Shown: one piece after another, positions 1-64,000 of the stretch | Layout of the letters: every line of letters begins with the position of its first letter | How positions within the stretch are numbered: the stretch's first letter is position 1 | Source: a bacterium | GTDB lineage: Bacteria; Bacillota; Clostridia; Oscillospirales; CAG-272 | Length of the DNA: 64,000 bases | Reading direction: 5' to 3' | NCBI GenBank assembly: GCA_963627065.1 | Contig: CAVGAA010000001.1 | Location: forward strand, 71,628 to 135,627 | Notes under the pieces: model-generated | Told to the model about the DNA's origin: nothing | Databases searched by the model: none | What the model saw: the letters and a program-made list of their open reading frames with translations, nothing else | Made by a program: the position numbers and the translations under genes

Positions 1-828
1 GCCCTGCATATGGTCGTGCGTCAAAATCGAACCGCCTACAATCGGCAGATCGGCATTCGAACCGAGAAAATAATGGGGCAACCATGTAACAAAATCCAAC
101 TGTTTGACAAAGGTCGAACGGTCGATTTTCATCGGCGTATGTTCACCGGACAGCACAATGCAATGTTCATTGTAATAAACATAAGGGGAGTACTGCAAAT
201 ACCACTGCTTTCCGTCAAGCATCAAGGGGATTAAACGGTGTGATGCACGTCCTGCCTGCGTAAGACTTCCGGCGAACCCTTCATTTTCACGGCACAACGC
301 ACATTTCGGGTAACCCGTCTGCTTCTGCAATTTTGCCGCAGCAATCGCTTTCGGATCTTTTTCGGGCTTCGAGAGATTGATTGTAATATCGATTGTCCCG
401 TATTTTCCGTCATAAGTCCATTTGAGGTCACGTGCCACACGGTAAGTCCGGATGTAGTCAGATGCACGGGCAATACGGTAATAATAGTTTGTCGCATCGA
501 CCGGCGACTGCTTGTAAAGTCTGTCGAATTCGTCAATCACACGGCTCGGCAGGGGAGTCAAAATTCCCATGAGTTCGGTGTCGAACAAATCCCGTCCCGT
601 CACACCGTTGTCCTCAATAACGCCGTTCGCAATTGCATAATCGCAAAGTTCACCGAGCATTTCATCAAGCGGTCGCTCGTTTGCATCGCCGACTGTATCG
701 AATGCCGTAATGTGCAGTTTTTCCGCCAATCTGTTTTCAAAATAAACACGGTCACGGGGATCGGCAAGTCCGTTTTTCTCCGCATAACCGATAAGATCTC
801 TCACTGTCTGACAAATAGAATGTTCCAT
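1..828 (-). CDS. galT: Galactose-1-phosphate uridylyltransferase (type 2, Firmicute form), N-terminal 276 codons; remainder lies beyond the window start
   Basis: Frame is open from ATG at 828 to the window edge, so it has no stop and is missing from the ORF track. Own translation MEHSICQTVRDLIGYAEKNG...YPKCALCRENEGFAG...QYSPYVYYNEHCIVLSGEHTPMKI...ILTHDHMQG matches recalled family-2 GalT motifs. Confidence 0.8.
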   Translation of the reverse strand, partial: MEHSICQTVRDLIGYAEKNGLADPRDRVYFENRLAEKLHITAFDTVGDANERPLDEMLGELCDYAIANGVIEDNGVTGRDLFDTELMGILTPLPSRVIDEFDRLYKQSPVDATNYYYRIARASDYIRTYRVARDLKWTYDGKYGTIDITINLSKPEKDPKAIAAAKLQKQTGYPKCALCRENEGFAGSLTQAGRASHRLIPLMLDGKQWYLQYSPYVYYNEHCIVLSGEHTPMKIDRSTFVKQLDFVTWLPHYFLGSNADLPIVGGSILTHDHMQG

Positions 829-949
829 TTCAAGCTCCGTTTTAGTACTATTCGTAAAAAATAATTCTTCATCATATATTATACCATTTTTTTGTGCTTT
901 TGTAAATGGTTTTTTCAATTTTTCAAATAAAAAATCAACGGAGTGAATT

Positions 950-2299
950 TCATTCCGTTGATTTTTTCCATTTGTGCAGTTGGAAGAAATACATCACAAG
1001 CCCCGCAACACCGCTGATTGTTTCGGAAATCGGGAAGGAAAGCCATGTGTAATTCAGACCGAGAAACGAGAAAGCCCAAAAGATTGGGACGAGACATACA
1101 AGTTGTCGCAAAAGCGACAGTATCGCACTCCGAATTCCCATGCCGATAGCCTGAAAGAAACTCGGCATAATCAAACCGAAGACTGCAGAAATGAATCCCG
1201 TTCCGATGATCGGAAAAGCGATTTTTCCGATCGCAAGCACCTCATCACTGCCCGAAAACACCCGCAACAGTTGTTCTGGAAAGACGATAAATCCTATCAT
1301 TCCGAGAATCATAAAGATCGCCGAAATTAAAAAAGATTGGTTCATCGTCTGTTTGCAACGGTCGTAACTTTTTGTCGCATAATTGTAACTCAAAACCGGA
1401 ACAATGCAGGTTTGCAGACCGAATAGGGGAATAAAGAAGAAACTTTGCCACTTGTAATACAGTCCCAAAACCGTGACTGCCGCATCCGAAAATCCTGCCA
1501 AAATGATATTGAGAGCCAGAATATAAACGGTGTAAAGTGCCTGCATGAAAATGTTCGAATAGCCGTAATAATAAATCTCTTTGACGTAATGCCACATTTT
1601 CGAAAGAGCCGGCGGTTTCCGGATTGCCCTCGGTGCAACAATGACAGCGGCGGTAATCTGTCCGATAATCGTAGCGATTGCCGCACCTGCAATTCCCATT
1701 TTCGCACCGAAAATCAGAACCGGATCGAGAATGATGTTTGTTACCGCACCGACAATTTGAGCAATCATCGGGCGACGCATATTTCCACGTGCCTGATGCA
1801 CTTTTGTCCAGTTTCCTTCCAGAAAAACGCCTATAGAACCGATGCAGTTGATATAGCCGTAAGTGGTTGCATATTCGATAGCATCCGGCACACTGCAACT
1901 TGTCCGCACATAAGCCGGCATAATCAAAGCGGAAATGACTGCAAAAATCGCCCACGAGGCAAGTGCTAAAACCATACCCGTACCGGCAGCGTTTTCGGCA
2001 TCGGCAGGACACCCCTGAGCATCACGGCGAGCCATATAGGTATTGACGCCGACACCCGTTCCGACCGCCAGTGCAATGACAATCAATTGCAAAGGGTAGA
2101 TGACCGACAATGCCGTTAAACCGTTTGTTGAATACATTCCGACAAAGAAACTGTCGACAATATTATAAAAAGACTGAATCAGCTGTGCCAACATCACGGG
2201 CGGAGCGATTTTCAAAAGCACTTTGCTGATTTTCTCCGTCCCGTAAAGATCGTAATTTTCGACTTTCAATGCAAACTCCTTTCCGGATAAACCTGCCAT
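950..2299 (-). CDS. MATE family efflux transporter
   Basis: 449-aa polytopic ORF with a MATE-like N-terminus (LLKIAPPVMLAQLIQSFYNIVDSFFVG). The ATG at 2299 has no SD. An in-frame TTG at 2269 sits 6 nt after GGAAAGGAG and may be the true start. Confidence 0.85.
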   Translation of the reverse strand: MAGLSGKEFALKVENYDLYGTEKISKVLLKIAPPVMLAQLIQSFYNIVDSFFVGMYSTNGLTALSVIYPLQLIVIALAVGTGVGVNTYMARRDAQGCPADAENAAGTGMVLALASWAIFAVISALIMPAYVRTSCSVPDAIEYATTYGYINCIGSIGVFLEGNWTKVHQARGNMRRPMIAQIVGAVTNIILDPVLIFGAKMGIAGAAIATIIGQITAAVIVAPRAIRKPPALSKMWHYVKEIYYYGYSNIFMQALYTVYILALNIILAGFSDAAVTVLGLYYKWQSFFFIPLFGLQTCIVPVLSYNYATKSYDRCKQTMNQSFLISAIFMILGMIGFIVFPEQLLRVFSGSDEVLAIGKIAFPIIGTGFISAVFGLIMPSFFQAIGMGIRSAILSLLRQLVCLVPIFWAFSFLGLNYTWLSFPISETISGVAGLVMYFFQLHKWKKSTE

Positions 2300-2314
2300 A
2301 AAATTATACGACTA

Positions 2315-2330
2315 TTTTTTTTTTTTTTTT
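2315..2330. repeat. Homopolymer T16 (A16 on the MATE-coding strand), followed by ATAG and A6CA6 (2335-2347)
   Basis: Read directly. It lies 16 nt upstream of the MATE ATG, and T16 with A6CA6 forms an inverted A/T repeat. Confidence 0.95.
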
Positions 2331-2701
2331 ATAGAAAAAACAAAAAAGGGACTGTCGCAGTTAGATACAGAACCGCCGATTTTGACTACGTAGCGGTACA
2401 GGCGTACCGCATGAGTCGAAAGCGACGGTAAAAAAGCACATAAAATCGGAAAAATCCGGAGGATTTTTCCCTCTGAAAGAAGAAACTTCGGATTTTTTCT
2501 GTTTTACACTTGTTGTGTGCCGTGCTTTTTTGGTCTGTGCTAAATGCATCAGTCCCTGGAAAGGCAATAATACAATTTGGGGAGGAGTACCATCGCCGAT
2601 TTCCCGTAAGAATTGAATGATAGGTCAAAATCGACCTGCAAATCCGTTGATTTTGCGAAAAAACGGTAAATTTTTGTCTGTTTAGTCTTTATATAGACTA
2701 T

Positions 2702-2730
2702 ATTATACCATATATAGCCCACTTTGTCAA
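2702..2730 (-). promoter_or_regulatory. Sigma-A-type promoter driving a long leader toward the MATE gene
   Basis: The minus strand reads TTGACA (2730-2725), a 17-nt spacer, then TATAAT (2707-2702). Confidence 0.6.
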
Positions 2731-2771
2731 GAGAAAAAGGTTAAAATTATAGCATCAAGGTGGTGAATATT

Positions 2772-2897
2772 ATGGATGCATATACGGCAGTGAAAAACAG
2801 ACTTTTGAAACTTTGCGATGAAAAACGGATGTCCGTTCATAAATTGGCAATGGAGTCCGCCGTGCCACCGTCGACGATTAAAACGGTTCTATACTAA
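2772..2897 (+). pseudogene. Truncated XRE-type helix-turn-helix regulator fragment (41 aa)
   Basis: AAGGTGG SD precedes the ATG. Translation MDAYTAVKNRLLKLCDEKRMSVHKLAMESAVPPSTIKTVLY* ends right after the recognition helix; full-length relatives are 65 aa or longer. Confidence 0.45.
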
Positions 2898-2920
2898 GTG
2901 TTGGGAAGCCTATCGGGGCA

Positions 2921-2956
2921 GAAAAAAGCGTAGCACCGTCAAGGTACTACGCTTTT
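2921..2956 (-). terminator. Rho-independent terminator after the 3000..3662 gene (hairpin is usable on both strands)
   Basis: Stem AAGCGTAG (2926-2933) pairs with CTACGCTT (2947-2954). It is flanked by an A6 run on one side and T4 on the other. Confidence 0.55.
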
Positions 2957-2999
2957 CATAATGTCAAATCAAATTGTCATACTTAATTGCAACCGTTAT

Positions 3000-3662
3000 T
3001 TATTCGCAGACGTAACTTCTTGTGGTTTCTCTCTGAATGAGTGCGAGAACAATTGCGAGAACCGCACAGATACAGCAGGGGAGAACAAGGTCGCCACCGG
3101 TAATCTGCAAGAATTTCACGTTCGGGAGAAGTTTTCCGATGCCGTAAACCAAGAGATAAGCCGAACCTGCACTTGCAAGAAGAATGAAAGCGAAGCGAAT
3201 GACGCAAGCGGCAAGCAAAGCGGCGATGAGTGCACCTGCCAAACCGATCCAAAGGCCCTCTGCGATATAGTGGCTTGCGAGATAGAAACCGATGCCGGCG
3301 TAAGCAACGAGCGTCAAATGCAGGCACTTATACCAACCGAGGAAGAAGAGCAGAAGTCCCACAACCGCACCGAGAATGTATTTCACGAAAGAGGGGCAGT
3401 TTGCCATGAATTTCACATTTGCGGTGAGAATTGCAAAGAGTCTGTAACCTGCCATAAATCCGATTCCGCCACAGAGCAAACCGCAAATCGGACGGACCAA
3501 ACGCATAGCGAACAAACCGAGCAGAATGCCGACTGCAATGAGAACACCGTAATAAAGTGTCGAATTCCAGTTCAGTTTTCCGAGAAGCCAATCGAAACGG
3601 TTGTTAAAATGAATCACCATTTCGCCAAGACCTTGATGCAAAAGTTCGATAATTTTGTTCAT
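3000..3662 (-). CDS. Hypothetical polytopic membrane protein
   Basis: 220-aa ORF with several hydrophobic segments. AGGAGG SD lies upstream and a canonical promoter is at 3691-3719. Confidence 0.7.
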   Translation of the reverse strand: MNKIIELLHQGLGEMVIHFNNRFDWLLGKLNWNSTLYYGVLIAVGILLGLFAMRLVRPICGLLCGGIGFMAGYRLFAILTANVKFMANCPSFVKYILGAVVGLLLFFLGWYKCLHLTLVAYAGIGFYLASHYIAEGLWIGLAGALIAALLAACVIRFAFILLASAGSAYLLVYGIGKLLPNVKFLQITGGDLVLPCCICAVLAIVLALIQRETTRSYVCE

Positions 3663-3690
3663 AGAAGAATCCTCCTAATCATTTTATATA

Positions 3691-3719
3691 ATTATACCGC
3701 ATTTTCGGCATTTTGTCAA
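3691..3719 (-). promoter_or_regulatory. Sigma-A-type promoter of the 3000..3662 gene
   Basis: The minus strand reads TTGACA (3719-3714), a 17-nt spacer, then TATAAT (3696-3691). Confidence 0.65.
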
Positions 3720-3791
3720 GTGCTTTTGAATGATTTTTTGTATTTCGTTGATAAGAATTGTTTTATTGAAATAATATCACGGAAAAATGAC

Positions 3792-4193
3792 TTATTTTTC
3801 CGGCATTCCGTGACCGTGAACGCACGGTTCATCGAAAAATCCCGTCAAATCGACTTCGAATCGACCGCTGGGATTCTTTTGAAATCCGATTGCCTTTATC
3901 ATCGTTTCGTTTCCGTACGGAGCATCGAAAAAAGCGTGATGTACACCGCAAAGGTCGATAAAATTGAGCGTTGCCCGTCCCATAACGAACATTGGTTCGA
4001 ATTCTTCTTCACCGCAGGGGGAAAAATCGATAATCACACCGCCGTCCGTATCGGTTTTGAACTGACAAACACCACGGAGCGAACCGTCAACCAAAGCCTT
4101 GTAAGCGAGCAAATCGGCACGGAAATTCACCCCGCAACGCCGACAGATTTCAGCCTGCTCGTCTTTTGACTGTATCGGTAAAACTTCAAGCAT
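3792..4193 (-). CDS. Hypothetical cytoplasmic protein (133 aa), family not recognised
   Basis: ORF overlaps the stop of the upstream pseudouridine synthase gene by 8 nt, which suggests translational coupling. The composition is plausible for a real protein. Confidence 0.55.
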   Translation of the reverse strand: MLEVLPIQSKDEQAEICRRCGVNFRADLLAYKALVDGSLRGVCQFKTDTDGGVIIDFSPCGEEEFEPMFVMGRATLNFIDLCGVHHAFFDAPYGNETMIKAIGFQKNPSGRFEVDLTGFFDEPCVHGHGMPEK

Positions 4194-4962
4194 TTCGACA
4201 TCCTTTCAGGTAAGCAACTTCTGCATCGGTGAGATTTCGCCATTTGCCGATCTTCAAGTCGCCGATACCGATTTTTCCGATTGCAATCCGTGTCAAAGAT
4301 ACAACCGACAACCCAACTTTTTCGCACATTCGCCGAATTTGCCGATTGCGACCTTCGTGCAATTCCATTTCAAGCACTCCGTCCGACAATACCTTCACAC
4401 CGACCGGTTGCAGTTTATAACCGTCCAATTCCATAGGCGACCGCAAAACGTCAAGTTGCGTACCGGTCGGGAGAGGGGACACCGCCACACGGTAACGCTT
4501 TGCGATTTCATGGCGGGGATGCGTGAGAAGATTCGCAAATTCGCCGTCATCCGTGAGGAGCAGAAGCCCGTCTGAATCCATATCGAGCCGACCGACGGGG
4601 TATAGTCTTGCATCGGGAATTTTTACAAGTTCCGTCACATTCCGGCGACCTTTTTCGTCCTTTGCCGTGCAAACCCAACCACGGGGCTTGTTCAAAAGAA
4701 CATACCGATAGGGCTTTTCGTTGCGTGGCAGAATTTCCTGCCCATTCCACTCAACCGTGTCGACGTTCGGTAAAACTCTGTCACCGAGTACGGCAACAAC
4801 CCCGTTGACCTTGACGTGACCGGCTGAAATTTCGCCCTCGCACGCACGGCGGGAGAGTACTCCGCAATCCGAAAAATATTTTTGCAGACGAATCGGTTCG
4901 GCTTTATCTTCGTTTTTTGATTGTACCGTCAACGCTTTATTGCTGTTCTTTTGCAACGGCAT
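4186..4962 (-). CDS. RsuA/RluB-family pseudouridine synthase with N-terminal S4 domain
   Basis: Motifs RLQKYFSDCGVLSRR (S4 domain), GRLDMDSDGLLLLT (catalytic Asp) and EGRNRQIRRM. Start chosen at MPLQKN (ATG 4962) because the 305-aa track ORF would run through ytfJ. Confidence 0.85.
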   Translation of the reverse strand: MPLQKNSNKALTVQSKNEDKAEPIRLQKYFSDCGVLSRRACEGEISAGHVKVNGVVAVLGDRVLPNVDTVEWNGQEILPRNEKPYRYVLLNKPRGWVCTAKDEKGRRNVTELVKIPDARLYPVGRLDMDSDGLLLLTDDGEFANLLTHPRHEIAKRYRVAVSPLPTGTQLDVLRSPMELDGYKLQPVGVKVLSDGVLEMELHEGRNRQIRRMCEKVGLSVVSLTRIAIGKIGIGDLKIGKWRNLTDAEVAYLKGCRNA

Positions 4963-5368
4963 CGACTTCGTCAAAGAGTTCACGCAAACGACCGACCACT
5001 TCGGGAGCACGGTGCAGAATTTCCGCAATCTGTTCAAGCGGTCCGACCTCCTCCGATCCGGAAACGGGGAGCATTTCGACTTTACCGTCGGGGTAGGTGA
5101 CAAGGAATCCTATGGGATTGACTGTCACACCCGTACCGCCTGCACCGCCGAAATTTTTGCGTTCGTTGGTTTTTTTGTCCTTGTTTTTCTTTGCAGGCAT
5201 ATCGATACCGCCGGAGGCAAAGCCCAGCGATACACGGGAGAAGGGGATAATGGTCACGCCGTTTTCCAGTTTAATGGGTTGTCCCGTAACCGTGTCGGCA
5301 TCCATAATCTGACGAATCTCCTGCATTGAATCGTTAATCATTTTTTTGATAGAACCTTCGTTTTCCAT
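4937..5368 (-). CDS. ytfJ: Sporulation protein YtfJ (GerW family)
   Basis: 143 aa with TVIPFSRVSLGFASGG...GGAGGTGVTVNPIGFLV, characteristic of YtfJ/GerW. Confidence 0.8.
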   Translation of the reverse strand: MENEGSIKKMINDSMQEIRQIMDADTVTGQPIKLENGVTIIPFSRVSLGFASGGIDMPAKKNKDKKTNERKNFGGAGGTGVTVNPIGFLVTYPDGKVEMLPVSGSEEVGPLEQIAEILHRAPEVVGRLRELFDEVDAVAKEQQ

Positions 5369-5405
5369 GATTGAACATCCTTTCCGATTTTATTGAAAGT
5401 AAATC

Positions 5406-6143
5406 TCATTTATTATCATCCGCCGATGCCGTTTTCTTTTTGTGACGGCGAGCGGTTTTGATACGGGCATTTGTAACGACTTCTGCGGATTTTTTCTGCA
5501 GGGCGAGTGCTATGGAAATGGCAGGGAAGAGTCTGACCGAGAATGAGAGATTGACATCTGCAGTTGTTTCCGTCCCCGTAAAATTCGGGCGAATGCTAAT
5601 GTCGCTCTTATCGTAGTTGATATTGACAAAATTTTCGTCAAGCCAATCGAGAATCAAGGTAGCCCCTGCCGAAACACCGCCCCAGACAAGTGCGGTTGTT
5701 GCCGCATTGTCACTGCCGACCGAAATATTCATGTGAACGGCACGAAGAGAGAGCTTTCCTTTTGCGACACGGTAAAATTCCTTGACCAATGCGAGAATTG
5801 CAGACAGTTTGTCACGCAAATCGACACCGTCCAGTTTTCCGCTGTGAATGAGTGCCATTTGACGCTCATGCAGTTTGGCATAATAGGCATCTTCTTTTTT
5901 CTGCCTTCGCAATTCCGCTTTCAAAGCCCGTTTCGGATTTTTGCAGAATTTTTTCGGGAGTTCTTCTCCGTCACTGTCGTCATATAGCACAAACGGAATG
6001 CCGAGCAGGGTAATTTCCACCTGAATGCAATCTTTGAATTTCACTTTCAGACGGGCGATTTTTGCCTTTCCGAGCAGAAGAATCAAAAGGCAGAGTAACA
6101 GAACACCGGCAACCGCTATGAGTGCAATCATCCAATCTGCCAT
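5406..6143 (-). CDS. DUF2953-like (YtfI-like) membrane-anchored sporulation-associated protein
   Basis: N-terminal TM segment (MIALIAVAGVLLLCLLILLL). Its position immediately upstream of ytfJ matches the Bacillus ytfI-ytfJ arrangement. Confidence 0.55.
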   Translation of the reverse strand: MADWMIALIAVAGVLLLCLLILLLGKAKIARLKVKFKDCIQVEITLLGIPFVLYDDSDGEELPKKFCKNPKRALKAELRRQKKEDAYYAKLHERQMALIHSGKLDGVDLRDKLSAILALVKEFYRVAKGKLSLRAVHMNISVGSDNAATTALVWGGVSAGATLILDWLDENFVNINYDKSDISIRPNFTGTETTADVNLSFSVRLFPAISIALALQKKSAEVVTNARIKTARRHKKKTASADDNK

Positions 6144-6145
6144 AT

Positions 6146-6928
6146 TTATTCTCCTTCCGAATCGTTTTTCGCTTCCGAATTTTCGCTTTCGACACCGGTT
6201 TGCGTTGCATCTTCGAAAATCAAATTTCCGTCATCGTCCTCTTCCACCGGTCTGTAATCTTGGGCATCCTGCGGTAACGGTTCGTCTGCATCGATTTCGG
6301 TACTGTCGCCCAAATCGAGTTCCAACTGCTCGGTGCTTTCGCTTTGCATCTGTGCTTGCGTGGATGCACTCAAAGCCTCGGTCTGCGGTAATTCGTCCAG
6401 CGAATTGATACCGAACACTCGCAAAAACTTGTCCGTTGTGCTGTAAAGCATCGGTCGTCCGGGGGCTTCCAAACGCCCCACCGCCTCAATCAAGCCTTTG
6501 TCAATGAGGGACGTAACCGCATAGGAACTGTCAACGCCTCTGACATCGTCCACAAAAGTTCTTGTAACCGGTTGGTTGTACGCAACCACCGCCAGTGCCT
6601 CCATTGTCGATGCCGATAAGTTTCCGCCACGCCGAATGCCGAGTGCCTCACGGATATAGGGGGCATATTTTTCTTTTGTCGCCAATTGGCAGGCGGTCGG
6701 ATATTGCAGGAGCGATATACCGTGACAAGAATCTTCCGCCTCGTACCTTTTTGCAATTTCACGAACCAGATTTTTTACATCTTTGACCGTGAGAGACAGT
6801 ACCTCCGCCAGTTTGTCATATCGCATCGGATGTCCTGCCGCAAAGAGGATTGCCTCAATTGCCTGCTCGGTTTCTTCTGCCGTTTCGAGTGGTGCGAGAA
6901 TCGGTTCGGACTGCTTTTTTTCTTCCAT
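6146..6928 (-). CDS. scpB: Segregation and condensation protein B with an acidic C-terminal tail of about 70 aa
   Basis: AIEAILFAAGHPM...MEALAVVAYNQPVTRTFVDDVRGVDS...GRLEAPGRPMLYSTTDKFL. Confidence 0.9.
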   Translation of the reverse strand: MEEKKQSEPILAPLETAEETEQAIEAILFAAGHPMRYDKLAEVLSLTVKDVKNLVREIAKRYEAEDSCHGISLLQYPTACQLATKEKYAPYIREALGIRRGGNLSASTMEALAVVAYNQPVTRTFVDDVRGVDSSYAVTSLIDKGLIEAVGRLEAPGRPMLYSTTDKFLRVFGINSLDELPQTEALSASTQAQMQSESTEQLELDLGDSTEIDADEPLPQDAQDYRPVEEDDDGNLIFEDATQTGVESENSEAKNDSEGE

Positions 6929-6931
6929 ATA

Positions 6932-8065
6932 TTATTGTCCCTGTCCTTTCTTTTCCATTCGAATGGTTTCTTTTGCCATATGTTCCACAATTTCGTTCAT
7001 GTCGAGTCCCAAATCGTCGAGCATATCGTTTTCGTCTTCCGACAATTTGTCTTCGAGCATTGCCTCGACACGTTCTTCGGCATCGAGGTCGCTGTCGTCT
7101 GTGGGAATTGAATCGTCAAGCGAAAGTTCGTTTTCTTTTGCGAGTCTGCGTTCTTCGGCACGTTTTGCACGTTCTTCTGCTCTCTGCCGTTTCTTTTCTT
7201 CAAGTTTCCGCTCACGTAGAATTCTTCTCTGCTCTCTGTGCATTTCAGCTTTCGAGGAGAGGGGAATTGCCTCTTTCGAGTGGTCGACTTTCGGCTTTTT
7301 CTGCCGTTCGGCTTCTTCCTCTTCGGCGGATTTTTCATTGACCGAAAAGCAGGTGTTCGTTCCGTGAACCGCATCGAGGTATTCGCCCTCGTCAATCAAG
7401 ATTTTGCGGACCTTGACGAGTTCCAGAATTCCGAGAAAGATTGCAATCAGGTCGGGGAGCGATACCGCATCCGAGAGCAATTCTTTCATCGAAGTTTCTT
7501 TTTTCTTTTCCATGCGGTGCAGAATGCCGACGATCTTGATTTCCACCGGAACAATCGGTTTTGCAATCATCGGAGCGAAAACGGCTTTTTCCGCTTTCGG
7601 TCGGCTTTCGTTGTTCGCAATGATACGGCGGACTGCCAAGCAAAGACTTGTGACCTGCTGGTCGGCGACATAGGTCGTGTCGACCGTAACCTCGTCCGTG
7701 TCCTTGACCATTCTTCCGCTGTAAATTTTGTAAAGTTCCGCCATTTTGACGGCGGCTTCTTTTGCTTGTTGATAGCGTTGCAGGGCTTCCTGCAAGTCCA
7801 TACGGGGATCTTTTTCTTCCTCTTGCGGACGGGGCAGGAGCATTTTGCTCTTAATACGGACCAATTCACTTGCCATAACGATAAATTCGCCGGCAAGTTC
7901 CATGTTCATTTCCTGTGCCGCATCGATGTAAGCGAGGTACTGATCGCAAATCAGAGAAATGGGCAAATCGGTGATCGGCACTTTATTCTTTTGTATGAGC
8001 GAGAGCAACAGGTCGAGCGGACCTTCAAAGTTAAATTGCTCTAACTTATAAGTGACACCTTCCAT
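6932..8065 (-). CDS. scpA: Segregation and condensation protein A with a charged C-terminal extension of about 130 aa
   Basis: FEGPLDLLLSLIQKNKVPITDLPISLICDQYLAY...FIVMASELVRIKSKMLLP, followed by a K/E/R/D-rich tail. Confidence 0.9.
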   Translation of the reverse strand: MEGVTYKLEQFNFEGPLDLLLSLIQKNKVPITDLPISLICDQYLAYIDAAQEMNMELAGEFIVMASELVRIKSKMLLPRPQEEEKDPRMDLQEALQRYQQAKEAAVKMAELYKIYSGRMVKDTDEVTVDTTYVADQQVTSLCLAVRRIIANNESRPKAEKAVFAPMIAKPIVPVEIKIVGILHRMEKKKETSMKELLSDAVSLPDLIAIFLGILELVKVRKILIDEGEYLDAVHGTNTCFSVNEKSAEEEEAERQKKPKVDHSKEAIPLSSKAEMHREQRRILRERKLEEKKRQRAEERAKRAEERRLAKENELSLDDSIPTDDSDLDAEERVEAMLEDKLSEDENDMLDDLGLDMNEIVEHMAKETIRMEKKGQGQ

Positions 8066-8086
8066 TCCGTACCTCTGAGAGTAAAA

Positions 8087-8797
8087 TTAAGTCAATAAAG
8101 ACAGTATTTTTCTTGCAATCGGTTGCCCGATGGCATCCGGCAATTTTGTCGCAACATACCCGATCGGCGATATACCGAAATTCGAGAGAATCAGCATGAC
8201 AATCAAAAGACCTAACATAATCTGTCGCTCATATCGCATAATGCCGAAATAAATTTTCGTCGGCAAAAACACGAGGGCAATTCTCGAACCATCAAACGGC
8301 GGAATCGGAATCAAATTAAACAGGGCAAACATAAAGTTAATGGCGGCGGCGTAGAAAAACGTTTCGGTCAAAATCGAGAGAAACGTTATGAGCAGTTCAG
8401 TCGAACCCAAATAGTATCTTGCAACATAAATTCCGAGGAACACACCATAGAGAACCGTATTGAACAGTCCCAACAGAAAATTCGAGAGCGGACCTGCCAA
8501 GGCTGTGAGTGCCATACCGAGTTTCGGCTTTTTGAAATAGCGCGTATTGATCGGCACGGGTTTTGCCCAACCGTAACCGAAAACCATTAAAAACACCAAA
8601 CCGATAGGATCGAGATGCTTCATGGGATTGAGCGTCAACCGACCGAGATTGCGTGCAGTCGGATCTCCGCAACGCCAAGCGACAAAGCCGTGTGCCGTTT
8701 CGTGAAGCGAAAGGGCTAACAGCATAATCGGAATAGTCAGCAGGACCGAAAGCAGAGCCTCCAACGGGTTTTCACTCTGTAAAATCGAGAAGAGCAT
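8087..8797 (-). CDS. Site-2 protease family (M50) zinc metalloprotease
   Basis: HETAHG (HExxH) lies within a TM segment, and the ORF is polytopic (236 aa). Confidence 0.8.
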   Translation of the reverse strand: MLFSILQSENPLEALLSVLLTIPIMLLALSLHETAHGFVAWRCGDPTARNLGRLTLNPMKHLDPIGLVFLMVFGYGWAKPVPINTRYFKKPKLGMALTALAGPLSNFLLGLFNTVLYGVFLGIYVARYYLGSTELLITFLSILTETFFYAAAINFMFALFNLIPIPPFDGSRIALVFLPTKIYFGIMRYERQIMLGLLIVMLILSNFGISPIGYVATKLPDAIGQPIARKILSLLT

Positions 8798-8817
8798 TTA
8801 TATCGAATGTACCTTTC

Positions 8818-9423
8818 TTATTTTGTACCGGTGACGTCGAAAATCAATTTCCACAACTCGTTCCGCCCTTCGCCCTTTTCGGAGGACGTGAACAGAATCG
8901 GTGTGTCGGTCGGAATGGACGGATGACCGTGCAAAAGATTTTCCGCATTTTTGCGTTCGGTCGCATTCAGTTTGTCCGATTTTGTCGCAACCACCGCAAA
9001 AGGCATTCCCACGTCACGCAGATAGGCGAGCATCATTTCATCGTCTTTCGTCGGACCGACTCGACTGTCAATCAACTGGATTACCAATTTGATAAGATCT
9101 GCGTTCTTGTTATTCGTAAAATAACCGTCGGTCAGTTCCGACCATTTCGCCTGATCTTCCGGTCGGCGTTTTGCAAAACCGTACCCCGGGAGGTCGACCA
9201 AAAACAGTTTTCCGTCCACGTCATAAAAATTGACCGTAATCGTCTTCCCCGGGGCGGAACTCACACGTGCAAGCGATTTTCTGCCGAGCAGGCAGTTGAC
9301 AAGCGAACTTTTTCCCACATTCGACCGACCGGAAAAGGCAATCTGCGGGATTGCATCGGTCGGGAACTGGCGTGGCAGTCCTGCACTGATACGCAGGGAC
9401 ACTTTGTTGAGATTGACGGACAT
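8818..9423 (-). CDS. engB: Ribosome-biogenesis GTPase EngB/YsxC
   Basis: G1 motif GRSNVGKSSL, then DLPGYGF and ATKSDK. Start taken at MSVNLNK (ATG 9423, GAGGTG SD), 7 nt after the lon stop. Confidence 0.9.
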   Translation of the reverse strand: MSVNLNKVSLRISAGLPRQFPTDAIPQIAFSGRSNVGKSSLVNCLLGRKSLARVSSAPGKTITVNFYDVDGKLFLVDLPGYGFAKRRPEDQAKWSELTDGYFTNNKNADLIKLVIQLIDSRVGPTKDDEMMLAYLRDVGMPFAVVATKSDKLNATERKNAENLLHGHPSIPTDTPILFTSSEKGEGRNELWKLIFDVTGTK

Positions 9424-9430
9424 AAACACC

Positions 9431-11854
9431 TCACGGATTGACAGATACGGAAACCTGTCTTTGCGGCGGAATAGCGGGAATGTTGAGCAATTCAACCGAC
9501 GAATGCTCGGTTTTTTCCTCGTCCGACGGCAACAAAGCATTTAAGAGTACTTCGTCAACCGTCCGGCAGGGGACAAAAATCAACCCGTCGCGTGCCATGG
9601 GATCGAGATCTTCCATATCACGCAGATTTTCCTGCGGAATGAGAACGGTTTTCACACCTGCGGAATAAGCCGCCATTGTTTTTTCTTTCAGACCGCCGAT
9701 TGCAAGCACTTTTCCACGCAGACTGACCTCGCCCGTCATTGCAATATCGCGACGGACGGCACGTCCCGTCAAGGCACTGATAAGAGCCGTCACCATTGTG
9801 ACACCGGCACTCGGACCGTCTTTCGGAACAGCCCCTTCGGGAAAATGAATGTGAATATCTTTCGTTTTGTAGAAATCGGTCGGAATTTCGTACTGCTTTG
9901 CCACAGATCGCACATAACTGACCGCAATCATGGCGGATTCTTTCATCACATCGCCGAGCGAACCGGTCGTTTCGATTTTTCCCGTTCCTTCGAGGACGGC
10001 AACCTCGACCTTGAGGAGCGTTCCGCCGAGTTCGGTGTAAGCCAATCCGTTCACACAACCAACCTCGTCGACCTCGTCAATCGTATCGGGCAGAAGCTTC
10101 CTCGAACCGAGATAGCCCTTCACGTCGGCGGTATCGACGACAATTTGCTTGGTATCGGGCTTCGTGAGCAGAATTTTTGCGGTTTTGCGACAAATTTTCG
10201 CAATCGTACGTTCAAGGTTACGCACACCGGCTTCTCTCGTATAGTAATCTATAATTTCTGTCAAAGCACCGTCCGTAAATTTCAGGACCTTCTTGCCGAT
10301 GTTGTGCAGTTTCAACTGTTTCGGAATGAGATGACGTTTCGCAATTTCCAGTTTTTCCCGCTTCGTATAAATCCCGATTTCGATAATTTCCATACGGTCT
10401 ATGAGCGGTTTCGGAATGTCCGAGAGATCGTTTGCGGTCGCAATGAACATACAACCGGACAGATCGAAGGGGAGTTCTACAAAATGGTCACGGAAACTTT
10501 TGTTCTGCTCACCGTCCAGAACTTCGAGCATGGCGGATGTCGGATCGCCGTGTGCGTCACTGCACATTTTGTCGATTTCGTCAAGCAGGATCAGGGGATT
10601 GCGAACGCCTGCCTGCGTAAGAGCCGTAATAATCCGCCCGGGCATTGCACCGATATAGGTTTTGCGGTGACCTCTGATGTCCGCCTCGTCACGCACACCG
10701 CCGAGGGAAATGCGAACGTATTTGCGGTTCAGAGAATGAGCAATCGAAGATGCGATTGAGGTTTTGCCGACGCCGGGAGGTCCGACCAAACAAAGAATCT
10801 GTCCGTTCAGTTCGGGGCTTTGTTGCTTTGCCGCAAGATATTCCACAATCCGTTCTTTCACCTTTTCAAGACCGTAATGGTCGTTGTCGAGTGCTTTCTC
10901 AACGGCATCGAACTGCAATTTTTCCTTTGTTGTCTTCTTCCAAGGAATATCAAGACAAACATCGAGATAATTGTAAATCACGGAGGCTTCGGCAGAACCG
11001 TAGGGGACTTTCGAGAGCCGTTCGGCTTCTTTCAAAAGTTTCTGTTCCACTTCTTCCGGCAGTAAAGCTTTCTTAATTTTTCTGCAATAGTCCTCGTAAT
11101 CCGAACCCTCGCCGAGTTCTTCTTCGATAACCTTCATTTCCTCACGGAGATAATATTCCCGTTGATTGCGACGCATCCGTGCATCGACTTTCGCACGCAG
11201 TTTGGATTGCTCCGCAACGACATCGGACTCGTGCAGGAGAATCGTAATCAGCGATTCGGCACGTTGCATCGGATCGAATTCTTCAAGGATCGTTAGCTTG
11301 TCGTCAACCGATTGAATGAAATGATTGGCAATGAAATCCGAGAGAACCCCGGGATCTTTGATTGAATGTGCGGAGATCAACAGATCTTCCGATCCGGAGG
11401 GGACGATGCGTGTATTTTCGTCAAGCAGTATGAGCAACTGCCGAGCGAACGCCTCCGCCAAAATGGTGTCGGTGAGCGTTATCGTTTTTTGAACGAGATC
11501 GGCGGTGATGAGTTCGGACTTTTCGTCCCTGCGATACTGTATCACTTTCGCACGTTCAAGCCCTTGACCGATGATGCGAGTACCGCCGTCGGACATCCGG
11601 AGCATTTGTTTGATTTTCACAACTGTACCGACACCGAAAAGTTTTTTGGTTTCCGGAACGACATTTACCGGAATCGGTTCGGTCGTGCAGACGACGAAAA
11701 TCAAACCGTCGGCGGATTTTGCTTTTTTTACGGCGAGTTCCGCAGATTCGTCGGAAGTCTCAAAACTGACGGGGAGAGAGGGATAGCAAACCGAGCCGTG
11801 CAGTGCAACGACCGGCAGAGTCAACTGTTCGGCTGTTTCAATGTATTCAGACAT
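9431..11854 (-). CDS. lon: ATP-dependent Lon protease
   Basis: Walker A GPPGVGKTS and catalytic PKDGPSAGVTM, with an N-terminal LON domain. The ATG at 11854 is preferred over the track TTG at 11878. Confidence 0.95.
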   Translation of the reverse strand: MSEYIETAEQLTLPVVALHGSVCYPSLPVSFETSDESAELAVKKAKSADGLIFVVCTTEPIPVNVVPETKKLFGVGTVVKIKQMLRMSDGGTRIIGQGLERAKVIQYRRDEKSELITADLVQKTITLTDTILAEAFARQLLILLDENTRIVPSGSEDLLISAHSIKDPGVLSDFIANHFIQSVDDKLTILEEFDPMQRAESLITILLHESDVVAEQSKLRAKVDARMRRNQREYYLREEMKVIEEELGEGSDYEDYCRKIKKALLPEEVEQKLLKEAERLSKVPYGSAEASVIYNYLDVCLDIPWKKTTKEKLQFDAVEKALDNDHYGLEKVKERIVEYLAAKQQSPELNGQILCLVGPPGVGKTSIASSIAHSLNRKYVRISLGGVRDEADIRGHRKTYIGAMPGRIITALTQAGVRNPLILLDEIDKMCSDAHGDPTSAMLEVLDGEQNKSFRDHFVELPFDLSGCMFIATANDLSDIPKPLIDRMEIIEIGIYTKREKLEIAKRHLIPKQLKLHNIGKKVLKFTDGALTEIIDYYTREAGVRNLERTIAKICRKTAKILLTKPDTKQIVVDTADVKGYLGSRKLLPDTIDEVDEVGCVNGLAYTELGGTLLKVEVAVLEGTGKIETTGSLGDVMKESAMIAVSYVRSVAKQYEIPTDFYKTKDIHIHFPEGAVPKDGPSAGVTMVTALISALTGRAVRRDIAMTGEVSLRGKVLAIGGLKEKTMAAYSAGVKTVLIPQENLRDMEDLDPMARDGLIFVPCRTVDEVLLNALLPSDEEKTEHSSVELLNIPAIPPQRQVSVSVNP

Positions 11855-12448
11855 ATAAAGACAGATAAATCCTTTCAAAAAGAGGGGGTAACCAAAATTT
11901 ACAAACTATAATTCACTATATTATACCACACTTCGCACGGAATTTCCATAGATTTCCGAAAAAAAATCGCCCCCACGGGCAACTTTTGACGGTTTCGAAG
12001 GTTAATTTTTTGTGAATATACCAAATTTCGATGAATAATATTACAAATGGAATTTCTAAAATCGGAAGGTGCGATGAGGAGTGAGAAGATTTTTGCCGAC
12101 CTGAATGATGAATGGAAATAATCGATGCAAAAGACAAAACAAAAATTGCACACCGACAATCAAACCGAATCCGCAAAGAGAGAGATGCCATGAGATTGAC
12201 ATTTGGGAATCGGGAAACGCAGTGTGCAAAAAGGGGAAACCTGCCGACCATTGCCGACAGCGTATACTATTATAGCACAAAAAAGTCGATTTGTAAATTA
12301 GGTAAAATGACGAAGTTTTCCCCATTTTCGAGGCAAAATTTCTCCTTCGTGTTTTTTCACAAAATTTCACACCCATTTTTGTGACATTTCCCGATAGACA
12401 TTTTTGTCGCACCCGTGCCGACACATACGAATTTTTTCACTCAATCGG

Positions 12449-12477
12449 TTGACAATTTCCGTTCTTTGCGGTATAAT
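12449..12477 (+). promoter_or_regulatory. Sigma-A-type promoter of the ABC exporter gene
   Basis: TTGACA (12449-12454), a 17-nt spacer, then TATAAT (12472-12477). Confidence 0.65.
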
Positions 12478-12519
12478 ATTAAGTGTTAAATTATTACGAT
12501 ACGATTGAGGTCATTAACT

Positions 12520-14241
12520 TTGAGTCTTCTGAAAAGATTTCTGTCTTATTACAAACCGCACAAAAAATTATTTGCACTTGATATGCTCGCATCTTTCTGC
12601 GTGTCCATGATCGGCATCGTATACCCGATCGTCACTCGCAAAATGCTAAACGAATTTATACCGAATCGGGAATATCGTCTTGTCATCGGTTTCGGCTTGG
12701 CACTCCTCGGGCTTTATATCGTCCGTATGCTCCTCAATTATTTCATTCAGTACGAGGGGCATATGATGGGCGTTTATATGCAGACGAGAATGCGGACAGA
12801 CCTTTTCGCTCACCTCGAAAAACTGCCGTTCAGTTTTTACGACAACCACGAAACCGGTAAAATTATGTCCCGTATGACCAACGATCTCATGGACATCAGC
12901 GAACTGGCACATCACGGTCCGGAGAATATCATCATTTCCACCATTTCGATTCTGACTTCCTTCATTTACCTGTCGACAATCAATGTCATTCTGACTTTGA
13001 TTATCTTCGTCTGTGTACCGCTCCTCTTGGTTATTTCGGGATTTTTACGCAAACGGATGCGTTCGGCATTTGCCAGAGCAAGGCAGTCAATGGCAGTTAT
13101 CAACGCATCGATCGAAAGCAGTATTTCGGGTATCCGAGTGACCAAAGCTTTCAACAATTCAGAACTTGAGCAGGAAAAATTCGAAATCGGCAATGGCGAA
13201 TTCACCGAGGCAAAGCGGGATTCCTACAAAGCCATGGGAATGTTCCATTCCGGTACGGCTTTCGTGACCAATATTTTCAACGTTGTTGTTTTGATAGCCG
13301 GCGGACTTTTCCTCTATGCCGGTGAAATTGAACTCGGCGACTATTCTGCTTTCATCGTTTCGGTCAACCTCTTTATCAACCCCGTCACAACGCTTATCAA
13401 CTTTATGGAGCAGTACCAGAACGGCGTTACCGGTTTCGAACGCTTTGTTGAGATTATCGATACACCGATCGAGGAGGATAAACCGACCGCCACCGACTTG
13501 GGACGTGTTACGGGACATATCGAACTGCGTGACGTGACCTATTCCTATGACAACAACAAGGATGTTTTGAACCGTATCAACCTCGACATTCCGGCAGGCG
13601 AAACCGTCGCATTGGTCGGACCGTCAGGCGGTGGCAAAACCACCATTTGCCACTTGATTCCGAGATTTTACGAATTGTCCGAAGGTGCAATTCTCATTGA
13701 CGGTCACGACATCCGTGACGTTACGGCAAAATCTCTGCGACAGAATATCGGCATCGTTCAGCAGGATGTCTATCTTTTCAACGCAAGTGTCAAAGAAAAT
13801 ATTCTTTACGGCAAGCCGGATGCCACGGACGATGAGGTGGTCGAGGCAGCCAAGCGTGCAAATATTCACGACTACATTATGACAATGGAAAACGGTTACG
13901 ATACGGTCATCGGCGAGCGTGGCGTCAGACTTTCGGGAGGGCAGAAACAGCGGTTGAGCATTGCAAGAGTCTTCCTCAAAAATCCGCCGATTCTCATTCT
14001 CGATGAGGCGACCAGTGCCCTTGACAACGCAACCGAAATTCTCATTCAAAAAGCGCTTGACGAATTGTGTGTCGGCAGAACAACGCTTGTTGTCGCACAC
14101 AGACTTTCCACAATCAAGAATGCGGACGAAATCACCGTCATTTCGAAAGGACAGATCACCGAGCAGGGAAGCCACGAAGAACTCATGAAGAAGAACGGAA
14201 CATATGCGGAATTGTACAATCTGCAATTCCGTGTGCTGTAA
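12520..14241 (+). CDS. ABC exporter, fused permease/ATPase (MsbA/multidrug type)
   Basis: Six-TM domain followed by Walker A GPSGGGKTT, signature LSGGQKQR and Walker B ILILDEATSALD. Start is TTG at 12520 (GAGG 9 nt upstream) or TTG at 12505. Confidence 0.85.
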   Translation: MSLLKRFLSYYKPHKKLFALDMLASFCVSMIGIVYPIVTRKMLNEFIPNREYRLVIGFGLALLGLYIVRMLLNYFIQYEGHMMGVYMQTRMRTDLFAHLEKLPFSFYDNHETGKIMSRMTNDLMDISELAHHGPENIIISTISILTSFIYLSTINVILTLIIFVCVPLLLVISGFLRKRMRSAFARARQSMAVINASIESSISGIRVTKAFNNSELEQEKFEIGNGEFTEAKRDSYKAMGMFHSGTAFVTNIFNVVVLIAGGLFLYAGEIELGDYSAFIVSVNLFINPVTTLINFMEQYQNGVTGFERFVEIIDTPIEEDKPTATDLGRVTGHIELRDVTYSYDNNKDVLNRINLDIPAGETVALVGPSGGGKTTICHLIPRFYELSEGAILIDGHDIRDVTAKSLRQNIGIVQQDVYLFNASVKENILYGKPDATDDEVVEAAKRANIHDYIMTMENGYDTVIGERGVRLSGGQKQRLSIARVFLKNPPILILDEATSALDNATEILIQKALDELCVGRTTLVVAHRLSTIKNADEITVISKGQITEQGSHEELMKKNGTYAELYNLQFRVL

Positions 14242-14252
14242 GAGGTGACAAA

Positions 14253-15281
14253 ATGCCGAATATTAAAATCGGCGGAGCGATACTCCGTCACGGCATCTGT
14301 TTAGCACCTCTCGCAGGTGTGAGTGACAGAGCCTTTCGCCATATCGCAAAATCTTTCGGAGCGGAATATACCGTCAGCGAAATGGTATCTGCAAAAGCCC
14401 TTTGCTACGAACAGAACTGTCGCCGACCGGTCACGAGAAATCGAGTCAAAACTGCTCCGCTCACGGCGGTTATGCGTGACGAATATCCCATGGCAGTCCA
14501 ACTGTTCGGGGCAGAACCCGAATTTATGGCAGAAGCCGCAAAACTCCTCGAAACCGGCGAGTATCTCGGTGCGTGCGGAGAAATTCCGCCGACCGCCATT
14601 GACATCAATATGGGGTGTCCAATGGTCAAAATCGTCGGTAACGGCGAAGGCTCGGCACTCATGAAAGACGTACAAAAGGCTGAGGCGATCGTCCGTGCGG
14701 TCGTCAACGCTACCAAATTGCCGGTAACCGTCAAAATGCGATCCGGTTGGGATGCGGAACACATCAACGCCGTAGAACTTGCCAAGCGGGTGGAAGATGC
14801 AGGGGCGGTTGCCGTCTGCATTCACGGCAGAACAAGGGCTAAAATGTACGCACCGACAGCCGATTGGAATATCATTCGTGAGGTCAAGCAGGCATTGCAA
14901 ATTCCGGTCATCGGAAACGGCGATATTTTCACGGCAGACGATGCCGTCCGCATGATGCGTGAAACCGGTTGTGACGGCGTGATGATTGCAAGAGGATCGC
15001 AGGGTAATCCTTGGATTTTCAAGGAATTGACCTGCCTTTTGGAGGGACAGCCCTATACACCGCCCGACATCTGCGAACGTCTCACCGTCGCATACCGTCA
15101 CGCTCAATTGCTCGTGCAGGACAAAGGGGAGAAAATCGGCATCGCCGAATCTCGCAAGCACATGGCTTGGTATGTGCACGGCGTGCGAGGGGCGGCATCG
15201 GTCAGGGGACAACTTATGCAGGTTAGCAACCTCTCCGACATTCAGAAAATATTTGAAACACTTATGAAAGAAAACGCATAA
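14253..15281 (+). CDS. dusB: tRNA-dihydrouridine synthase (DusB-like)
   Basis: LAPLAGVSDRAFRHIAKSFGAEYTVSEMVSAKAL...DINMGCP...IHGRTR. ATG at 14253 follows AGAGGTG. Confidence 0.9.
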   Translation: MPNIKIGGAILRHGICLAPLAGVSDRAFRHIAKSFGAEYTVSEMVSAKALCYEQNCRRPVTRNRVKTAPLTAVMRDEYPMAVQLFGAEPEFMAEAAKLLETGEYLGACGEIPPTAIDINMGCPMVKIVGNGEGSALMKDVQKAEAIVRAVVNATKLPVTVKMRSGWDAEHINAVELAKRVEDAGAVAVCIHGRTRAKMYAPTADWNIIREVKQALQIPVIGNGDIFTADDAVRMMRETGCDGVMIARGSQGNPWIFKELTCLLEGQPYTPPDICERLTVAYRHAQLLVQDKGEKIGIAESRKHMAWYVHGVRGAASVRGQLMQVSNLSDIQKIFETLMKENA

Positions 15282-15286
15282 AGCCA

Positions 15287-15799
15287 ATGAATTTTTTGAT
15301 TTTTTCGGATGCACACGGCAACAACCGAGATATGCTCCGTGCATGGTCAAGGCAACCAAAAAAGCCGGACGGTATCTTTTTTCTCGGAGACGGTCTGAAC
15401 CGCATCGAACCGGACCTTTTCGATGACATTCCGCTCATCTGCGTGCGTGGCAACTGCGATTTTTTCGCACCGCTCTGGCACGATTGCCCCACTGAACAGA
15501 CCTTATGTTTCGAGGGGCATACCATACTCCTCACGCACGGGGCAACATTCGGTGTCAAAGGCGGTCTCGGCATGTTGGAGAGAGCATCGGCGGAAATGGG
15601 AGCGGACATTGTCCTCTTCGGTCATACACACGTCCCGTATCTCGAAACGATACCGGCAGGGGAAACAGTCGGAAATACAAAACTGACAAGACCGCTTTAT
15701 CTTTTCAACCCGGGTAGCATCGGCTATTCCGGTTCGTTCGGTCACTTGTATTTGACAGCGGATACCGTTCTGCTCTCACACGGAACGGTTCAAATGTAA
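15287..15799 (+). CDS. YfcE/MJ0936-family metallophosphoesterase
   Basis: Motifs SDAHGN, LGDG, RGNCD, THG and GHTH occur in the canonical order. Confidence 0.8.
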   Translation: MNFLIFSDAHGNNRDMLRAWSRQPKKPDGIFFLGDGLNRIEPDLFDDIPLICVRGNCDFFAPLWHDCPTEQTLCFEGHTILLTHGATFGVKGGLGMLERASAEMGADIVLFGHTHVPYLETIPAGETVGNTKLTRPLYLFNPGSIGYSGSFGHLYLTADTVLLSHGTVQM

Positions 15800-15878
15800 A
15801 CAGCAAATAGAGAAAACAAAAAACTGTCGCAGACACGTTTTTGTGCCTGCGACAGTGGTTGAAAGATAATTATCAGAA

Positions 15879-16202
15879 TTAGCCTTCGGTCGATTCGTTT
15901 GCTTCTTTCGCTTCGGAATCAGCCTCTGCCTGCTCTGCTTCCTGTTGAGCAAGAGCCGCCTCGTAAGCTTCCACCACAGCGGACTCCAAAACGCCACGGA
16001 ACTGTGCGTTAATGGGATGAACGATGTCACGATAGGTCTCATCCGGATTTTTCCGGCTCGGCATCACAATAAAGAATTTTTCCCGTGCGTAGATGACCTT
16101 GATGTCGTGAACGGCAAGTTGACCGTCAAACGTAACGGACACAATTGCCTTCATCGGACCTTCGTTGAAGAGCTTTCTGACTTTGATATCGGTGATTTGC
16201 AT
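15879..16202 (-). CDS. spoVG: Septation/sporulation regulator SpoVG
   Basis: MQITDIKVRKLFNEGPMKAIVSVTFDGQLAVHDIKVI. GGAGG SD precedes the ATG at 16202. Confidence 0.9.
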   Translation of the reverse strand: MQITDIKVRKLFNEGPMKAIVSVTFDGQLAVHDIKVIYAREKFFIVMPSRKNPDETYRDIVHPINAQFRGVLESAVVEAYEAALAQQEAEQAEADSEAKEANESTEG

Positions 16203-16353
16203 AATGTTAACCTCCGTATGATATTGGACTTGCGGTCCTTTGATGCTATTAGTATACAATATGTTTGTGACAATAATTTAATGATACAAGCATTTTTTTG
16301 TGAAATCTGCCAACTTTTTTGTGGAGTTGTAAGGAAAAGGGGAGAATGCGAAA

Positions 16354-17763
16354 ATGCCACTTGAAAATACGCATTACGGGTATAAAAAAATAGCGGAACT
16401 GCTCCGAAACGCCGAGAAAATTTTCTTTATCGGCATCGGCGGTGTGAGTATGTACGCATTGGCACTGATGACACTGTCAAACGGCAAACACATAGCAGGT
16501 TCGGACCGTACCGAGAGCGACAGACTGGACTGTCTGCGAAACGGCGGAGCGGAAATCTTTATCGGGCATGACGAAAAACATCTGGACGGTTGCAATGCCG
16601 TTGTGTATACCGTTGCCGTATCGCAGGATAACCCCGAATATCAAGGGGCAATCCGCAGGAATTTACCGCTTATCTCACGTGCCGATTATCTCGGTTACCT
16701 CATGATGCAATTCGGGCATCGCATCGGCATTTCCGGCATGAACGGCAAAAGCACCACCACTGCATTGCTGTCGCATATTTTATTGCGGAACGGCGATCCT
16801 ACCGTTATGGGCGGAGCGGAATCGAAAGAATTCGGCAATACCTCCTGCCACATCGGAAAAGCAAAAAACGAATTCGTCTTCGAAGCCTGCGAATATCGGG
16901 ATTCCTTCCTCGATTTCAATCCGTCATTGGCGGTAATTCTGAACATCGGACTCGACCATGTTGACTATTTTCACAGCATCGACCAAGTGCGAAAATCATT
17001 CCGTGCATTCGCCGAGCGTGCCACGCAAAAGGGCGGAAAAGTTCTCTGGTGTGCCGATGACAATGACACAAAAATCGCCATGTCCGGCATTCCGTCGGAA
17101 TCGTCCGTGACTTTCGGCATTACGGAAAATGCCGATTTTCAAGCTCGTAACATCACAAGCAAAAAAGGCTTCCGTTCTTTTGATTTTTATTATCACGGCG
17201 AAAAACTTTGCCACATCGATTTGTCGCAATCAGGTGATTTTCAGGTCTATAACGCATTGGCATCGGCATCCTCCGCATATCTTTGCGGTAGAAGTCCTCA
17301 TGACATTGCGTCGGCGATAGCCGATTTTGCCGGCATTCACAGACGAATGGAGTACCGTGGCAGACTTGGCGGAGCGGTTGTCTATGACGATTACGCACAT
17401 CATCCGAGTGCCATTGAGGCAACATTGAAAAATGCAAAAGAATTGGGCTACCGACGCATTCTCTGTGCCTATCAACCGCACACATTCAGCCGTACGGCAG
17501 GACTTTTTGACGAATTCACGCACGCATTCGATTTTGCCGACAAGGTCTATTTTGCGGAAATTTACCCTGCACGTGAAACGAATATTTACGGCATTTCGTC
17601 AAAAAATCTGGCAGACGCAATCGGCGAAAAATCCGAATTTTGCGGGAACGTCCGTGACTTGGCGAACCGCTTACCGCAGGTCGTCCGTGACGGCGATCTG
17701 CTCATCGTTATGGGAGCAGGGGACATCGAAGATGCATTCGGAATGTTACCGCTTCAAAGCTGA
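16354..17763 (+). CDS. murC: UDP-N-acetylmuramate--L-alanine ligase
   Basis: FFIGIGGVSMYALA and GISGMNGKSTTTA, with a Mur ligase C-terminal domain. Confidence 0.9.
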   Translation: MPLENTHYGYKKIAELLRNAEKIFFIGIGGVSMYALALMTLSNGKHIAGSDRTESDRLDCLRNGGAEIFIGHDEKHLDGCNAVVYTVAVSQDNPEYQGAIRRNLPLISRADYLGYLMMQFGHRIGISGMNGKSTTTALLSHILLRNGDPTVMGGAESKEFGNTSCHIGKAKNEFVFEACEYRDSFLDFNPSLAVILNIGLDHVDYFHSIDQVRKSFRAFAERATQKGGKVLWCADDNDTKIAMSGIPSESSVTFGITENADFQARNITSKKGFRSFDFYYHGEKLCHIDLSQSGDFQVYNALASASSAYLCGRSPHDIASAIADFAGIHRRMEYRGRLGGAVVYDDYAHHPSAIEATLKNAKELGYRRILCAYQPHTFSRTAGLFDEFTHAFDFADKVYFAEIYPARETNIYGISSKNLADAIGEKSEFCGNVRDLANRLPQVVRDGDLLIVMGAGDIEDAFGMLPLQS

Positions 17764-18035
17764 AAATCCGCGATTTTCTTTTCGAGTGCCGAAACCTGCT
17801 CTTTCATCATCGTAATGGCTTTGATATACTGTGCAATCACAGTGGCGCTTTCCTCGTCTTCGGAAATGAAACTGAGATATGCCACTTCGCCGAGTTCTTC
17901 GTAAGCCGTCCGCAAACGGGTTTTTGCGGTATGCAGTTGCAGTTTCAGAACCGCCAAATCGGTCGCATTCCCGATTTTTTCGGTCGCAACGGCGGTAATT
18001 TGGCGAGCCTTTTCCTGAAATTCTTCCCAAGTCAT
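17754..18035 (-). CDS. Hypothetical coiled-coil protein (93 aa)
   Basis: GGAGG SD precedes the ATG at 18035 and the sequence is heptad-like. It converges on murC with a 10-nt overlap. Confidence 0.5.
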   Translation of the reverse strand: MTWEEFQEKARQITAVATEKIGNATDLAVLKLQLHTAKTRLRTAYEELGEVAYLSFISEDEESATVIAQYIKAITMMKEQVSALEKKIADFQL

Positions 18036-18196
18036 AAACAAGACCTCCGAAACAGACAAAATTTGCTATCCCTATCATTATACAGACTTTTTGCCCAAAA
18101 ATCAAGCACTTTCAAAGAAAAAATCTCTTTTTTACCGATCAAATTTTCAATAGAGATTCAAACTTGTTAACAATATGTGAATGTTGCAAAATAAGG

Positions 18197-18225
18197 TTGA
18201 AAAAAAGAGAAAACTATGGTATACT
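18197..18225 (+). promoter_or_regulatory. Sigma-A-type promoter (extended -10) of the cpsB-like operon
   Basis: TTGAAA (18197-18202), a 17-nt spacer, then TGgTATACT (-10 at 18220-18225). Confidence 0.55.
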
Positions 18226-18257
18226 ATACAAAGTAAAGAATAGGAGGGTACGGTGAC

Positions 18258-18983
18258 GTGAACCCGTTTTTTGATATGCATACGCATCTGCTCGCGGGAG
18301 TCGACGACGGTGCAAAAAACGAAGATGAGATGTTCGCCATGCTCGATATGGCTTATGCGGACGGAACGAGGGCAATCTGCCTCACACCGCATTTTACACC
18401 CTATCTCTACGGCGACACCTACGACACATCGCAAAAAGCATTCGAAATTCTGACCGAATATGCAGAAAAAACTTATCCCGAACTCAAATTGTTCTTGGGG
18501 CATGAACTCGGCTTTTTCGGCGGATGCTTTGAAGCACTTGCAAAAGGGCGTTGTCGGACCATTGCCGGAAGCCGTTATCTTTTGGTCGACTTTCCGGAAA
18601 ATATCGGATTTTACGAAATCGATCAGGCTATCGGCAAACTGCGTGCAAACGGCTATCATCCCGTTTTGGCACACGCCGAGCGTTACCCGTCTCTCTGCGG
18701 AAAAGAAAAATGGCTTTCGTCATTTTGCGAATCCGGCGGAATCATTCAGGTCAACGCATCGTCGGCGGTCGGCGGTTGGGGGCGAATCGCAAAAGGGCAG
18801 TGGAAAAAACTGGTCAAAAGCGGTTTGGTGCATATTGTCTCATCGGACGGTCACAACCTCACAGGTCGGCAACCGAAAATTTCCGTCTGTATGCCGTATC
18901 TCGAAAAATGGTGTCATCCCGAAACAGTCAAGGCACTTACATGGGAAAACGCATGGCACATCGTAAATAACGAAGTAATTTGA
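18258..18983 (+). CDS. PHP-family tyrosine-protein phosphatase (CpsB/YwqE type)
   Basis: FFDMHTHLLAGVDDGA...LTPHF...LAHAERY...SDGHN. GTG start lies 8 nt after AGGAGGG. Confidence 0.85.
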   Translation: MNPFFDMHTHLLAGVDDGAKNEDEMFAMLDMAYADGTRAICLTPHFTPYLYGDTYDTSQKAFEILTEYAEKTYPELKLFLGHELGFFGGCFEALAKGRCRTIAGSRYLLVDFPENIGFYEIDQAIGKLRANGYHPVLAHAERYPSLCGKEKWLSSFCESGGIIQVNASSAVGGWGRIAKGQWKKLVKSGLVHIVSSDGHNLTGRQPKISVCMPYLEKWCHPETVKALTWENAWHIVNNEVI

Positions 18984-19006
18984 ATTATGATTGAAAGGAA
19001 ATAATC

Positions 19007-19789
19007 ATGGAAGAAACAAAAGACAGAGAATTTGAAATTCGATTGGGAGATCTTTGGACAGTTTTCAAAAAAAGTTGGTGGATTCTTCTGCTGGTCGGAG
19101 TTCTTGTATGCGGATGCCTTTACGGCTTTTTGAGAGCAACGCACGTCAACCAATACACCGCAACGGCAACGATTTACATCAACCGCCCGTCGGGAACCTT
19201 GCAGGCAAGTCAAGTTTCTATTTCCAATGCCCTTATCGGAGACTATCTCAAACTCGTGACAATGGAAACCACTTTGAATTCCGTTCTGCAGTCGCTCGGT
19301 TTCGAGCAGGCTGACCTGTCCAACACCAAACTCAAAAAAATGATCAGCGTATCCAATGACGAAGATACCCGTTGGATTGAAGTTTCCGTAACGGCAGAAG
19401 ATCCGGATGACGCCGTTGATTTGGTTAATGCACTTGCAGAAGAAAGTGTCGAGGCCTTCAACAATGACCTGCTTGGCGGTGAAAAATACTCCAAATATTA
19501 TAACAAGGTCAACCTTGAAGAACCGTGGAGATCGGTTGTCATCGCAAATCCAATCTCTTTGACGAAGGTATTTTTGGTCGGTCTTGTCGCCTGCATCCTT
19601 ACGTATCTTGTCTTCTTCATCATTTATATAACGGACGATAAGATCAATACGTCGGAAGATATCGAAAAATACCTCGATGTCAGCCTCTTAGGCGAGATTC
19701 CGCACCGTCACGGCACCGGCAAAGGCAAAAAATATTACGGCAAAAAATATAGCACCAACGAAATTCGCTCGAAGGGAGAAAGTGCATGA
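19007..19789 (+). CDS. Wzz/CpsC-type chain-length determinant / tyrosine-kinase modulator
   Basis: The protein has N- and C-terminal TM segments flanking a soluble domain. It overlaps the kinase gene by 4 nt. Confidence 0.8.
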   Translation: MEETKDREFEIRLGDLWTVFKKSWWILLLVGVLVCGCLYGFLRATHVNQYTATATIYINRPSGTLQASQVSISNALIGDYLKLVTMETTLNSVLQSLGFEQADLSNTKLKKMISVSNDEDTRWIEVSVTAEDPDDAVDLVNALAEESVEAFNNDLLGGEKYSKYYNKVNLEEPWRSVVIANPISLTKVFLVGLVACILTYLVFFIIYITDDKINTSEDIEKYLDVSLLGEIPHRHGTGKGKKYYGKKYSTNEIRSKGESA

Positions 19790-20505
19790 GTACCATTGAA
19801 CTGCAACTCGAAGAAAAAGTCGATTACTTTACCCGTGAGGCATTCAACACCCTGCGTACGAACGTGCTGTTCAGCGGAAGGGATGTCAAAGTCATTCTCA
19901 TTACCAGTTGTATGGCTCACGAAGGAAAATCCACCATTTCGTTCGAACTTTCAAAAAGTCTTGCGGAATGCGGAAAGAAAGTTCTCTTCATCGATGCCGA
20001 TTTGAGAAAGTCAGTCTTTGCCGCCCGTTATTCCAAAACAAAAGGATTGTCGGGACTCAGCCAATACCTCTCCGGTCAAGTCACCCTCGATGATGTTCTT
20101 TTCTCCACACAGATTCCCAACTTTGACATTATTTTCTCCGGACCGTTTCCGCCGAACCCTGCGGAATTGATCGGAAACACGATCTTTGCAGACCTGCTGA
20201 AAACGCAAAAAGAGGTCTACGATTATGTCATCATCGATGCTCCTCCGCTCGGAATGGTCATCGATGCATCGGTTATGTCTTCTTTCTGTGACGGTGCAAT
20301 TTTCGTTATCAACTCCGGAACGGTTAAATACCGTATGGCACAGAACGTTGCCGATCAAATTCGTCGCAGTGGATGCAGATTACTCGGTGTTGTCCTGAAC
20401 GACATCGGTCGCAACGGAAAGAACAAGTCCGGAAAATACTATAAAGGTTATTATCACTACGCATACGGTGACGGCAAGTACGAATCCGCTACGGACAAGA
20501 AATAA
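19786..20505 (+). CDS. BY-kinase (CpsD/YwqD-type tyrosine autokinase)
   Basis: Walker A ITSCMAHEGKST, then FIDADLRK and IIDAPP. The C-terminal Tyr cluster is KYYKGYYHYAYGDGKY. Confidence 0.85.
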   Translation: MSTIELQLEEKVDYFTREAFNTLRTNVLFSGRDVKVILITSCMAHEGKSTISFELSKSLAECGKKVLFIDADLRKSVFAARYSKTKGLSGLSQYLSGQVTLDDVLFSTQIPNFDIIFSGPFPPNPAELIGNTIFADLLKTQKEVYDYVIIDAPPLGMVIDASVMSSFCDGAIFVINSGTVKYRMAQNVADQIRRSGCRLLGVVLNDIGRNGKNKSGKYYKGYYHYAYGDGKYESATDKK

Positions 20506-20527
20506 TCGAAAAGGTACATTTGAAAAT

Positions 20528-20555
20528 AGGCGATCGTGAACCGGTCGCCTTTTTG
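20528..20555 (+). terminator. Rho-independent terminator after the BY-kinase gene
   Basis: AGGCGATCG...CGGTCGCCT hairpin followed by TTTTT. Confidence 0.55.
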
Positions 20556-20589
20556 AAACTTATGCATAAAATGAAAAGGAGTGTATAAT

Positions 20590-21120
20590 ATGAATATCTG
20601 GCATGACATCAACCCCGAGCAGATTACACCGGAAGATTTTACAGCCGTAATCGAAATTCCGAAGGGGAGCAAATGCAAATACGAACTCGACAAATATACG
20701 GGACTTCTGCGATTGGACCGTATTCTGTACACATCAACCCACTATCCGGCAAACTACGGTTTCATTCCACGCACGCAGGCAGACGACGGAGATCCGCTTG
20801 ACGTTCTGGTGCTGTGTTCCGAGCCGATTTACCCCATGACTTTGATTCGTGTCTACCCAATAGGCGTTATGCGTATGATTGACAGCGGAAAAATGGACGA
20901 TAAAATCATCGCTGTTCCGTTTTCCGATCCGACCTACCTCAATATCCGCTCGATCGATGACCTGCCACCGCACATTTTTGACGAAATTCTGCACTTTTTC
21001 TCGGTTTACAAGCAACTTGAAAATAAGCAAACCGATGTCAAAAGTCTTTTCGGACCGACCGAAGCCGTCGCAATCGTCAAACAGGCAATCGAGGACTACC
21101 ATAAAAAATTCAATCGCTAA
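20590..21120 (+). CDS. ppa: Inorganic pyrophosphatase (family I)
   Basis: IEIPKGSKCKYELD...YPANYGFIPRTQADDGDPLDVLV. AAGGAG SD is 8 nt upstream. Confidence 0.9.
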   Translation: MNIWHDINPEQITPEDFTAVIEIPKGSKCKYELDKYTGLLRLDRILYTSTHYPANYGFIPRTQADDGDPLDVLVLCSEPIYPMTLIRVYPIGVMRMIDSGKMDDKIIAVPFSDPTYLNIRSIDDLPPHIFDEILHFFSVYKQLENKQTDVKSLFGPTEAVAIVKQAIEDYHKKFNR

Positions 21121-21143
21121 AATTTTCCAACGGTTTACAAAAA

Positions 21144-21169
21144 AGCGGTCCTGTTTCGGCAGAACCGCT
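21144..21169. terminator. Bidirectional hairpin between ppa and the exonuclease gene
   Basis: AGCGGTCCTG/CAGAACCGCT stem with one mismatch, flanked by A-rich and T-rich runs. Confidence 0.45.
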
Positions 21170-21174
21170 TCATT

Positions 21175-21858
21175 TTATTGCTCTTTTTTGGTTTCGGCAT
21201 TTGTATGTTTTTCCGATGCTTTTTTGCGAGGTCTACGTCGCCAATACCAACGGCGTTTTTCGTTCCTCGGTTCTTTCTTTTCCGGCATCTGCATCGAATC
21301 GACCAAAGCGGAGGCAAACATTTTTTTAATCTCTTTCGCCTCGATTCCGTGCTTTTCGCAAATCGCACGCAATAACATCATCGTCGCATACGCATCTCCG
21401 TCACTACGGTGCCGGTTCGAAGGATCAATGCCGGTATAGGCACGCACATAGCCGTCCAAACCGTGAGCCTCGGGGTAGTCCGCAAGTATTTTACAAACTT
21501 TTTCAAGGTCCAGACAACGAAATGCAATCGGTGCAAGTTCATACCGCTCGCAGGCACGGCGAAGTGCGGTCGTATCGTTTTTGACCGCAAACCCGACCAC
21601 AAGATCTGCTTTTTCAATCAGTTTTTTGATGCGTTTGTAATATGCGGAGAAAACCGAAGCCGACTGCACCGTCGCCATGGAATATGCAAGAATGTGCCTC
21701 TGCACATAATCGTTCCATTTGCAATCGGGGTTGATGAGCAAATCGGTTTGCGGTTCAATCAGTTTGAAACCGCCGTTCGTCACGACATAACCGAAAGAGT
21801 AAACCGAACCCGGAATTTTTCCGTTCGCAAACTCCATATCGAAAAAAAGAATCTTCAT
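21175..21858 (-). CDS. DEDD-type 3'-5' exonuclease (DnaQ-like) with a basic C-terminal tail
   Basis: FFDMEFA (Exo I), FAVKNDTTAL (Exo II) and HRSDGDAYAT (Exo III). Confidence 0.7.
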   Translation of the reverse strand: MKILFFDMEFANGKIPGSVYSFGYVVTNGGFKLIEPQTDLLINPDCKWNDYVQRHILAYSMATVQSASVFSAYYKRIKKLIEKADLVVGFAVKNDTTALRRACERYELAPIAFRCLDLEKVCKILADYPEAHGLDGYVRAYTGIDPSNRHRSDGDAYATMMLLRAICEKHGIEAKEIKKMFASALVDSMQMPEKKEPRNEKRRWYWRRRPRKKASEKHTNAETKKEQ

Positions 21859-21968
21859 AAGACCTGCCTATTGAAAGTTTTTTTGCAAAAGCCCTTTACA
21901 AACGGGCATTTTTGTGGTATGATAAAAGAGCAAAAACGAGCAATATCACGCAGAAAGGTTGTAACAAG

Positions 21969-22733
21969 ATGTATAAATGTGAAAGAGAAGACGAAATTCT
22001 CACAATTTTGGGTGAAACCGAATACGCAACCGTTGAATATTTATCACGGAAAATGAAAATCAGCCCGTCAAGCATCCGCCGAGACCTCAAAAATTTGGAG
22101 GAAAGGGGACTGGTACAACGCAGTTACGGCGGAGTCAAAATCACGCAGACCAGCGGTCGCCACATTCCGTTTTCCCTGCGTAGCCACGAAAACAGCATTC
22201 AAAAAAAACAGATTGCCCACACCGCAATGTCCTTCATTGCCCCGGGTGACATTGTCTTTCTGGACGGTTCTTCGACTGCATTCTTTACGGCGGAACTCCT
22301 GCCGTCCGTCAGCGGTGTGACCGTTATCACAAACAGCATTGATGCCATGGCGTGTCTTTCAGGTTATGATGTTAAAGCCTATTGCACCGGCGGACAGGTA
22401 TCATCCGAAAACCGTGCCGTATTGGTCGGCGGTTACGCACAGAATTTCGTGTCGCAGATCCATGCGGATGTGGTGCTGTTTTCGGTTCAGGCTCTGACCG
22501 CAGACGGAAATTTTTATGACTGTTATGCCGAAGAAGTCGCCGTCCGTAATATTATGTTGCGGAACGCAAGACGAAAAATTCTCCTCATCGATTCGAGCAA
22601 ACTCGGCAGACCGTCAACTTTTTATCAGGGGAATGTCAAAGACCTTGACTATGTGGTCAGCGACCGTGATTTATACGGCTTCTTTACCGATCCGATGCCC
22701 GAAAAATACGTTTTGGTATCGCAGAATCGGTAA
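21969..22733 (+). CDS. DeoR-family transcriptional regulator
   Basis: N-terminal HTH (ATVEYLSRKMKISPSSIRRDLKNLEERGLV) followed by a DeoR C-terminal sensor domain. Confidence 0.85.
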   Translation: MYKCEREDEILTILGETEYATVEYLSRKMKISPSSIRRDLKNLEERGLVQRSYGGVKITQTSGRHIPFSLRSHENSIQKKQIAHTAMSFIAPGDIVFLDGSSTAFFTAELLPSVSGVTVITNSIDAMACLSGYDVKAYCTGGQVSSENRAVLVGGYAQNFVSQIHADVVLFSVQALTADGNFYDCYAEEVAVRNIMLRNARRKILLIDSSKLGRPSTFYQGNVKDLDYVVSDRDLYGFFTDPMPEKYVLVSQNR

Positions 22734-22739
22734 AAAACG

Positions 22740-23696
22740 TCATTCACCGAATAAAATTCGGGAAACTTTTTCAAAATTTTCCGGTAACGGGCAGGAAAAA
22801 TGCATTTCCTCATGCGTTCTCGGATGTACAAAGGTCAGTTGTTCCGCATGGAGCATCTGACCTTTTATCAGATTTCCGTGATGCGATTCGAATTTTGTAT
22901 TGTCACCGCCATAGAGCGGATCGCCCAAAAGCGGATGCCCGACAGACGATAAATGCACACGAATTTGGTGTGTCCGTCCGGTTTCGAGCCGACACGAAAG
23001 GAGTGTAAAACGATTTCCGTCACCCTCACCTCGGGAAAGTACCTGCCAATGCGTTACGGCAGGCTTGGCGTGTGCATCGGGAGATGTTAAAACCGCCATT
23101 TTTTTTCGGTCAACGGGATGCCGACCGATAGGGGAATCGACCGTACCGCAATCATCCTTGAAATTTCCGATTGCAATTGCACGGTAAATTCGGCTGATGT
23201 GATGTCCTTCGAGTTGTGCCGAAAGCCCCAAATGCGTTTCGTCATTTTTCGCAACAACCAAAAGCCCGCTTGTGTCCTTGTCGATTCTGTGCACAATCCC
23301 CGGGCGAATGACACCGCCGATTCCCGACAGCGTTCCTTTGCAGTGCCACAAAAGAGCATTGACGAGCGTCCCGTTTGGATTCCCTGGAGCAGGATGCACC
23401 ACCATTCCGACCGGTTTGTTGACGACAATCAAATCATCGTCTTCAAAAACAATATCAAGTGGAATATTTTGCGGAATCGCTTCGGCATTTGTCGCATCGG
23501 GGAGTGAAACGAGGATTTCATCACCGAGTTGCAAACGGTAATTTTTATCTTTTGTAAGTCCTCCGACCGTCACAAAACCGTCCTCAATCAGACGTGCCGA
23601 TGCGGAACGGGAAAGTCCCGTGAGTGTCGACACCGCAACGTCAAGCCGTAAACCGACATCACCGGTTTCTGCAATTTTCGATACCGTATCAGACAT
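22740..23696 (-). CDS. rluD: RluA/RluD-family 23S rRNA pseudouridine synthase
   Basis: S4 domain plus HRIDKDTSGLLVVAK and RTHQIRVH. The start is ambiguous (23696, 23705 or 23723); 23696 overlaps the lspA stop by 8 nt. Confidence 0.9.
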   Translation of the reverse strand: MSDTVSKIAETGDVGLRLDVAVSTLTGLSRSASARLIEDGFVTVGGLTKDKNYRLQLGDEILVSLPDATNAEAIPQNIPLDIVFEDDDLIVVNKPVGMVVHPAPGNPNGTLVNALLWHCKGTLSGIGGVIRPGIVHRIDKDTSGLLVVAKNDETHLGLSAQLEGHHISRIYRAIAIGNFKDDCGTVDSPIGRHPVDRKKMAVLTSPDAHAKPAVTHWQVLSRGEGDGNRFTLLSCRLETGRTHQIRVHLSSVGHPLLGDPLYGGDNTKFESHHGNLIKGQMLHAEQLTFVHPRTHEEMHFSCPLPENFEKVSRILFGE

Positions 23697-24207
23697 TTTC
23701 GTCATGATTTTCCGATTTTCCATCTGATTTTTTTTGTTTTTCCGAGTGATATTCCTTGATAGCGGAGTGAATGAAGAACAAAACCAGCATCACAGCACCG
23801 ATCGACACAAAGGAATCCGCAACATTGAATACGGCAAAATCAATCAGGGTAAAATCGATAAAATCGACAACATATCCTAGAGCAATGCGGTCAATCATGT
23901 TTCCTATGCCACCGCCGACAATGAGAGCCAACGCAGTTTTTACCCATTTGCCCTCACGGCAGAAACCGAAAAGGTAGATCGAAACGCCGACAATTGCGAC
24001 CGTGGAGAGAATCATAAATACCCAGCGGTGATTGCTCAACATTCCGAATGCCGCCCCTTCGTTTTCCACATAGGTGAAGTGGAGAACATTTTTCCACAGA
24101 GGAACGGAACCGATGGGCTCGAGATATTTTACAACCAAGAATTTTGTCAATTGATCCAAACCGACTGCCGACAAAATGATACCTATCAAGATAAATGTCA
24201 CGAGCAT
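23689..24207 (-). CDS. lspA: Lipoprotein signal peptidase II
   Basis: NEGAAFG and FNVADS motifs with four TM segments. ATG at 24207 follows AAGGAG. Confidence 0.9.
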   Translation of the reverse strand: MLVTFILIGIILSAVGLDQLTKFLVVKYLEPIGSVPLWKNVLHFTYVENEGAAFGMLSNHRWVFMILSTVAIVGVSIYLFGFCREGKWVKTALALIVGGGIGNMIDRIALGYVVDFIDFTLIDFAVFNVADSFVSIGAVMLVLFFIHSAIKEYHSEKQKKSDGKSENHDENV

Positions 24208-24242
24208 CGAATTCCGCTCCTTTCCGAGATTTTTCTTCAAAA

Positions 24243-27044
24243 TCAAAGTTCCAAAATTTTACGGCATCTGTCGCAAAGGAATCCGCCGTCATCGGTTTTG
24301 AGTCCTGTCACCGAGTAGGACCAGCAACGGTCGCACTTGCAACCATCGGCAGGGGATACAAGAACGCCGACACCGCTTGTGCCTTCGGTGTGAGCCGATT
24401 CGGGAGCAGTTTCATTCTCAACCGTAACGCCCGAAACAATGAAGACGGTTTTCAGTTCGTCACCGAATTCCGAGAGCAAATTCAGCATATCGGAATCGGT
24501 CGTGTAAAGTGTAACTTTTGCATCGAGCGATTTGCCGACCATTTTATCGGTACGGGCAAGTTCCAAAGCCTTCATCACATCGTCACGCATCTCAAAGAGT
24601 TTGTCCCACTTTGCACGGATTGACGGATAGGTGAGTGCTTCGTCATATTCCGGCAGGGCATTGAGATAAACGCTTTGTGCGTTGTCGATCGAACGGTGCG
24701 GAATTGCCTGCCACATTTCCTCGGCGGTGAATGCCAAAATCGGTGCAATCAGACGAACCAAACCGGACAGAACAAAGTACATAGCGGTCTGTGCGGAACG
24801 ACGGAGGAAACCATCTTTCTTTTCGGTATAAACACGGTCTTTGGTAATGTCAATGTAGAGCTTTGACAAATCGGTCGTGCAGAAATTGTTCACGGCATGA
24901 TAAATCACGTGGAATTCGTAATTGTCATAGCCCTCACGCACGTCTTTTGTTAGGTCGTTCATACGGGAAATCATCCAACGGTCAATCTCGGGCAGTTCGT
25001 TAAACGGAACGGCGTCGGTGTCGGGATTGAAATCGGATGTATCGGCAATGAGAATGCGAACGGTATTGCGGATTTTGCGGTAAGCATCCGACAACTGTTT
25101 GAAAATCGGATCGGACACACGCACATCGACTCTGTAATCGGAGGATGCAACCCACAAACGCACGAGATCCGCACCGTATTTCGGAATGACGTCGGAAGGA
25201 GCAACACTGTTGCCGAGCGATTTGTGCATAGCCTTGCCCTCGCCGTCAACAACCCAACCGTGTGTCAAGACCGTTTTGTAAGGAGCGATCGGCTCTTTAC
25301 CCGCACCGACTGCGGTTAAGAGTGAGGATTGGAACCATCCACGGTACTGGTCTGCACCTTCGAGATACATATCGGCAGGCCATTTCAGGTCGGAATTGTC
25401 GTGCAGAACCGCAAAATGCGAAGAACCTGAGTCGAACCAACCGTCAAGGGTGTTCGTTTCTTTCGTAAAGGTTTTACCGCCACAGCACGGGCAGGCAAAA
25501 TCGGATGGGAGCAAATCTTTTGCGTCCTTTTCATACCAGACATTCGAACCGGACTCAGCAAACGCCTTCGAAACCGCATCAATCGTTTCATCGGTTACGA
25601 CAGGTTTTCCGCAATCCGAGCAGTAGAAGACCGGAATCGGCAAGCCCCAATGGCGTTGACGGGAAATGCACCAGTCGGCACGGTCACGCACCATTTGTTT
25701 GATACGCTCACCGCCCCATTCGGGTAGCCATTCAACCTTTTCGCAAGCCGATACCGCCTCGTCTTTGAAGGCCTCAACCGAGCAGAACCATTGCGGTGTC
25801 GCACGGAAGATAATCGGATTTTTACATCTCCAACAGTGGGGGTATTCGTGAGTCAGTTTTTCGTAAGCGAACAACGCACCGCTTTCCTGCAAATCGGCGA
25901 AAATGGCATCGTTCGATTTTTCATAGTACATTCCGGCAAATTTTCCGGCATCTTCGGTCTGGTAACCTCTGTCGTCGACCGGAACGAGGTCCGGCAGATT
26001 GTAACGACGGCAGGTGACATGGTCGTCCGCACCGAAACCGCCTGCGGTATGCACGCAACCGGTACCGCTGTCCATAGTGACATAATCGGCAACCGTCAGG
26101 AGCGAATCACGGTCAAGGAAGGGGTGCTGTGCCGTCATATATTCGAAATCCTGTCCTTTGAAAGTTGCAACCGTTTCATAGGATTCCACTTTCCCTGCCT
26201 GCATAGTCTTCTCGCAGAGTGCATCGGCAACAACGTAATATTCGCCGTTGTCGGCTTTGACCAGAACATAATCGTCCGCAGGACTCAGGGCAATTGCTTG
26301 GTTGCCGGGGAGTGTCCAAGTCGTAGTCGTCCAAATGATAAAATAAGTCTTCGAAAGGTCGCAAAGATTTGCAAGTTTGCCTTTGTCGTCCTTGACACGG
26401 AACTTGACGTAAATGGACGTGCAGGCATCTGTCTGATATTCGATCTCCGCCTCTGCCAGAGCCGTTTCATCGTGCGGACACCAGTAAACGGGCTTCATGC
26501 CTTTATAAATGTAGCCCCGTTTGTACATCTCACCGAAGACTTTGACTTCTCTGCCTTCAAACGAGCGGTTCATCGTCAAATAGGGGTGTTCCCAGTCGCC
26601 GGTCACGCCCAAACGAATAAACTGTTCTCTCTGACGGTTGACAAAATCCTGTGCGAATTTGTGGCAGGCTTCACGGAATTCCGGAATCGACATCTTTTTG
26701 CGGTCGAGTTTGTTCTGCTTGATGATAGCGGATTCGATAGGCATACCGTGGTTGTCCCACCCGGGGATGTACGGAACACGGTAACCCGCCATGAGCTTGG
26801 ACTTGTTGATGAAATCTTTGAGAATTTTGTTCATCGCCGTGCCCATGTGAATGTTTCCGTTCGAGAAAGGAGGACCGTCATGGAGCATGAAAAGCGGTTT
26901 GCCTTTGCCGTTTTCCTGCATGAGGTTGTAGAGGTCGATCGATTCCCAGTATTTGAGCATTTCAGGCTCTCTCTGCGGTAATCCCGCACGCATCGGGAAA
27001 TCGGTGACGGGGAGATTCAGTGTACTTGTGTAATCCTTTGCCAT
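24243..27044 (-). CDS. ileS: Isoleucine--tRNA ligase
   Basis: HIGH-type NIHMGTAMNK and KMSKS-type KAMHKSLGN, with C-terminal CxxC zinc knuckles (933 aa). Confidence 0.97.
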   Translation of the reverse strand: MAKDYTSTLNLPVTDFPMRAGLPQREPEMLKYWESIDLYNLMQENGKGKPLFMLHDGPPFSNGNIHMGTAMNKILKDFINKSKLMAGYRVPYIPGWDNHGMPIESAIIKQNKLDRKKMSIPEFREACHKFAQDFVNRQREQFIRLGVTGDWEHPYLTMNRSFEGREVKVFGEMYKRGYIYKGMKPVYWCPHDETALAEAEIEYQTDACTSIYVKFRVKDDKGKLANLCDLSKTYFIIWTTTTWTLPGNQAIALSPADDYVLVKADNGEYYVVADALCEKTMQAGKVESYETVATFKGQDFEYMTAQHPFLDRDSLLTVADYVTMDSGTGCVHTAGGFGADDHVTCRRYNLPDLVPVDDRGYQTEDAGKFAGMYYEKSNDAIFADLQESGALFAYEKLTHEYPHCWRCKNPIIFRATPQWFCSVEAFKDEAVSACEKVEWLPEWGGERIKQMVRDRADWCISRQRHWGLPIPVFYCSDCGKPVVTDETIDAVSKAFAESGSNVWYEKDAKDLLPSDFACPCCGGKTFTKETNTLDGWFDSGSSHFAVLHDNSDLKWPADMYLEGADQYRGWFQSSLLTAVGAGKEPIAPYKTVLTHGWVVDGEGKAMHKSLGNSVAPSDVIPKYGADLVRLWVASSDYRVDVRVSDPIFKQLSDAYRKIRNTVRILIADTSDFNPDTDAVPFNELPEIDRWMISRMNDLTKDVREGYDNYEFHVIYHAVNNFCTTDLSKLYIDITKDRVYTEKKDGFLRRSAQTAMYFVLSGLVRLIAPILAFTAEEMWQAIPHRSIDNAQSVYLNALPEYDEALTYPSIRAKWDKLFEMRDDVMKALELARTDKMVGKSLDAKVTLYTTDSDMLNLLSEFGDELKTVFIVSGVTVENETAPESAHTEGTSGVGVLVSPADGCKCDRCWSYSVTGLKTDDGGFLCDRCRKILEL

Positions 27045-27071
27045 TTTATTTTACTCCTGTGGATTGATTTA

Positions 27072-27108
27072 CAAAATAAAAAATCTCACGGCATAGAATG
27101 CCATGAGA
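27072..27108 (-). terminator. T-box terminator hairpin of the ileS leader
   Basis: The minus strand reads TCTCATGGCATTCTATGCCGTGAGA followed by TTTTTTATTTTGT. Confidence 0.8.
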
Positions 27109-27311
27109 CGGAAATTCCGCGGTACCACTCATGTTCGTCCGTGAGGACGCACTTGAACCGTTTTAACGCAACGGGGGACGGGTGAGTCTACTGCCGAAAA
27201 GGGTTCTTTCACCGGTTCGGAAGGGATACCGTGGAAACATCCGTCATGTGCTTGCACCGACCGCACACTCTCTGCGACTTTCGTTTCGGGGCTTCTTCGT
27301 CAAAACCATAC
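27072..27311 (-). promoter_or_regulatory. T-box riboswitch leader (Ile-specific) of ileS
   Basis: The minus strand has AGAGAG, a GGTGCAA distal-loop motif, and the T-box core GAGTGGTACCGCGG (27118-27132) overlapping the terminator 5' arm. An ATC triplet lies in the predicted specifier internal loop. Confidence 0.85.
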
Positions 27312-27317
27312 GTTTTT

Positions 27318-27346
27318 ATTATACCACATCTTTTTTCGATTGTCAA
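27318..27346 (-). promoter_or_regulatory. Sigma-A-type promoter of the ileS T-box leader
   Basis: The minus strand reads TTGACA (27346-27341), a 17-nt spacer, then TATAAT (27323-27318). Confidence 0.7.
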
Positions 27347-27368
27347 GATATTGACGTAAATTCACATG

Positions 27369-27400
27369 GAAAAACGGGAATTTTTTCGAAGAAATTCCCG
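27369..27400 (-). terminator. Rho-independent terminator after the GH127-like gene
   Basis: CGGGAATTT/AAATTCCCG stem. On the minus strand it is followed by TTTTT. Confidence 0.65.
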
Positions 27401-27414
27401 TTTTAACTGCATTT

Positions 27415-29349
27415 TTACCGTATTGCTTCGATTTTCAGGTCACTTCTCCCGTTTTGTAACCAAACGGCACAGGTTGAACGGTTGTCCCAAGTCTTGCCTG
27501 CAGACGAGTAGTCAATCAAGCGGATATTTTTACCGTCAACCGTCGGAAGTTCAACGCAGACCTTCGCATCCGGAATTTCACGATATTCGGTAAATTGTAC
27601 ATCGTTTACAATATTTTCTTTGTCGCAAACAATTTCAAAAGCAGACGCCGGATCTTTTTCGAGTCTTGCATCCGCTCCGAGCATGACCGGCCCCATGCGG
27701 TAGGCTCGGAAATCGGCTTCATTGCAAGAACCTACCGGCGGTTCGACTGCCTGAATTCGCATATCGAGGTTCAACACAACCGTATCGCCGTTTTTCCATT
27801 CACGTGTCACCGACTGATACCCGCAACCGTCAAGTGCAATGTCCTTGTCGTTTACCGTAAGGCTTGTTTGTCCGCTCCATGCGGGAACACGCAAAGTCAA
27901 GGTAAATGTTTCCGTTTTTTCCAATGCCAATGCCATTTTGACAATGCCGTCACGGTAAGGATAACCGGTCTCGGTCGCAATTTTCAGATTTTGTTTTTTT
28001 GGGGTTGGAAGATTGACATATCCTTCGAAATAAAGATTGATAACCGGACCGTTCGCACTGTGCATTACGGCGGATTTCGGAATCATACCGACGCCGGCAG
28101 AACCGATGCAGGCACAGCAACCGTAAAATGTATTGTCCGGCATGACATTGTAACCGCCGACCATTTTTCCACGCTCGTCGGAAACGAGGGGACTGTAACT
28201 GTCAAAAGTCAGAATTTCCGGCATAGGCAGATTTGTGCTTTTCATCGGATTCAGTACATCCGATTGAACCCGACTGAGCGATTTGTTTTCGTGCGTATTG
28301 AGTGCACCGAGATAGGCATTGAAATAGGACTCCTCAATGCAGTCGGCATAAATGGGATTGCCGGAGATGCGGAGAGCCTGCAAGCAAAGTTTCATCCATG
28401 TGACCGTCACACAGGTTTCATGCATAATCCAATAGTGACTGGTTGCCGTCTGTCGGATTGCAGCACCGTCAAACTGCTCCTCGTAACATCCGCAACAGCC
28501 GATGACGCTTTTTTCGACGGTTACAATGCGGTGAGCAAAATTGAGAATCGCCGTTCTCCACTTTTCGATTCTTGTTGCACGGTAATATTCTGCAAGTCCC
28601 TCAAAGCAGGACATCATTTCATAGGCTTTCGTGAGTGGATAACAGAAAGGCGGGCGTTCGTCACGGTAAGCACACTCGAAGATACTTTCGTCTGCCCCCG
28701 AACCACCGCAGTTTACGATATATTCCGCAAAATCGAAATAGGCTTTTTTACCGGTCAGTTTCCAAAGATTCATAACCGGTTCGAGAATGGAGCAGGCACT
28801 CATACCGAGCCATGCATCCGATGTTTTTGTAATTGGGATCCTCCCGATTTTACCGCCGACACGCTGAATGATATAATCGGTATGTTGCATCATGGCATCG
28901 AGAATATTTGTTTTCAAATCCTTTTCGGGACAGATTTCATAAAAGCACTCCAACCCCATTAAAACATATTTGCGACACCACATATCCCAACCGCAAAATT
29001 CAAAGGGCATGGCATAAGTCGAAATTCGTCCGTTCGGTTCAGCGGTAGAAATGATATCAAGAACGCTGTCCCGCAGAACACCGTAAAGTTCTTTGTCGCG
29101 GTTATAGGCGTATACCCATGTCGCACCACGCATCATTTTACCCCAATATTCACCGGACCAGCCAAGTTTTGCATCCGGTTGCAGTCGGTATAGATTGACA
29201 AATTTCTTCCACAGATCGACACGCAGCAACTGGCTTTTCATAATGAATCTGACGGCATCGTCAAAAGCCTTACCGAAATTGCAATCGGTCACATTTTCCG
29301 TGTAGAGAACATCGGTAAAATCTTTGTCATGCAGAAACTCTGTTTTCAT
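27415..29349 (-). CDS. DUF1680 / GH127-GH146-like six-hairpin glycosidase (beta-L-arabinofuranosidase-like)
   Basis: About 644 aa with no signal peptide. MHETCVTVTW and YGCCACIGS resemble the Glu/Cys zinc-site motifs recalled for GH127. Start taken at MKTEFLHD (29349). Confidence 0.6.
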   Translation of the reverse strand: MKTEFLHDKDFTDVLYTENVTDCNFGKAFDDAVRFIMKSQLLRVDLWKKFVNLYRLQPDAKLGWSGEYWGKMMRGATWVYAYNRDKELYGVLRDSVLDIISTAEPNGRISTYAMPFEFCGWDMWCRKYVLMGLECFYEICPEKDLKTNILDAMMQHTDYIIQRVGGKIGRIPITKTSDAWLGMSACSILEPVMNLWKLTGKKAYFDFAEYIVNCGGSGADESIFECAYRDERPPFCYPLTKAYEMMSCFEGLAEYYRATRIEKWRTAILNFAHRIVTVEKSVIGCCGCYEEQFDGAAIRQTATSHYWIMHETCVTVTWMKLCLQALRISGNPIYADCIEESYFNAYLGALNTHENKSLSRVQSDVLNPMKSTNLPMPEILTFDSYSPLVSDERGKMVGGYNVMPDNTFYGCCACIGSAGVGMIPKSAVMHSANGPVINLYFEGYVNLPTPKKQNLKIATETGYPYRDGIVKMALALEKTETFTLTLRVPAWSGQTSLTVNDKDIALDGCGYQSVTREWKNGDTVVLNLDMRIQAVEPPVGSCNEADFRAYRMGPVMLGADARLEKDPASAFEIVCDKENIVNDVQFTEYREIPDAKVCVELPTVDGKNIRLIDYSSAGKTWDNRSTCAVWLQNGRSDLKIEAIR

Positions 29350-29519
29350 AGGTTGATTAACTCCGAAAAGAATATTTGCGGTTGTAATCCCCGCATTTAT
29401 ATTTACATATATTATACACATATTTCACCGGTTTGTAAATTGCAAAAATTGTCTATTTGCGGTCTAAATCGTGCAAAAACGATTATTTTCGAACTTTTTC
29501 GTATTTTGAGCGGTTTTCC

Positions 29520-29548
29520 TTGACAAAAAAACGAAATTATGATATAAT
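29520..29548 (+). promoter_or_regulatory. Sigma-A-type promoter of the DUF4097 lipoprotein gene
   Basis: TTGACA (29520-29525), a 17-nt spacer, then TATAAT (29543-29548). Confidence 0.65.
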
Positions 29549-29581
29549 TAAGATATCTAAACAGTACGGAAAGGAAAAGCA

Positions 29582-30562
29582 ATGAAAAAGATTATTTCAC
29601 TGTTTTCGGCAATCGGCATCATACTCCTGTCGCTTTCCTCCTGCATCTTCGGAGGAAAAATTATGAGCCGTTATTATGATAAATCCGAAAATTATCAGGC
29701 AGGCTGTTTCGAATTGTCGGCAGAGAATGTCAGAACGCTGTCAATCAATTGGTATAGCGGAAGCATCATATTAAAAAAATCGGCAGGGGATACGCTCACG
29801 GCAAAAGAGAGCAAAACCGACTTGCCAATCGAAAAATCCATGCACTGGTATCTTGACGAAAATATATTGCGAATCGAATTCTGTGCATCCGGTTACAACG
29901 GCAATTTTAACAAAGCCGACAAACAACTGACCGTGTCCGTTCCGGAAAATATCACGGTTCTCGTCAACACGACAAATGCCGGAATTTCCGCAGATCTCGG
30001 TCGCCAAACTGCAATCGAATGTAAAACGACGTCCGGAGCAATCGACATCACAACGGCAACGGCGGACGATCGCATCATCCTTTCATCTACATCCGGATCG
30101 ATTCGTGCGGAGCAACTCGAAAGTCGACAAATTTCTGTCGATACGACATCGGGAACGGTTACGCTCAACGAAATCAAAGCGACCGAAAAAGTCTATCTCG
30201 GTACGACAAGCGGAAGTATCAAGGTCGGTAATCTGAATGCAAGCGGAGCAAATACCTCCGTTACAAGCAGTTCCGGCAGTGTCAAAATCGAAACTTTGCA
30301 GACATCCGCATTCGATGCAGGAACAACATCCGGAAGTCTTACGGTCGGAATGAAAGAATGCAAAGCCGCAAGCATACGGGCCACCAGCGGTAGCATCAAA
30401 CTGAATCTCGCACAGAGTTTCGGTATGATCGTAACGGTCACCACATCGAGCGGAAGTTTCAATGCAAGCGGTTATCGTACCGAAGGAAAGGGCTATGTAT
30501 GGGGCGACGGATCGTGTACCATCAGTATCGAAACCACAAGCGGAAGCATCACAATTAGATAA
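29582..30562 (+). CDS. DUF4097-like beta-helical lipoprotein (putative adhesin fold)
   Basis: Signal peptide with lipobox LSSC. The motif T(T/S)SG(S/A)I recurs about every 20 aa. Confidence 0.7.
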   Translation: MKKIISLFSAIGIILLSLSSCIFGGKIMSRYYDKSENYQAGCFELSAENVRTLSINWYSGSIILKKSAGDTLTAKESKTDLPIEKSMHWYLDENILRIEFCASGYNGNFNKADKQLTVSVPENITVLVNTTNAGISADLGRQTAIECKTTSGAIDITTATADDRIILSSTSGSIRAEQLESRQISVDTTSGTVTLNEIKATEKVYLGTTSGSIKVGNLNASGANTSVTSSSGSVKIETLQTSAFDAGTTSGSLTVGMKECKAASIRATSGSIKLNLAQSFGMIVTVTTSSGSFNASGYRTEGKGYVWGDGSCTISIETTSGSITIR

Positions 30563-30584
30563 CCGAAGAAATTAAAAAGACAAC

Positions 30585-30620
30585 AAAAGGGCATCCCAAT
30601 CCGAGATGCCCCTTTGGTTT
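30585..30620. terminator. Bidirectional terminator between the DUF4097 and MFS genes
   Basis: GGGCATC (30589-30595) pairs with GATGCCC (30605-30611). T-rich runs follow on both strands. Confidence 0.65.
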
Positions 30621-30621
30621 A

Positions 30622-31872
30622 TCAAATGCAATTTTTCTTCTTCATTTTCCGAATCAAATTGACAATTACCGCAATCACCGCAATTCCGGTTGATACAACC
30701 GAAGTTGCAAGCAATGTCATAATTACGGTATTCCAGTCGGTTTTATCCGCAATACTGCCGAGTCCGTACGAACTCACCGTGCTTCCGACATACGAAGCAC
30801 CGTTCATCAGTCCCGCCAAAAAACCGGAATTGATTTTGTCCCGCATGGTCAAGGGCATCAAACTTGTCATAATGTTGTTCAGCCCGTGAGCAAGAGCGGA
30901 AATTACGCCCAAGAGAATCAAAGCCGGAATGCAACTTTTGCCGTCCAAGAGGAAGAACAGACCTCCGATGCAAAGCGACATCACCGCATAAAAGACGGCA
31001 GACAGCTGGCAATAATCCGGAATGAACTTGTTTACCGCAATCGAGAGAGCCGCTCCGAACATTCCGCAAATCGGCAGAACCAAAGTCAAAATAATCGAAA
31101 TACTGTCGTCGAGACCGAACCGTTCTTTGAGAATGACCGGTGTCCAAGTGGTTAAACCGTCTTTGACGAAATTGTAGGAGATTGCCAAAAGAATGCAGAC
31201 TGCCAAAAGCCATACGAGCGAAGATTCCAATCTGCGTTTTGGTTTTGTCGCTTTGATTTCGGCAGTTTCCGCCACCTGCGGATGATATTTATTTTCGGTT
31301 AAAGTATTATAGGAAAAGAACCAAATCGAGCCGATGCAAGCCATGAGAACCGCACCCATCAAGAACGAGGCACGGTAGAAGGGGATGAGATTGAACAACG
31401 CACTACCGCCGTACGAGATGAGCGTACCGAACATCGTTGAAAGACTCATGACGAAAACCGCTTGTTTCATCAAATCACGTTCAAGCGTTTCTCCAAGTAC
31501 CAAAACCATAGTCGGCCAGAGCGTCGATTGGCAAACGCCGTTTACAAGCCACAAAAATTTGATAATCGCAAACGGAGGTTCTAAAAAAACAATCAAATTG
31601 CAGACGGCAGACAGAACAAGTGCCAGCGGAATGATAAACCGTTTCGGGTAATACTTGCAAAGAATTCCGTGTACAAGTTGCGTTGCACCGTAAGCAAAAA
31701 AGAAGAACGTACTGACGAGTCCTGCATCTGCCCTCGTAATTCCGTATGCTTCCATAATCGGGGCAATGTTGGAATTGTAACCGTATCGTCCGGTGTAAGC
31801 AAATGTATAAACCAAACAGCAGATAATCATCAAAATCTGCTGCTTTTTTCTTGAATTGAGCTGTGAAATCAT
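30622..31872 (-). CDS. MFS transporter (organophosphate/sugar-phosphate antiporter-like)
   Basis: 12-TM ORF with an N-terminus like GlpT/UhpC relatives (YTGRYGYNSNIAP). ATG at 31872 follows GGAGGGG. Confidence 0.8.
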   Translation of the reverse strand: MISQLNSRKKQQILMIICCLVYTFAYTGRYGYNSNIAPIMEAYGITRADAGLVSTFFFFAYGATQLVHGILCKYYPKRFIIPLALVLSAVCNLIVFLEPPFAIIKFLWLVNGVCQSTLWPTMVLVLGETLERDLMKQAVFVMSLSTMFGTLISYGGSALFNLIPFYRASFLMGAVLMACIGSIWFFSYNTLTENKYHPQVAETAEIKATKPKRRLESSLVWLLAVCILLAISYNFVKDGLTTWTPVILKERFGLDDSISIILTLVLPICGMFGAALSIAVNKFIPDYCQLSAVFYAVMSLCIGGLFFLLDGKSCIPALILLGVISALAHGLNNIMTSLMPLTMRDKINSGFLAGLMNGASYVGSTVSSYGLGSIADKTDWNTVIMTLLATSVVSTGIAVIAVIVNLIRKMKKKNCI

Positions 31873-31913
31873 TTTACCCCTCCGCATATTCAAACAGCAA
31901 TCAGCGATTTCAC

Positions 31914-31942
31914 ATTGTACCACAAATGCAACCTTTTGTCAA
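31914..31942 (-). promoter_or_regulatory. Sigma-A-type promoter of the MFS gene; last recognisable core element before the AT-rich island
   Basis: The minus strand reads TTGACA (31942-31937), a 17-nt spacer, then TGgTACAAT (-10 at 31919-31914). Confidence 0.6.
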
Positions 31943-32177
31943 GATAAATAAAGAAATTATCAAGAGAATTTTGTTGTGTTACAATAGATGTGTCACAAAA
32001 AGCGTTGTTCAGTGTTAGGGCGGAATAAAAATTGGCTATTTATCTAATCGCCTGATGAAAAAAATCAACAATATTATATTTCGTAAGAATACACAAAACC
32101 GCACAAATCAAATTTTCAATCGTTTTTTTGTGTGTTTTGTGCTAATTTTATGTTATAATTGGCTGCTTTCGTTATTT

Positions 32178-32207
32178 TACTGTAAAAAGGTACACTTTTT
32201 TATAGTA
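32178..32207. repeat. 30-bp palindromic unit, copy 1 (TACTGTAAAAA-GGTACAC-TTTTTTATAGTA)
   Basis: Read directly. Its reverse complement closely matches the unit at 32338-32368. Confidence 0.8.
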
Positions 32208-32337
32208 AATTTTCTCACTTGTCAAGCATTACCAAAAATGTCAAAATGCACGAATTACAATGATGTTTATCTGTTATTGTAAACATTATATCACAAAAAG
32301 AAACGTTTGTCAAGCCTTTTTTTGATATTTATTCGAA

Positions 32338-32368
32338 AACTGTAAAAAAGTGTACCATTTTTACAGTG
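32338..32368. repeat. 30-bp palindromic unit, copy 2, inverted relative to copy 1 (AACTGTAAAAAA-GTGTACC-ATTTTTACAGTG)
   Basis: Read directly. It lies immediately upstream of the IS30-type transposase remnant. Confidence 0.8.
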
Positions 32369-32391
32369 GCTTTCATTGCATGTACAATTTT

Positions 32392-32680
32392 ATCTCTTTA
32401 ACTGAAAGTATGCTCCGTTTTAGCATTAGATTGAAGGTAGAGCCACATTCTGTGGAGACGGTAGACGAAGCCTTAAAAGCCGTTGTTTACCGCATACGGA
32501 AGTCGCTATTCAGAGGTCTTCCAAATCATTACAAGTGATAACGGATTGGAGTTTGCACATCTCGCCGAACTTAAAAAAATCGGTATCGGAGTCTACTTTA
32601 CCCACCCATACACGTCCTGCGAAAAACGGACCGTCGAGTGCCACAACAAGACGTTGAGACGGTTTATACCGAAGAAAAAA
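32392..32680 (+). pseudogene. IS30-family transposase remnant (central/C-terminal catalytic part only, frameshifted)
   Basis: Two frames carry ISLTESMLRFSIRLKVEPHSVETVDEALKAV, then FQIITSDNGLEFAHLAELKKIGIGVYFTHPYTSCEKRTVECHNKTLRRFIPKKK. These resemble the IS30 segments LTLvERkTRf and SITsDNGsEF...YFahPYssWERGtNEN...RRfiPK. The N-terminal half is absent. Confidence 0.65.
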
Positions 32681-32789
32681 GAGCATTGCGAATTATTGCA
32701 TTTTGCTATTGCAATTTCTACATTATTTAATAAGATAATGATAATTTTTTTATTTTCTTGCTGTGATAAAATAATGGAGGGCTATTTTG

Positions 32790-33809
32790 ATGAAACGAAA
32801 CCCGCAAAAAGAGTTTTATTTTCAATGGCATTTTTTGAATTCGTGTAATTTACGTTGCAAACATTGCTATCAAGAAGATTACAGATGTCAGGACATGGAT
32901 TTTGAAACTTTAAAAAAAATCGCTGATGAAATAATTAAAGCATTAATTCGATGGGATATGTACGGTCGCATATCTTTGACTGGAGGGGAACCTTTTTTAA
33001 GTAAGCACTTACATCGGTTGCTTGAGTATTTGAATCAATCGGAAAGGATCATTTCAATTGATATACTTACCAACGGAACGCTAATTACAGAATCTGATAT
33101 TAAAAAAATGAAAAGTTATAAAAAGTTACATCAAATACAAATTTCGCTTGATGGTGGTACAGCAGAAATTCATGATAGCGTTCGTGGAGCAGGTAATTTT
33201 GAAAAAGCATTACAAGGTATTAGGTTATTGAAGCAATCCGGTGTTGAAGTTGCTTTGATGTATACCTTGCAACAACTAAATAAGGATGGATATAACGATT
33301 TCATAGATGTTGCTTTGAGAGAAAATGTTGATGCAATTACGATTGAACGAGTTACCCCGTGCGGTCAAAGTGCGTTGCAAGACTTAATACCTGCAGATGA
33401 AATTAGAAGAATCTATACGGAAATTACTCGAAGAGCCAATGGTATGTCATCAAAACCAGTCATTAGACGAGCTCGTCCATTATGGATTAATACAATGTGT
33501 GATAACATTCGCTCTGATTGTAATATTGGGGGCTTTTGTCCCGTTGGGTTTACAGCTTTAGCAATACTCCATGACGGAACCGTCCTTCCTTGTCGAAGAA
33601 TGGAAATTCCATTAGGAAACATTTTAACGGATGGCTTGTTTAAAATTTGGTATTCAAGTGAAGTTCTTTGGAAGATACGTGACAAAAATAATTTAAAAGG
33701 TAAATGTCATGGATGCGAACATCTTTCTGCGTGTGGGGGATGCAGGGCTGTGGCATATGCAACAACTGGTGATTATTTGGAGGAGGATCCGCAATGCTGG
33801 AAAAACTAA
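32790..33809 (+). CDS. Radical SAM / SPASM-domain peptide-modifying maturase
   Basis: CNLRCKHC (CX3CX2C) and SLTGGEPF. The C-terminal auxiliary-cluster motifs are CPVGFTALAILHDGTVLPC (CX12GX4C) and CHGCEHLSACGGC...C. GGAGGG SD is 8 nt upstream. Confidence 0.85.
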   Translation: MKRNPQKEFYFQWHFLNSCNLRCKHCYQEDYRCQDMDFETLKKIADEIIKALIRWDMYGRISLTGGEPFLSKHLHRLLEYLNQSERIISIDILTNGTLITESDIKKMKSYKKLHQIQISLDGGTAEIHDSVRGAGNFEKALQGIRLLKQSGVEVALMYTLQQLNKDGYNDFIDVALRENVDAITIERVTPCGQSALQDLIPADEIRRIYTEITRRANGMSSKPVIRRARPLWINTMCDNIRSDCNIGGFCPVGFTALAILHDGTVLPCRRMEIPLGNILTDGLFKIWYSSEVLWKIRDKNNLKGKCHGCEHLSACGGCRAVAYATTGDYLEEDPQCWKN

Positions 33810-34078
33810 GTAATGTCTATCAATTAAATAATAATATTATTATAAAAGGTATCAATGACAAGTATTGGGCATTGGATACAAACACAGGTGCACAATTCCG
33901 ATTGAATGAATTATCATTTGATATTTTGTCTTTGACAAACGGTAATAACTCAGTTGATTACATCGTTGAACAGCAATTTGCAAAATATTCTGTAAAGAAA
34001 GAACTCCTAATTCGTGATATTCTTTCTTTTCTTGAAACAGCCTTGAATAAGGGGCTTATTTCAAAGAAAAAGGAATAA
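33794..34078 (+). CDS. PqqD-family peptide chaperone (RiPP recognition element)
   Basis: 94 aa: FRLNELSFDILSLTNGNNSVDYIVEQQFAKYSV...ILSFLETALNKGLI, a PqqD-like pattern. AGGAGG SD lies upstream and the gene overlaps the maturase gene by 16 nt. Confidence 0.8.
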   Translation: MLEKLSNVYQLNNNIIIKGINDKYWALDTNTGAQFRLNELSFDILSLTNGNNSVDYIVEQQFAKYSVKKELLIRDILSFLETALNKGLISKKKE

Positions 34079-34084
34079 TGATAT

Positions 34085-35275
34085 ATGCTTATAGATGCAC
34101 ACAGCCATTTAGGCACAAATGATTTGTGTACTGATGGAAAATCATTTAGGTATGATTTATCTAATACAGCAGATGAATACATTAAATACATGGATGCGAA
34201 TGGTATAAATAAAGCTGTGATACTTCCAATACCAGGAAACAATTACGACTCTGTAAAATCTAATGACGTTCTTTATTCGGCCAGTCTTAAGTATCCTAAC
34301 AGATTTATACCATTTTGCAAGTTGGACAGTTTTTTACCAACTAACATTATGTGCAAGGGGTTTTATGGGGCCAAGTATCATATGGTGTATGAATCTTATC
34401 CAAAAACAACCTTAAGTCAATATTATAAACTTTTGGAATACTATGGATTCCCTTTAATTATTCATGCAAAGTATCCTGAAAAGGGGAAACAAATTTGTGA
34501 TATCCTCGAAGTGGCACCAAATTTAAAGATAATACTTGCACATATGGGACGAGGTCATATTTATACTGATGAAATGATTCCAGATTTGTTAAATCAATTT
34601 AAGAATGTTCCGAATTTATTTTTTGAATCCTCAACTGTGGGTAGATCAAGAATGATTGAACTTGCTTGCGAGACTATTGGTGCTGATCGTCTTATGTACG
34701 GTTCAGACTATCCGTTTGGCAAGGCATGGTTCAGAGACTCATTTATTCCTGATGATGAAATGTCCGTAATATCAAAAGCGAATATTACAGTTGAAGAAAA
34801 AGAGTTAATTCTTCATGGAACAATCGAAAAGATTATTAAGAATTGCGATGAGAAGAGAAATGGTTTTTATGTGCGCCCTTATTTAAAGACTGATAAAAAT
34901 GAATTTGAAGCACTATTAGCATCACTCTCAAAATCTGATAGGAAGTTGCTTGCAATTGATAAAAAAATGTCTGTAATACACGATTGTATGAGAAATGAGC
35001 GGCATATTTATTTAGCTATTAATGCCGGGAAGATAGTCGGTTTCTTCAGGGAAAGCGGACGTTCTAATCATACTTTTATGTTAGAGGAATTTGCGGTTTT
35101 TCCTCAGTATCGTGGGCATGGTTTTTCTAAGTTAATGTTGCAATACTATACTGTATTTTTTGAAAAATCCTCTGTAAAGACATTATCGTCGAATGTCACC
35201 ATGAATCATATTTTGCCGATGTTTTCCTTTGTGCCAGTTTATGGAAAAGAAACGATAAATTGGATTCGAGCGTAG
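34085..35275 (+). CDS. Fusion protein: amidohydrolase_2 (TIM-barrel metal hydrolase) N-domain plus GNAT acetyltransferase C-domain
   Basis: LIDAHSHLG, ILAHMGRG and MYGSDYPF in the first 260 aa or so. The GNAT motif A, FAVFPQYRGHGFSKLML, lies near the C-terminus. Confidence 0.7.
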   Translation: MLIDAHSHLGTNDLCTDGKSFRYDLSNTADEYIKYMDANGINKAVILPIPGNNYDSVKSNDVLYSASLKYPNRFIPFCKLDSFLPTNIMCKGFYGAKYHMVYESYPKTTLSQYYKLLEYYGFPLIIHAKYPEKGKQICDILEVAPNLKIILAHMGRGHIYTDEMIPDLLNQFKNVPNLFFESSTVGRSRMIELACETIGADRLMYGSDYPFGKAWFRDSFIPDDEMSVISKANITVEEKELILHGTIEKIIKNCDEKRNGFYVRPYLKTDKNEFEALLASLSKSDRKLLAIDKKMSVIHDCMRNERHIYLAINAGKIVGFFRESGRSNHTFMLEEFAVFPQYRGHGFSKLMLQYYTVFFEKSSVKTLSSNVTMNHILPMFSFVPVYGKETINWIRA

Positions 35276-35280
35276 AAGCA

Positions 35281-36204
35281 ATGATTTTTAATAACGATAT
35301 TCTAAAAATCACCAATAATAAACGGGATTTTTATTCTCCAATTATAAGTGCGTTAGTTGAAACTAAATCTATAGAATTCTTTTTATCAAAAGGATTTCAT
35401 CTGTTTGCGTTACCAATTATGAATGATGCAGTTGCTACGAAAGAAAAAACGATTCAATTTAATTTTGACCATCAAAATATCGAATTAAATAGCAGTCAAG
35501 CAATGCGAATCTCAGCTTTATCTGCCTTTTATAATCAAGTTTTTTCAGTGAGTAAATGTTTTAGAAATGAAAAAAACGTTGATTTTTCGCATTTATCGGA
35601 ATTCACGATGTTAGAAGCAGAGTTTTCAATCGAAAAGGAGACTGATATTTTCGATTTGATAGAGAATTATTTAGCGTTTATTATTGACTGGTTTGACACA
35701 TTTATTGTTGAACAAAATTTGACAGATGTTTTTAAGCATCGTACTGTTTCGTTTCCCATAGAGCAAATTAATTATGATTTGTTGCTAAAAAGTGAGAAAA
35801 TCAAAGGCAAGAAGTTAATTTTTGATCATTTTGATTTTTGCGATATTGATGTAAGTGCGGATATCGATAAACCCATCTTTATTGTTAATTATCCGTGCGT
35901 TGGTTCTTGGCGGGCCAAACGCAAAGATAACTTACATGCTTTTTTGTACAACTTGATTCTACCATGCGGCTTTGGAGAATTAGTTGAGTGTTCAATTAGG
36001 GAAATCGATTATGCTTTTTATAAGCAGAAATTTGATTACTTAGGAATGTCCGAGTCTTATTCTTGGTACTTAGATGCTATGCGTATTAATCACGGTATAA
36101 AAGCTGGCTTTGGTCTTGGTTTAGAGCGACTTGCAGCTTGGCTTATGGATTTAAAAGCTATTGGCGATCAATTAATCTTTCCAAGATTGCCAGGAGGACA
36201 ATAA
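35281..36204 (+). CDS. Stand-alone class II (IIb, Asp/Asn/Lys-RS-like) aminoacyl-tRNA-synthetase catalytic core without an anticodon-binding domain
   Basis: Motif 2-like VSKCFRNEKNVDFSHLSEFTMLEAEF and motif 3-like GFGLGLERLAAWLMDL...LIFPRLPGG. At about 307 aa it is too short to hold the N-terminal OB fold. Alternative TTG start at 35260. Confidence 0.7.
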   Translation: MIFNNDILKITNNKRDFYSPIISALVETKSIEFFLSKGFHLFALPIMNDAVATKEKTIQFNFDHQNIELNSSQAMRISALSAFYNQVFSVSKCFRNEKNVDFSHLSEFTMLEAEFSIEKETDIFDLIENYLAFIIDWFDTFIVEQNLTDVFKHRTVSFPIEQINYDLLLKSEKIKGKKLIFDHFDFCDIDVSADIDKPIFIVNYPCVGSWRAKRKDNLHAFLYNLILPCGFGELVECSIREIDYAFYKQKFDYLGMSESYSWYLDAMRINHGIKAGFGLGLERLAAWLMDLKAIGDQLIFPRLPGGQ

Positions 36205-36206
36205 AA

Positions 36207-37010
36207 ATGTCAATTGAATTAGAAAGATGCACTATGGCCTTACATAGGATGGTTTATGAAATGAATCGTAAGGGCATAGAGCAATCAAGAATTACTAAAT
36301 GTGCTACGCAATTACTAATGAGCGGAGTTTCCCAAAATTCAATATCGACGGAAATTGTTCAAAAATGTATTGAAACTCAAAACAATGATGGCGGTTGGGT
36401 TGCAGTTGTTGACACAATATGGAATGCAAAGTTTTTATCATTTTTTAGTAAAACCAACGAAAATATTGTTCATGCATATCGATATTTAAATGATAACAAA
36501 GTGGATTTTGGTTTTGGAAGGTCTAAACGTGATATAGGTAGAATTCCGGTAACTGGTATCGCTTATTACTTACATCCTCAATTGGCAACTTTGGATGGAT
36601 TAAGATGGTTGGAAAATCTTTGGATTTCAGAAAAGAATGGACTAACATATAAAGCAGCTTATACATTGATGGCTTTCAAACGCACAAATTATAAGCCGTT
36701 AAATATTGGGGTTATAGAAGAAGCTGTTCTTTGGTTATTGTCTCAGCAGGAAAAAGATGGTGGCTTTTCTCCTTGGAAACATCATCCTGTAGGGACCAAT
36801 GTTTATTGTACGGCTCTTTCGTTGATTGGCTTACTTCAATACAATGAGTTTATTCCTCAAGCTAATGCTGCTATTGAGGCAGCTTATCAGTATATTTATA
36901 AAAATCAGTTAATCAATGGACTGTGGCCGTATCATGAATTAGAAGATGGTGGGGCATGGGGAATGCAAGCTATGTTTCAATATGAAAGCGAGTACGCACA
37001 TGAGTTCTAA
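36207..37010 (+). CDS. Prenyltransferase / squalene-oxidase-repeat (alpha-alpha toroid) protein
   Basis: Repeats QNNDGGWVAV, QQEKDGGFSPW and NGLWPYHELEDGGAWG. GGAGG SD precedes the ATG at 36207. Confidence 0.65.
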   Translation: MSIELERCTMALHRMVYEMNRKGIEQSRITKCATQLLMSGVSQNSISTEIVQKCIETQNNDGGWVAVVDTIWNAKFLSFFSKTNENIVHAYRYLNDNKVDFGFGRSKRDIGRIPVTGIAYYLHPQLATLDGLRWLENLWISEKNGLTYKAAYTLMAFKRTNYKPLNIGVIEEAVLWLLSQQEKDGGFSPWKHHPVGTNVYCTALSLIGLLQYNEFIPQANAAIEAAYQYIYKNQLINGLWPYHELEDGGAWGMQAMFQYESEYAHEF

Positions 37011-38253
37011 AAAATCCATTTTATTGGTATACCCTAAACCGCAATTTGATAAGAATCCGCGATTCGGTTTTTCAATTCAGCTGATGCAATTAGCTACAAT
37101 TTTGAAGCAAAAGTATAAAGTATTTTTTTTGGATTATTCTTATCTCGATTTTGATGAAAGCAAATTTCGCTTATATTTGTTAAATAATAACATATCGCAT
37201 ATTGTCGTTGAATTTGATTCTTTTTCACTAAAAAGATCTGAGAATTATGAAAATGCACTCTTATTACTTAATATTGCAAGGGAAAGAAAAATAATTTCAG
37301 TTGCTTTTGGTAATGATTGCATAATGGATAATTCAAATAGCATTTGTGCGGATTACATTATTAGAGAAGATCCATTATTAAAAATCGGGAAAATCTTTAA
37401 TGTTTTTTCTGATGAGTTGACGGAAATGGAATATGATGTTATTCCATTTCCAGATCGCGAATTGCTGAAAACTAATCCGTTTTTCTTAAAGAATTCTAAT
37501 TCTACACTTATTCGTACATCTGAAGGCTGTTTAAATACATGTTCTTTTTGTCAGCGTCGGGGGTGGCAAAAGAAATATAAAGCACATAATATTGAATATG
37601 TTATACGAGAATTTGAATATTTAAAGGACCACAATTACCAAAATGTATGGGTTGCAGATGATAATTTTACCTTCGATTTAAGTCGAGCAAAGAAAATTCT
37701 TTCAATTCTTTCGCAACAAAAATTAACTGTTGGAATGAATCTAGCGATTAGTAGCTGGACAAGAATAGATGAAGATTTATTACAGTTGGCACAACAGGCA
37801 AATGTAAAAATAATTAGTATGGGTATAGAATCTGCTAATTATGAAATATTGGACTTTTATAACAAAAAAATAGATTTACAAAGGACTAAACAGTTAATCG
37901 AATATGCAGATCTGCTTGGTATTTATACTATTGGAAATTTTATCATAGGAGCACCTATGGAAACAATGGTAACTATTGAAAATACCTTTGACTATATAAT
38001 GTCCACTAAATTAGATCAAATTAACATTAAAACTTTAGATTATATGCTCGGGTCAGTATTGTATGAAAATTTGCCAAAAAAGGTAGAGCACCACTATTTT
38101 GCATGCTCGGAAAATGGGTTGTGCAGTTTTTCACTAAATGAATTATCGAAAATTAAGAAAGATTTTCTTACAAGATTTAATTTGGAGAGGCAAGATTTTC
38201 GAATGGAAAAAATAAAAAAATTTGGACTTCCATATATTCCTTTAAAGATATAA
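37000..38253 (+). CDS. B12-binding-domain radical SAM enzyme (class B type)
   Basis: The N-terminal Rossmann-like segment (ILLVYPKPQ...KVFFLDYSY) is followed by RTSEGCLNTCSFCQ (CX3CX2C). It overlaps the previous gene by 11 nt. Confidence 0.75.
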   Translation: MSSKKSILLVYPKPQFDKNPRFGFSIQLMQLATILKQKYKVFFLDYSYLDFDESKFRLYLLNNNISHIVVEFDSFSLKRSENYENALLLLNIARERKIISVAFGNDCIMDNSNSICADYIIREDPLLKIGKIFNVFSDELTEMEYDVIPFPDRELLKTNPFFLKNSNSTLIRTSEGCLNTCSFCQRRGWQKKYKAHNIEYVIREFEYLKDHNYQNVWVADDNFTFDLSRAKKILSILSQQKLTVGMNLAISSWTRIDEDLLQLAQQANVKIISMGIESANYEILDFYNKKIDLQRTKQLIEYADLLGIYTIGNFIIGAPMETMVTIENTFDYIMSTKLDQINIKTLDYMLGSVLYENLPKKVEHHYFACSENGLCSFSLNELSKIKKDFLTRFNLERQDFRMEKIKKFGLPYIPLKI

Positions 38254-38254
38254 T

Positions 38255-39532
38255 ATGAATTATTGGATTTTGGGGTTAGGTGCTGTTGCGCAATGTTTTT
38301 TAAAACTTTTATGTGCTAACGAATCAATAGATGCTTCACATGTATATTGCATCGAGCCTGATTGCAAAAAAGTCTCAATTTTTGTAAAATTAGGTTTTAT
38401 TAAAAAAAACTTTATATGCAATGCGTTAAATAGATATAATTATGCAACGGTTTTACAATCATTGATTCCAAAGGATTATTGTATCGATTTTTCTAGTTTA
38501 ACCAATTCTAAAGATTTACTAGTTTTTTGTGCGAAAAAGAAAGTTCATTACCTTTCCGTAGCAGATACTTTTTGGAAAGATGAGTCAGAGAATTTCGGAG
38601 CAAGCCACATGGATTATTTGAATATAATTTCTTCTTTTCCTAATAATCCAACGTCGATTATACAATTTGGTATGAATCCAGGATTGGTTTCATCATTTGC
38701 AAAGCAAAGCATAAAAATGCTCTGGTCAATCAATACTTTGACAGAATCAAAAAATGCCATTAAGCAGCAGGATGAGTTTTGTATTGCAAAAAAAGCATCA
38801 ATCTTAAATATAAATAAAATTTGTATCTGTGATTGGGACATGCAACATTCCAATCTCAATATTGAGAAAAGCACTATTTACTCGACATGGAACATTGATG
38901 CTTTTGTGAATGAAGCAACAACTCGTCCGGAATATCCTGCAGGCATTCCCAATGACGACAACATGGATGAGATAGTAGATTTTAATCTTAACTATCGAAG
39001 GAAAAATGTTCCTGCTTATGCAGCTATGCATGAATTAGTTTCACCTATAAACAGTACTAATGGCTTTATTATGACGCATGAAGAAACATACTCTATTGCA
39101 CATTATTTGTCGTATAGAGAATCTGATAAAATAACTTATAGGCCTGAAGTTATATTTGTATACAAACCATGTAATGAATCAATATTTTCTATTAAGAATC
39201 TATTGAAGGCCGGTTTTGATAGATTAGATTCATTTCAAAAACACATTTTAGTTCCTAGAGAAATCATTTCAGGTGGAGAGTATGTAGGGGTAACATTATA
39301 TCAAAATGATATACCTATATTTTACTTCGGAAATGATTGCGAAAAAAGTGGTATAGAAGGCTCTAATATAACTGTATTTCAAGTCGCTGTTTCGTGTTTT
39401 GCTGCATTGAAATACATAGAAACGCATGCGGATTTTGGAATACTTTTCCCGGAAGATGTTGATGATGATTTTATTATCGATATTGTTCGTCAATTTATGA
39501 GGTTGAATTATGGATTTATTAAAAAAGCATAA
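38255..39532 (+). CDS. Saccharopine-dehydrogenase / homospermidine-synthase-like NAD(P)-binding protein
   Basis: N-terminal ILGLGAVAQ Rossmann loop. FGMNPGLVSSFAKQSI resembles the GANPGLVSHFVKQA motif recalled for homospermidine synthases. It starts 1 nt after the preceding stop. Confidence 0.5.
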   Translation: MNYWILGLGAVAQCFLKLLCANESIDASHVYCIEPDCKKVSIFVKLGFIKKNFICNALNRYNYATVLQSLIPKDYCIDFSSLTNSKDLLVFCAKKKVHYLSVADTFWKDESENFGASHMDYLNIISSFPNNPTSIIQFGMNPGLVSSFAKQSIKMLWSINTLTESKNAIKQQDEFCIAKKASILNINKICICDWDMQHSNLNIEKSTIYSTWNIDAFVNEATTRPEYPAGIPNDDNMDEIVDFNLNYRRKNVPAYAAMHELVSPINSTNGFIMTHEETYSIAHYLSYRESDKITYRPEVIFVYKPCNESIFSIKNLLKAGFDRLDSFQKHILVPREIISGGEYVGVTLYQNDIPIFYFGNDCEKSGIEGSNITVFQVAVSCFAALKYIETHADFGILFPEDVDDDFIIDIVRQFMRLNYGFIKKA

Positions 39533-39743
39533 ATGTTCTCATTGCAGAGGAGCTGGTAAAATATTTTGTTACGAATGTAGGGGAACTGGAGGAATTAGCA
39601 ATTTTGAATTGCATGATCATGAAGGAAATTCATCGCTTTTTGATGGTGAATTATTAGACCGGTTGTGTTCCATATGTTTTGGCACTGGCAAAATTGTTTG
39701 TAAAGTTTGTAACGGAACAGGAAAAAGTTGTAGACTGTGTTAA
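39510..39743 (+). CDS. Small DnaJ-CR-type zinc-finger protein (4x CxxCxGxG, 77 aa)
   Basis: CSHCRGAG, CYECRGTG, CSICFGTG and CKVCNGTG, plus a terminal CRLC. GAGG SD lies upstream and the gene overlaps the previous gene by 23 nt. Confidence 0.7.
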   Translation: MDLLKKHKCSHCRGAGKIFCYECRGTGGISNFELHDHEGNSSLFDGELLDRLCSICFGTGKIVCKVCNGTGKSCRLC

Positions 39744-39782
39744 TCCACAGATTCTATAAATATAAAAGAAAGGAGAAAAATT

Positions 39783-39911
39783 ATGGAAAAAATGTCTTAT
39801 AGTGCTCCCGTCCTTGAAGAGGTTACTGAGATGGTCTTCACAAAAGAAGTTTGGGAAGAATTTAACAGTGGTCGCTGGTGCTTTGGTTGCTCTAATTGCA
39901 ATTGCAACTAA
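39783..39911 (+). CDS. Candidate RiPP precursor peptide (42 aa), not in the ORF track
   Basis: AAAGGAG lies 7 nt before the ATG. Own translation: MEKMSYSAPVLEEVTEMVFTKEVWEEFNSGRWCFGCSNCNCN*. It has an acidic leader-like N-terminus and four Cys in the last 10 residues, and is the last gene of the island operon. Confidence 0.7.
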   Translation: MEKMSYSAPVLEEVTEMVFTKEVWEEFNSGRWCFGCSNCNCN

Positions 39912-39937
39912 AGTAGAATTTTAAGATTTAGGACGGG

Positions 39938-39990
39938 GATGCCATTCCTGATATATAGAGATATGTATCGGGGATGGTATCTTTGCATTT
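39938..39990 (+). terminator. Possible operon terminator after the precursor ORF
   Basis: GATGCCAT (39938-39945) pairs with ATGGTATC (39974-39981) with one G-U pair, followed by TTTGCATTTT. The loop is long, so this call is weak. Confidence 0.3.
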
Positions 39991-40889
39991 TACTTTTTCT
40001 CTTTGTACAACCGGTATTGCACGGGACTCATACCGTTCAGATTCATTTAAATTCTTTCGTTGTTGTAGTACGCAATGTACTCCTCCAATTTCTCAATGAA
40101 TCCCCGAGGGGATTCAAATTTTTCGCCGTAAAACATCTCAACTTTCAGCCGTCCGAAGAAATTTTCCATGACACTGTTGTCAAGGCAATTCCCTTTCCGT
40201 GACATACTCTGCGTGATGTGATGCTCGGCGAGAAGCCTCTGGTACTCGGGGTGCTGGTACTGCCAGCCTTGGTCGGAATGGAACAGCGGTCTTGCATCCG
40301 GCGGGAGTTTTTCGAACAATCCTGCCAACATATCCTTGACTTGTTGCAGGTTGGGACTCAGGGAAATAGTGTAGGCGAGGACCTCACGGTTAAATAAATC
40401 GAGGACGAGCGAGAGGTAGATTCTTACATCGAAGACCTTAAACTCCGTGATGTCTGTTGTTATCTTTTCGAACGGCTTATCTGCGTGAAAATCCCTGTTC
40501 AGCACGTTGTCGGCAGTCTTTCCGATCGTGCCTTTGTAGGAATTATAACTGCCGTTTTTGCTCTGTTTTCCCTTCAAACCGAGCATTTTCATCAGTTTCA
40601 GGACGGTTTTGTGGTTGATTTTGAAGTTTTCTGACCGCATGACAGCCAAGATTCGTCTGTAACCGTATCTGCCTTTGTTGTCGTCGAAGATTTTCTTGAT
40701 TGCCGTTTTTTCCTCTTGGTACTTGTCCTTGCCTTTTTGTTTCAGGTAATAGTAGAACGTACTCCTTGCCATTCCGGAAACAGCCAGCAGATCTTTCAGC
40801 GGAAACCATTGCCTCAGCTCAGCAGGTAAGGTCACATCCGGAAGCTCCGAGTACACCGAATAAACGGAATCTTTCCCGTCGGTCGTCAC
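39990..40889 (-). pseudogene. IS3-family transposase OrfB (integrase core) with a premature stop
   Basis: RSTFYYY, GYRRI, HSDQGWQY and GNCLDNSVMENFFG motifs. TAA at 40049-40047 interrupts ...YYNNERI*MNLNGMSPVQYRLYKEKK*, cutting off the conserved SPxxYR tail. Confidence 0.75.
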
Positions 40890-40934
40890 GAAACTCCTTG
40901 TTCGTAGCTACGGCTACGACCTGCGTCCTTTCAT

Positions 40935-41427
40935 TTAGACCGGCAGAAAATCTTCTCGCCCCTCGTCGCACTCTCTGCTTTCGGGTGTGACCTTTGAACG
41001 CTTTTTCCCGTTCTTTTGCTCGTCCGCTCGAACTAAGGCATCTAATTTTTTTAGGTATTCGTTTTCGATTCTGAGACGCAGATTTTCCGATGCCATTGCT
41101 TTGATTTCGTCCTCGGTCTGAGGGACATAAATCTCGCCCGATTTGCCTTGTTTCTTGCTTTCCTCAATAGTTGATTCTTTGATCTTTTTGAGATCCTTGA
41201 AAGCCTTTTCTCTCCGTTCTTCCATGAGACCTTTTTCGCCTTCCTCTTTGAATATGCGTTCCCATCGCTTAACCGTTTCGGTGTACCGACCTTCGCAACC
41301 TTTGGAATTTTTCCAATATTTGCGGACGGTTTCCTTGTAGCCGAGTCCGTGTTCCAGCATATCCATTATAACACGGATTTTGAAATTTGTCGAGTACTTT
41401 TTGTTTTTTTCTTTTGCCTTTTTTCAT
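40935..41427 (-). pseudogene. IS3-family OrfA (HTH) with a 1-nt frameshift just after its start codon
   Basis: ATG at 41427 follows AAGGAG but is +1 relative to the frame encoding KKAKEKNKKYSTNFKIRVIMDMLEHGLGYKETVRKY. The shift lies in the A6 run after the ATG. Confidence 0.7.
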
Positions 41428-41541
41428 GTTTTTCTGCTCCTTTTAGGTTGATTGTAACCTGCCTTGAAAAGTTTGACATTAAGTGTCTAACTTTTGGGGT
41501 GCAGAACAAAACTGATTTTTAGATGTGCCCTATAGAACCAA

Positions 41542-41569
41542 AGCAGGCAACGCCACCGCACTGCCTGCT
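41542..41569 (-). terminator. Hairpin terminator after the MutS-like gene
   Basis: AGCAGGCA/TGCCTGCT 8-bp stem with a 12-nt loop, followed by a T-rich tail on the minus strand. The IS3 end (41508) lies just beyond it. Confidence 0.5.
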
Positions 41570-41585
41570 GATAAAGACTGAAAAA

Positions 41586-43190
41586 TCATTCCTGAATCCG
41601 TTTCAAAATTGCATCGTAAGTCAAACCGTAACTCTGTGCAATGTCACGGGCATAACTCTTGCCGTCCGGTTTTGCACGGCGAATTTTGAAGGACCGTTTT
41701 CCGCCGGTTTCCATTCCGGCAACCAAGGTATCAATCGGAACACCACCGCTTGTACGGGACTTTTTGTCGAGTTCTTCAATTTCCGCCGCCAGCTCGTGCA
41801 GGTGTGTCGAAAACAGACATCTGCAACCGATATGAGCCAAACCGGATAATACCTCCGCCGCAATGTAGGAAGCCTCATAACTTCCGGTCGAGGATAGTGA
41901 TTCGTCAAGCAAAACCAAACTGTGCGATGTCACGCAATCGATAATTTCACTCAGCCTTGCACACTCCTCGCCGAGTCGCCCTTTGTCAATCGTGTCTTCC
42001 GCACCGGTCGGGAAATGCGTGTAAATGCCGTCAACGGGGGACACGGCAATTTTTTCGGCAGGCAGATACATACCGAGTTGCAACATTACCTGTGCCAGCC
42101 CGACGGCACAGGTGATAACCGATTTACCGCCACGGTTCGGACCGGACAACACATAAATGGTCGCATTTTCGTCAAATTTAATGTCGTTCGGAACGATTTC
42201 GTCTTCGATTTTGAGTGCCACGCACGGATTGTACAGTCCCACGGCATCAAAGGCTTTTTCGCCCAACGGACGGATGTCCGGAGCGGTGAGGGGACATCCT
42301 TTCTCACGCAGTTTTTGCATCATCTGCGTACCACGCACCAAAAATTCAAATTCCGGCATTAAGTTGAGCAAAAATTCGGTATTTTCCAAAACATAGGTCT
42401 GGACGATTTTTTTCCAAGAGCGGAGCGAAGATTTGTAAACCTCATTGATCGCACTGTTGAATGCGAGCGAGAGAGCCATTTTTTGATTTTCGGATTGCTT
42501 TTTACCGAACGGAACGAGATTCGCAATGCAGGTATATTCGTCGTTTTTGAAATTCAAACGGAGAATTTTGTCCAACACGTCCCCCGACTTGAACGGTTCG
42601 GAATTGACCGACAAAACACCGGCGGACGAGGGGCGAAGTTGTGCATCGAGATTGACACCGACCGTCACGCTCCGAATCTCTCTCACACGCTGTGTCAATT
42701 CCGACAGTTTGCGGTTGAGTTCCCGATAATAATCGCTTTCCGCCAACTGCGTTACAAGATCGGACAGTGCAGTGAAAGCAGGGCTTTTCAACTGTCCTTT
42801 GACAGCCGTCAGGGACGAATGCAGAACATCGACGCTCGAAACGTACAACTCAATTTCGGTAATGCTCGAAAGGTAGTCGTTCGTATCACCGCTGTCGGCT
42901 TCCAGACGCCGTAATTCCATAATATCGTTCAAAACCGGAACCAAACGGTTCATCATATCGGTAAGTTCCGTGTGATTCAGCATATCGTCGAATGTTGCAA
43001 TTCTGTATTGCATCACACGGGGATCGGTTGTAAAGAAAGAAGACAAATCGCCGTTTTTGAGCGACAGAACTTCTGTCAGTCCCAATTCTTGCAAAGTAAA
43101 CAAATCAATGTCCGGAACGTCCGCACCGTTCTCGTGGCGTTTGCGGGATTCCTCGTCCGGATAAATCAAACTGAAATTGTGAAAATCCAT
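41586..43190 (-). CDS. MutS-related ATPase (MutS domain V only; no mismatch-recognition domain)
   Basis: Walker A GPNRGGKSV, then LVLLDESLSSTG and STHLHELA. Start at MDFHNF (43190) follows AAGGAG. Confidence 0.8.
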   Translation of the reverse strand: MDFHNFSLIYPDEESRKRHENGADVPDIDLFTLQELGLTEVLSLKNGDLSSFFTTDPRVMQYRIATFDDMLNHTELTDMMNRLVPVLNDIMELRRLEADSGDTNDYLSSITEIELYVSSVDVLHSSLTAVKGQLKSPAFTALSDLVTQLAESDYYRELNRKLSELTQRVREIRSVTVGVNLDAQLRPSSAGVLSVNSEPFKSGDVLDKILRLNFKNDEYTCIANLVPFGKKQSENQKMALSLAFNSAINEVYKSSLRSWKKIVQTYVLENTEFLLNLMPEFEFLVRGTQMMQKLREKGCPLTAPDIRPLGEKAFDAVGLYNPCVALKIEDEIVPNDIKFDENATIYVLSGPNRGGKSVITCAVGLAQVMLQLGMYLPAEKIAVSPVDGIYTHFPTGAEDTIDKGRLGEECARLSEIIDCVTSHSLVLLDESLSSTGSYEASYIAAEVLSGLAHIGCRCLFSTHLHELAAEIEELDKKSRTSGGVPIDTLVAGMETGGKRSFKIRRAKPDGKSYARDIAQSYGLTYDAILKRIQE

Positions 43191-43289
43191 TTGGCGGAAA
43201 CTCCTTTTGGAAATACATATCTGAAACACATATCCATATTATTATAGCATATTTTTTGCGTAAAATCTACTCTTTTTTGCAATTTTTTC

Positions 43290-43318
43290 TTGAAATTGCC
43301 TGCAAAATATGATATGAT
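43290..43318 (+). promoter_or_regulatory. Sigma-A-type promoter of the 43347 gene
   Basis: TTGAAA (43290-43295), a 17-nt spacer, then TATGAT (43313-43318). Confidence 0.5.
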
Positions 43319-43346
43319 ATTATGGTATGTAAGATATTGAAAAAAG

Positions 43347-44114
43347 GTGGCGGTCGGTTTGACAAACATAACGGAATATTTCGGGCGGAATTTTCTGTCT
43401 GAATTGTCAACGCTTGGCGGTTACGGGACGGGCGGATCGGACTACGAACTTTTCCGAGCCTTTTGCAGGTCCTGCGTGCAGAATCAAACCTCGCCCGATG
43501 CGGATTTCGTGCGGAAAAATCTCCGTGCCTCTCTTCAAATCGATGTGCCGATTGATATCGCACACTGTGACGAAATCTGGCAAGAAACCGCCGAAAAACT
43601 GCTTGTAAACAGTTATATGCAACCGCTCGAAACGCCGGATTTACCACTGCCGAATCTTCCCGAATATTTCGGAAATCTGATTGACTGTCCGCCACTCGAA
43701 AATGCGGACGGATGGACAAAATGGAAAGCCGAAACCAACGAAAAAATCTCAAATTTTGATGCCGTGCAAGTCAGACTGCCGTCCGATTTTGTGGCAAAAA
43801 AGCCGAATCTGTGGCAGGTAGAACAACTCCTCACCGGCAAAATCGAAGATGATAATCTCGCACGTTCACAACAGATTTTTTATCTGTCAAGCGTTTGTTC
43901 CGAGAAAATACGACTTTGCCTTGAAACCGAATGCACGGTGACAGAAGTCTTCAAAATTTTGTCTTACATTGCCTTGCGACAAGGATCAATTCCGCCGATT
44001 TGCTGGAAGTGGTCGGAACAAACTGCCCCGACAAGAAATATTCTCGTATCGGTTGCAAAACTTGTCAAAACATCGGTCGGCGTTCCGCCGATCATGACTT
44101 TTGTCGAAATTTAG
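43347..44114 (+). CDS. Hypothetical protein, family not recognised
   Basis: 255-aa ORF. The start is GTG at 43347 or, more likely, TTG at 43359, which is 8 nt after AAGGTGG. Confidence 0.5.
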   Translation: MAVGLTNITEYFGRNFLSELSTLGGYGTGGSDYELFRAFCRSCVQNQTSPDADFVRKNLRASLQIDVPIDIAHCDEIWQETAEKLLVNSYMQPLETPDLPLPNLPEYFGNLIDCPPLENADGWTKWKAETNEKISNFDAVQVRLPSDFVAKKPNLWQVEQLLTGKIEDDNLARSQQIFYLSSVCSEKIRLCLETECTVTEVFKILSYIALRQGSIPPICWKWSEQTAPTRNILVSVAKLVKTSVGVPPIMTFVEI

Positions 44115-44123
44115 AAATAGCTT

Positions 44124-44627
44124 TTAATTGTCCCAATCGAATTGCGTCAATTTTCCGGCGGTCTGTAACCCATCAAAATTGCTCTGTCTCAAGACCTCGT
44201 AAACCGCAATCGCCACCGAATTCGAAAGGTTTAATGACCGCAATCCCTCCCGCATCGGAAGTCTTACGCAACGGTCGGGATTGTCGTGCAGAAAATTCTC
44301 CGGTAAACCTTTTGTTTCCTTTCCGAAGAACAGATACACGGGTTTCGGGTAGGTGATTTCGGTATACAGATGCTTTGCCTTTGTTGAAAAACAGTAGAAA
44401 TCCGCATCGGGATGCTTGGCGAAAAAGTCTTCCAAACCGTCATAATAGGTTATGTCGAGATAATGCCAATAATCCAATCCGGCACGCTTGAGTTTTCTGT
44501 CGTCAATCTCAAAGCCGAGCGGTTTGATGAGGTGGAGCGATGCACCGGTCGCGGCACAGGTCCTTGCAATATTTCCGGTATTCTGCGGAATTTCCGGCTC
44601 GTGAAGTACAATGTTGATATTGTTCAT
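44124..44627 (-). CDS. trmL: tRNA (cytidine/uridine-34 2'-O)-methyltransferase, SpoU/TrmL family
   Basis: VLHEPEIPQNTGNIARTCAATGASLHLIKPLGF...LNLSNSVAIAVYE. Confidence 0.9.
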   Translation of the reverse strand: MNNINIVLHEPEIPQNTGNIARTCAATGASLHLIKPLGFEIDDRKLKRAGLDYWHYLDITYYDGLEDFFAKHPDADFYCFSTKAKHLYTEITYPKPVYLFFGKETKGLPENFLHDNPDRCVRLPMREGLRSLNLSNSVAIAVYEVLRQSNFDGLQTAGKLTQFDWDN

Positions 44628-44825
44628 AATTTCCTCAAAAACTTATTTTTCTGTCGTAAAGTTATTTTAGAATACCACAATTTTCGGTGCGTTGCAAGTA
44701 TTTTTCATAAAAAAGCATAAAATCCGATAAAATTTACAATTTATAGTACTTTTAGCAAAGAAAATATGCTATAATATTATGATAGTTATCTTTGACGGCA
44801 CCGAGCGGTGCGGAAAGGACGGTTT

Positions 44826-47591
44826 ATGTCTCTTATCACAAAAATTTTCGGAACTTACAGTCAGCATCAACTCAAAAAAATGAATGCGATTGCAAACCGT
44901 GTAGATGCACTGGCGGACACCTATGCAAAAATGACGAATGCGGAATTGCGTGCGACAACCGATAAACTCCGTGCAAGATACGAAGCAGGGGAAACACTCG
45001 ATGAATTACTCCCCGATGCCTTTGCGGCTGTCCGTGAGGCGGATGACCGTGTACTCGGAAAACGCCCGTTCCGTGTGCAGATCGTCGGCGGAATTGTCTT
45101 ACATCAAGGACGAATTGCAGAAATGAAAACCGGTGAAGGCAAAACGCTTGTCGCAACTCTGCCGGCATACCTCAATGCCCTGACCGGAAACGGCGTGCAT
45201 ATCGTAACGGTCAACGATTATCTCGCCCGTGTGGGTGCGGAGGAAATGGGACGTGTCTATGAGTTTATGGGACTCACGACCGGTCTTGTCGTTCACGGTC
45301 AGTCGAACGAAGAAAAGCACAATGCATACAATGCCGACATTACTTATGGAACGAACAACGAATTCGGTTTTGACTATCTGCGTGACAATATGGTCGTTTA
45401 CAAAGAGCAAATGGTACAGAGAGGTCACGCATTTGCAATCGTGGACGAGGTTGACTCCATTCTCATCGATGAGGCGAGAACTCCGCTCATTATTTCTGGA
45501 GCGGGCGAGCAGGTCAGCGACCTTTACGAAAGAGCCGATCGTTTGGTCCGTTCCATGAAAAAATTCGTCATTAAGGAACTTGACGACAAAGAAACGCACG
45601 ATGACATCGATGCGGACTATATCGTCGATGAAAAAGCAAACAATGCGGTTTTGACCGCAAAAGGTTCGAGAAAAGCCGAAGAATTTTTCGGTATCAACTG
45701 CCTCTCGGACGAAGAAAATATTATGATTGCCCACCACGTCAACCAAGCCATTCGGGCTTACGGTTGTATGCACCGTGACGTCGATTACGTTGTCAACGAA
45801 AACGGCGTCATCATTGTCGACAGTTTTACGGGACGGCTTATGCCGGGCAGACGTTATTCGGACGGTCTGCATCAGGCAATCGAGGCAAAAGAGGGCGTCC
45901 AGATTCAGAAAGAGAACAAAACGCTCGCAACCATTACTTTCCAGAATTATTTCCGTATGTACGGTAAACTTTCCGGTATGACCGGTACGGCACTTACGGA
46001 AGAGGACGAATTCAGAGAAATTTACAATCTTGACGTCATTGAAATTCCGACCAACAAACCGATGATCCGTATCGATCACCCCGATTCGGTCTACCGCAGT
46101 ATGTCGGGAAAATATCACGCCATTGTCGAGCAGGTCAAAGAGTGCCATGCCAAAGGGCAGCCGGTACTTGTCGGTACGATTTCAATCGATAAATCCGAAG
46201 AACTTTCCAAAATGCTCCGCAACGCAGGCATTCCGCATACCGTTCTGAACGCAAAATATCACGATAAAGAAGCCGGAATCGTCGCTCAGGCAGGTAAATT
46301 CGGTGCGGTTACCATTTCCACCAATATGGCAGGGCGTGGTACGGATATTCTGCTCGGCGGTAACCCCGAATTTATGGCAAAAGAAGAAATGCGTGCCAAA
46401 GGAATTCCCGAGGAGTATATCGCCCGTTGTACCGGTATGACCGATACCGATGATGAAGAACTCATTTCTGCCCGCAAACTTTTTCGTGAATTGGTCGATA
46501 AACACAAAACGGAAATTGAACCCGAAGCCGAAAAAGTGCGTGCGGTCGGCGGACTCTTTATTTTGGGTACGGAACGGCACGAAAGCCGACGGATCGACAA
46601 CCAGTTGAGAGGGCGTTCCGGTCGTCAGGGCGATCCCGGAGAATCGAAATTTTACCTTTCTATGGAAGACGACCTCATGCGTCTGTTCGGAACGGAACGT
46701 TTTCAGGGCATTGTCGATGCACTCAAAATGCCGGAAGATATGCCGATCGATGCTAAAATTCTTTCCAACGCAATCGAACGGGCTCAAAAACGAATCGAAG
46801 GTGCAAATTTCAAACGCAGAAAGTACGTTCTGTCCTATGACGATGTCATGAACCAACAGCGGACAATCATTTACAATCAACGCAGAGAAGTACTTGACGG
46901 TGAAAATATCTCGCCCACAATTCAGCGTATGATTACCGAAACGGTGTCCGAAATGGTGACCTTCTTTACGGGCGGAGATGCCCCTGTCCACGATTGGAAT
47001 TTTGACGGTCTGCGGAATCATTTTGCAGGTTATCTGACAAGCGAGGACGATTTCCGTTACAGCGATGACGAAATGAAAAAATTGACCAAGGAAGAATTGA
47101 CCGAATCGCTTACCAACCGTGCCTTGAATCGCTATGAAGAGAAAGAAAAACTCTTCGGAGCGGATGTCTTCCGTGAAGTGGAACGTGCCGTTCTGCTCCG
47201 TTGCGTCGACTCGGCATGGATGGAACACATTGATACAATGGAAGACCTCAAAAATAACGTCGGACTGCAAGCCTACGCCCAGAGAGATCCCGTCACCGAA
47301 TATCGGATTCAGGGAGCGGAACTTTTTGACGGTATGGTCAACGACATTCGCCAAAACACCGTTCGTATGATTTTGTCGGTCGTGCCGAGACAACAGGAAA
47401 ACATCCGCCGTGTGCAGATTGCAAAGCCGACATCCGAAGGCTTCGATAACGGAGAGAACAAACGTACGGTTGTTCGCAAAAAGGTACCTGCCGTCGCAAA
47501 AGAAACAGTCGGAAGGAACGATCCTTGCCCCTGCGGTAGCGGTAAAAAATACAAAAACTGTTGTATGAGAAAGAATTCTCAAAATCAATAA
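44826..47591 (+). CDS. secA: Preprotein translocase ATPase SecA
   Basis: MKTGEGKTLVATLPAYLNAL, DEVDSILIDEARTPLIISG and the C-terminal zinc motif CPCGSGKKYKNCC. Confidence 0.97.
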   Translation: MSLITKIFGTYSQHQLKKMNAIANRVDALADTYAKMTNAELRATTDKLRARYEAGETLDELLPDAFAAVREADDRVLGKRPFRVQIVGGIVLHQGRIAEMKTGEGKTLVATLPAYLNALTGNGVHIVTVNDYLARVGAEEMGRVYEFMGLTTGLVVHGQSNEEKHNAYNADITYGTNNEFGFDYLRDNMVVYKEQMVQRGHAFAIVDEVDSILIDEARTPLIISGAGEQVSDLYERADRLVRSMKKFVIKELDDKETHDDIDADYIVDEKANNAVLTAKGSRKAEEFFGINCLSDEENIMIAHHVNQAIRAYGCMHRDVDYVVNENGVIIVDSFTGRLMPGRRYSDGLHQAIEAKEGVQIQKENKTLATITFQNYFRMYGKLSGMTGTALTEEDEFREIYNLDVIEIPTNKPMIRIDHPDSVYRSMSGKYHAIVEQVKECHAKGQPVLVGTISIDKSEELSKMLRNAGIPHTVLNAKYHDKEAGIVAQAGKFGAVTISTNMAGRGTDILLGGNPEFMAKEEMRAKGIPEEYIARCTGMTDTDDEELISARKLFRELVDKHKTEIEPEAEKVRAVGGLFILGTERHESRRIDNQLRGRSGRQGDPGESKFYLSMEDDLMRLFGTERFQGIVDALKMPEDMPIDAKILSNAIERAQKRIEGANFKRRKYVLSYDDVMNQQRTIIYNQRREVLDGENISPTIQRMITETVSEMVTFFTGGDAPVHDWNFDGLRNHFAGYLTSEDDFRYSDDEMKKLTKEELTESLTNRALNRYEEKEKLFGADVFREVERAVLLRCVDSAWMEHIDTMEDLKNNVGLQAYAQRDPVTEYRIQGAELFDGMVNDIRQNTVRMILSVVPRQQENIRRVQIAKPTSEGFDNGENKRTVVRKKVPAVAKETVGRNDPCPCGSGKKYKNCCMRKNSQNQ

Positions 47592-47621
47592 AAATTGTAC
47601 GGTTTGAAAGGAGATTACACT

Positions 47622-48329
47622 ATGGGATTCGGTTGGTTACTGCTCGGATATGTAATTTCCTTTCTTTTGTCGTCCGTTGCGGGAAAACTCAATATCGCTT
47701 TCCTTGCCAACCTCATCGGTTATCTGTTGATGTTGAAAGGCTTGTCGGAACTGCGGAAATATCAAAAAGAATTTTCACTGTCTTTCATTTCTGTTTGTGC
47801 CTTGATTCCGTTTGCCGTTTGGAACGGACTTGACGAACTCGGCGATCTTCTTTTGTGGAATCTGCCGTTTTTAACCGATTTGTCTTTGTCGGTTGTCGCT
47901 TGGATTCGCTTTGCGGTCGTTCTGTTCTTCCAATTCACGCTTTACTTTGCAGTGGCAAAACTTGCAAAAACGGTCGACCTGCCCAATACTGTCCGACAAT
48001 CGGTCTTTAATACCGTGATAGCGGTCGGCTATTCGTCACTTTATGTTGCCATCAGTCTTCCCGCATTGGCATCGGTACAAAATCAATTCGGTTTGGCTCT
48101 GACAATTTTCCGACTCTTTTGGATCGTTTGCGACATTTGCCTCTTGATTTCCTGCTGTAAAAACATCTGTCCGGAAGGGGAGGAAGATCCCAAACCGAAA
48201 GAATATCGCCTGAAATTCCTCAACAAAATGAACGAATCGTTCGAGAATAATTTCAACCGTGCCGCTAATTCCACACGGAATGCCAAAGAAGAATCGCTCC
48301 GCCGAAAGCGTGAGAAAAAACGGAGGTAG
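47622..48329 (+). CDS. Hypothetical polytopic membrane protein with a basic C-terminal tail
   Basis: AAAGGAG SD lies upstream, about six hydrophobic segments are present, and the start is 31 nt after the secA stop. Confidence 0.6.
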   Translation: MGFGWLLLGYVISFLLSSVAGKLNIAFLANLIGYLLMLKGLSELRKYQKEFSLSFISVCALIPFAVWNGLDELGDLLLWNLPFLTDLSLSVVAWIRFAVVLFFQFTLYFAVAKLAKTVDLPNTVRQSVFNTVIAVGYSSLYVAISLPALASVQNQFGLALTIFRLFWIVCDICLLISCCKNICPEGEEDPKPKEYRLKFLNKMNESFENNFNRAANSTRNAKEESLRRKREKKRR

Positions 48330-48332
48330 GCG

Positions 48333-49688
48333 ATGTACAAGACCAAAAACTTCGGTTTTACCGCAATTCTTGTCGGCGTTTGCTTTCTCTGCGATCCGAT
48401 AATAGGACTACTCGATTTCCTGCCGGACCTTGTCGGTTGGATACTCATTTGCATCGGCATTTCGTCATTAGCCGACTTGAATGACGATCTCATGACCGCA
48501 GGAACCTGCTTTTGCAAAATGCTCTTGGTAGGTATCGGTCGCATTTTAGCCGAACTGCTCGTGTCTGTTTTTCTGAATCGAATGTCCGAGTCGCTCAATC
48601 CGTATGAAACCGCCGTTTGGACGTTGCTTTTGTCCTTCGCACTTGCGGTTATCGAAATCTGCCTGCTCCTGCCGGCGTTTCGCTCGTTTTGGCATGGGAT
48701 TGCAACGCTTTCCGAATGTAGTGGCAACCCAAATGCTTTAACTTTACCTGACCGCAAAGGCAGGACTTTGTGTGAAAAAATGCAAGCCGTCACGACTGCG
48801 TTTGTTATTTTCCGTGCGGTTCTGTCGGTTCTACCGGAAACCGTCACACTGACCGTTTTCGCCGGCGAAAATACCTATAATACTTCGCTTTATCAATTTC
48901 GTGGACTCTTCCGCACCGCATCGGCGATTCTTGTCGGAATTGCAGGGCTTCTGTTCCTCATCGCATGGATTCGTTTCTACATTGCGGTAAAAAAAGAAAC
49001 CGCATGGCTTTTCGGATTGCGTGAGAAATACGAAAGGGAAGTCCTTCCGAAAACCGAAATGCTCCGAAATCGCAAAATCGACTCCGCATTTTCCTTTTTC
49101 CGCATCGGCATTTTGCTCAGTACCAATCTGTCACTCCTCTATTACGAGATTCTGCCCGATTGGCTTGCTGTTTCGATACTCCTTGTCGGTTGTTTCCTGC
49201 TCGGAAATCTCATGCAGAACCGCCCTCCGCTCACAGCGGTCGGTGCGGTGACGGTTATGGTCGGCATTGTGAGAACTGTTTTTCAAGTCCGTTATCTCAA
49301 AAATTACATTCCGAAAGATGCACTCCATTTGCCCGAGGCGTACGAATCCTATTTTCCGGTCTGCGTATCGGCAACCGCCGAGGCAATTTTAACCGCACTT
49401 TTCATAATCGTTTTAACGATTTGCATTTTGAAAATCGCTATGAATCTTCTCCCTGCCGATGACGGCATCGGGAAAACCGTCGAACGCCGTGACCGCCGTT
49501 TCGGCAACTGCCGTGCAATTCTCGTGTCGGTCTTTGCGTGCCTCTCTGCAGTGGCAAAGATTGCCGAAACATTTTTGCAGGCAAAATACGGTTGGATTTG
49601 GTTGGTTCAGACCGCATTGTCGATCATCACATTTGCAATTTTTTCAGGCTTGCTCGGCAATATACAAGACAAGGTTGAAAGGAGATAA
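48333..49688 (+). CDS. Hypothetical polytopic membrane protein (451 aa)
   Basis: GGAGG SD lies upstream, about 10 hydrophobic segments are present, and the start is 4 nt after the previous stop. Confidence 0.6.
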   Translation: MYKTKNFGFTAILVGVCFLCDPIIGLLDFLPDLVGWILICIGISSLADLNDDLMTAGTCFCKMLLVGIGRILAELLVSVFLNRMSESLNPYETAVWTLLLSFALAVIEICLLLPAFRSFWHGIATLSECSGNPNALTLPDRKGRTLCEKMQAVTTAFVIFRAVLSVLPETVTLTVFAGENTYNTSLYQFRGLFRTASAILVGIAGLLFLIAWIRFYIAVKKETAWLFGLREKYEREVLPKTEMLRNRKIDSAFSFFRIGILLSTNLSLLYYEILPDWLAVSILLVGCFLLGNLMQNRPPLTAVGAVTVMVGIVRTVFQVRYLKNYIPKDALHLPEAYESYFPVCVSATAEAILTALFIIVLTICILKIAMNLLPADDGIGKTVERRDRRFGNCRAILVSVFACLSAVAKIAETFLQAKYGWIWLVQTALSIITFAIFSGLLGNIQDKVERR

Positions 49689-49692
49689 AACC

Positions 49693-51927
49693 GTGTTCGC
49701 AATCGATAAAATGCCACAAAACCTGTTGGATTTGCTCCCGACCTACCACATCGATGCGGATGCACCGGAACTTTCCTGCTTTGTTGACCGCAACCGTGAG
49801 GGGAAACCTGCAAAAATTTGGCTTTTGGCAGATAAAAACTACTTTTATATGCTCACGGAAAAAGCCGAAGCTTTCGATGTAGAGCAGTACGCTCTCTCGG
49901 ATCTTTCGAATTTTCAAGTCGAAGAACGCCTTTCAACGGCAACCCTTATCGGTGACCGAAAGGGTGAAACAATCCTTTTCGCAACCTTTACCAATACCTG
50001 CCTCGTGTCGGTGCGGATGTTCGTCCGCTATTTTGCCAAACTTCTTGACGGCGAAAAAATCGAAATTGACGAAGAAGACCTGCCCGACGAACGCTTTTGC
50101 CCGATTTGCGGAATGCGTTACCCCGATCCGAACCGCAAACTATGTCCGCATTGCGTGGACAAAGGGCAACTTTTCCGCAGAACGTGGAATTTTTTCTTAC
50201 CTTATAAAAAGAGTTTAATGGTGCTTTTGGCATCGCTCATTCTCTTAACCGCCACAAGCATTTTAGCTCCGTATCTGTCAAGCGGATTTTTCTTTGACGA
50301 GGTTATCGATACGGACGGCAAATTTGCCGGTGCATTGCTCCTCGTGCTGTTTCTCATTGCGGGAACAAAACTCATCCGAGCTTTTGCAAGTATGCTCAAC
50401 AACTGGCTCTCGTCAAATGTTGCCGCACAAATGACATATAGCCTCAAAAAAACGATTTTCAACGCCATTGAACGTCTCTCGCTCAGCTTCTTTACCGGTC
50501 GGCAGACGGGGGGACTCATGACGCAGGTCAATGAGGATGCCAACACCATATACGAATTTTTCTGCGACGGCATTCCGTATCTCATTGTCAATGTTGTGCA
50601 GGTTATCGTGTTGGTTGTCCTGCTCCTGACCATTCAACCGATTCTCGCATTTTTCGCACTACTGCCCGTACCGCTTTTCTTTCTCATTATACGAGCTATG
50701 TTCAAAAGCGAGCGGAAACTGCACGCCAAACGCTTTTCCAACTCCTCAAAAATGAGCGGTTTTCTCGCCGATGTTCTGTCCGGCATGCGTGTCGTCAAGG
50801 CATTTTCGCAGGAAAAAGAAGAAATACGTCGCTTTTCCGGCTATAACCGCAATCTGGCGGACAGCGGACGAAAATTGCAGATTTATCACAATCTTGTCGG
50901 CGGTATAGCGGGGGCATTGCTTTTTCTCGGCAATATTATCGCATGGGGTGTCGGCGGTTGGATGGTCATGAACGATTTCGGCGGTATGACTTACGGCAGA
51001 CTCCTCACTGTCATTTCCTATATGAATATGATTTATTCTCCGCTGTTTTTCTTCTCGGGACTGACACAGCGGTTTGCCGATTGCACCAACGCCCTCAACC
51101 GTCTTTATGAAATTATGGATGCCGAACCGGATGTCCGTGAAAGTCCGGATGCATTAACTCCCGAAAATCTCGGTAGCGAGGTCGTTTTTGATCATGTTTC
51201 GTTCTCCTATAACAAGGGCAGACGGGTGATAGACGATGTCAGTTTCCGTGTTCCGTCCGGTGGCGTGCTCGGAATTGTCGGACACACGGGGGCGGGAAAA
51301 AGCACCCTTGCAAACCTTTTGATGCGACTGTACGATGCGGAAGAAGGGGAGATCCGAATCGGCGGAATTCCGGTCAAAAATTTATCTTTCCGCTCGATTT
51401 ATAAAAATGTCGCAATCGTTTCGCAAGAAACCTATCTCTTTATGGGAACGATACTCGACAACATTCGTTACGCCAATCCGAATGCCACTTATGACGAAGT
51501 GATCGAGGCTTCCCGCACGGCAGGGGCTCACGATTTTATTGTCACTTTACCTGACGGCTACCATACGAGAGTCGGTTTCGGCTTTACCGAACTTTCGGGT
51601 GGCGAAAAACAGCGGATTTCCATCGCGAGAGCGATTCTGAAAAATCCGAAAATTTTGATTCTTGATGAGGCAACCGCCGCAATGGACACGGCAACCGAAC
51701 GCAGAATTCAAAACGCACTTTCGAAATTGATTGTCGGCAAAACCACCATTATGATAGCCCACAGACTTTCCACTTTGCGTGATGCCGACAGTCTGATTGT
51801 CATCGAACACGGAAAAGTCGTCGAAAGCGGAACACACAAAGAACTGCTTGCAAAAGAAGACGGTGTTTACAACAGACTTTACACCTTGCAATTGGAGGCA
51901 CTTCGCAGTGCCGGAATTGCGGAATAG
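49693..51927 (+). CDS. ABC exporter (permease/ATPase) with an N-terminal cytoplasmic extension of about 200 aa that includes a zinc ribbon
   Basis: GTG at 49693 follows AAAGGAG (ATG alternative at 49711). Motifs: CPICGMRYPDPNRKLCPHC, Walker A GHTGAGKST, LSGGEKQR and ILILDEATAAMD. The track start at 49459 would overlap the previous gene. Confidence 0.85.
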   Translation: MFAIDKMPQNLLDLLPTYHIDADAPELSCFVDRNREGKPAKIWLLADKNYFYMLTEKAEAFDVEQYALSDLSNFQVEERLSTATLIGDRKGETILFATFTNTCLVSVRMFVRYFAKLLDGEKIEIDEEDLPDERFCPICGMRYPDPNRKLCPHCVDKGQLFRRTWNFFLPYKKSLMVLLASLILLTATSILAPYLSSGFFFDEVIDTDGKFAGALLLVLFLIAGTKLIRAFASMLNNWLSSNVAAQMTYSLKKTIFNAIERLSLSFFTGRQTGGLMTQVNEDANTIYEFFCDGIPYLIVNVVQVIVLVVLLLTIQPILAFFALLPVPLFFLIIRAMFKSERKLHAKRFSNSSKMSGFLADVLSGMRVVKAFSQEKEEIRRFSGYNRNLADSGRKLQIYHNLVGGIAGALLFLGNIIAWGVGGWMVMNDFGGMTYGRLLTVISYMNMIYSPLFFFSGLTQRFADCTNALNRLYEIMDAEPDVRESPDALTPENLGSEVVFDHVSFSYNKGRRVIDDVSFRVPSGGVLGIVGHTGAGKSTLANLLMRLYDAEEGEIRIGGIPVKNLSFRSIYKNVAIVSQETYLFMGTILDNIRYANPNATYDEVIEASRTAGAHDFIVTLPDGYHTRVGFGFTELSGGEKQRISIARAILKNPKILILDEATAAMDTATERRIQNALSKLIVGKTTIMIAHRLSTLRDADSLIVIEHGKVVESGTHKELLAKEDGVYNRLYTLQLEALRSAGIAE

Positions 51928-51939
51928 GAGGACAACGAT

Positions 51940-52551
51940 ATGATGGGACACGGACCTGCGGGAATGCCACCACCGCCCTCGGGCGGAGGAGGTCGGGGAG
52001 GCTTCGGCGGAGGCGAAAGACGCCACCGCTCGCATGACGATAACCGCCCGAAAACATTGGCGGAAATTTCCGTCACGGTGTGGCTGACACCCGAAAATGC
52101 CAAATTCAGCAAAAAAAACGGACTGCTGTATCTCACTTTGGATGGCAAAGAAATGCGTGTCATTTTGGCACGGGAATTTCCGTACGAACTCCAATGGGAC
52201 TATATATCGGTCCTTGACGATGAGCGGAGCGAGGTCGGAATCATTCGTTCCACATCGCTTTTTACGGGTGACGAGCGACAACTCATCGAGGACGAACTCC
52301 GCCTGCGTTACTACGCACCGAAAATTACTAAAATTACAAAAGTGCGTGAAAAATACGGCTTTTCCTATTGGACGGTCTTCACATCGGATGCCGGAAAAAT
52401 AACCTTTACGGTGCAGGATGCATACCGCAGTATTTTCCACATCGGCGAAAATGCGGTCACAATCTGCGATGTCGACGGCAATCGCTACGAAATTCCGAAT
52501 GTCGAGGACCTCGACAAGTCAAGCAGAAAACTGCTCGATTTGTACATTTGA
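51940..52551 (+). CDS. DUF1854-family protein with a Gly/Pro-rich N-terminus
   Basis: VILAREFPYEL...ISVLDDERSEVGII...LRYYAPKITKITKV...DVDGNRYEIPNVEDLDKSSRKLLDLYI matches the recalled DUF1854 pattern. The gene sits between two ABC genes. Confidence 0.7.
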   Translation: MMGHGPAGMPPPPSGGGGRGGFGGGERRHRSHDDNRPKTLAEISVTVWLTPENAKFSKKNGLLYLTLDGKEMRVILAREFPYELQWDYISVLDDERSEVGIIRSTSLFTGDERQLIEDELRLRYYAPKITKITKVREKYGFSYWTVFTSDAGKITFTVQDAYRSIFHIGENAVTICDVDGNRYEIPNVEDLDKSSRKLLDLYI

Positions 52552-52560
52552 GGTGACGGA

Positions 52561-54795
52561 ATGCGACTTCTGCGCAAAAAAAAGAAAGAACCGTCGGCGT
52601 ACGATCGCTTGACGGCTCTCGATGCAAGTTACAAAAAGACAAAGCCGTCGGCGGTTCTGCTCACAAATCTGTCCCCCGATATTCCGCAAAAAACGGACGA
52701 AATTTTCCTCATTTTGACCGAAGAAAACCTCGTTATCCGTGAGAAAAACGGAAAAACACGGGAACTGCCACTGTCGGAACTCGAAAATATTCGCTCGTCC
52801 GGCGGTGTCGGCAGTGTCGAAATCGTTGTCGGCAAAAAAGACGGTAGTGAATGCCTTTTGGCACGTGCGACGGCAAAATTCTCCAAAGAATCCGCCGATT
52901 TTATCAAAGCGGTCAACCGCTCTCTGCGGAGAAAATCCGGCATTCTGTCGGATCGGCAGGGGAATGTCCCCACGCAAAATATACCGAAAGTCTCGGTTAA
53001 ATCCTCATTTTTACGGCTTTTGAAGTTGGCAAAGCCGGAGTTCTTTTTTATCGCATTCACCGTTTTGCTTTTTGTGGTATCGACCGGTGCCAATTTGATT
53101 ATACCGATCATCAATCGCCATATGGTTGACGATTATATCGAAAATCCGGAGGGAGCCACTTTTCTGATAGGCTTTATCGGCGTTGTTCTGACACTTTTGG
53201 CTGTTAATCTTGCAGGCAGAATTTTCCGCATCTTCCGCACATGGTTTCTCACACTTGCGGGAAATCGCCTGATTGTACGACTGCGTGATATGGTTTTTCG
53301 CCGCATTCAGGAACTTTCTATCGGAAGCGTTTACCGCATGACATCCGGCGAGTTGATGAAACGGGTGAACGGTGATACGACACGTATCAAAAATTTCATC
53401 ATTGATGTTTTGCCGTCCATACTCGAACAGGGACTTCTGCTCATCGCAGTGTCTGCCTATCTCGTGTCGGTTGACTGGCGTGTCGCCCTCATGGTTTTGT
53501 TGCCTGCACCGATACTTACTTTGGCAATGCGTATCGTCTGGCGGTATTTTCAGCAATTGGCAAGAAGAACGAGAGATCTCAACGCACGGGGCAATGCCGT
53601 ACTGCATGATGTTTTTTCCGGAATTCGTGTCGTCAAAGCCTATGGAATGGAGAAGCGGGAGGAAAATCGGTTTGTCTCCATGGCGGAAGACGAAAGGGAT
53701 GCCCAAATCAAGCAGGAAAAAGTCTGGGCGATTCTTATGCCGATTCTGAATTTCCTCATGGGCATCGGCGAGTATGTACTTTTGTATTTTGTCGGACGGC
53801 AGATGCTTGCCGGAACGATGTCGGCAGGCGAAATGTCACAGCTTTCCAGTTATGCAAGTATGATTTACACTCCGCTTGCGATACTGGTCAAAATTCCGAG
53901 GCAAGTGGCACTCGTGTCCGTATCGCTTACAAATGTTTTCGGACTGCTCGATGCACCTATCGAAATTGCGGACAGTGCCACACCGAAATTGCCCGAACAT
54001 TTGAACGGCGATGTCGAAATCGATCATGTATCGTTCGGCTACGGTAACGGAGACGAAATTCTTCACAACATCAATCTGCATATCAAATCGGGAGAATTTA
54101 TCGGGCTTGTCGGTCGATCCGGCGTCGGAAAATCGACCTTGATCAATCTGCTTATGCGTATGTATGATGTGGACGACGGAGCAATCCGTCTGGACGGTGT
54201 CGACATCCGTGACATTCCGCAGGAGGAACTCCGGCGACATATAGGCGTTGTCTTGCAGGAAAACTTTCTCTTTGCCGGCAGTGTCTGGCAGAATCTTACT
54301 TACGCCAAGCCGAACGCCACACGGGATGAAGTCATCCGTGCCGCAAAATTTTCCGGTGCACACTCTTTTATCGTCAATTTACCGGACGGCTACAATACCT
54401 ATATCGGTGAGCGTGGCTATACTTTGTCCGGCGGTGAACGCCAGCGTTTGGCAATTGCCCGTGCATTGCTCCACGATCCGAAACTGCTTATTCTCGATGA
54501 AGCCACATCGGCACTCGACACCGAAACCGAAAAACTCATTCAGGATGCTTTGTCGATCCTCACGAAAGGCAGAACGACCGTCGCAATCGCACACAGGCTT
54601 TCCACTCTGCGTGGGGCTACAAGGTTGGTTGTTCTTGACGAAGGACAAGTTGCCGAAACCGGAACGCACGATGAACTCATGGAAAAGCACGGAATTTATT
54701 ACGGACTTGTTATGGCACAGCGGGAGATGTCTAAAATGACGAACGATCAAGAGGGGCTAAATATCGAAATGATGCCCGAAAATGAAAAATTTTGA
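52561..54795 (+). CDS. ABC exporter (permease/ATPase) with an N-terminal extension of about 160 aa paralogous to that of the 49693 gene
   Basis: GAGGTGA SD, Walker A GRSGVGKST, LSGGERQR and LLILDEATSALD. Confidence 0.85.
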   Translation: MRLLRKKKKEPSAYDRLTALDASYKKTKPSAVLLTNLSPDIPQKTDEIFLILTEENLVIREKNGKTRELPLSELENIRSSGGVGSVEIVVGKKDGSECLLARATAKFSKESADFIKAVNRSLRRKSGILSDRQGNVPTQNIPKVSVKSSFLRLLKLAKPEFFFIAFTVLLFVVSTGANLIIPIINRHMVDDYIENPEGATFLIGFIGVVLTLLAVNLAGRIFRIFRTWFLTLAGNRLIVRLRDMVFRRIQELSIGSVYRMTSGELMKRVNGDTTRIKNFIIDVLPSILEQGLLLIAVSAYLVSVDWRVALMVLLPAPILTLAMRIVWRYFQQLARRTRDLNARGNAVLHDVFSGIRVVKAYGMEKREENRFVSMAEDERDAQIKQEKVWAILMPILNFLMGIGEYVLLYFVGRQMLAGTMSAGEMSQLSSYASMIYTPLAILVKIPRQVALVSVSLTNVFGLLDAPIEIADSATPKLPEHLNGDVEIDHVSFGYGNGDEILHNINLHIKSGEFIGLVGRSGVGKSTLINLLMRMYDVDDGAIRLDGVDIRDIPQEELRRHIGVVLQENFLFAGSVWQNLTYAKPNATRDEVIRAAKFSGAHSFIVNLPDGYNTYIGERGYTLSGGERQRLAIARALLHDPKLLILDEATSALDTETEKLIQDALSILTKGRTTVAIAHRLSTLRGATRLVVLDEGQVAETGTHDELMEKHGIYYGLVMAQREMSKMTNDQEGLNIEMMPENEKF

Positions 54796-54813
54796 CCGTT
54801 TCTGCACATTTTA

Positions 54814-54849
54814 TGCGTATTTATCATACACTTTCTGCGTATTTATCAT
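54814..54849 (+). repeat. Tandem direct repeat TGCGTATTTATCAT x2 with a 22-bp period
   Basis: Copies at 54814-54827 and 54836-54849. The proximal copy ends 34 bp upstream of the -35 box at 54883. Confidence 0.9.
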
Positions 54850-54882
54850 GAAAAAATGACAAAAATTAGGGCAATTTTTCTA

Positions 54883-54911
54883 TTGACATTTTTTCAAATT
54901 TATGATATAAT
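54883..54911 (+). promoter_or_regulatory. Sigma-A-type promoter of the GH78-like gene
   Basis: TTGACA (54883-54888), a 17-nt spacer, then TATAAT (54906-54911). Confidence 0.65.
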
Positions 54912-54943
54912 ATGCCCATAGTCTACCCGTGGAGGTAATTGGT

Positions 54944-57019
54944 ATGTTTACGATTGCAAAGCCGATTGTCGTTAAAAAATTAGAAGGCGTTATGAATGCA
55001 TTCGCAACGTTTGCGGCACAGGTCGATTCTCTGTCCGGTGCGGAACTGCACATTTGTTCGGCGGATATTTACCGTGTGTCCGTCAACGGTCATTTCGTTG
55101 CGTCCGGACCTGCAAGATGTGCAAAAGGCTATGCGAGAATGGATGTCATTTCGCTTGACGGACTCGGCAGAAAGAGCGGAAACCAAATCATCATTTCAGT
55201 TGTCGGTTATAATTGCCGCTCGCTCTCAACCGTTCTGCAACCGATGTTTCTATGGGCTGAGGTTGTGCGTGACGGAAAAATTCTCGCCGCTACCGGTCGG
55301 GATTTCGACTGTTTCCTCTGCGACACGAAAGTGAGTAAAACCGAGCGTTATTCGGTACAACGCCATTTTGTCGAAGAATGGGACTTGCGGGAGTCACTTT
55401 TCGAGCGTTCCGTACCGGTGTCTATCATGGAAAATCCACCGAAAGTCATTGAGCGACTTGCTCCGTATCCGGCGTATACCGATGTTCCGCTTTCCTGTGC
55501 ATCCTCGGTAGGCAATTTCGAATTCGATCCCGATACCGACACAAACAAAAGGGCATATTCCTTCGTTCCGTCCGAACGTTGGGGAAGGTACGATCCTGCC
55601 GAAACAAAAGATTCCTATAAATGGGTACTGGCACAGAAGCAGAATAAAACCGCAGGAATTACATCGTTGCCTCTCGGACTCGGCGAAGGACAGTACGCAA
55701 TTTTCGATTTTAACGAAATCGAGGTCGGATTTTTCAAACTGTTCGGCACGGCTCAGGACGGAACGGAAATCGTTATCGCTTTCTCGGAAACTTCGACACC
55801 GGACGAATTCAAGTTTGCAAATATGCACGCCAAAAACGTCATTGACTTAACTTTGGGCGGTCGTTTCGATTTTCTCTCATTCGAACCGTACTCGGTCAAA
55901 TATGTCGCAATTTTCGTCAAAAAAGGTGATCTTTGGATTGACGGATTCGGCATCAAATCGTATGCCTGCGACACATCGAATGTCAGCATTCCGGAGCAAA
56001 TTACCGATCCGTGCCTGCGTGGCATCTATTCCGGTGCGGTCCGCACATTCGCACACAACGCAGTTGACCTTTATACCGACTGCCCGTCCCGTGAGCGTGC
56101 CGGTTGGCTTTGCGATTCCTATTTCACCGGCAAAACCGAATACTGCCTTTTCGGAAAAACTGCGGTCGAAGATGCATTTCTCGAAAATTTCCGTCTGTTC
56201 GAAAACGAAGGGGAGTACCCTGAGGGAGTTCTTCCGATGTGCTATCCCTCCGAACCGCAGGACGATTTCAAATTTATTCCGCAGTGGACCATGTGGTACA
56301 TCCTCGAAGTCGAAGATTATATCAACCGCCGTGGGCACAGTGCCGACCGTGAAAAATTCCGCAAGAGCATTTACGGTTTGCTGGATTTTTACAGCCGTTA
56401 CGAAAACAAAAGCGGACTTTTGGAAAAACTTCCGTCATGGAATTTTGTCGAATGGAGTAGAGCAAACACTTGGACGCAGGATGTCAACTATCCTACAAAC
56501 TTCCTCTATGCCGAAGTACTTCGTTGCGTGAATCGTTTGTATGACGATAAAAATGCAGGCGAAAAAGCCGAAAAAATCGCCGAAGAAACCAAAAAACAAG
56601 CATTTGACGGTGTCAAATTCCTTGATCATGCGGTAAGGCAGGACGGCAAATTGAAAAGGCTTGACGATTGCTCCGAAGCAGGGCAATATTATGCAATTCT
56701 GTTCGGCAATCTTGACATCAACGCTCCCGAATATGCGGAACTGAAAAAACTGGTTCTTACCGTGTTCGGAGCGGACCGCAAAGTCCTTTTGGAAGAAATT
56801 GCACCGATCAACGCATTCATCGGAGCGTACCTCAGACTCGAAGCACTTCTCAAAATCGGCGAAAACGGGGCGGTTCTCGAAAGTCTTACAACTTTCTTCG
56901 GCAATATGGCAAGTGAAACCGGAACTCTCTGGGAATATAGAGAAAACAAGGGTAGCCGTGACCACGGCTTTGCATCCTATGCACTTGTCGCAATGCGAAA
57001 GGCTCTCGGCATCGATTGA
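54944..57019 (+). CDS. GH78-like alpha-L-rhamnosidase family (six-hairpin) glycosidase
   Basis: DCPSRERAGWLCDSYF resembles the GH78 motif DCPxRdERlGWtGD. There is no signal peptide. ATG at 54944 follows GGAGG. Confidence 0.6.
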   Translation: MFTIAKPIVVKKLEGVMNAFATFAAQVDSLSGAELHICSADIYRVSVNGHFVASGPARCAKGYARMDVISLDGLGRKSGNQIIISVVGYNCRSLSTVLQPMFLWAEVVRDGKILAATGRDFDCFLCDTKVSKTERYSVQRHFVEEWDLRESLFERSVPVSIMENPPKVIERLAPYPAYTDVPLSCASSVGNFEFDPDTDTNKRAYSFVPSERWGRYDPAETKDSYKWVLAQKQNKTAGITSLPLGLGEGQYAIFDFNEIEVGFFKLFGTAQDGTEIVIAFSETSTPDEFKFANMHAKNVIDLTLGGRFDFLSFEPYSVKYVAIFVKKGDLWIDGFGIKSYACDTSNVSIPEQITDPCLRGIYSGAVRTFAHNAVDLYTDCPSRERAGWLCDSYFTGKTEYCLFGKTAVEDAFLENFRLFENEGEYPEGVLPMCYPSEPQDDFKFIPQWTMWYILEVEDYINRRGHSADREKFRKSIYGLLDFYSRYENKSGLLEKLPSWNFVEWSRANTWTQDVNYPTNFLYAEVLRCVNRLYDDKNAGEKAEKIAEETKKQAFDGVKFLDHAVRQDGKLKRLDDCSEAGQYYAILFGNLDINAPEYAELKKLVLTVFGADRKVLLEEIAPINAFIGAYLRLEALLKIGENGAVLESLTTFFGNMASETGTLWEYRENKGSRDHGFASYALVAMRKALGID

Positions 57020-57037
57020 CCGTCAAATCATACAGAA

Positions 57038-57076
57038 AACAGACACACAGCTTGTCGCCGTGTGTCTGTTTTTTAC
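57038..57076 (+). terminator. Rho-independent terminator after the GH78-like gene
   Basis: AACAGACACAC/GTGTGTCTGTT stem followed by TTTTTT. Confidence 0.75.
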
Positions 57077-57103
57077 GAAAATCAAGAAATTCGCAATTAC
57101 CTA

Positions 57104-57132
57104 TTGACAAGGTAGGTAAAGTGTGGTATTAT
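57104..57132 (+). promoter_or_regulatory. Sigma-A-type promoter (extended -10) of the cysK operon
   Basis: TTGACA (57104-57109), a 17-nt spacer, then TGgTATTAT (-10 at 57127-57132). Confidence 0.6.
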
Positions 57133-57179
57133 ATATGCATAAAACCTACCAAATTGATAGGCAAATGAAGGAGCAAACC

Positions 57180-58118
57180 ATGTCGCACATTTATACATCC
57201 GCCGAGCAGTTAATCGGCAACACTCCGCTTTTGGAGTTGCAAAACATCGAAAAAAAATACAATTTGAAAGCAAAATTGCTTGCAAAACTCGAATATTTTA
57301 ATCCGGCAGGATCGGCAAAAGACCGTGTCGCAAAAAAAATGATCGAAGATGCCGAAAAATCCGGTAAACTCAAAAAAGGATCGGTCATCATCGAGCCGAC
57401 CTCGGGGAATACCGGTATCGGCTTGGCATCGGTCTCTGCAATACACGGTTACCGCATCATCATTGTTATGCCGGACAGTATGTCTGTTGAACGCAGACTG
57501 CTTATGAAAGCATACGGAGCAGAACTTGTTTTGACAGACGGTGCAGAGGGCATGAAAGGGGCAATTGCCAAAGCCGATGAACTTGCAAAAGAAATTCCGA
57601 ATTCGTTTGTCGCAGGGCAGTTTGTCAACCCGTCCAATCCGCAGGCACATTACGAAACGACCGGACCTGAAATTTACGCAGATACTGACGGTAAAGTCGA
57701 TTATTTTGTCGCAGGAGTCGGAACGGGCGGAACCATAACCGGTGTCGGCAAATACCTCAAAGAGAAAAATCCGAATGTTAAGATTGTTGCGGTCGAACCG
57801 GCAACCTCGGCAGTTCTCTCGACCGGAAAAGCGGGACCGCATAAAATTCAGGGCATCGGAGCAGGTTTCGTCCCCGAAGTCCTCGACGCCGAGATTTATG
57901 ACGAAATCATTGCCGTTGCAAACGAAGATGCATACGCATACGGTCGTGAAATGGGCAAAAACGAGGGCATTCTTGTCGGAATTTCCTCGGGTGCCGCTCT
58001 CTGCGCCGGAATTGAGGTTGCAAAGAGAACTGAAAACACCGGCAAAACGGTTGTCGTCCTGCTTGCCGATAACGGCGATCACTACCTTTCCACACCGAAT
58101 TATTACGAAGAACAATAA
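57180..58118 (+). CDS. cysK: Cysteine synthase A (O-acetylserine sulfhydrylase)
   Basis: NPAGSAKDR (PLP Lys) and EPTSGNTGIGLA. AAGGAG SD lies upstream. Confidence 0.92.
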   Translation: MSHIYTSAEQLIGNTPLLELQNIEKKYNLKAKLLAKLEYFNPAGSAKDRVAKKMIEDAEKSGKLKKGSVIIEPTSGNTGIGLASVSAIHGYRIIIVMPDSMSVERRLLMKAYGAELVLTDGAEGMKGAIAKADELAKEIPNSFVAGQFVNPSNPQAHYETTGPEIYADTDGKVDYFVAGVGTGGTITGVGKYLKEKNPNVKIVAVEPATSAVLSTGKAGPHKIQGIGAGFVPEVLDAEIYDEIIAVANEDAYAYGREMGKNEGILVGISSGAALCAGIEVAKRTENTGKTVVVLLADNGDHYLSTPNYYEEQ

Positions 58119-58124
58119 AGAAAT

Positions 58125-58958
58125 ATGAAAGAAAAAAGAATTCTAACGGTTCAGGACGTGTCCTGCGTAGGGCAATGCTCTCTCACGGTTGCCCTGCCGA
58201 TTCTCTCGGCGTGCGGAATTGAAACCTGCGTTCTCCCGACCGCAATGCTCTCCACACACACGGCATTCAAACATTTTACAAGTTTTGATTTAACCGCCGA
58301 AATGCCGAAAATCCGTGAAGTTTGGGAAGAAGAAAATATCAAATTCAACGCCCTTTATACCGGTTACCTCGGCAGTGCGGGACAAGTAGGGGAAGTCCTC
58401 GAAATTGCGAAAACCTGCCTGCCGTCCGATGCCGTCAAAATCGTCGATCCGGCAATGGCGGACTTCGGTCGCCTTTACCCTGCATTCGACAGTGATTTTG
58501 TCACCGCTATGCGAAAACTTTGCTCGTCCGCCGACATTATTCTCCCGAATCTCACCGAAGCCTGCTTTCTCGCAGGTGCGGAATACCGTGAAACTTATGA
58601 CGGGCAATATACGGATGACATTCTCAAACGCCTGCATGCTGCAACCGGCGTCGGAACAATCGTTTTGACCGGTATCGGTTACCGTCCGGACAAAACCGGT
58701 GTTCTGGTTTATGAAAACGGAAACACCGATTATTACGAACACGACCGCATCGGTCGGGGCTGTCACGGAACGGGCGATGTCTATGCATCTGTTTTTACGG
58801 GAGCATATTTGCACGGAAAAACCGTGACCGAATCGGCAAGAATCTCCGCCGATTTCACGGTTCTCTGTATCAAAAACACACTTGACGATCCGTCCCACTG
58901 GTACGGTGTCAACTTTGAAGAAAAATTGCCGGAGCTTTGGAAACTGCTCGGCAAATGA
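58125..58958 (+). CDS. Pyridoxal/pyridoxamine kinase (ribokinase fold)
   Basis: ILTVQDVSCVGQCSLTVALPILSACGIETCVLPTAMLSTHT matches the N-terminus typical of Firmicute pyridoxamine kinases. Confidence 0.75.
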   Translation: MKEKRILTVQDVSCVGQCSLTVALPILSACGIETCVLPTAMLSTHTAFKHFTSFDLTAEMPKIREVWEEENIKFNALYTGYLGSAGQVGEVLEIAKTCLPSDAVKIVDPAMADFGRLYPAFDSDFVTAMRKLCSSADIILPNLTEACFLAGAEYRETYDGQYTDDILKRLHAATGVGTIVLTGIGYRPDKTGVLVYENGNTDYYEHDRIGRGCHGTGDVYASVFTGAYLHGKTVTESARISADFTVLCIKNTLDDPSHWYGVNFEEKLPELWKLLGK

Positions 58959-58966
58959 GGTCTGTT

Positions 58967-60160
58967 ATGAGAGAAATTTATGTCGACAATGCCGCAACAA
59001 CCAAAATGAGCAATGTTGCGATTGAAGCAATGTTGCCTTATATGGACAGAATTTACGGCAACCCGTCCAGCCTGCATTCGATAGGACAGAGAGCAAACGA
59101 AGCCCTTTGCGATGCGAGAGAACGAATCGCCAAATGCCTCGGATGCCAACCGAGAGAAATCATCTTTACATCCGGAGGCAGTGAAGCCGACAATCAGGCA
59201 ATACTGTCAGCCGCCGCAATCGGTGCGAAAAAAGGCAAAAAGCACATCATTTCAACGACATTCGAGCATCAAGCCGTCCTGCATACACTTGAAAAACTAA
59301 AAAAGCAGGGCTTTGAAGTTCAATTGCTTGATGTGCATCACATCGGAAATATCACGGCAAACGAAGTCAAAAACGCCATTCGCCCCGATACCTGCCTCGT
59401 CACCACCATGTACGCCAACAACGAAATCGGATCGGTTCTGCCGATTGCAGAAATCGGGAAAGTTTGTAGGGAGGCCGGTGTGATCTTCCATACCGATGCC
59501 GTTCAGGCGGCAGGGCATTTACCGATTGACGTCACCGCACAAAATATCGATATGCTGTCGCTTTCGGCACACAAATTTCACGGTCCGAAAGGTATCGGCG
59601 TTCTGTACTGTCGCAAAAACATTCCGCTTACGAGTCTCATCGAGGGCGGGGCTCAGGAGCGTGGCAAGCGTGCCGGAACGGAAAACCTACCTGCCATTAT
59701 GGGTATGGCAGCGGCACTCGAAGATGCCTGCCGTCACATGGTGGAAAACACCGAAAAAGTCACGGCACTCCGTAACCGCCTGATTGCAGGGCTTTCCGAA
59801 ATTCCGCACTCGGTTCTCAACGGCGATCCGGTCAACCGTTTGTCCGGAAATGTGCATTTCTGCTTTGAGGGCATCGAGGGCGAAAGCCTGCTTCTGCTGT
59901 TGGACGACAAAGGCATCTGTGCATCGTCCGGTTCTGCCTGCACATCCGGATCACTCGATCCCAGTCATGTCCTGCTCGCAATCGGGCATCCGCACGAAAT
60001 CGCACATGGTTCATTGCGTTTGTCACTCTGCGAAACAAATACCGATGAAGACGTTGACGATATGCTCCGAGAAATTCCGAAAGTGGTTGAGTACCTGCGG
60101 AATATGTCACCGCTGTGGCGTGACAAAGTGAACGGCAAAAAAGAATTTTATCTGTTGTGA
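58967..60160 (+). CDS. nifS: Cysteine desulfurase NifS/IscS type
   Basis: YVDNAATT, SAHKFHGPKG (PLP Lys) and SSGSACTS (catalytic Cys). Confidence 0.92.
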   Translation: MREIYVDNAATTKMSNVAIEAMLPYMDRIYGNPSSLHSIGQRANEALCDARERIAKCLGCQPREIIFTSGGSEADNQAILSAAAIGAKKGKKHIISTTFEHQAVLHTLEKLKKQGFEVQLLDVHHIGNITANEVKNAIRPDTCLVTTMYANNEIGSVLPIAEIGKVCREAGVIFHTDAVQAAGHLPIDVTAQNIDMLSLSAHKFHGPKGIGVLYCRKNIPLTSLIEGGAQERGKRAGTENLPAIMGMAAALEDACRHMVENTEKVTALRNRLIAGLSEIPHSVLNGDPVNRLSGNVHFCFEGIEGESLLLLLDDKGICASSGSACTSGSLDPSHVLLAIGHPHEIAHGSLRLSLCETNTDEDVDDMLREIPKVVEYLRNMSPLWRDKVNGKKEFYLL

Positions 60161-60172
60161 GAGGAAAATACA

Positions 60173-60601
60173 ATGGCACTTTACAGTGAAAAAGTCATGG
60201 ATCACTTCAAAAATCCACGCAATGTCGGCGTAATCGAAAATGCCGACGGCGTCGGTGAAATCGGCAATGCAAAATGCGGTGACATTATGAAAATTTATCT
60301 TAAGATTGACAATGACATTATCACGGATGTCAAATTTGAAACTTTCGGTTGCGGATCTGCCATAGCATCAAGTTCCATGGCGACCGAAATGATCAAAGGC
60401 AAACCCGTGAGCGAGGCACTCGAACTTTCCAACAAAGCAGTAGCGGAGGCACTGGACGGTCTTCCGGCACACAAAATGCACTGCTCGGTTCTGGCAGAGG
60501 AAGCAATCAAATCGGCGGTCAAAGATTATTATGATAAAAATCACATTCCGTACGATGCCGAAAAATTCGCAGATGAGTCCTGCCCACACTGCCATGCGTA
60601 A
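60173..60601 (+). CDS. nifU: Fe-S cluster assembly scaffold NifU/IscU
   Basis: NAKCGDIM, FGCGSAIASSS and HCSVLAEEA. Confidence 0.9.
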   Translation: MALYSEKVMDHFKNPRNVGVIENADGVGEIGNAKCGDIMKIYLKIDNDIITDVKFETFGCGSAIASSSMATEMIKGKPVSEALELSNKAVAEALDGLPAHKMHCSVLAEEAIKSAVKDYYDKNHIPYDAEKFADESCPHCHA

Positions 60602-61658
60602 AGCCTTAATTGCCATGAGCGGAGGCGTCGATTCCTCGGTTTCCGCTTATTTGATGACAAAAGCAGGTTACGATTGCATCGGCGTGACCATGAAACTCTA
60701 TTCCGGCGAGGACATCGGTGCGGATAAATCAAAAACCTGTTGTTCGCTCGATGATGTCGAAGATGCAAGGCAGGTCGCATACAAACTCGGCATTCCGTAT
60801 TACGTTTTCAATTTTTCCGGCGATTTCCGAACGGAAGTAATGGAGCGGTTTGTCACATCTTACGAGTCCGGAGCAACTCCGAATCCGTGCATTGACTGCA
60901 ACCGACATCTCAAATTTGATCGTCTCTACCGCCGTGCAAAAGAACTCGGGTGCGACTGTGTCGTGACCGGTCACTATGCAAGAATCGAGCAGAACGGCGA
61001 CCGTTACATCCTCAAAAAATCGGCAAATCCGGAAAAAGATCAAAGTTATGTCCTTTACTCCTTAACGCAGGAGCAATTGGCACATACACTGTTTCCGCTC
61101 GGCAATATGGCAAAGGAAGAAACAAGAAAAATCGCAACCGAGCAAGGCTTTTTCAATGCCGACAAGCCCGATAGCCAAGACATTTGTTTTGTTCCGGACG
61201 GCGATTATGCCTCCTTCATCTGCCGTTACCGTGGCAAGACCTACCCCGAAGGCGACTTTGTCGATTTGAAAGGCAATAAACTCGGCAGACATCACGGCAT
61301 CATTCATTATACGTTGGGACAGCGAAAAGGACTCGGCATTTCGGCAGGCGAACCGCTCTATGTTATCCGCATCGAACCCGAAACCAACCGTGTCGTGCTT
61401 GGTAAAAATTCCGATCTTTTCACCAAAGAACTCGATGCAGACGGTATGAATTGGATCGCAATCGACGAACCGTCCGAACCCGTCCGTGTCAAAGCGAAAG
61501 TTCGATACCGTCAGGCGGAGCAGTGGGCGACCGCAACCGTCACGGAACACGGAAAAATGCACTTGGTTTTTGACGAACCGCAACGAGCCATAACAAAAGG
61601 GCAGGCGGTTGTCCTCTATGACGGCGACATTGTCGTCGCCGGCGGAATCATCCGTTGA
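60594..61658 (+). CDS. mnmA: tRNA 2-thiouridine(34) synthase
   Basis: PP-loop AMSGGVDSS, then PNPCIDCN and DQSYVL. It overlaps the nifU stop by 8 nt. Confidence 0.92.
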   Translation: MRKALIAMSGGVDSSVSAYLMTKAGYDCIGVTMKLYSGEDIGADKSKTCCSLDDVEDARQVAYKLGIPYYVFNFSGDFRTEVMERFVTSYESGATPNPCIDCNRHLKFDRLYRRAKELGCDCVVTGHYARIEQNGDRYILKKSANPEKDQSYVLYSLTQEQLAHTLFPLGNMAKEETRKIATEQGFFNADKPDSQDICFVPDGDYASFICRYRGKTYPEGDFVDLKGNKLGRHHGIIHYTLGQRKGLGISAGEPLYVIRIEPETNRVVLGKNSDLFTKELDADGMNWIAIDEPSEPVRVKAKVRYRQAEQWATATVTEHGKMHLVFDEPQRAITKGQAVVLYDGDIVVAGGIIR

Positions 61659-61670
61659 GGAGGGGACAAT

Positions 61671-62075
61671 ATGATGGTATCGACAAGAGGTCGTTACGCA
61701 CTCCGCATGATGATTGACTTGGCGGAAAACAGCAAAAACGGTGAATATATCGCCATGAAAGACATTGCGGAACGGCTGGAAATTTCAAAAAAATATATGG
61801 AACAGATTATGCCGACGCTCGTCAAACACGGATTGGTCGAGGGGGTTCAGGGGCAAGGCGGAGGCTATCGTCTGACAAGAAAACCGCATGAATATCGGGT
61901 AGGGGAGATTTTGCGATTGACCGAGGGAGATTTAGCTCCCGTTGCGTGTCTCACAGGTGATAACCCCTGCACCCGAGTCGGCGGTTGCCGTACAATTGCC
62001 ATGTGGAGCAAATTCAACAAACTCACAAACGACTTTTTCGACAGTGTTTCCATATCGGACCTTATGCAAAAATAA
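61671..62075 (+). CDS. Rrf2-family transcriptional regulator (IscR/CymR-like)
   Basis: STRGRYALRMMIDLA...ISKKYMEQIMPTLVKHGLVEGVQGQGGGYRL, with Cys residues in the C-terminal half. Confidence 0.85.
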   Translation: MMVSTRGRYALRMMIDLAENSKNGEYIAMKDIAERLEISKKYMEQIMPTLVKHGLVEGVQGQGGGYRLTRKPHEYRVGEILRLTEGDLAPVACLTGDNPCTRVGGCRTIAMWSKFNKLTNDFFDSVSISDLMQK

Positions 62076-62098
62076 TGATATTTCCCTATGAAAACAAT

Positions 62099-62140
62099 AG
62101 AGAACCGCTTCGAGTCTTTCAAAACTCAAAGCGGTTCTCT
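62099..62140. terminator. Hairpin between the convergent Rrf2 and zinc-ribbon genes
   Basis: AGAGAACCGCTTCGAGT pairs with ACTCAAAGCGGTTCTCT with one mismatch. The U-tracts are weak. Confidence 0.45.
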
Positions 62141-62203
62141 CGTGCTATATCGACAATTTCAATTCATAGGAAGAAATCGGATACAGTCAGATTGTGTCGC
62201 AAA

Positions 62204-62524
62204 TCAGTTTTCTGCCTGACGACGCTTTGCAAAGCAAGCACTGCAATACACAGGTCTGTCATCGGACGGCTGGAAAGTCAGTTTTGCTTCACCGCCACAG
62301 TCGGCACAAACGGCAGTGAAGTACTCACGGGGTGCTTTGCCTGCATTTTTCTTTGCGGCACGGCACTCTTTGCAAGACTTCGGCTTGTTCATGAAGCCTT
62401 TCTCGGCGTAGAATTTCTGCTCGCCTGCGGTGAAGACGAATTCTTTTCCGCAATCTTTGCAGACTAAGGTTTCATCAACAAACTCGGTGTCATTGGCGAC
62501 GATGGTGTTTTCTTCCATGGACAT
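62204..62524 (-). CDS. Zinc-ribbon protein (CxxC...CxxC x2)
   Basis: CKDCGKEF...CKECR and CADCGGEA...CSAC. Start taken at MSMEEN (62524). Confidence 0.65.
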   Translation of the reverse strand: MSMEENTIVANDTEFVDETLVCKDCGKEFVFTAGEQKFYAEKGFMNKPKSCKECRAAKKNAGKAPREYFTAVCADCGGEAKLTFQPSDDRPVYCSACFAKRRQAEN

Positions 62525-62633
62525 TTTGGTAACCCTCTCTTGAGAAAAAATTGAATTTTGCCCCTGTCGGATTTCAACCGACATCAACTCATGCGAGCCG
62601 TTCTCGTTGAACTAAGTGGACATATAAACAAGG

Positions 62634-63236
62634 TTAATTTTTTTGCGTAAAGTGCTTTTGTAGTTTCTGTCTTGCTCGGAATAGGGAATTGGAAACCGAT
62701 TTTTTGTCGGTATGCAACCGCTCTGCAATCTTGTCTGCCGAATCCCCCATAAAAAACAGCATCCAGACACGGTATTCGAAAGGCGACAATAAAGCCTCGA
62801 TTCTCCTGCAAACCTCCGCATAACTTTCCGCCTCGACCAAACGGTAAGCGGGATCGCTGTCGTCACCGGCAGGCAAATCGTCCGGATTGATTTCATCAAG
62901 TGAAACCGTATTTGCATCGTTTTTTTTGGAACGCAACAAACCTGTCAGGCGGTTTTCCATACAGATTTTTGCATACAGACCGAATGTAATGCCGTCACGC
63001 TTCGCGTCAAAACTTTGAATTGCGGAAGCAAACGCATCAATGGCAACCGAACGCAGATCCGCATCCGATTTTCCGCTCTTTGCATATTTTTCAACAAGTC
63101 CGTCAACCAAAGGAGCATACCCCCGAAAAAGTACCGCAAATGCATCGTCGTCACCGTCACGGGCAGAAAGAACCAACTTTTTGACCTGACTATCGGATTT
63201 TTTATCATTTTGAGATTCAACGGGATTCTGCGACAT
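62634..63236 (-). CDS. Sigma-70-family RNA polymerase sigma factor (regions 2 and 4 only)
   Basis: DDAFAVLFRGYAPLV...FGLYAKICMENRL matches region 2. SADKIAERLHTDKKSVSNSLFRARQKL matches the region 4 HTH. Start taken at MSQNPV (63236). Confidence 0.7.
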   Translation of the reverse strand: MSQNPVESQNDKKSDSQVKKLVLSARDGDDDAFAVLFRGYAPLVDGLVEKYAKSGKSDADLRSVAIDAFASAIQSFDAKRDGITFGLYAKICMENRLTGLLRSKKNDANTVSLDEINPDDLPAGDDSDPAYRLVEAESYAEVCRRIEALLSPFEYRVWMLFFMGDSADKIAERLHTDKKSVSNSLFRARQKLQKHFTQKN

Positions 63237-63755
63237 TTGATACCTTTCGAGGAAAAACGAACGAATTTTCTGCAACCTGCAACCCGAGCCAAAAGGGGGG
63301 ACGAATGCTAATGAAAATTCGTTACAATTTTCAATTTCACATTCTTTTAATATTATATCACATTTTTGTGTAATGTCAACTGTTTTTTGAAATAATTTTT
63401 TCACCGAACTTTTTGAAAATCGGAGTGTTTTTGTGAATTATAACCAAAAATGAACCTTTGATTTTGGCTAAAATTACCTGCATTTTTCGGATGCAATTGT
63501 CATTTTGCACAAATTCGAACGTAAAAGATTGTGTATTATTTTTGACGGTTTTCAAACGGTTTCCGGACACTTTTCGGAAGATTATAAGAAAGTAACCGTA
63601 AAAAATACGAAATATAACGGAAAATAGCCTGCTTTATCATTTTCAGATTGCAAATTTAACTTGCAAACTTTCGGAAGAATCGTCAAGCAGAACCGCTCCG
63701 ACAGAATGAAAAGCAAAAAATCCTACCAAAGCCCCATAAATTTGGCGAAAAGCCC

Positions 63756-63784
63756 TTGACATTACCCTGAAAATATGGTATACT
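63756..63784 (+). promoter_or_regulatory. Sigma-A-type promoter (extended -10) of tRNA-Gln
   Basis: TTGACA (63756-63761), a 17-nt spacer, then TGgTATACT (-10 at 63779-63784). Confidence 0.65.
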
Positions 63785-63804
63785 ATTTAGCGTTGCAAAT
63801 AAAT

Positions 63805-63879
63805 TGGGGTGTAGCCAAGTGGTAAGGCACCAGACTTTGACTCTGGCACTCGTCGGTCCGAATCCGGCCACCCCAGCCA
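63805..63879 (+). tRNA. tRNA-Gln (anticodon UUG), CCA encoded
   Basis: Hand-folded cloverleaf: acceptor TGGGGTG/CACCCCA, anticodon stem CCAGA/TCTGG with loop CTTTGAC, T arm GTCGG-TCCGAAT-CCGGC, discriminator G, then CCA. Confidence 0.9.
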
Positions 63880-63880
63880 A

Positions 63881-63920
63881 AATCCCTCGCACGGAATCAG
63901 TGCGAGGGATTTTGTATTTT
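63881..63920 (+). terminator. Rho-independent terminator after tRNA-Gln
   Basis: AATCCCTCGCAC/GTGCGAGGGATT stem followed by TTGTATTTT. Confidence 0.75.
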
Positions 63921-64000
63921 GCGTCACCCCATTTTTAAGGCTGTGTAAATTTAGAAAATCGCCGGCTTGCCAATCCTTTGTCATAAATAAGTTGGCAGTT

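Follow-up and report, generated by a model that had tools for sequence, protein, structure and literature searches.

What does the AT-rich block in this Oscillospirales contig (CAVGAA010000001.1) carry, and how did it come to lie between a host MFS gene and a MutS-like gene? The window analysed here is a stretch of 64,000 nucleotides, in which an earlier note had described an island with nine intact cargo genes and decayed IS elements at both ends. Our analyses confirmed that observation as a whole and supported the note's interpretation in part. We consider it probable that the low-GC block (~32.7-40.0 kb) arrived by horizontal transfer, that its genes form a single-strand operon for the maturation of a ribosomal peptide, and that this operon represents a widespread, undescribed RiPP family.

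The G+C content is 0.331 over positions 31901-40046 versus 0.471 over the remaining DNA, and all 198 other segments of equal length fall between 0.462 and 0.488. The discontinuity that had been judged by eye is real, and the 1-kb values do not overlap (maximum within the block, 0.369; minimum outside it, 0.394). The reported codon shift was also borne out, with GC3 values of 0.21-0.30 in the eight enzyme and accessory ORFs versus 0.48-0.55 in six flanking genes; the value for the gene of the 42-aa precursor is 0.42. The host MFS promoter-like site (31942-31914) and the MutS terminator hairpin (41569-41542) both lie at the positions given previously. At the former, the G+C drops from 0.42-0.47 to ~0.30, which is the left edge of the low-GC block, and the latter marks the right-hand host boundary. 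The low-GC block itself does not reach 41508, as had been stated, but ends near 40050, and the IS3 copy beyond it (0.46), like the IS30 fragment on the left (~0.43), has host-like rather than cargo-like G+C. Within the AT-rich spacer, the stretch at 32283-32314 is a 78% copy of the MFS promoter 32-mer, and an inverted repeat of 23 nt lies at 32184-32206/32339-32361; nothing in the spacer matched Rfam. The aberrant composition, along with the presence of homologous operons beside different mobile elements in unrelated genomes, upholds the proposal of horizontal acquisition, and the block is real foreign DNA. That the acquisition was old is doubtful because GC3 shows almost no amelioration.

Table 1. 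Features of the AT-rich block and its borders, in window positions.
Feature	Position	Strand	Basis
Promoter-like site of host MFS gene	31914..31942	-	TTGACA-17-TACAAT, 11/12 matches, with TG
AT-rich non-coding spacer	31943..32440		G+C 0.27-0.30
Internal fragment of IS30-family transposase gene	32501..32683	+	NF033563 positions 183-245/267
Radical SAM/SPASM peptide maturase, 339 aa	32790..33809	+	Pfam Radical_SAM 1e-27, SPASM 2e-10
PqqD-family peptide chaperone (RRE), 94 aa	33794..34078	+	Pfam PqqD 1e-9, over cut-off
Amidohydrolase_2-GNAT acetyltransferase fusion, 396 aa	34085..35275	+	Pfam Amidohydro_2 4e-14, GNAT 1.5e-5
Truncated class IIb aminoacyl-tRNA-synthetase paralog, 307 aa	35281..36204	+	Pfam tRNA-synt_2 5e-30
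Single-domain (alpha/alpha)6 toroid protein, 267 aa	36207..37010	+	AF2 pLDDT 96.5
Second radical SAM enzyme, ~417 aa	37000..38253	+	Pfam Radical_SAM 7e-19, residues 190-351
Homospermidine-synthase (HSS) homolog, 425 aa	38255..39532	+	PDB matches 6y87 (3e-34), 2ph5 (2e-32), residues 5-415
Zinc-finger protein, 77 aa, four CxxC(x)GxG motifs (DnaJ/BSD2 type)	39510..39743	+	Weak Pfam BSD2_CRD, DnaJ_CXXCXGXG
Precursor peptide, 42 aa: MEKMSYSAPVLEEVTEMVFTKEVWEEFNSGRWCFGCSNCNCN	39783..39911	+	Conserved ORF in every related cluster
Terminator-like long hairpin, then T-rich tail (operon end)	39936..39983	+	20-pair stem
Defective IS3-family element	39990..41508	-	NF033516 profile pieces
Terminator hairpin of host MutS-domain-V gene (41586-43187)	41542..41569	-	12-pair stem, 7 GC pairs

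No conspecific genome without the island was found that would show the insertion event directly, and the island has no close relative on record. The nearest genome available for comparison is L015 (MutS 90% identical, DNA ~77%). Its homology to the window ends no more than ~30 nt from the MutS stop codon, after which rplA-rplK-nusG follow rather than the MFS gene. The empty site anticipated in the earlier note, with the MFS gene adjoining MutS, was not found.

On the left of the block, residues 7-67 of an ORF at 32483-32848 match the IS30 transposase profile (NCBIfam NF033563, E = 4e-19 to 1e-18), and since the match is limited to a small stretch of the profile (Table 1), this is a short internal fragment. 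The frameshifted IS30 fragment reported before thus stands for its internal part, but not for the upstream piece (32350-32538), which had no significant profile match. The right-hand IS3 copy consists of orfA, running from an ATG at 41427 to 40935, and orfB at 40889-40047 with a tail to 39990, covering positions 2-90 and 92-356, respectively, of the 369 in NF033516. Several inactivating lesions had been ascribed to this copy and three are visible: a 1-nt slip in the A-run directly after the orfA ATG; orfA and orfB in one frame with three stop codons between them (in ISBce15, an intact relative, orfB occupies the -1 frame); and an in-frame TAA ahead of the final 18 codons of orfB. There is no terminal inverted repeat at its cargo-proximal end.

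It is very improbable that these elements are the decayed ends of a composite transposon that once moved the cargo. Such an origin would account for IS-derived sequence at both edges of the low-GC block and for the break in synteny with L015 exactly at the IS3/MutS junction; however, the remnants are from two different families, their G+C is host-like (0.43-0.46) against 0.33 for the cargo, and neither has another copy in the window. Nor are there shared inverted repeats, direct repeats or target duplications bracketing the block, and therefore the remnants do not define a transposon. Related clusters, moreover, use other vehicles (tyrosine integrase, IS21 with the relaxase Mob_Pre, or phage-like genes). 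Based on the differing families, the composition and the lack of repeats, there is no evidence that the remnants ever moved the block, and loss of mobility through IS decay, as previously suggested, is unsupported. We conclude that the remnants are unrelated debris beside the insertion and not its vehicle.

The count of nine intact cargo ORFs held: all are uninterrupted over 7.1 kb. Their identity as a RiPP biosynthetic operon was absent from the earlier note. A GGAG-type ribosome-binding site precedes the precursor gene, and the hairpin at the operon end may overlap the eroded end of the IS3 copy. The block could also be a relic, unexpressed or productless, with ORFs intact only through recent acquisition; in favor of this are the near absence of GC3 amelioration, the presence of only a weak promoter-like site ahead of the operon (32717-32745, 9/12) and gene decay in a related lineage. 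We regard this as quite improbable, given that the nine ORFs remain open although both neighboring IS elements have decayed, that tightly coupled or overlapping gene junctions are retained, and that the maturases, the aaRS-like enzyme, the amidohydrolase, the GNAT domain and the HSS homolog have all kept their catalytic motifs. The decay in question concerns the human-gut lineage L001-L006, whose amidohydrolase-GNAT gene is fragmented; either decay is under way in some copies or the enzyme can be dispensed with.

The best NCBIfam matches of the SPASM maturase are to RiPP maturases, all of them under cut-off (173 bits versus a 400-bit cut-off), and among solved structures SkfB and CteB come closest to it. 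The second radical SAM enzyme has a class-B-like layout, with an N-terminal domain followed by the radical SAM core, weak matches to PhpK, HpnJ, BchE and ApyD, and AprD4 and TokK as its nearest solved structures. The amidohydrolase-GNAT fusion has an HxH motif (DAHSH) and the GNAT Q-x-x-G-x-G motif (QYRGHG). Across related clusters the identities of these three proteins are 61-78%, 44-60% and 38-56%, respectively. The toroid protein belongs to a compact family (57 representatives at E <= 1e-30) and is predicted from its AF2 model to have the terpene-cyclase/prenyltransferase-beta/thioester-domain fold; the best Foldseek matches are class II terpene cyclases (TM 0.70-0.74, 14-17% identity), and the protein has no DxDD motif. 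Clusters of the L009 type encode a 47-aa CxxC protein analogous to the zinc-finger protein.

RiPP pathways are typically recognized by a PqqD chaperone and a conserved precursor ORF, and the presence of both here argues against anti-phage defense, or another non-RiPP role, for an island that merely happens to include radical SAM enzymes. Some related loci do have defense-island-like neighbors (reverse transcriptase, methyltransferase/ATPase, Tad2-like), and PADLOC returned weak matches to pVip and PDC-M51A. These are confined to the generic radical SAM core and score 74 and 50 bits, versus ~170 for peptide-maturase families, and as the seven remaining proteins have no defense-family match, we find a defense role extremely unlikely.

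The precursor in the window ends in WCFGCSNCNCN, and across phyla, from Clostridia to Synergistaceae, there is essentially no variation in this C-terminus (WCF[G/A]C[T/S]NCNCN-stop); the last eleven residues, as WCFGC[T/S]NCNCN, are nearly identical in anaerobes of several phyla. The core occurs in 88 metagenome and two IMG/VR contigs with ~70 different leaders, although its invariance in these 90 pattern-derived loci holds by construction, and the independent evidence is confined to nine enzyme-retrieved lineages. Toroid-anchored retrieval recovered the same core in Desulfitibacter, Synergistaceae and Selenomonadaceae. Core pN is 0-0.07 across lineages while synonymous sites are saturated, and the precursor gene is thus under strong purifying selection, supporting for this gene the earlier suggestion of continued selection on the cargo.

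Such invariance is unusual in antagonistic peptides and typical of cofactor-type precursors, and it bears directly on whether the cluster makes a classical secreted bacteriocin of the sactipeptide/ranthipeptide type for gut competition. Favoring that role are the radical SAM/SPASM enzyme and RRE, the Cys-rich core, the kinship with SkfB and CteB, and a patchy distribution on islands with mobile elements. Yet no exporter or other transporter, C39 or other protease, or immunity gene was found within the operon, be it that of the window or that of any tabulated locus, the 11-residue core barely varies, and the maturase falls under the cut-off of every curated sactipeptide or ranthipeptide family. 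We therefore rate a bacteriocin as rather unlikely. Because the core is strictly invariant and exporter, immunity gene and leader protease are missing, a cofactor-, metal-binding- or signal-like product seems more likely than a bacteriocin of the fast-diversifying kind.

EpmA/PoxA (EF-P lysyl ligase) and the archaeal asparagine synthetase A (AsnA) are truncated paralogs of class IIb aaRSs and have no tRNA-charging role. The known peptide aminoacyl ligases, the PEARLs, are LanB-like and use tRNA. Like EpmA and AsnA, the AsnRS-like protein is a bare catalytic core (~300 aa) that retains motifs 2 and 3 along with the adenylate-forming residues; it has no anticodon-binding domain. It resembles AsnRS and AsnA in sequence (PDB matches to AsnRS 1x54, 2e-21, and to archaeal AsnA) and in fold (AF2 model, TM 0.77-0.80 to AsnRS). 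However, it scores 75 against the AsnA cut-off of 309 and 35 against the EpmA cut-off of 287, the Arg pair of the motif 2 loop is gone, the pocket is remodeled (S-W-R-A-K for K-A-F-Y-M; E-[CF]-S-x-R-E for G-G-S-Q-R-E) and, unlike either enzyme, it is encoded within a RiPP operon. This rare truncated family adjoins the same genes in other loci, and our literature search did not turn up such an enzyme in any RiPP pathway.

The HSS homolog is encoded by an accessory gene that was found in none of 95 other loci but solely in the cluster as it stands in the window, where it lies between the second radical SAM gene and the precursor gene, a RiPP context not shared by BvHSS or PaHSS. It matches these over its full length (E = 3e-34), with the NAD-binding GxGxxA, the center-site Asn, the cation-pi Trp and the Glu-His-Glu triad; Asn162, Trp229, Glu237, His296 and Glu298 are all kept (BvHSS numbering, PMC8489232). 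It differs from BvHSS in that the inner-site Glu210 is Asp and Glu117 of the "ionic slide" is Thr.

From family resemblance at low identity, we infer a product and a series of chemical steps as follows. The PqqD protein would bind the conserved acidic leader motif M-x-F-T-K-E-V-W-E-E-F and hand the peptide to the SPASM enzyme, which would cross-link the Cys-rich tail, most likely through Cys-sulfur-to-carbon thioethers. Asn is a possible acceptor, for which NxxcB provides a precedent in its Cys-to-Asn beta-thioether (PMC9389541). The second radical SAM enzyme may then add a further radical modification, either methylation or a second cross-link. With its ATP/adenylate machinery kept, the AsnRS-derived enzyme could activate a carboxylate, that of Asn/Asp or of the peptide's invariant C-terminal Asn, for ligation without tRNA, as by EpmA and archaeal AsnA. 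The amidohydrolase-GNAT fusion would trim and/or acylate the peptide, with the toroid protein as a putative conserved partner, and in this genome alone the HSS homolog might contribute a polyamine-type step.

The core operon and the precursor C-terminus also occur in Clostridia, Bacilli, Selenomonadaceae, Desulfitibacter and Synergistaceae, and seven shared genes were compared by identity matrix in six lineages. The amidohydrolase, toroid and second radical SAM genes are always present and the AsnRS-like gene usually; neither curated families nor solved structures nor the searchable literature yielded a description of the cluster. Related clusters are often AT-rich islands adjoining the mobile genes listed above. 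The operon G+C is at least 5 points under that of the host in 13 of 26 loci and above it in none, which fits low-G+C donors. The system is not always mobile, however, since nine of the 26 loci have host-like G+C and a housekeeping context (for example L022, between def/fmt and ctsR/clpC). The near-identical tail across phyla makes the operon a good lead for new peptide chemistry.

SkfA/SkfB is a sactipeptide system and CteA/CteB and PapA/PapB are ranthipeptide systems, and SkfB and CteB form thioethers. With these and NxxC/NxxcB the operon has in common a SPASM maturase, a leader-binding element of the PqqD type and a short precursor whose Cys-rich C-terminal core includes N-x-x-C. Unlike them, it has the RRE as a stand-alone protein rather than a fused domain, additional enzymes, a maturase outside the curated families and an invariant core, and it lacks a transporter or protease. 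PQQ (PqqA/D/E) and mycofactocin (MftA/B/C/E) are similar to the operon in that a very short precursor, whose C-terminal motif is invariant, is combined with a chaperone of the PqqD family, a radical SAM/SPASM enzyme and a trimming hydrolase, and in having no exporter or immunity gene. They differ in that the operon is patchily distributed, often on mobile islands, that no co-inherited client enzymes were seen, that its core is an 11-residue Cys/Asn-rich motif versus one or two residues, and that its maturase scores far under the PqqE and MftC family cut-offs. Some relatives of the operon carry a creatininase-family gene, like MftE.

The AT-rich character of the block is clear from a 1-kb profile, in which G+C lies at 0.30-0.36 across 32-40 kb of the window versus 0.43-0.52 elsewhere; at 200-nt resolution the drop extends from ~31.85 kb, where the MFS gene starts, to ~40.05 kb. 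Positions 31901-40046 have a G+C content of 0.331 versus 0.471 for the remainder of the window, and none of 198 other stretches of equal length fell below 0.462. The GC3 values of the cargo ORFs are 0.21-0.30 (0.42 for the smallest ORF) versus 0.48-0.55 for six flanking genes. The discontinuity and codon shift, which the earlier note had judged from the sequence alone, are therefore genuine and well outside local variation. Composition is uneven across the block, as the IS30 fragment on its left side (~32.4-32.7 kb) has a G+C content of ~0.43 and the IS3 copy on its right side (40.05-41.5 kb) is host-like at 0.46. The cargo has undergone almost no amelioration, which argues against the old acquisition that had been proposed.

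All nine plus-strand ORFs of the cargo are intact and closely packed, in agreement with the earlier description of them as uninterrupted. Their identities were assigned from Pfam, NCBIfam and PDB comparisons, and the gene content is that of a RiPP operon, so that what had been an "AT-rich island" is now a compact nine-gene operon of a gut Clostridia genome and a defined experimental target. No NCBIfam or Pfam model matched the precursor, no riboswitch or other RNA family was found upstream of the operon, and neither the operon in the window nor those of the tabulated relatives included an exporter, a leader protease or an immunity gene.

Features of the RiPP operon, with window coordinates
Feature	Coordinates	Strand	Remarks
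Radical SAM/SPASM enzyme (maturase)	32790-33809	+	
PqqD-family chaperone	33794-34078	+	PF05402, 38.9 bits vs cut-off 23.4
Amidohydrolase_2-GNAT fusion	34085-35275	+	
Class IIb aaRS catalytic core	35281-36204	+	nearest AsnRS; without anticodon domain
267-aa repeat (toroid) protein	36207-37010	+	weak squalene-cyclase/prenyltransferase/TED matches
Second radical SAM enzyme	37000-38253	+	class-B-like layout
Homolog of bacterial homospermidine synthase (HSS)	38255-39532	+	full-length; E = 3e-34
77-aa protein	39510-39743	+	four CxxC zinc-finger motifs
42-aa precursor ORF	39783-39911	+	MEKMSYSAPVLEEVTEMVFTKEVWEEFNSGRWCFGCSNCNCN
Long hairpin with T-rich tail, after the small ORF	39936-39983		

Related operons were retrieved from several directions. 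A search of 5.8 billion proteins with the aaRS-like protein gave only about 10 truncated relatives (33-53% identity), below which came canonical AsnRS at ~28% identity. Neighbouring genes and their order were the same in all contigs of these relatives, and each contig had a small ORF ending in WCFGC[T/S]NCNCN, the 11-residue core. Retrieval anchored on the toroid protein, which relies on neither the aaRS-like enzyme nor the precursor, reached Desulfitibacter sp. BRH_c19, Synergistaceae and Selenomonadaceae, and the precursors in these loci again ended in WCFGCTNCNCN or WCFACTNCNCN. The toroid family is compact, with 57 representatives at E <= 1e-30 among 1.84 billion. When the core was back-translated to a DNA pattern, the hits comprised 88 metagenome contigs plus two long contigs from IMG/VR. 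The pattern itself dictates the core in this set, and independent support for its invariance is provided by the nine lineages that were retrieved via enzymes. A GTDB scan with the aaRS-like alignment returned two loci only, a figure obtained with a single peptide pattern that undercounts; the later precursor-anchored scan found aaRS-like genes in 34 loci.

Occurrence of components among 95 loci, many of them short, and protein identity to the window copy (tblastn matrix)
Component	Loci (of 95)	Identity to window
Radical SAM/SPASM maturase	67	61-78%
Amidohydrolase (-GNAT)	54	38-56%
Toroid protein	45	45-64%
PqqD	45	39-54%
Second radical SAM enzyme	40	44-60%
aaRS-like enzyme	34	33-50%
Beta-propeller/extra-radical-SAM/methyltransferase variant	~24	
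Creatininase-family gene	6	
Short CxxC protein	6	
HSS homolog	0	

Absence from all 95 loci makes the HSS homolog a feature of the window's copy alone, and comparison of this copy with the others could inform how the pathway diversifies. A larger alternative architecture surrounds the same precursor in Desulfitibacter sp. BRH_c19 (L020/L021, 1422-13332; LOER01000033). It comprises a beta-propeller (LVIVD) protein, 446-aa and 399-aa proteins with no assigned family, a 513-aa radical SAM enzyme, a SAM methyltransferase and a fourth radical SAM enzyme, and has no aaRS-like gene; parts of it are common to ~24 metagenome loci. At 5000-6315 of locus L024, and in six other loci, a gene of the creatininase family, to which the mycofactocin peptidase MftE belongs, lies upstream of the maturase together with a small methyltransferase gene. 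Among the human-gut metagenome contigs L001-L006, the amidohydrolase-GNAT gene is fragmented (~9300-10000) while the other cluster genes are intact, apart from L004 in which the radical SAM/SPASM gene is split too. Either the cluster is decaying in these contigs or the amidohydrolase-GNAT enzyme is dispensable.

The precursor ORF was present in all nine lineages retrieved via enzymes. Comparison of the precursor gene over eight lineages showed saturated synonymous differences (pS 0.6-1.5) and a non-synonymous divergence of 0-0.07 for the final 11 codons and of 0.015-0.20 when the final 27 are taken, and the peptide sequence is under strong constraint. The synonymous sites of the enzymes are also saturated, at protein identities of 33-78%. 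The near-absolute conservation of the 11-residue Cys/Asn core, despite divergence of the enzymes to 33-60% identity, suggests that the product has a conserved partner or a cofactor-like role. In the contigs derived from the precursor core, about 70 different leaders share the pattern M-x-F-[TPS]-x-E-[IV]-W-E-E-F-x-x-G-x. An orphan precursor ORF (...SQEIWEEFAGGSWCFGCTNCNCN) occurs at 2143-2325 of L026, a high-GC contig of 117,752 bp classed as viral (IMGVR_UViG_3300028028_000007, Ga0265292_1000179), and also in contig L072; none of the usual maturation genes was found within the 9.7 kb examined around the ORF in L026.

The specific chemistry of the pathway is assigned here with low confidence. 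The maturase matches Radical_SAM (1e-27) and SPASM (2e-10) in Pfam, with the CxxxCxxC motif as CNLRCKHC and a full SPASM cysteine pattern. None of the curated maturase families ACGX, SbtM, PapB, StsB, SkfB, AlbA, PqqE and MftC could be assigned, all scores being below their cut-offs, with the best NCBIfam family, ACGX, at 173.5 bits versus a cut-off of 400. The closest solved relatives are SkfB and CteB, peptide maturases that form Cys thioethers. These two enzymes have an N-terminal RRE of their own, whereas the window system has a separate PqqD protein instead. A further precedent is NxxcB, a radical SAM enzyme that forms a Cys-to-Asn beta-thioether within N-x-x-C (PMC9389541), and the N-C-N-C-N end of the core includes this spacing. 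Based on these nearest relatives, the NxxcB precedent and the spacing, we favor thioether cross-linking of the Cys-rich tail as the putative reaction of the maturase.

The aaRS-like enzyme retains motif 2 (FRNE...HLSEF...LEAE), the S-x-R-E segment and motif 3 (GxGxGxER), and both FRNE...HLSEF...LEAE and GFGLGLER are invariant across its family. Its model is a class IIb core with TM scores of 0.77-0.80 to AsnRS-adenylate complexes; confidence is low for the motif 2 loop. It differs from AsnRS in that it scores 103 bits versus a cut-off of 414, has no PF01336 anticodon-binding OB domain (307 aa vs 431-505 aa) and has lost the arginine pair of the motif 2 loop (x-D-x-x-H in place of K-T-R-R-H), along with family-specific substitutions in the pocket. 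In length and fold it shares the catalytic-core-only architecture of AsnA and EpmA, but is below the curated cut-offs for both (75.5 vs 309 and 35.1 vs 286.9, respectively). By analogy, these features point to an ATP-dependent activation of a carboxylate that needs no tRNA, like that of EpmA or archaeal AsnA, for which two invariant features of the precursor, its C-terminal Asn and its Ser/Thr hydroxyl, would be candidate sites. The "asparagine synthetase" of the ammosamide pathway was rejected as a precedent because it is an unrelated AsnB-type amidotransferase.

The toroid protein is modeled with high confidence (pLDDT 96.5) as a single (alpha/alpha)6 barrel that is most similar to class II terpene cyclases, with TM scores of 0.70-0.74 to drimenyl-diphosphate synthase, squalene-hopene cyclases and MstE. 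Assignment to this class was rejected, as the invariant columns do not include DxDD and the score was 30 bits versus a cut-off of 323. A LanC-type enzyme was rejected as well, since LanC was absent from the 50 best PDB matches and PF05147 gave no match. The invariant residues are K22, R28, D61, R105, R108, D109, R112, E142, K149, H193 and H243, and the modeled protein could bind the acidic leader or a diphosphate-bearing co-substrate.

No NCBIfam family was matched by the HSS homolog. Its alignment to homospermidine synthase (E = 3e-34) extends over residues 5-415. The catalytic residue set of BvHSS consists of Glu117, Asn162, Glu210, Trp229, Glu237, His296 and Glu298 (PMC8489232). In this numbering the window's protein keeps five of the seven (Asn162, Trp229, Glu237, His296 and Glu298), with Asp in place of Glu210 and Thr in place of Glu117. 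It is probably an active NAD-dependent enzyme of the aminobutyl-transfer type with an altered substrate.

We class the cluster with the radical SAM/SPASM-RRE RiPP pathways, to which it adds two unusual recurrent enzymes and, in the window alone, a polyamine-type accessory. The recurrent AsnRS-derived enzyme and toroid protein may perform new peptide-modifying reactions. The invariant precursor C-terminus and the pairing of a radical SAM/SPASM enzyme with PqqD, with no exporter or immunity gene, are shared with the PQQ and mycofactocin systems. On the basis of the invariance of the core and the absence of an exporter, leader protease and immunity gene, the system is closer to cofactor-type RiPPs such as PQQ and mycofactocin, or to conserved peptides of the SCIFF-like kind, than to bacteriocins. 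No recurrent neighbor that might be a client enzyme was seen around the clusters, whose context is housekeeping in L022 and mobile in L001, L007 and L010. A more specific joint reading, which we regard as unlikely, is that WCFGC(T/S)NCNCN is not an antibiotic but the scaffold or precursor of a molecule, conserved in anaerobes, of a cofactor-, metal-binding- or signal-like kind, that the aaRS-like enzyme is an AsnRS-derived, tRNA-independent ligase, and that the HSS homolog of the window leads to a polyamine conjugate. The ligase would then activate the C-terminal Asn of the peptide, or free Asn/Asp, and couple a nucleophile, and the HSS homolog would supply or install a polyamine moiety to give a peptide-polyamine conjugate. 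If true, such a ligase would be an enzyme type new to RiPP chemistry and a functional counterpart of EpmA and the PEARL enzymes. The searched literature held no paper on the motif or gene combination, and nothing relevant on aaRS-like enzymes in RiPPs, toroid/radical SAM combinations or HSS in RiPPs. The cargo is an undescribed, widely distributed and cross-phylum RiPP family, with no curated model, solved structure or paper in the searched literature.

Among the related loci, the cluster adjoins a tyrosine integrase and an excisionase-like gene in L001, phage-like genes in L007, and IS21 and a Mob_Pre relaxase in L010, and in L022 it lies between def/fmt and ctsR/clpC. Among 26 loci with enough flanking sequence, the G+C content of the cluster was at least 0.05 below that of its surroundings in 13 (up to 0.369 vs 0.598), matched it in about nine and exceeded it in none. 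Such a pattern is consistent with low-GC lineages having exported the cluster repeatedly, with later amelioration in hosts that have kept it for long. The proposal of a foreign origin is supported by the composition shift together with the occurrence of the homologous operon in unrelated genomes and varied contexts, and we consider it probable that the block is a horizontally acquired RiPP operon. Neighbors resembling defense or mobile islands were seen in L001 (16134-19157), L009 (8530-15465) and L007 (3420-6501 and 14568-15743), and include a 744-1036-aa reverse-transcriptase-domain protein, two Ser/Thr kinases, an N6/N4 methyltransferase with an ATPase and a 998-aa RdRP-like protein, and an Amidase_2 endolysin-like gene with a Tad2-like gene. 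An anti-phage defense function for the operon was rejected because PADLOC gave only generic radical SAM core matches; PHROGs matches were also generic.

The IS remnants are unlikely to have moved the block. On the left, the ORF at 32483-32848 matches the IS30 transposase profile at positions 183-245 of 267 only, and the piece upstream of it, described earlier as its frameshifted continuation, had no significant profile match. The right element, on the minus strand, covers positions 2-90 and 92-356 of the 369 in the IS3 profile, so its coding content is near full length. Three-frame translation against ISBce15, an intact relative found by protein search, revealed three defects: an A-run slip that puts the orfA ATG one base out of frame with the remaining orfA, a shared frame for orfA and orfB with three stop codons between them in place of the normal -1 frameshift, and a TAA within orfB 18 codons upstream of its natural end. 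No convincing terminal inverted repeats were found for this element, with none detectable at its cargo-proximal end, and its DNA gave only short 70% matches to plasmid DNA. The window held no second copy of either remnant, no direct or inverted repeats bracketing the block beyond chance 11-12-mers, and no integrase or tRNA at the block edges. A composite transposon, with two copies of one IS, is not supported: the IS30 fragment and the IS3 copy are both defective and have no matching ends or duplications. The loss of IS-based mobility envisaged earlier thus finds no footing, the two elements being of different families with no bracketing repeats or target duplications; as this locus shows, IS debris adjoining an island is no evidence of the island's route of movement.

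The left flank is core chromosome with host G+C content (IleRS, LspA, RluD, Mur ligase and Dus, then GH127, DUF4097 and MFS). On the right, the nearest available relative, L015 (MutS 90% identical, DNA ~77% identical), is syntenic with the window through SecA-SpoU-255 aa-MutS up to the MutS stop, after which it continues with rplA-rplK-nusG-secE-rpmG, genes that are missing from the entire window. The synteny stops within ~30 nt of the MutS stop (L015 11600-11700), at the IS3 end (window 41508-41590), making the IS3/MutS junction a rearrangement breakpoint relative to L015, and this arrangement of the sequences suggests an IS3-associated rearrangement there. The block is absent from L015, but the MFS side is missing as well, and the empty site that had been predicted, with MFS joined to MutS, was not observed, as rplA is next after MutS. 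The collections searched held no conspecific genome on record and no close relative of the window's island; exact-sequence look-ups gave no record for the HSS-like protein, the MFS protein or protein P0001, and one 2.3-kb contig only for the toroid protein (P0256).

Within the island, 371 nt deeper than the 32-nt MFS promoter segment (31912-31943), a 78% copy of that segment at 32283-32314 forms a perfect -35/-10 promoter on the minus strand (TTGACA-17-TATAAT with TG). A 23-nt inverted repeat (32184-32206 and 32339-32361, 91% complementary) encloses this copy, and the two together could be an insertion-junction remnant or a small mobile element. Elsewhere in the window, a 183-nt similarity (13929-14111 vs 51591-51773, 71% identical) was rejected as a mobile repeat, as it lies in two paralogous ABC-transporter ATPase genes. 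A single RNA gene was detected in the window, a tRNA-Gln (anticodon TTG) at 63805-63879, which lies a long way from the island and has no connection with it.

What the first reader, a model, noticed from the sequence alone, without database searches (positions are those of the whole stretch)
35260..36204. Truncated class-II aminoacyl-tRNA-synthetase paralog embedded in the peptide-modification operon
The protein keeps recognisable class IIb motifs: motif 2-like CFRNEKNVDFSHLSEFTMLEAEF and motif 3-like GFGLGLERLAAWLMDL...FPRLPG. At about 307-314 aa it has no room for the N-terminal OB-fold anticodon-binding domain. Known stand-alone class-II cores do not charge tRNA. Examples are AsnA, EpmA/PoxA (which lysylates EF-P) and the amino acid:carrier-protein ligases; they activate an amino acid with ATP and transfer it to another acceptor. 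In this context the obvious candidate acceptor is the precursor peptide or a pathway intermediate, which would be an unusual tRNA-independent aminoacylation or amidation step in RiPP maturation.
Basis: partly seen in the sequence, partly recalled or inferred. Interest (0 to 1): 0.78.

Follow-up and report, generated by a model that had tools for sequence, protein, structure and literature searches.

The report
AsnRS-derived ligase in a new RiPP cluster
The gene really is a shortened copy of the enzyme that normally loads asparagine onto tRNA; it sits in a widespread, unstudied operon that modifies a small cysteine-rich peptide, where it most likely does an optional ATP-driven ligation without using tRNA.

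Summary
ORF 35260-36204 (probable start ATG 35281, 307 aa) is a class IIb aaRS catalytic core (Pfam PF00152, E 5e-30). The AF2 model (pLDDT 89) superposes best on AsnRS. There is no OB fold, and the motif 2 and 3 arginines and the ATP/Mg site are intact.

New findings:
- The precursor is a 42-aa ORF at 39783-39911 ending in WCFGCSNCNCN. This core is nearly invariant in about 100 related loci.
- The aaRS-like proteins of these clusters form one clade inside AsnRS, not with archaeal AsnA.
- Basal members keep a full OB fold and a basic motif-2 loop, intermediate ones have an eroded OB fold, and the window's clade has lost both. The truncation is therefore derived.
- All members share four fixed changes at AsnRS-invariant sites (Q→A, F→W, D→N, G→E) and most lack the flipping-loop Glu.
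- The gene is under purifying selection (dN/dS about 0.1), yet it is accessory: present in 34 of 42 cluster lineages and lost at least five times.

Best reading: a tRNA-independent adenylate-forming tailoring ligase for an Asn/Asp-like substrate. The acceptor is unproven. No curated family or searchable paper covers it.

The parts
35281..36204 (+). AsnRS-derived class IIb catalytic core without an anticodon-binding domain (307 aa; the mechanical ORF starts at TTG 35260). Motif 2 is at nt 35557-35625 and motif 3 at nt 36106-36153.
   Evidence: Pfam PF00152, E 4.6e-30. AF2 and Foldseek match AsnRS best. Catalytic residues R95, E97, H104, F108, E112, E233, R240 and R283 are conserved. dN/dS in the truncated clade is 0.09-0.16.
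39783..39911 (+). Precursor peptide, 42 aa: MEKMSYSAPVLEEVTEMVFTKEVWEEFNSGRWCFGCSNCNCN (acidic leader plus core WCFGCSNCNCN).
   Evidence: Small ORF. The same peptide is present in every related locus. There are 179 precursor clusters at 90% identity, 102 of the 120 listed ending in WCFGC[TS]NCNCN.
32787..33809 (+). Radical SAM/SPASM maturase (core gene of the cluster).
   Evidence: PF04055, PF13186 and PF13353. It falls below every NCBIfam equivalog cut-off. Syntenic in the related loci.
33794..34078 (+). PqqD-family peptide chaperone (RRE).
   Evidence: PF05402, E 1e-9. Syntenic.
34085..35275 (+). Amidohydro_2 domain fused to a GNAT N-acetyltransferase domain; it ends 5 nt before the aaRS-like start.
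   Evidence: PF04909, E 4e-14, with weak PF00583/PF13508 hits. The GNAT hit is strong in orthologues, where it is either a separate gene directly upstream of the aaRS-like gene or fused. GNAT resembles ordinary N-acetyltransferases.
36207..37010 (+). Single alpha/alpha-toroid protein (terpene-cyclase/TED-like fold), a core gene of the cluster.
   Evidence: Weak Pfam hits to TED, SQHop_cyclase and Prenyltrans. AF2 pLDDT 95.7. Foldseek best matches are class II terpene cyclase domains, TMq about 0.7. Homologues are 45-62% identical across many anaerobe phyla.
37000..38253 (+). Second radical SAM enzyme (B12-binding type in orthologues), a core gene.
   Evidence: PF04055. Best NCBIfam hits are B12-rSAM methyltransferases, all below cut-off. 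PF02310 is detected in the orthologues of L017 and L021.
38255..39532 (+). Saccharopine-dehydrogenase-like protein; an accessory gene seen only in this window's version of the cluster.
   Evidence: PF03435, E 3e-10. No counterpart in any other locus mapped.
39510..39743 (+). 77-aa CxxCxGxG zinc-ribbon-like small protein (accessory).
   Evidence: Sub-threshold BSD2_CRD and DnaJ_CXXCXGXG hits. A 47-aa relative occurs in L007-L009.
39936..39983 (+). Terminator-like hairpin closing the operon.
   Evidence: Consensus scan; a pattern match only.
40047..40889 (-). IS3-family transposase flanking the low-GC island (boundary marker, not part of the pathway).
   Evidence: rve plus HTH_21 domains. GC is 33% across 32-40 kb against 45-50% in the flanks.

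Best explanation
SHOWN. The protein is a catalytically intact, anticodon-domain-less descendant of an asparaginyl-tRNA synthetase. That synthetase was recruited once into a conserved radical-SAM RiPP cluster whose precursor ends in WCFGC(T/S)NCNCN. The protein is under purifying selection but is an accessory (tailoring-type) component of the cluster. The truncation is a derived state.

INFERRED. It no longer uses tRNA. It binds ATP and a small Asn/Asp-like amino acid in a non-canonical pose, as archaeal AsnA does. The conserved Glu112, Arg240 and the new invariant Glu236 would hold the substrate, while the canonical alpha-amine clamps are gone. It forms an acyl-adenylate and passes the acyl group to a non-tRNA nucleophile of the maturing peptide. 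The most plausible nucleophile is an amine exposed by the Amidohydro_2 domain. The GNAT domain encoded immediately upstream would then cap a free amine. This is MshB/MshC/MshD-like or EpmA-like logic.

My probabilities: about 0.65-0.7 that it is an active, tRNA-independent adenylate-forming enzyme serving this pathway; about 0.4 that the donor is a free amino acid ligated onto the peptide or an intermediate, which is the figure given below.
For: Fold and ATP-site residues are intact. The gene sits between GNAT and the toroid in 53 of 62 loci where that slot is on the contig, and in 34 of 42 lineages after 90% de-replication. The aaRS-like tree and the toroid+rSAM2 tree group the loci in the same way. 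dN/dS is 0.09-0.16 for pairs with dS below 1.4.

Evidence for loss of tRNA use: there is no OB fold, and the motif-2 loop has lost its basic residues in the truncated clade, whereas 17 of 17 OB-bearing orthologues keep a ..T-x-[KR]-H loop. Pfam OB-fold scores fall from 54 and 39 bits, through 28, 22 and 19 bits, to none. AsnRS model scores fall from 318 to 103 bits. No tRNA gene or T-box lies in the clusters.

Evidence for a non-canonical substrate pose: the flipping-loop Glu is invariant in AsnRS and contacts the Asn moiety (E279 in human AsnRS, PMC10831071), but it is lost here. The Gln of QSxQ becomes Ala, the Mg-site Asp becomes Asn, and the first Gly of GGS becomes Glu. Loss of the flipping-loop Glu, replacement of that Gln, and the Asp→Asn change are also seen in archaeal AsnA sequences.

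Evidence on the partner: GNAT lies directly upstream of the aaRS-like gene in nearly all loci that carry it. Its best curated hit is MshD, but only weakly, at 29 bits.

Precedents, from my own knowledge and PMC3532385: AsnA, EpmA/GenX and HisZ are aaRS-core paralogues that do not charge tRNA.
Against: The acceptor is entirely inferred. GNAT persists in 5 lineages that lost the aaRS-like gene (6 loci), and the aaRS-like gene persists in L001-L004, where the amidohydrolase-GNAT gene is degraded, so the two are not obligately coupled. OB-bearing orthologues keep tRNA-binding features under selection, which suggests tRNA mattered at least ancestrally. The lost alpha-amine clamps fit an N-blocked substrate, such as a peptide C-terminus, equally well. 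The OB-versus-loop correlation rests on very few independent evolutionary events, so the Fisher p value overstates it.
Confidence: 0.4

Rival explanations
1. The enzyme adenylates the peptide's own C-terminal carboxylate. The peptidyl-Asn would sit in the old Asn pocket, with the chain leaving through the former tRNA acceptor channel. Ammonia or an internal nucleophile would then give a C-terminal amide or a macrocycle. This would be an optional end-cap, paired with N-acetylation by GNAT.
For: The core almost always ends in Asn: 102 of 120 precursor clusters end in WCFGC[TS]NCNCN. The Asn side-chain clamp (E112, R240) is kept while the alpha-amine clamps are lost in every member. The core has only one carboxylate. 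In L055 and L057 a class I methyltransferase occupies the GNAT+aaRS slot, and its best curated hits are carboxyl O-methyltransferases (BioC 57 bits, Tam 36 bits, both sub-threshold). The one informative cluster whose precursor ends in ...NCNCSCY lacks the enzyme (L074). An optional cap fits the repeated losses. C-terminal adenylation is established RiPP chemistry, though only for ThiF-like enzymes (papers listed).
Against: The L102 precursor ends in Ser, yet its next gene starts with an OB-type aaRS-like N-terminus. Six other aaRS-less lineages keep the C-terminal Asn. No class II aaRS fold is known to accept a peptide C-terminus. The retained OB fold and basic loop in 13 lineages have no obvious use in this model.
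Confidence: 0.25
2. It is still part of a tRNA-dependent route. The paralogue charges a tRNA, and the adjacent GNAT acts as an aminoacyl-tRNA-dependent transferase onto the peptide.
For: Basal orthologues P0118 and P0114 have a full OB fold (54 and 39 bits), a basic motif-2 loop, and near-threshold AsnRS scores (318 and 292 bits against a cut-off of 414). GNAT is always next to them.
Against: The window protein has no OB fold and a neutral or acidic motif-2 loop. The OB fold erodes stepwise across the clade. GNAT shows an ordinary acetyl-CoA-type signature (R-G-x-G). No tRNA gene is present in any cluster.
Confidence: 0.07
3. It provides self-protection. The product would target AsnRS, and the paralogue would be a resistant copy (OB-bearing forms) or a decoy that binds the inhibitor (truncated forms). 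GNAT and the amidohydrolase would be detoxifying enzymes, as in microcin C immunity.
For: Extra aaRS copies in biosynthetic clusters are a known resistance strategy (own knowledge). The gene is dispensable in some lineages. The active site is conserved, as a decoy would require.
Against: A truncated core cannot replace AsnRS. Even the OB-bearing forms have lost AsnRS-invariant substrate residues. There is no evidence about the product's target.
Confidence: 0.08
4. It is an AsnA-type asparagine synthetase (Asp + NH3 + ATP → free Asn), supplying Asn, or else it is a decaying relic with no role in the pathway.
For: It shares the S-S and N-L-I-L-P signatures with archaeal AsnA. The best stand-alone curated hit is archaeal AsnA, at 75 bits. 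The gene has been lost repeatedly.
Against: It is not sister to archaeal AsnA (19.5% bootstrap against 97% for the RiPP clade). It has Glu rather than Asp at the motif-2 position that AsnA and AspRS use. It occurs only inside this cluster. dN/dS of about 0.1 excludes a relic.
Confidence: 0.07

Closest known systems
Asparaginyl-tRNA synthetase (class IIb; e.g. P. horikoshii 1x54, T. thermophilus 5zg8)
   Same: It has the same catalytic fold and the best sequence and structure matches. The motif 1-3, ATP and Mg residues and the Asn side-chain pair (T. thermophilus E225/R368 = E112/R240 here) are kept. The clade nests inside AsnRS.
   Different: It has no OB fold and no basic motif-2 loop. The flipping-loop Glu is lost. 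There are four fixed replacements at AsnRS-invariant sites: Q→A74, F→W210, D→N224 and G→E236. It scores 103 bits against a cut-off of 414. It is encoded only inside a RiPP operon.
Archaeal asparagine synthetase A (AS-AR, 'AsnRS2'; P. abyssi 3p8t/3rl6, P. furiosus 1nnh)
   Same: It is a stand-alone class IIb core of about 300 aa that does not charge tRNA. It shares the loss of the flipping-loop Glu, the S-S in place of Q-S, and N-L-I-L-P in place of D-x-L-A-P. The structural match has TMq 0.76.
   Different: It is not a sister group. AS-AR has Asp at the motif-2 end and GGTRE, whereas this family has Glu and E-x-x-x-R. It scores 75 bits against a cut-off of 309. AS-AR is a housekeeping enzyme, whereas this one is cluster-bound and accessory.
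EpmA/PoxA/GenX (LysRS-derived EF-P lysine ligase)
   Same: The logic is the same: an aaRS core without an anticodon domain activates an amino acid and acylates an amine on a protein instead of tRNA.
   Different: EpmA derives from LysRS, not AsnRS. The score is 35 bits against a cut-off of 287. There is no EF-P or EpmB context. The acceptor here is unknown.
MshB-MshC-MshD module of mycothiol synthesis
   Same: The gene trio has the same logic: a metal-dependent amidohydrolase, an aaRS-derived tRNA-independent amino-acid ligase, and a GNAT that acetylates the new amine. GNAT's best curated hit is MshD.
   Different: MshC is a class I, CysRS-derived enzyme and MshB belongs to the LmbE family, so there is no homology except the GNAT fold, and that hit is weak (29 bits against a cut-off of 163). 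The substrates there are sugars, not a ribosomal peptide. This is an analogy only.
ThiF/E1-like RiPP adenylating enzymes (MccB and relatives)
   Same: They perform ATP-dependent adenylation within RiPP maturation. MccB acts on a C-terminal Asn (papers listed).
   Different: The fold is unrelated. This comparison is relevant only if the C-terminal-activation rival is correct.

Membership tests
Asparagine--tRNA ligase (AsnRS) | Class IIb catalytic fold with motifs 1-3 and the ATP-binding arginines | tested here: met
   PF00152, E 4.6e-30. Foldseek places AsnRS first. R95 and R283 are invariant.
Asparagine--tRNA ligase (AsnRS) | N-terminal OB-fold anticodon-binding domain | tested here: not met
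   No PF01336 hit, and only 19 residues precede the core. The feature is present in orthologues P0118 and P0114.
Asparagine--tRNA ligase (AsnRS) | Score at or above the curated equivalog cut-off | tested here: not met
   PRK03932: 103 bits against 414. TIGR00457: 88 bits against 343.
Asparagine--tRNA ligase (AsnRS) | AsnRS-invariant amino-acid-site residues (flipping-loop Glu, Gln of QSxQ, Mg-site Asp, GGS) | tested here: not met
   These are replaced or lost in 70 family members, against 96-100% conservation in 25 AsnRS sequences.
Asparagine--tRNA ligase (AsnRS) | Aminoacylation of tRNA(Asn) | not testable with these tools
   Only indirect evidence: loss of the OB fold and of the basic motif-2 loop.
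Archaeal asparagine synthetase A (AS-AR) | Stand-alone class IIb core without an anticodon domain | tested here: met
Archaeal asparagine synthetase A (AS-AR) | Curated model score, and phylogenetic grouping with AS-AR | tested here: not met
   75.5 bits against a cut-off of 309. Grouping with AS-AR has 19.5% bootstrap, against 97% for a separate RiPP clade.
Archaeal asparagine synthetase A (AS-AR) | Asp + NH3 + ATP → Asn activity | not testable with these tools
   The motif-2-end residue is Glu (AsnRS-like), not Asp.
EpmA/GenX | LysRS-derived core scoring above the curated cut-off | tested here: not met
   TIGR00462: 35 bits against 287. Structural neighbours are AsnRS and AspRS, ahead of LysRS.
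Amino acid:carrier-protein ligases (SerRS-like) | Class IIa SerRS-type core with an adjacent carrier protein | tested here: not met
   tRNA-synt_2b scores only 17.6 bits, below its cut-off. No carrier protein is present in any locus.
RiPP tailoring enzyme of the WCFGC(T/S)NCNCN cluster | Conserved co-location with the precursor, RRE and maturases across lineages | tested here: met
   Present in 53 of 62 loci and 34 of 42 lineages, always in the same slot.
RiPP tailoring enzyme of the WCFGC(T/S)NCNCN cluster | Present in all clusters (that is, a core maturase) | tested here: not met
   Absent from 8 of 42 lineages, scattered on the toroid+rSAM2 tree, which implies at least five losses.
RiPP tailoring enzyme of the WCFGC(T/S)NCNCN cluster | Chemically modifies the peptide | not testable with these tools
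This needs mass spectrometry.
Cluster-encoded self-resistance aaRS | Full-length enzyme retaining the canonical substrate site | tested here: not met
   The protein is truncated, and its amino-acid site is remodelled even in the OB-bearing forms.

The most novel reading that the evidence does not exclude
A class II aaRS fold has been converted into a peptide-modifying enzyme. The AsnRS-derived core would bind the ribosomal peptide's own C-terminal Asn in the old amino-acid pocket, adenylate it, and so drive C-terminal amidation or macrocyclisation. The family would preserve the intermediate stages (full OB fold, eroded OB fold, none) of the change from a tRNA-charging enzyme to a peptide ligase.
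Probability: 0.25. Interest if true: 0.85.

Novelty: new variant of a known kind. Interest (0 to 1): 0.7.

Why it matters
Stand-alone aaRS cores are known from primary metabolism (AsnA, EpmA, HisZ, amino acid:carrier-protein ligases). I found no curated family and no paper in the searchable library that places one in RiPP maturation.

This family offers three things. First, it is a candidate new ATP-dependent tailoring reaction on a ribosomal peptide. Second, it has living intermediates: an AsnRS-like form with a full OB fold, forms with an eroded OB fold, a truncated core, and lineages where the gene is lost. That makes the conversion of a tRNA synthetase into a tRNA-independent ligase directly testable by comparing natural orthologues. 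Third, it gives an entry point into a widespread, uncharacterised RiPP family of anaerobes (gut Clostridia, Heliomicrobium, Riflebacteria, Synergistota, Planctomycetota and others). The 11-residue core of that family is almost invariant while its enzymes diverge to 25-30% identity, which argues for a very specific product, such as a cofactor-like, metal-binding or signalling molecule.

Tried and rejected
- Literature: searches for aaRS-like enzymes in RiPP or rSAM contexts, for AsnRS paralogues in gene clusters, and for the core peptide string found nothing relevant. The library is limited, so absence is weak evidence.
- NCBIfam search with the precursor: only chance hits.
- Plasmid and phage collections: only housekeeping asnS at 30% identity or less.
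- tRNA genes, T-box or other Rfam elements in the clusters: none.
- Sister relationship to archaeal AsnA: rejected by the NJ bootstrap, although some signature residues are shared.
- Link between the C-terminal residue and presence of the enzyme: inconclusive. L074 (…SCY) lacks the enzyme. L102 (…S) has an OB-type N-terminus just before the contig ends. L101 and L103 are uninformative.
- Net charge of the catalytic core as a proxy for tRNA binding: it does not separate the groups in the expected direction.
- Toroid protein as a prenyltransferase, for a CaaX-like analogy: the fold search gives class II terpene-cyclase and TED-like toroids at TMq about 0.7, which is not decisive.
- Viral contigs: two loci. 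One duplicates L071, where the precursor-like ORF has no recognisable enzymes nearby.
Full report

Yes. The + strand carries an uninterrupted ORF from 35260 to 36204. Homologues, and the database gene call for this very sequence (P0001, 307 aa), begin at ATG 35281, five bases after the stop of the upstream gene. Pfam PF00152 (class II tRNA synthetases D, K, N) matches residues 31-302 to model positions 33-306 of 308, with E 4.6e-30.

An AlphaFold2 model built on a 48-sequence alignment has pLDDT 88.9 and pTM 0.90. Its best matches among solved structures are AsnRS catalytic domains (1x54, E 4e-25, TMq 0.84; 2xti, TMq 0.89). AspRS follows, and archaeal AsnA 3rl6 has TMq 0.76. Only 19 residues precede the catalytic core and no OB-fold domain is detected.

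**2. What surrounds it?**

The region from 32.0 to 40.0 kb is a 33% GC island in a 45-50% GC genome. An IS3-family transposase bounds it on the right. An IS-like remnant on the left was judged by eye only. The flanking IleRS belongs to a 238-member cluster from an uncultured Eubacteriales bacterium, whereas the island proteins checked are singletons or in very small clusters, which indicates a strain-specific acquisition.

The island is one tightly packed + strand operon:
- rSAM/SPASM (32787-33809)
- PqqD (33794-34078)
- Amidohydro_2-GNAT fusion (34085-35275)
- the aaRS-like gene (35281-36204)
- an alpha/alpha toroid (36207-37010)
- a second, B12-type rSAM (37000-38253)
- a saccharopine-dehydrogenase-like gene (38255-39532)
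- a 77-aa zinc-ribbon-like gene (39510-39743)

The precursor had not been located. It is a 42-aa ORF at 39783-39911, MEKMSYSAPVLEEVTEMVFTKEVWEEFNSGRWCFGCSNCNCN, followed by a terminator-like hairpin.

**3. Related loci**

Close homologues of the protein (33-53% identity, 290-320 aa, unnamed) all sit in the same gene order. Every locus carries the same peptide, although the precursor gene moves around within the cluster.

A scan of metagenome contigs with the precursor alignment gave 77 further loci. A protein search gave 179 precursor clusters at 90% identity; 102 of the 120 listed end in WCFGC[TS]NCNCN, and there are rare C-terminal variants (S, T, K, SCY, SSY, NG). Named sources include Ruminococcus sp. 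CAG:624 and Heliomicrobium gestii. Toroid homologues come from Selenomonadaceae, Syntrophomonas, Synergistaceae, Planctomycetaceae, Nitrospirota and others.

No NCBIfam model covers the precursor. All enzymes score below every equivalog cut-off. No paper in the searchable library mentions the core string or an aaRS-like RiPP enzyme.

**4. Evolution of the aaRS-like gene**

A profile search of 1.8 billion representative proteins found about 25 clusters of stand-alone cores. Below them came forms of 360-414 aa. Look-ups showed that these longer proteins occupy the same slot of the same cluster, with the same core peptide:
- P0118 (L021) and P0114 (L017) have a full PF01336 OB fold (54 and 39 bits).
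- P0123 (L019) has a marginal one (28 bits).
- Others reach 19-22 bits over half the model, or nothing.

Scores against the AsnRS equivalog model PRK03932 (cut-off 414) fall in the same order: 318, 292, about 145, and 103 bits for the window protein.

An NJ tree was built from 272 core columns with 200 bootstrap replicates. All cluster-borne proteins form one clade (97%) nested in AsnRS. The branching order is full OB fold, then eroded OB fold, then two truncated clades (85-99%). Grouping with archaeal AsnA has only 19.5% support. A toroid+rSAM2 tree groups the loci in the same way, so the gene has evolved with its cluster.

All 17 OB-bearing forms keep a basic ..T-x-[KR]-H motif-2 loop like AsnRS. 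In the truncated forms this loop is neutral or acidic: VDFSH in the window protein, and only 11 of 53 have any Lys or Arg in the last three loop positions. This correlation reflects very few independent events, so its p value should not be taken at face value. Even so, together with the stepwise erosion of the OB fold, it argues that the window's lineage has given up tRNA binding. No tRNA gene, T-box or other Rfam element occurs in the clusters.

**5. Is it a working enzyme, and on what?**

Across 70 distinct family members the ATP and Mg machinery is conserved exactly as in 25 AsnRS sequences: motif 1 Pro45, Arg95, Glu97, His104, Phe108, Glu233, Gly276, Gly278, Gly280 and Arg283. The pair that AsnRS uses for the Asn side chain (T. 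thermophilus Glu225/Arg368, mapped through the alignment) is also conserved, as Glu112 and Arg240. dN/dS is 0.09-0.16 for pairs with dS below 1.4. The protein is therefore functional.

The amino-acid site is nevertheless remodelled at positions that are 96-100% invariant in AsnRS:
- The Gln of QSxQ becomes Ala74.
- Phe becomes Trp210.
- The Mg-site Asp becomes Asn224.
- The first Gly of GGS becomes Glu236.
- The flipping-loop Glu is lost.

In human AsnRS the flipping-loop Glu (E279) contacts the Asn moiety of Asn-AMP, and the loop locks the adenylate before tRNA enters (PMC10831071). The QSxQ Gln (yeast AspRS Q303) is one of the residues that anchor the substrate (PMC3532385).

These changes are already present in the most AsnRS-like, OB-bearing members, so they are founding changes of the clade. 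Loss of the flipping-loop Glu, replacement of that Gln, and Asp→Asn at the Mg site recur in archaeal AsnA sequences. That enzyme activates the beta-carboxylate of Asp in a different pose and uses ammonia instead of tRNA (own knowledge; PMC3532385).

I infer that the substrate is Asn/Asp-like but is not held as a canonical free alpha-amino acid.

**6. The gene is accessory**

I mapped the cluster genes on all loci. In 62 loci both neighbours of the slot are on the contig; 53 of these carry the aaRS-like gene and 9 do not. After de-replication at 90% toroid identity there are 42 lineages: 21 with a truncated form, 13 with an OB-bearing form and 8 with none. The eight are scattered over the cluster tree, which implies at least five independent losses.

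In L027, L072/L075, L074, L099 and L100, GNAT is followed directly by the toroid. In L055 and L057 a class I SAM methyltransferase sits in the slot; its best, sub-threshold, curated hits are the carboxyl O-methyltransferases BioC and Tam. L065 has neither GNAT nor the aaRS-like gene. Conversely, in L001-L004, the commonest human-gut version, the amidohydrolase-GNAT gene is degraded but the aaRS-like gene is intact.

The invariant set is therefore the precursor, rSAM/SPASM, PqqD, Amidohydro_2, the toroid and the second rSAM. The aaRS-like enzyme performs an optional step.

**7. Mechanism**

What is shown: the ancestry, the intact adenylation machinery, purifying selection, the derived truncation, the accessory status and the constant position next to GNAT.

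What is inferred: the enzyme forms an acyl-adenylate and hands the acyl group to a non-tRNA nucleophile (probability about 0.65-0.7).

For the specific step I favour, by a modest margin (about 0.4), ligation of a free Asn/Asp-like amino acid onto an amine of the maturing peptide. The reasons are:
- Every known aaRS-core paralogue activates a small molecule.
- The new invariant Glu236, with Glu112 and Arg240, could hold a zwitterionic head group in an AsnA-like flipped pose.
- The trio of amidohydrolase, aaRS-derived ligase and GNAT mirrors MshB/MshC/MshD.
- OB-bearing ancestors suggest a path from aminoacyl-tRNA to direct transfer.

The main rival (about 0.25) is adenylation of the peptide's own C-terminal Asn, giving an amide or a macrocycle. 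In its favour are the near-invariant terminal Asn, the loss of the alpha-amine clamps, the single carboxylate in the core, and the methyltransferase replacement. Against it are L102, whose precursor ends in Ser yet is followed by an OB-type aaRS-like N-terminus, and the lack of any precedent.

A tRNA-dependent route through GNAT, self-immunity, and AsnA-type Asn synthesis or a relic each get 0.1 or less, for the reasons given under rival explanations.

**8. Comparison with known systems, and novelty**

The protein is not a member of AsnRS, archaeal AsnA, EpmA or the amino acid:carrier-protein ligases by their curated scores or defining features (see the membership table). It works like the stand-alone aaRS-core ligases. 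Its clade, its context and its graded loss of the tRNA-binding apparatus appear undescribed.

I rate it a new variant of a known kind, with interest 0.7. The enzyme's reaction is unknown but directly testable, and the surrounding RiPP family is itself uncharacterised. The toroid protein is a confident single alpha/alpha barrel (pLDDT 95.7) closest to class II terpene-cyclase domains, which does not by itself reveal its chemistry.

Noticed in passing
window 39783-39911 (+), hairpin 39936-39983: The 42-aa precursor ORF of the cluster lies at the very end of the operon and is followed by a terminator-like hairpin. Its core, WCFGC[TS]NCNCN, is almost invariant in about 100 loci from many phyla, while the enzymes diverge to 25-30% identity.
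   Followed up: yes
window 39510-39743 (+); L007 7536-7679: A 77-aa CxxCxGxG zinc-ribbon-like protein (sub-threshold DnaJ-CRD/BSD2 hits). A 47-aa relative follows the second rSAM in L007-L009. It is absent from most clusters and its role is unknown.
   Followed up: partly
window 38255-39532 (+): A saccharopine-dehydrogenase-like gene is inserted between the second rSAM and the precursor. It was found in no other locus examined.
   Followed up: partly
window 32000-40000; 40047-40889 (-); 32483-32848 (+): The island has 33% GC against 45-50% in the flanks. It is bounded by an IS3-family transposase and, by eye only, an IS30-like remnant. Its proteins are singletons or in very small clusters in a 15-billion-protein collection, while the neighbouring IleRS has 238 cluster members, which points to recent strain-specific acquisition by an uncultured Eubacteriales bacterium.
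   Followed up: partly
L055 15370-16209; L057 4162-5049: In two lineages that lack both GNAT and the aaRS-like gene, a class I SAM methyltransferase occupies the same slot between the amidohydrolase and the toroid. Its best (sub-threshold) curated hits are the carboxyl O-methyltransferases BioC and Tam.
   Followed up: partly
L001-L004 9323-10011: In the most frequently sampled human-gut version of the cluster, the Amidohydro_2-GNAT gene is broken into fragments while the aaRS-like gene and the rest stay intact. A phage-type integrase lies 2 kb upstream.
   Followed up: no
L053 5205-5393 and 8484-8630: One locus carries two precursor genes and two PqqD genes.
   Followed up: no
L104 (= L071) 9941-10123: A precursor-like ORF ending in WCFGCTNCNCN lies on a 117-kb IMG/VR contig. 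No recognisable cluster enzyme lies within 10 kb, and the neighbouring ORFs have no Pfam hits.
   Followed up: partly
window 36207-37010 (+): The toroid protein is the best-conserved enzyme of the cluster (45-62% identity across phyla). Its invariant Arg, Lys, His, Asp and Trp residues include R105, R108, R112, K149, H193 and H243. Its fold is closest to class II terpene cyclase domains and thioester (TED) domains. Sources name it 'terpene cyclase/mutase family protein'.
   Followed up: partly
L021 3186-4736; L017 2-715; L048 6698-8326: A roughly 520-aa TPR-containing, probably membrane-anchored protein is present in the OB-fold-bearing versions of the cluster, between the amidohydrolase and GNAT. 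It is missing from the window's version, where those two are fused.
   Followed up: no

Follow-up and report, generated by a model that had tools for sequence, protein, structure and literature searches.

A conserved alpha/alpha-toroid protein accompanies radical SAM/SPASM enzymes and Cys-tailed peptides in anaerobes and may act in peptide maturation

What would a protein built like a terpene cyclase do in an operon that appears to make a modified peptide? The 64,000-nucleotide stretch of DNA analysed here (the window) raises this question because an earlier note pointed out a 267-aa protein with QxxDGG(W/F) repeats, close to radical SAM genes and to a small candidate precursor with a Cys exactly four residues from its C-terminus. 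It suggested that the protein might prenylate or cyclise Cys residues, with the peptide end standing in for a CaaX box. Here we place the protein in its fold family, follow the cassette through other genomes, and weigh what its conserved residues and its partners imply for its role.

The cassette occupies a low-GC island of the window (GC 0.32-0.35 over 32-40 kb versus about 0.44-0.51 in most of the remainder), at the right edge of which lies an IS3-type transposase gene (rve, HTH_21; 40047-40889, reverse strand). All other features described below are on the forward strand. The first gene (32787-33809) encodes a 340-aa radical SAM/SPASM peptide maturase (Pfam Radical_SAM 1e-27, SPASM 2e-10), whose nearest NCBIfam models (the ACGX-system radical SAM enzyme, AhbD and SbtM) all score far under their cut-offs. 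It is followed by a 94-aa PqqD-family peptide chaperone, or RRE (33794-34078; Pfam PqqD 1e-9), by a 396-aa fusion of an Amidohydro_2 domain (metal-dependent hydrolase/decarboxylase fold; 4e-14) with a GNAT part (Acetyltransf_1/7, about 1e-5) at 34085-35275, and by a 314-aa class II aaRS-like catalytic core of AsnRS/AsnA-like type (35260-36204; Pfam tRNA-synt_2 5e-30), which is without an anticodon-binding domain and finds AsnRS (2e-21) and archaeal AsnA in the PDB. The toroid gene comes next (36207-37010), and behind it a second, 417-aa radical SAM enzyme (37000-38253; Pfam Radical_SAM 7e-19), which is class-B-like with an N-terminal Rossmann-like domain. The two genes after that are specific to the window's copy of the cassette: a 425-aa saccharopine-dehydrogenase-like protein (38255-39532; Pfam Sacchrp_dh_NADP 3e-10) is not matched by tblastn in any of some 130 related loci, and a 77-aa protein with two CxxCxGxG zinc-finger pairs of the DnaJ/BSD2 type (39510-39743; weak Pfam BSD2_CRD and DnaJ_CXXCXGXG matches) is absent from these loci as well. 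The precursor gene (39783-39911) is preceded by an AAGGAG Shine-Dalgarno sequence, and a terminator-like hairpin downstream of it (39936-39983) closes the operon. Its 42-aa product, MEKMSYSAPVLEEVTEMVFTKEVWEEFNSGRWCFGCSNCNCN, has a leader with the motif Y-x-x-P...F-x-K-E-V-W-E-E-F and a core, WCFGCSNCNCN, whose last four residues, C39-N40-C41-N42, translation confirmed. Judged by its gene content, the whole system qualifies as a putative radical SAM/SPASM-PqqD RiPP-type cassette.

The toroid reading frame starts at an ATG with an AGGAGG Shine-Dalgarno sequence 9 nt upstream; a longer frame with a TTG start at 36138 was rejected because homologues start at the ATG position. The three motifs singled out earlier are all there (QNNDGGW, residues 58-64; QQEKDGGFSPW, residues 180-190; EDGGAWG, residues 246-252), and the expectation of an alpha-alpha toroid is borne out by the AF2 model (pLDDT 96, pTM 0.92), in which the chain is predicted to fold as a single domain, one complete 12-helix alpha6/alpha6 toroid. 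Foldseek ranks barrels of class II terpene cyclases (8zg5, 8pak, 1sqc and 6sbb; E 6e-7 to 1e-4, TMq 0.68-0.73) and TED/C3d domains as the top matches to this model, and a profile of the family matched squalene-hopene cyclase in the PDB (E 3e-10). Neither a protein prenyltransferase beta chain nor a LanC structure is among the top 50 Foldseek matches. Together, the model and its matches support membership of the terpenoid-cyclase/prenyltransferase/TED superfamily of alpha/alpha toroids.

Family profiles give a similar picture. The sole Pfam family above threshold is TED_complement (PF07678; 28 bits, gathering cut-off 22), in a match that covers just profile positions 63-132 of 312; the same family matches all 38 orthologues. 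SQHop_cyclase_C (23.1 bits), SQHop_cyclase_N (16 bits) and Prenyltrans (PF00432; 16.5 bits against a gathering cut-off of 26.5) all fall below their cut-offs on the window protein. PF00432 does match 37 of the 38 orthologues at E<=1, with sub-threshold to moderate scores (best 3.6e-8), which on profile evidence is best read as generic repeat similarity, like that to the TED and squalene-hopene cyclase models. The LanC profile PF05147 finds no match at E<=1 in the window toroid and weak ones in three of the 38 orthologues (best 0.0066). The DxDD motif is absent from the toroid sequence and from the family consensus, as is the CGEQ thioester motif from the sequence and the family alignment, and no recognisable cofactor, metal or nucleotide motif was found with Pfam or in the alignment. 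Curated NCBIfam models (June 2026 release) include none for the toroid or for the precursor.

More than 160 toroid homologues of about 265 aa were found at roughly 44-62% identity in many phyla (120 of them listed), and close family members, fragments aside, measure about 250-300 aa. The radical SAM/SPASM enzyme, PqqD protein, precursor, amidohydrolase, toroid and second radical SAM enzyme recur together in some 130 loci, which span at least nine phyla, and across these related loci the cassette occurs only in anaerobes; the toroid thus sits in a conserved radical SAM RiPP cluster, as had been supposed. One of the carriers, Bengtsoniella intestinalis BP47G (L023), is cultivable. Nearly all loci located through the toroid carry a precursor that ends, at the stop codon, in WCFGC[T/S]NCNCN, and conversely the toroid was present in 10 out of 10 loci located through the peptide that had at least 8 kb of downstream sequence available. 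This pairing is not due to chance, and the toroid is an obligatory, highly conserved cassette member: its median identity across related loci is 48.5%, and only the radical SAM/SPASM enzyme, which is in nearly all of them, is more conserved (58%). The PqqD gene adjoins the radical SAM/SPASM gene in related and sister loci, the Amidohydro_2 protein is kept with or without its GNAT part, and the aaRS-like gene is found in about two-thirds of related loci. In all related loci the second radical SAM gene lies directly 3' of the toroid gene. The two genes share 11 nt in the window, and for 61 of 63 distinct loci the distance from toroid stop to radical SAM start lies between -117 and +21 nt, a spacing that marks the two genes as translationally coupled. 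A profile search of 1.84 billion cluster representatives yielded no toroid-radical SAM fusion protein among its 150 best matches.

The peptide core is almost invariant, being near-identical in about 130 loci across phyla, and a Cys stands at position -4 in every precursor detected in toroid-found genome loci, including one variant that ends in CSCR. Beyond this cassette, distant toroid relatives (20-30% identity) occur in other radical SAM/SPASM clusters, and they are always accompanied by a Cys-tailed peptide and, where the locus is long enough to tell, by a radical SAM/SPASM enzyme. Five such sister loci (L133, L136, L138, L141 and L142) pair a toroid with a peptide whose tail end is Cys-rich, and radical SAM/SPASM and PqqD genes are also present in four of these, L138 being too short to tell. 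In sister systems the toroid gene has as its neighbour either the gene for PqqD or that for the peptide. L136 is the sole sister cluster to encode an APH-like kinase, and it has no second radical SAM enzyme with a B12-binding match. The smallest arrangement, in L139, is a three-gene unit of toroid, radical SAM/SPASM enzyme and a peptide ending in ...KCTCCGGCN, located between thrS and infC; this unit does without the second radical SAM enzyme, and the toroid therefore does not need it. Peptides of the sister systems end in ...HGCK, ...NCGD, ...GCSG or ...GGCN, with the last Cys residues at -2/-5, -3/-5, -4/-6 or -2/-4. The Cys at -4 that had suggested a CaaX register is thus a fixed feature of orthologous precursors, but not of the wider set of systems, where it shifts.

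Conservation within the toroid is concentrated on one side of the predicted barrel. Thirty residues are invariant among the 38 orthologues, which come from many phyla; 29 of these fall on one face, that of the odd-to-even helix connections, and the opposite face has none, their grouping at one barrel mouth being read from topology and not from distances. This mouth combines charged with aromatic character and holds Arg/Lys residues, Tyr148-Lys149, His193, His243 and an acidic cluster. All of the distant relatives keep K149, and conservation among them reaches at least 90% at each of R28, W139, Y148 and H243; they have lost C201 and H193. C201 is the only semi-conserved Cys, and is replaced in two of the 38 orthologues (Tyr in P0101; Phe in P0109, which comes from the intact cluster L006). 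Given these replacements and its loss in distant relatives, Cys201 was rejected as a metal ligand. Position 198 is a mixture of Asp and Asn among orthologues, and no Asp-x-Cys...His zinc triad is conserved in the 38-orthologue alignment or in the distant relatives. A Cys-Cys-His zinc site is also missing from the family alignment, in which a second conserved Cys is lacking. Across related loci the leader varies, whereas the precursor core and the toroid mouth are invariant. Net charges of toroid and peptide show a weak positive correlation (Spearman +0.32) and no complementarity with leader charge; bulk electrostatic binding of the acidic leader by basic residues of the toroid was rejected on this ground, and the result argues against that mode of binding only.

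How do these observations bear on the enzymes to which the fold is related? An S-prenyltransferase, which would bind an isoprenyl diphosphate and alkylate a Cys of the C-terminal tail, draws on a likeness to the beta subunits of farnesyl- and geranylgeranyltransferases (PF00432) that extends from the common superfamily and the PF00432 matches of the orthologues to the single alpha6/alpha6 barrel and its GGF/W-type repeats. In those beta subunits a funnel accepts the C-terminal tail of a Cys-containing peptide substrate, the Arg/Lys/Tyr/His mouth and the H-E-x-E-D cluster of the toroid could in principle bind diphosphate with Mg, and the invariant Cys at -4 would suit such a reaction. The tail, however, is CNCN and not CaaX, with no aliphatic a1 or a2 residue and a register that sister systems do not keep; the family has no conserved Asp/Cys/His zinc site and can dispense with C201; and the window protein stays under the PF00432 gathering score and finds no prenyltransferase among its top structures. 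An alpha subunit (PPTA repeats) is encoded neither in the window operon nor in 12 annotated contexts, and no prenyl-diphosphate synthase, Rce1-like, ICMT-like or other isoprenoid gene occurs in any context examined. A Cys-prenylating toroid, as the earlier note had proposed, is for these reasons very unlikely. The note's other suggestion, a LanC-like enzyme, also has features in its favour: LanC and LanCL (PF05147) belong to the same structural clan, are alpha/alpha toroids of RiPP pathways, in which LanC is the second catalyst acting on Cys thiols of a core peptide, and have an active site that is also polar (His, Arg, Asp, Tyr). The substrates here are Cys-rich, with one conserved Ser/Thr in the core, and the APH-like kinase of L136 could start a dehydration. 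Yet the toroid has 12 helices and not 14, is without the Cys-Cys-His ligand set, and partners radical SAM enzymes rather than dehydratases, none of the LanB, LanM, LanKC or LanL type being found in the window cassette or in the related contexts annotated. With PF05147 giving no match to the window protein, membership of the LanC family does not hold, and a canonical zinc-dependent cyclase adding Cys thiols to dehydro-amino acids is highly improbable; as an analogy, the note's LanC-like thiol-addition catalyst or scaffold may hold. The closest structures of all are the beta/gamma domains of class II terpene cyclases (squalene-hopene cyclase, drimenyl diphosphate synthase, MstE), with TM about 0.7 and QW-type repeats, and the best profile match is to the same group, as would be expected if the toroid were such a cyclase or another isoprenoid enzyme unrelated to the peptide and in the operon by chance. 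But the protein is a single 267-aa barrel and not a beta-gamma didomain, it has no DxDD acid, and its strict association with the peptide, across some 130 loci of many phyla, contradicts a placement by chance, which leaves this idea barely credible.

Two further possibilities would make the toroid a binding protein. As a non-catalytic adaptor or chaperone, a kind of 'core RRE', it would hold the reactive Cys-rich tail and present it to the radical SAM enzymes, in the window subfamily as a stoichiometric complex with the downstream one. The overlapping or abutting toroid and second radical SAM genes, the adjacency to PqqD or peptide genes in sister systems and the lack of a cofactor, metal or nucleotide motif all suit such a protein, and purely non-catalytic binding would also account for the synteny and the coupling. 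The likeness of the toroid to the thioester domain of alpha-2-macroglobulin and complement C3d (PF07678), the one above-threshold family and of similar single-barrel size, points the same way, since TED/C3d relatives bind and are not enzymes; unlike that domain, the toroid is without CGEQ and is a stand-alone cytoplasmic protein. Against an adaptor, 30 invariant residues on one face, mostly Arg, Lys, His, Asp, Glu and the Tyr-Lys pair, exceed what a docking surface usually needs, and they are kept across phyla and in part at 20-30% identity. The toroid is moreover better conserved than the second radical SAM enzyme it would serve, and PqqD already supplies leader recognition. We regard an adaptor as unlikely on balance, while giving it serious weight. 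Eukaryotic cobalamin carriers contain an alpha6/alpha6 barrel domain, and the toroid might by analogy be a cofactor chaperone that binds cobalamin or another cofactor and delivers it to the Rossmann-domain radical SAM enzyme downstream, an idea that fits the strict adjacency and coupling to a class-B-like enzyme. However, no transcobalamin or intrinsic-factor structure is among the top Foldseek matches to the toroid, L139 has a toroid without any second radical SAM enzyme, and L136 has none with a B12-binding match. The AF2 model of the second radical SAM enzyme (pLDDT 92) finds AprD4, TsrM, MgmA, OxsB and MiaB as its top Foldseek matches; no PF02310 (B12-binding) match occurs among its listed orthologues, and AprD4, the best match, does not bind cobalamin (PMC12931638). 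The label 'B12-dependent' was downgraded for that enzyme on these two grounds, and a cofactor-delivering toroid is very doubtful indeed.

We tentatively prefer to see the toroid as a protein dedicated to the maturation of ribosomal peptides whose C-terminal tail is rich in Cys, acting as a zinc-independent enzyme and not as a CaaX prenyltransferase, a reading to which we give somewhat less than an even chance. In this scheme a cytoplasmic, single-barrel toroid would receive the C-terminal tail of the peptide, which bears a free carboxylate, in a polar funnel formed by R28, R105/R108/D109/R112, Y148-K149, H193 and H243-E244-x-E246-D247. The chemistry would be of an acid-base kind, using the Tyr-Lys pair and His in place of a zinc-thiolate, and would direct or complete a step, either C-S bond formation or an elimination, on intermediates that the radical SAM/SPASM enzyme has produced. 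Such a role would be analogous to that of LanC while differing in mechanism, and in the window subfamily the toroid may then work as a complex with the radical SAM enzyme encoded downstream.

Radical SAM RiPP clusters are well known, and the combination of a SPASM maturase, PqqD and a short precursor with a conserved C-terminal core is shared with mycofactocin, PQQ and the uncharacterised ACGX-repeat system (TIGR04340). The cassette differs from these in its precursor family (a Y-x-x-P leader and a CxxCxxCxC tail) and in its accessory set of toroid, Rossmann-domain radical SAM enzyme, Amidohydro_2 protein and aaRS-like or AsnB-like enzyme. To our knowledge, an alpha/alpha toroid was not known before as fixed partner of a SPASM maturase, nor was a family of precursors with an 11-residue Cys/Asn core that hardly varies between Bacillota, Planctomycetota, Desulfobacterota and candidate phyla. 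The literature was searched for the core motif, for ACGX, for toroid or squalene-cyclase proteins together with radical SAM or RiPP, and for aaRS-like proteins with RiPP; nothing relevant came up, and we found no earlier description of the cassette, in a body of literature that excludes most subscription papers.

So strongly conserved a core is characteristic of cofactors derived from peptides, PQQ and mycofactocin among them, and not of antibiotics. In most contexts examined, transporter and immunity genes were not linked to the cassette, nor was a dedicated protease; together with the invariance of the core in at least nine phyla and the restriction to anaerobes, this would suit an intracellular product. 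On a bolder reading, which we think rather improbable as a whole, the toroid would be the founder of a new class of alpha/alpha-toroid enzymes that tailor peptides without zinc, the obligatory second catalyst beside the radical SAM/SPASM enzyme for Cys-tailed peptides, and the WCFGCTNCNCN cassette would make an intracellular peptide-derived cofactor or metal-binding molecule in anaerobes rather than an antibiotic. Should the toroid prove catalytic, it would represent a second, mechanistically distinct use of its fold in peptide maturation, after LanC, and the minimal system of L139, with its toroid, radical SAM/SPASM enzyme and peptide, offers a tractable experimental entry point.

In the window, the cassette lies entirely within a low-GC island (GC 0.32–0.35 at ~32–40 kb vs ~0.44–0.51 in most of the remaining window), whose genes form a single operon on the plus strand. 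In order, these encode the rSAM/SPASM maturase (32787–33809), PqqD (33794–34078), an Amidohydro_2–GNAT fusion (34085–35275), an AsnRS/AsnA-like class II synthetase core that lacks the anticodon-binding domain (35260–36204), the 267-aa toroid (36207–37010; AGGAGG Shine–Dalgarno 9 nt 5′ of its ATG), the second radical SAM enzyme (37000–38253), a 425-aa saccharopine-dehydrogenase-like protein (38255–39532), a 77-aa CxxCxGxG zinc-finger protein with a double motif (39510–39743) and the 42-aa precursor peptide (39783–39911; AAGGAG 5′, hairpin 3′), whose C-terminal end is ...WCFGCSNCNCN. An IS3-type transposase marks the right border of the island (40047–41366 region), and a degenerate IS30-type transposase-like remnant (32483–32848; judged by eye, Pfam negative) lies to its left. 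The low GC and flanking transposase traces suggest that the cassette was acquired horizontally. The saccharopine-dehydrogenase-like and zinc-finger genes, which separate the second rSAM from the precursor (38255–39743), had no match in ~130 related loci, including the closest three (L051, L070 and L132), where the peptide is directly beside the core genes; from these gene contents the pair looks like a lineage-specific extra.

The repeat motifs from which the earlier note had predicted an alpha/alpha-toroid are present at residues 58–64, 180–190 and 246–252, and the fold was borne out. Against Pfam, the protein matched TED_complement (28 bits, over the GA of 22), while SQHop_cyclase_C, SQHop_cyclase_N and Prenyltrans (PF00432, one of the profiles proposed as a check) all fell under threshold and LANC_like, another, gave no match. 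Across 38 orthologues, the four toroid models matched 35–38 members each, and LANC_like matched three, weakly. The family profile found squalene-hopene cyclase in the PDB (E 3e-10, repeat matches only) and neither a prenyltransferase nor a LanC at E ≤ 1. An AF2 model built from the 38-sequence alignment (pLDDT 96, pTM 0.92, 12 helices) is one complete alpha6/alpha6 barrel; its closest Foldseek matches in the PDB were class II terpene cyclase barrels (drimenyl diphosphate synthase, small SHC-like cyclases, SHC and MstE; TM ~0.7), followed by TED/C3d domains, with no prenyltransferase beta chain or LanC among the top 50. Public annotations of the homologues are limited to ‘terpene cyclase/mutase family protein’, ‘prenyltransferase/squalene oxidase repeat-containing protein’, ‘squalene cyclase’ and ‘hypothetical’.

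More than 160 homologues of the toroid (~265 aa, ~44–62% identity; 120 of them listed) occur in Selenomonadaceae, Lachnospiraceae, Synergistaceae, Syntrophomonas, Desulfobacterota, Planctomycetota, Aminicenantes, Omnitrophota, Nitrospirota, Bacteroidales, Fibrobacter and Riflebacteria, all of them anaerobes. Starting from the toroid, 36 genome loci were found, and nearly all of those with enough sequence also contain a small ORF ending WCFGC[T/S]NCNCN. Conversely, scanning metagenomes for the back-translated core recovered 88 loci, and the toroid and second rSAM were present in all 10 that extended at least 8 kb 3′ of the peptide. The pairing of toroid and peptide is thus real and old. The core gene set comprises rSAM/SPASM, PqqD, peptide, Amidohydro_2 (alone or with GNAT), toroid and second rSAM, with the aaRS-like gene in about two-thirds of related loci. 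Measured against the proteins of the window, rSAM/SPASM is the most conserved (median identity 58%), followed by the toroid (48.5%), second rSAM (43%), amidohydrolase (39%), PqqD (35%) and aaRS-like protein (29%). Precursor leaders differ in both sequence and net charge (−11 to +4), whereas the 11-residue core shows no variation beyond T/S and a single variant in the orthologous family, NCFGCSNCSCR in a termite-gut Planctomycetaceae MAG (L029, 201–488), whose toroid keeps nearly all invariant residues and has Ser for V115. In a ‘long form’ of the cassette (L001, 4094–14332; Desulfitibacter-type and others), the toroid gene is preceded by genes for two ~450-aa unknown proteins, a 513-aa third radical SAM enzyme and a SAM methyltransferase, and the second rSAM gene is followed by those for an unknown protein of 399 aa, a radical SAM protein of 266 aa and an FMN reductase.

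Thirty toroid positions are invariant among the 38 orthologues: K22, R28, D61-G62-G63, T70, G104, R105, R108, D109, R112-I113-P114, W139, E142, T147-Y148-K149-A150, W176, Q181, G185, P189-W190, H193-P194, G238, W240, H243 and G248; a further set (C201-T202, E244, E246, D247 and W251) is at least 90% conserved. In the model, 29 of these 30 map to a connection from an odd to an even helix or to the first turn of an even (inner) helix, and the other side of the barrel holds none (binomial tail 3e-9, with segments set after the data were seen), which places the constrained surface of the predicted barrel at one funnel mouth. Among distant relatives K149 remains invariant, R28, G104, W139, Y148 and H243 are at least 90% conserved and the R-D-x-x-R-I-P loop is mostly retained, while C201 and H193 are lost. 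Judged from sequence, the Tyr–Lys pair, the His, several Arg and the acidic cluster read like an acid–base or ligand-binding site, not a Zn-thiolate one.

These relatives were recovered by searching 1.84 billion cluster representatives with a profile. The search returned 57 clusters at E < 1e-30, all single-domain proteins of ~260–300 aa or fragments thereof, with no fusion protein among the best 150 matches, and a tail of full-length relatives at 20–30% identity. These distant relatives, too, sit in rSAM/SPASM peptide clusters. Two sister loci (L133/L134) carry rSAM/SPASM, PqqD, peptide (tail ...VCRQCSSCHGCK), toroid, AsnB-like, glycosyltransferase, B12-rSAM and rSAM genes; L142 has the first four (tail ...WCRGCSACHGCR) and the AsnB-like gene; and L141 has peptide (...SPCGCSG), PqqD and toroid with a divergent rSAM/SPASM gene. 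L136 (6042–12145) combines three tandem peptides (...VVCCHCQCT, ...ACSSCTCNCGD and ...VCGGCTCGCGTA) with PqqD, toroid, GNAT, a split rSAM/SPASM gene, an APH-like kinase, another rSAM and further genes; NifS/NifU-like genes are close by on the opposite strand. Finally, L139 (563–2922), between thrS and infC-rpmI-rplT, consists of toroid, a 418-aa rSAM/SPASM protein with an N-terminal extension and a peptide (MKRKPVKKLSIKKVSTTKLVKKVKSGKCTCCGGCN; tail ...KCTCCGGCN). The agreement among these gene contents identifies rSAM/SPASM and a Cys-rich-tailed peptide, usually with a Y-x-x-P leader motif, as the constant partners of the toroid family. The minimal three-gene version in L139 has no second rSAM, which is therefore dispensable for toroid systems, and would offer a good experimental entry point.

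In every related locus of the main family, the second rSAM gene directly follows the toroid gene, at −117 to +21 nt from toroid stop to start in 61 of 63 distinct loci (most commonly −8, −4 or +3; an 11-nt overlap in the window). Its product has an N-terminal Rossmann-like domain before the radical SAM core and is class-B-like (AF2 pLDDT 92), with AprD4, TsrM, MgmA and OxsB, then MiaB/RimO, as best structural matches. PF02310 (B12-binding) matched neither the window protein nor the orthologues listed, and the N-terminal domain lacks a three-Cys auxiliary-cluster motif. AprD4, the best of the structural matches, is cited as sharing this architecture without binding cobalamin (PMC12931638).

The toroid is thus an obligatory, strongly constrained, cytoplasmic component, always accompanied by rSAM/SPASM and a Cys-tailed peptide, and all that stays invariant in its presumed substrates is a Cys-rich tail beside a free C-terminus. 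The earlier note had raised the possibility that the toroid prenylates this tail as in CaaX substrates, and the refuting conditions that it set gave a mixed outcome. The peptide does end C39-N40-C41-N42, and the Cys at −4 is retained in orthologous precursors, so that neither this nor the fold refutes the idea; the charged, aromatic funnel could also bind a diphosphate, and FPP is present in any cell. The suggested Asp/Cys/His zinc triad did not hold up, since none is conserved (C201 is F in orthologue P0109, from the intact cluster L006, and Y in P0101; position 198 is a D/N mix), and C-N-C-N is without the aliphatic residues of CaaX. Moreover, the Cys register shifts in the sister systems (−2/−5, −3/−5, −4/−6 and −2/−4 from the C-terminus), and alpha subunit, prenyl-diphosphate synthase and CaaX-processing genes are absent from all annotated contexts. 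With no positive support found, we consider prenylation very improbable.

We tentatively favour a mechanism, still somewhat short of an even chance as a whole, in which the peptide tail would dock in the funnel with its carboxylate bound by Arg/Lys residues, and the Tyr148–Lys149/His243 set would perform or steer a polar step on radical-chemistry intermediates, such as thiol addition to an oxidised (imine or dehydro) residue or beta-elimination. This division of labour would parallel LanB/LanC, but zinc-free; in the WCFGCTNCNCN subfamily the toroid may form a working complex with the Rossmann-domain rSAM to which it is translationally coupled. The main rival, a non-catalytic adaptor that presents the core, seems unlikely though worth keeping in view, and ranks above a cofactor chaperone, the prenyltransferase, a canonical LanC and an unrelated terpene cyclase. 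Membership of the last two classes fails on defining features: the Cys-Cys-His site and 14 helices of LanC, and the DxDD motif and didomain organization of class II terpene cyclases.

The cassette is of the rSAM/SPASM–PqqD RiPP type; what is new is the fixed toroid component and the precursor family. NCBIfam release 20 holds no model for peptide or toroid, and a full-text literature search on the core motif and on toroid/squalene-cyclase with radical SAM or RiPP, with most subscription papers outside its reach, returned nothing relevant. An enzyme for ATP-dependent carboxylate activation turns up repeatedly: the main family has an AsnRS/AsnA-like one, and sister systems with Asn-free cores (L133, 7592–9280; L142, 8858–10567) have an AsnB-type asparagine-synthase-like one in its place. 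Such activation may be a recurring feature of these pathways. Together with a core that is invariant across phyla and the lack of a linked transporter, immunity gene or dedicated protease in most contexts examined, this places the cassette closer to peptide-derived cofactor systems than to bacteriocins, a likeness that we offer as a lead and not a result. The one exception seen is an ABC/RND/OEP efflux set in divergent orientation just 5′ in the Selenomonadaceae locus (L004 and L005). Directly 5′ of the rSAM/SPASM gene, the same locus carries a SAM methyltransferase and a gene of the creatininase family (6000–7315), that of the mycofactocin peptidase MftE; from their position, both may be part of that cassette.
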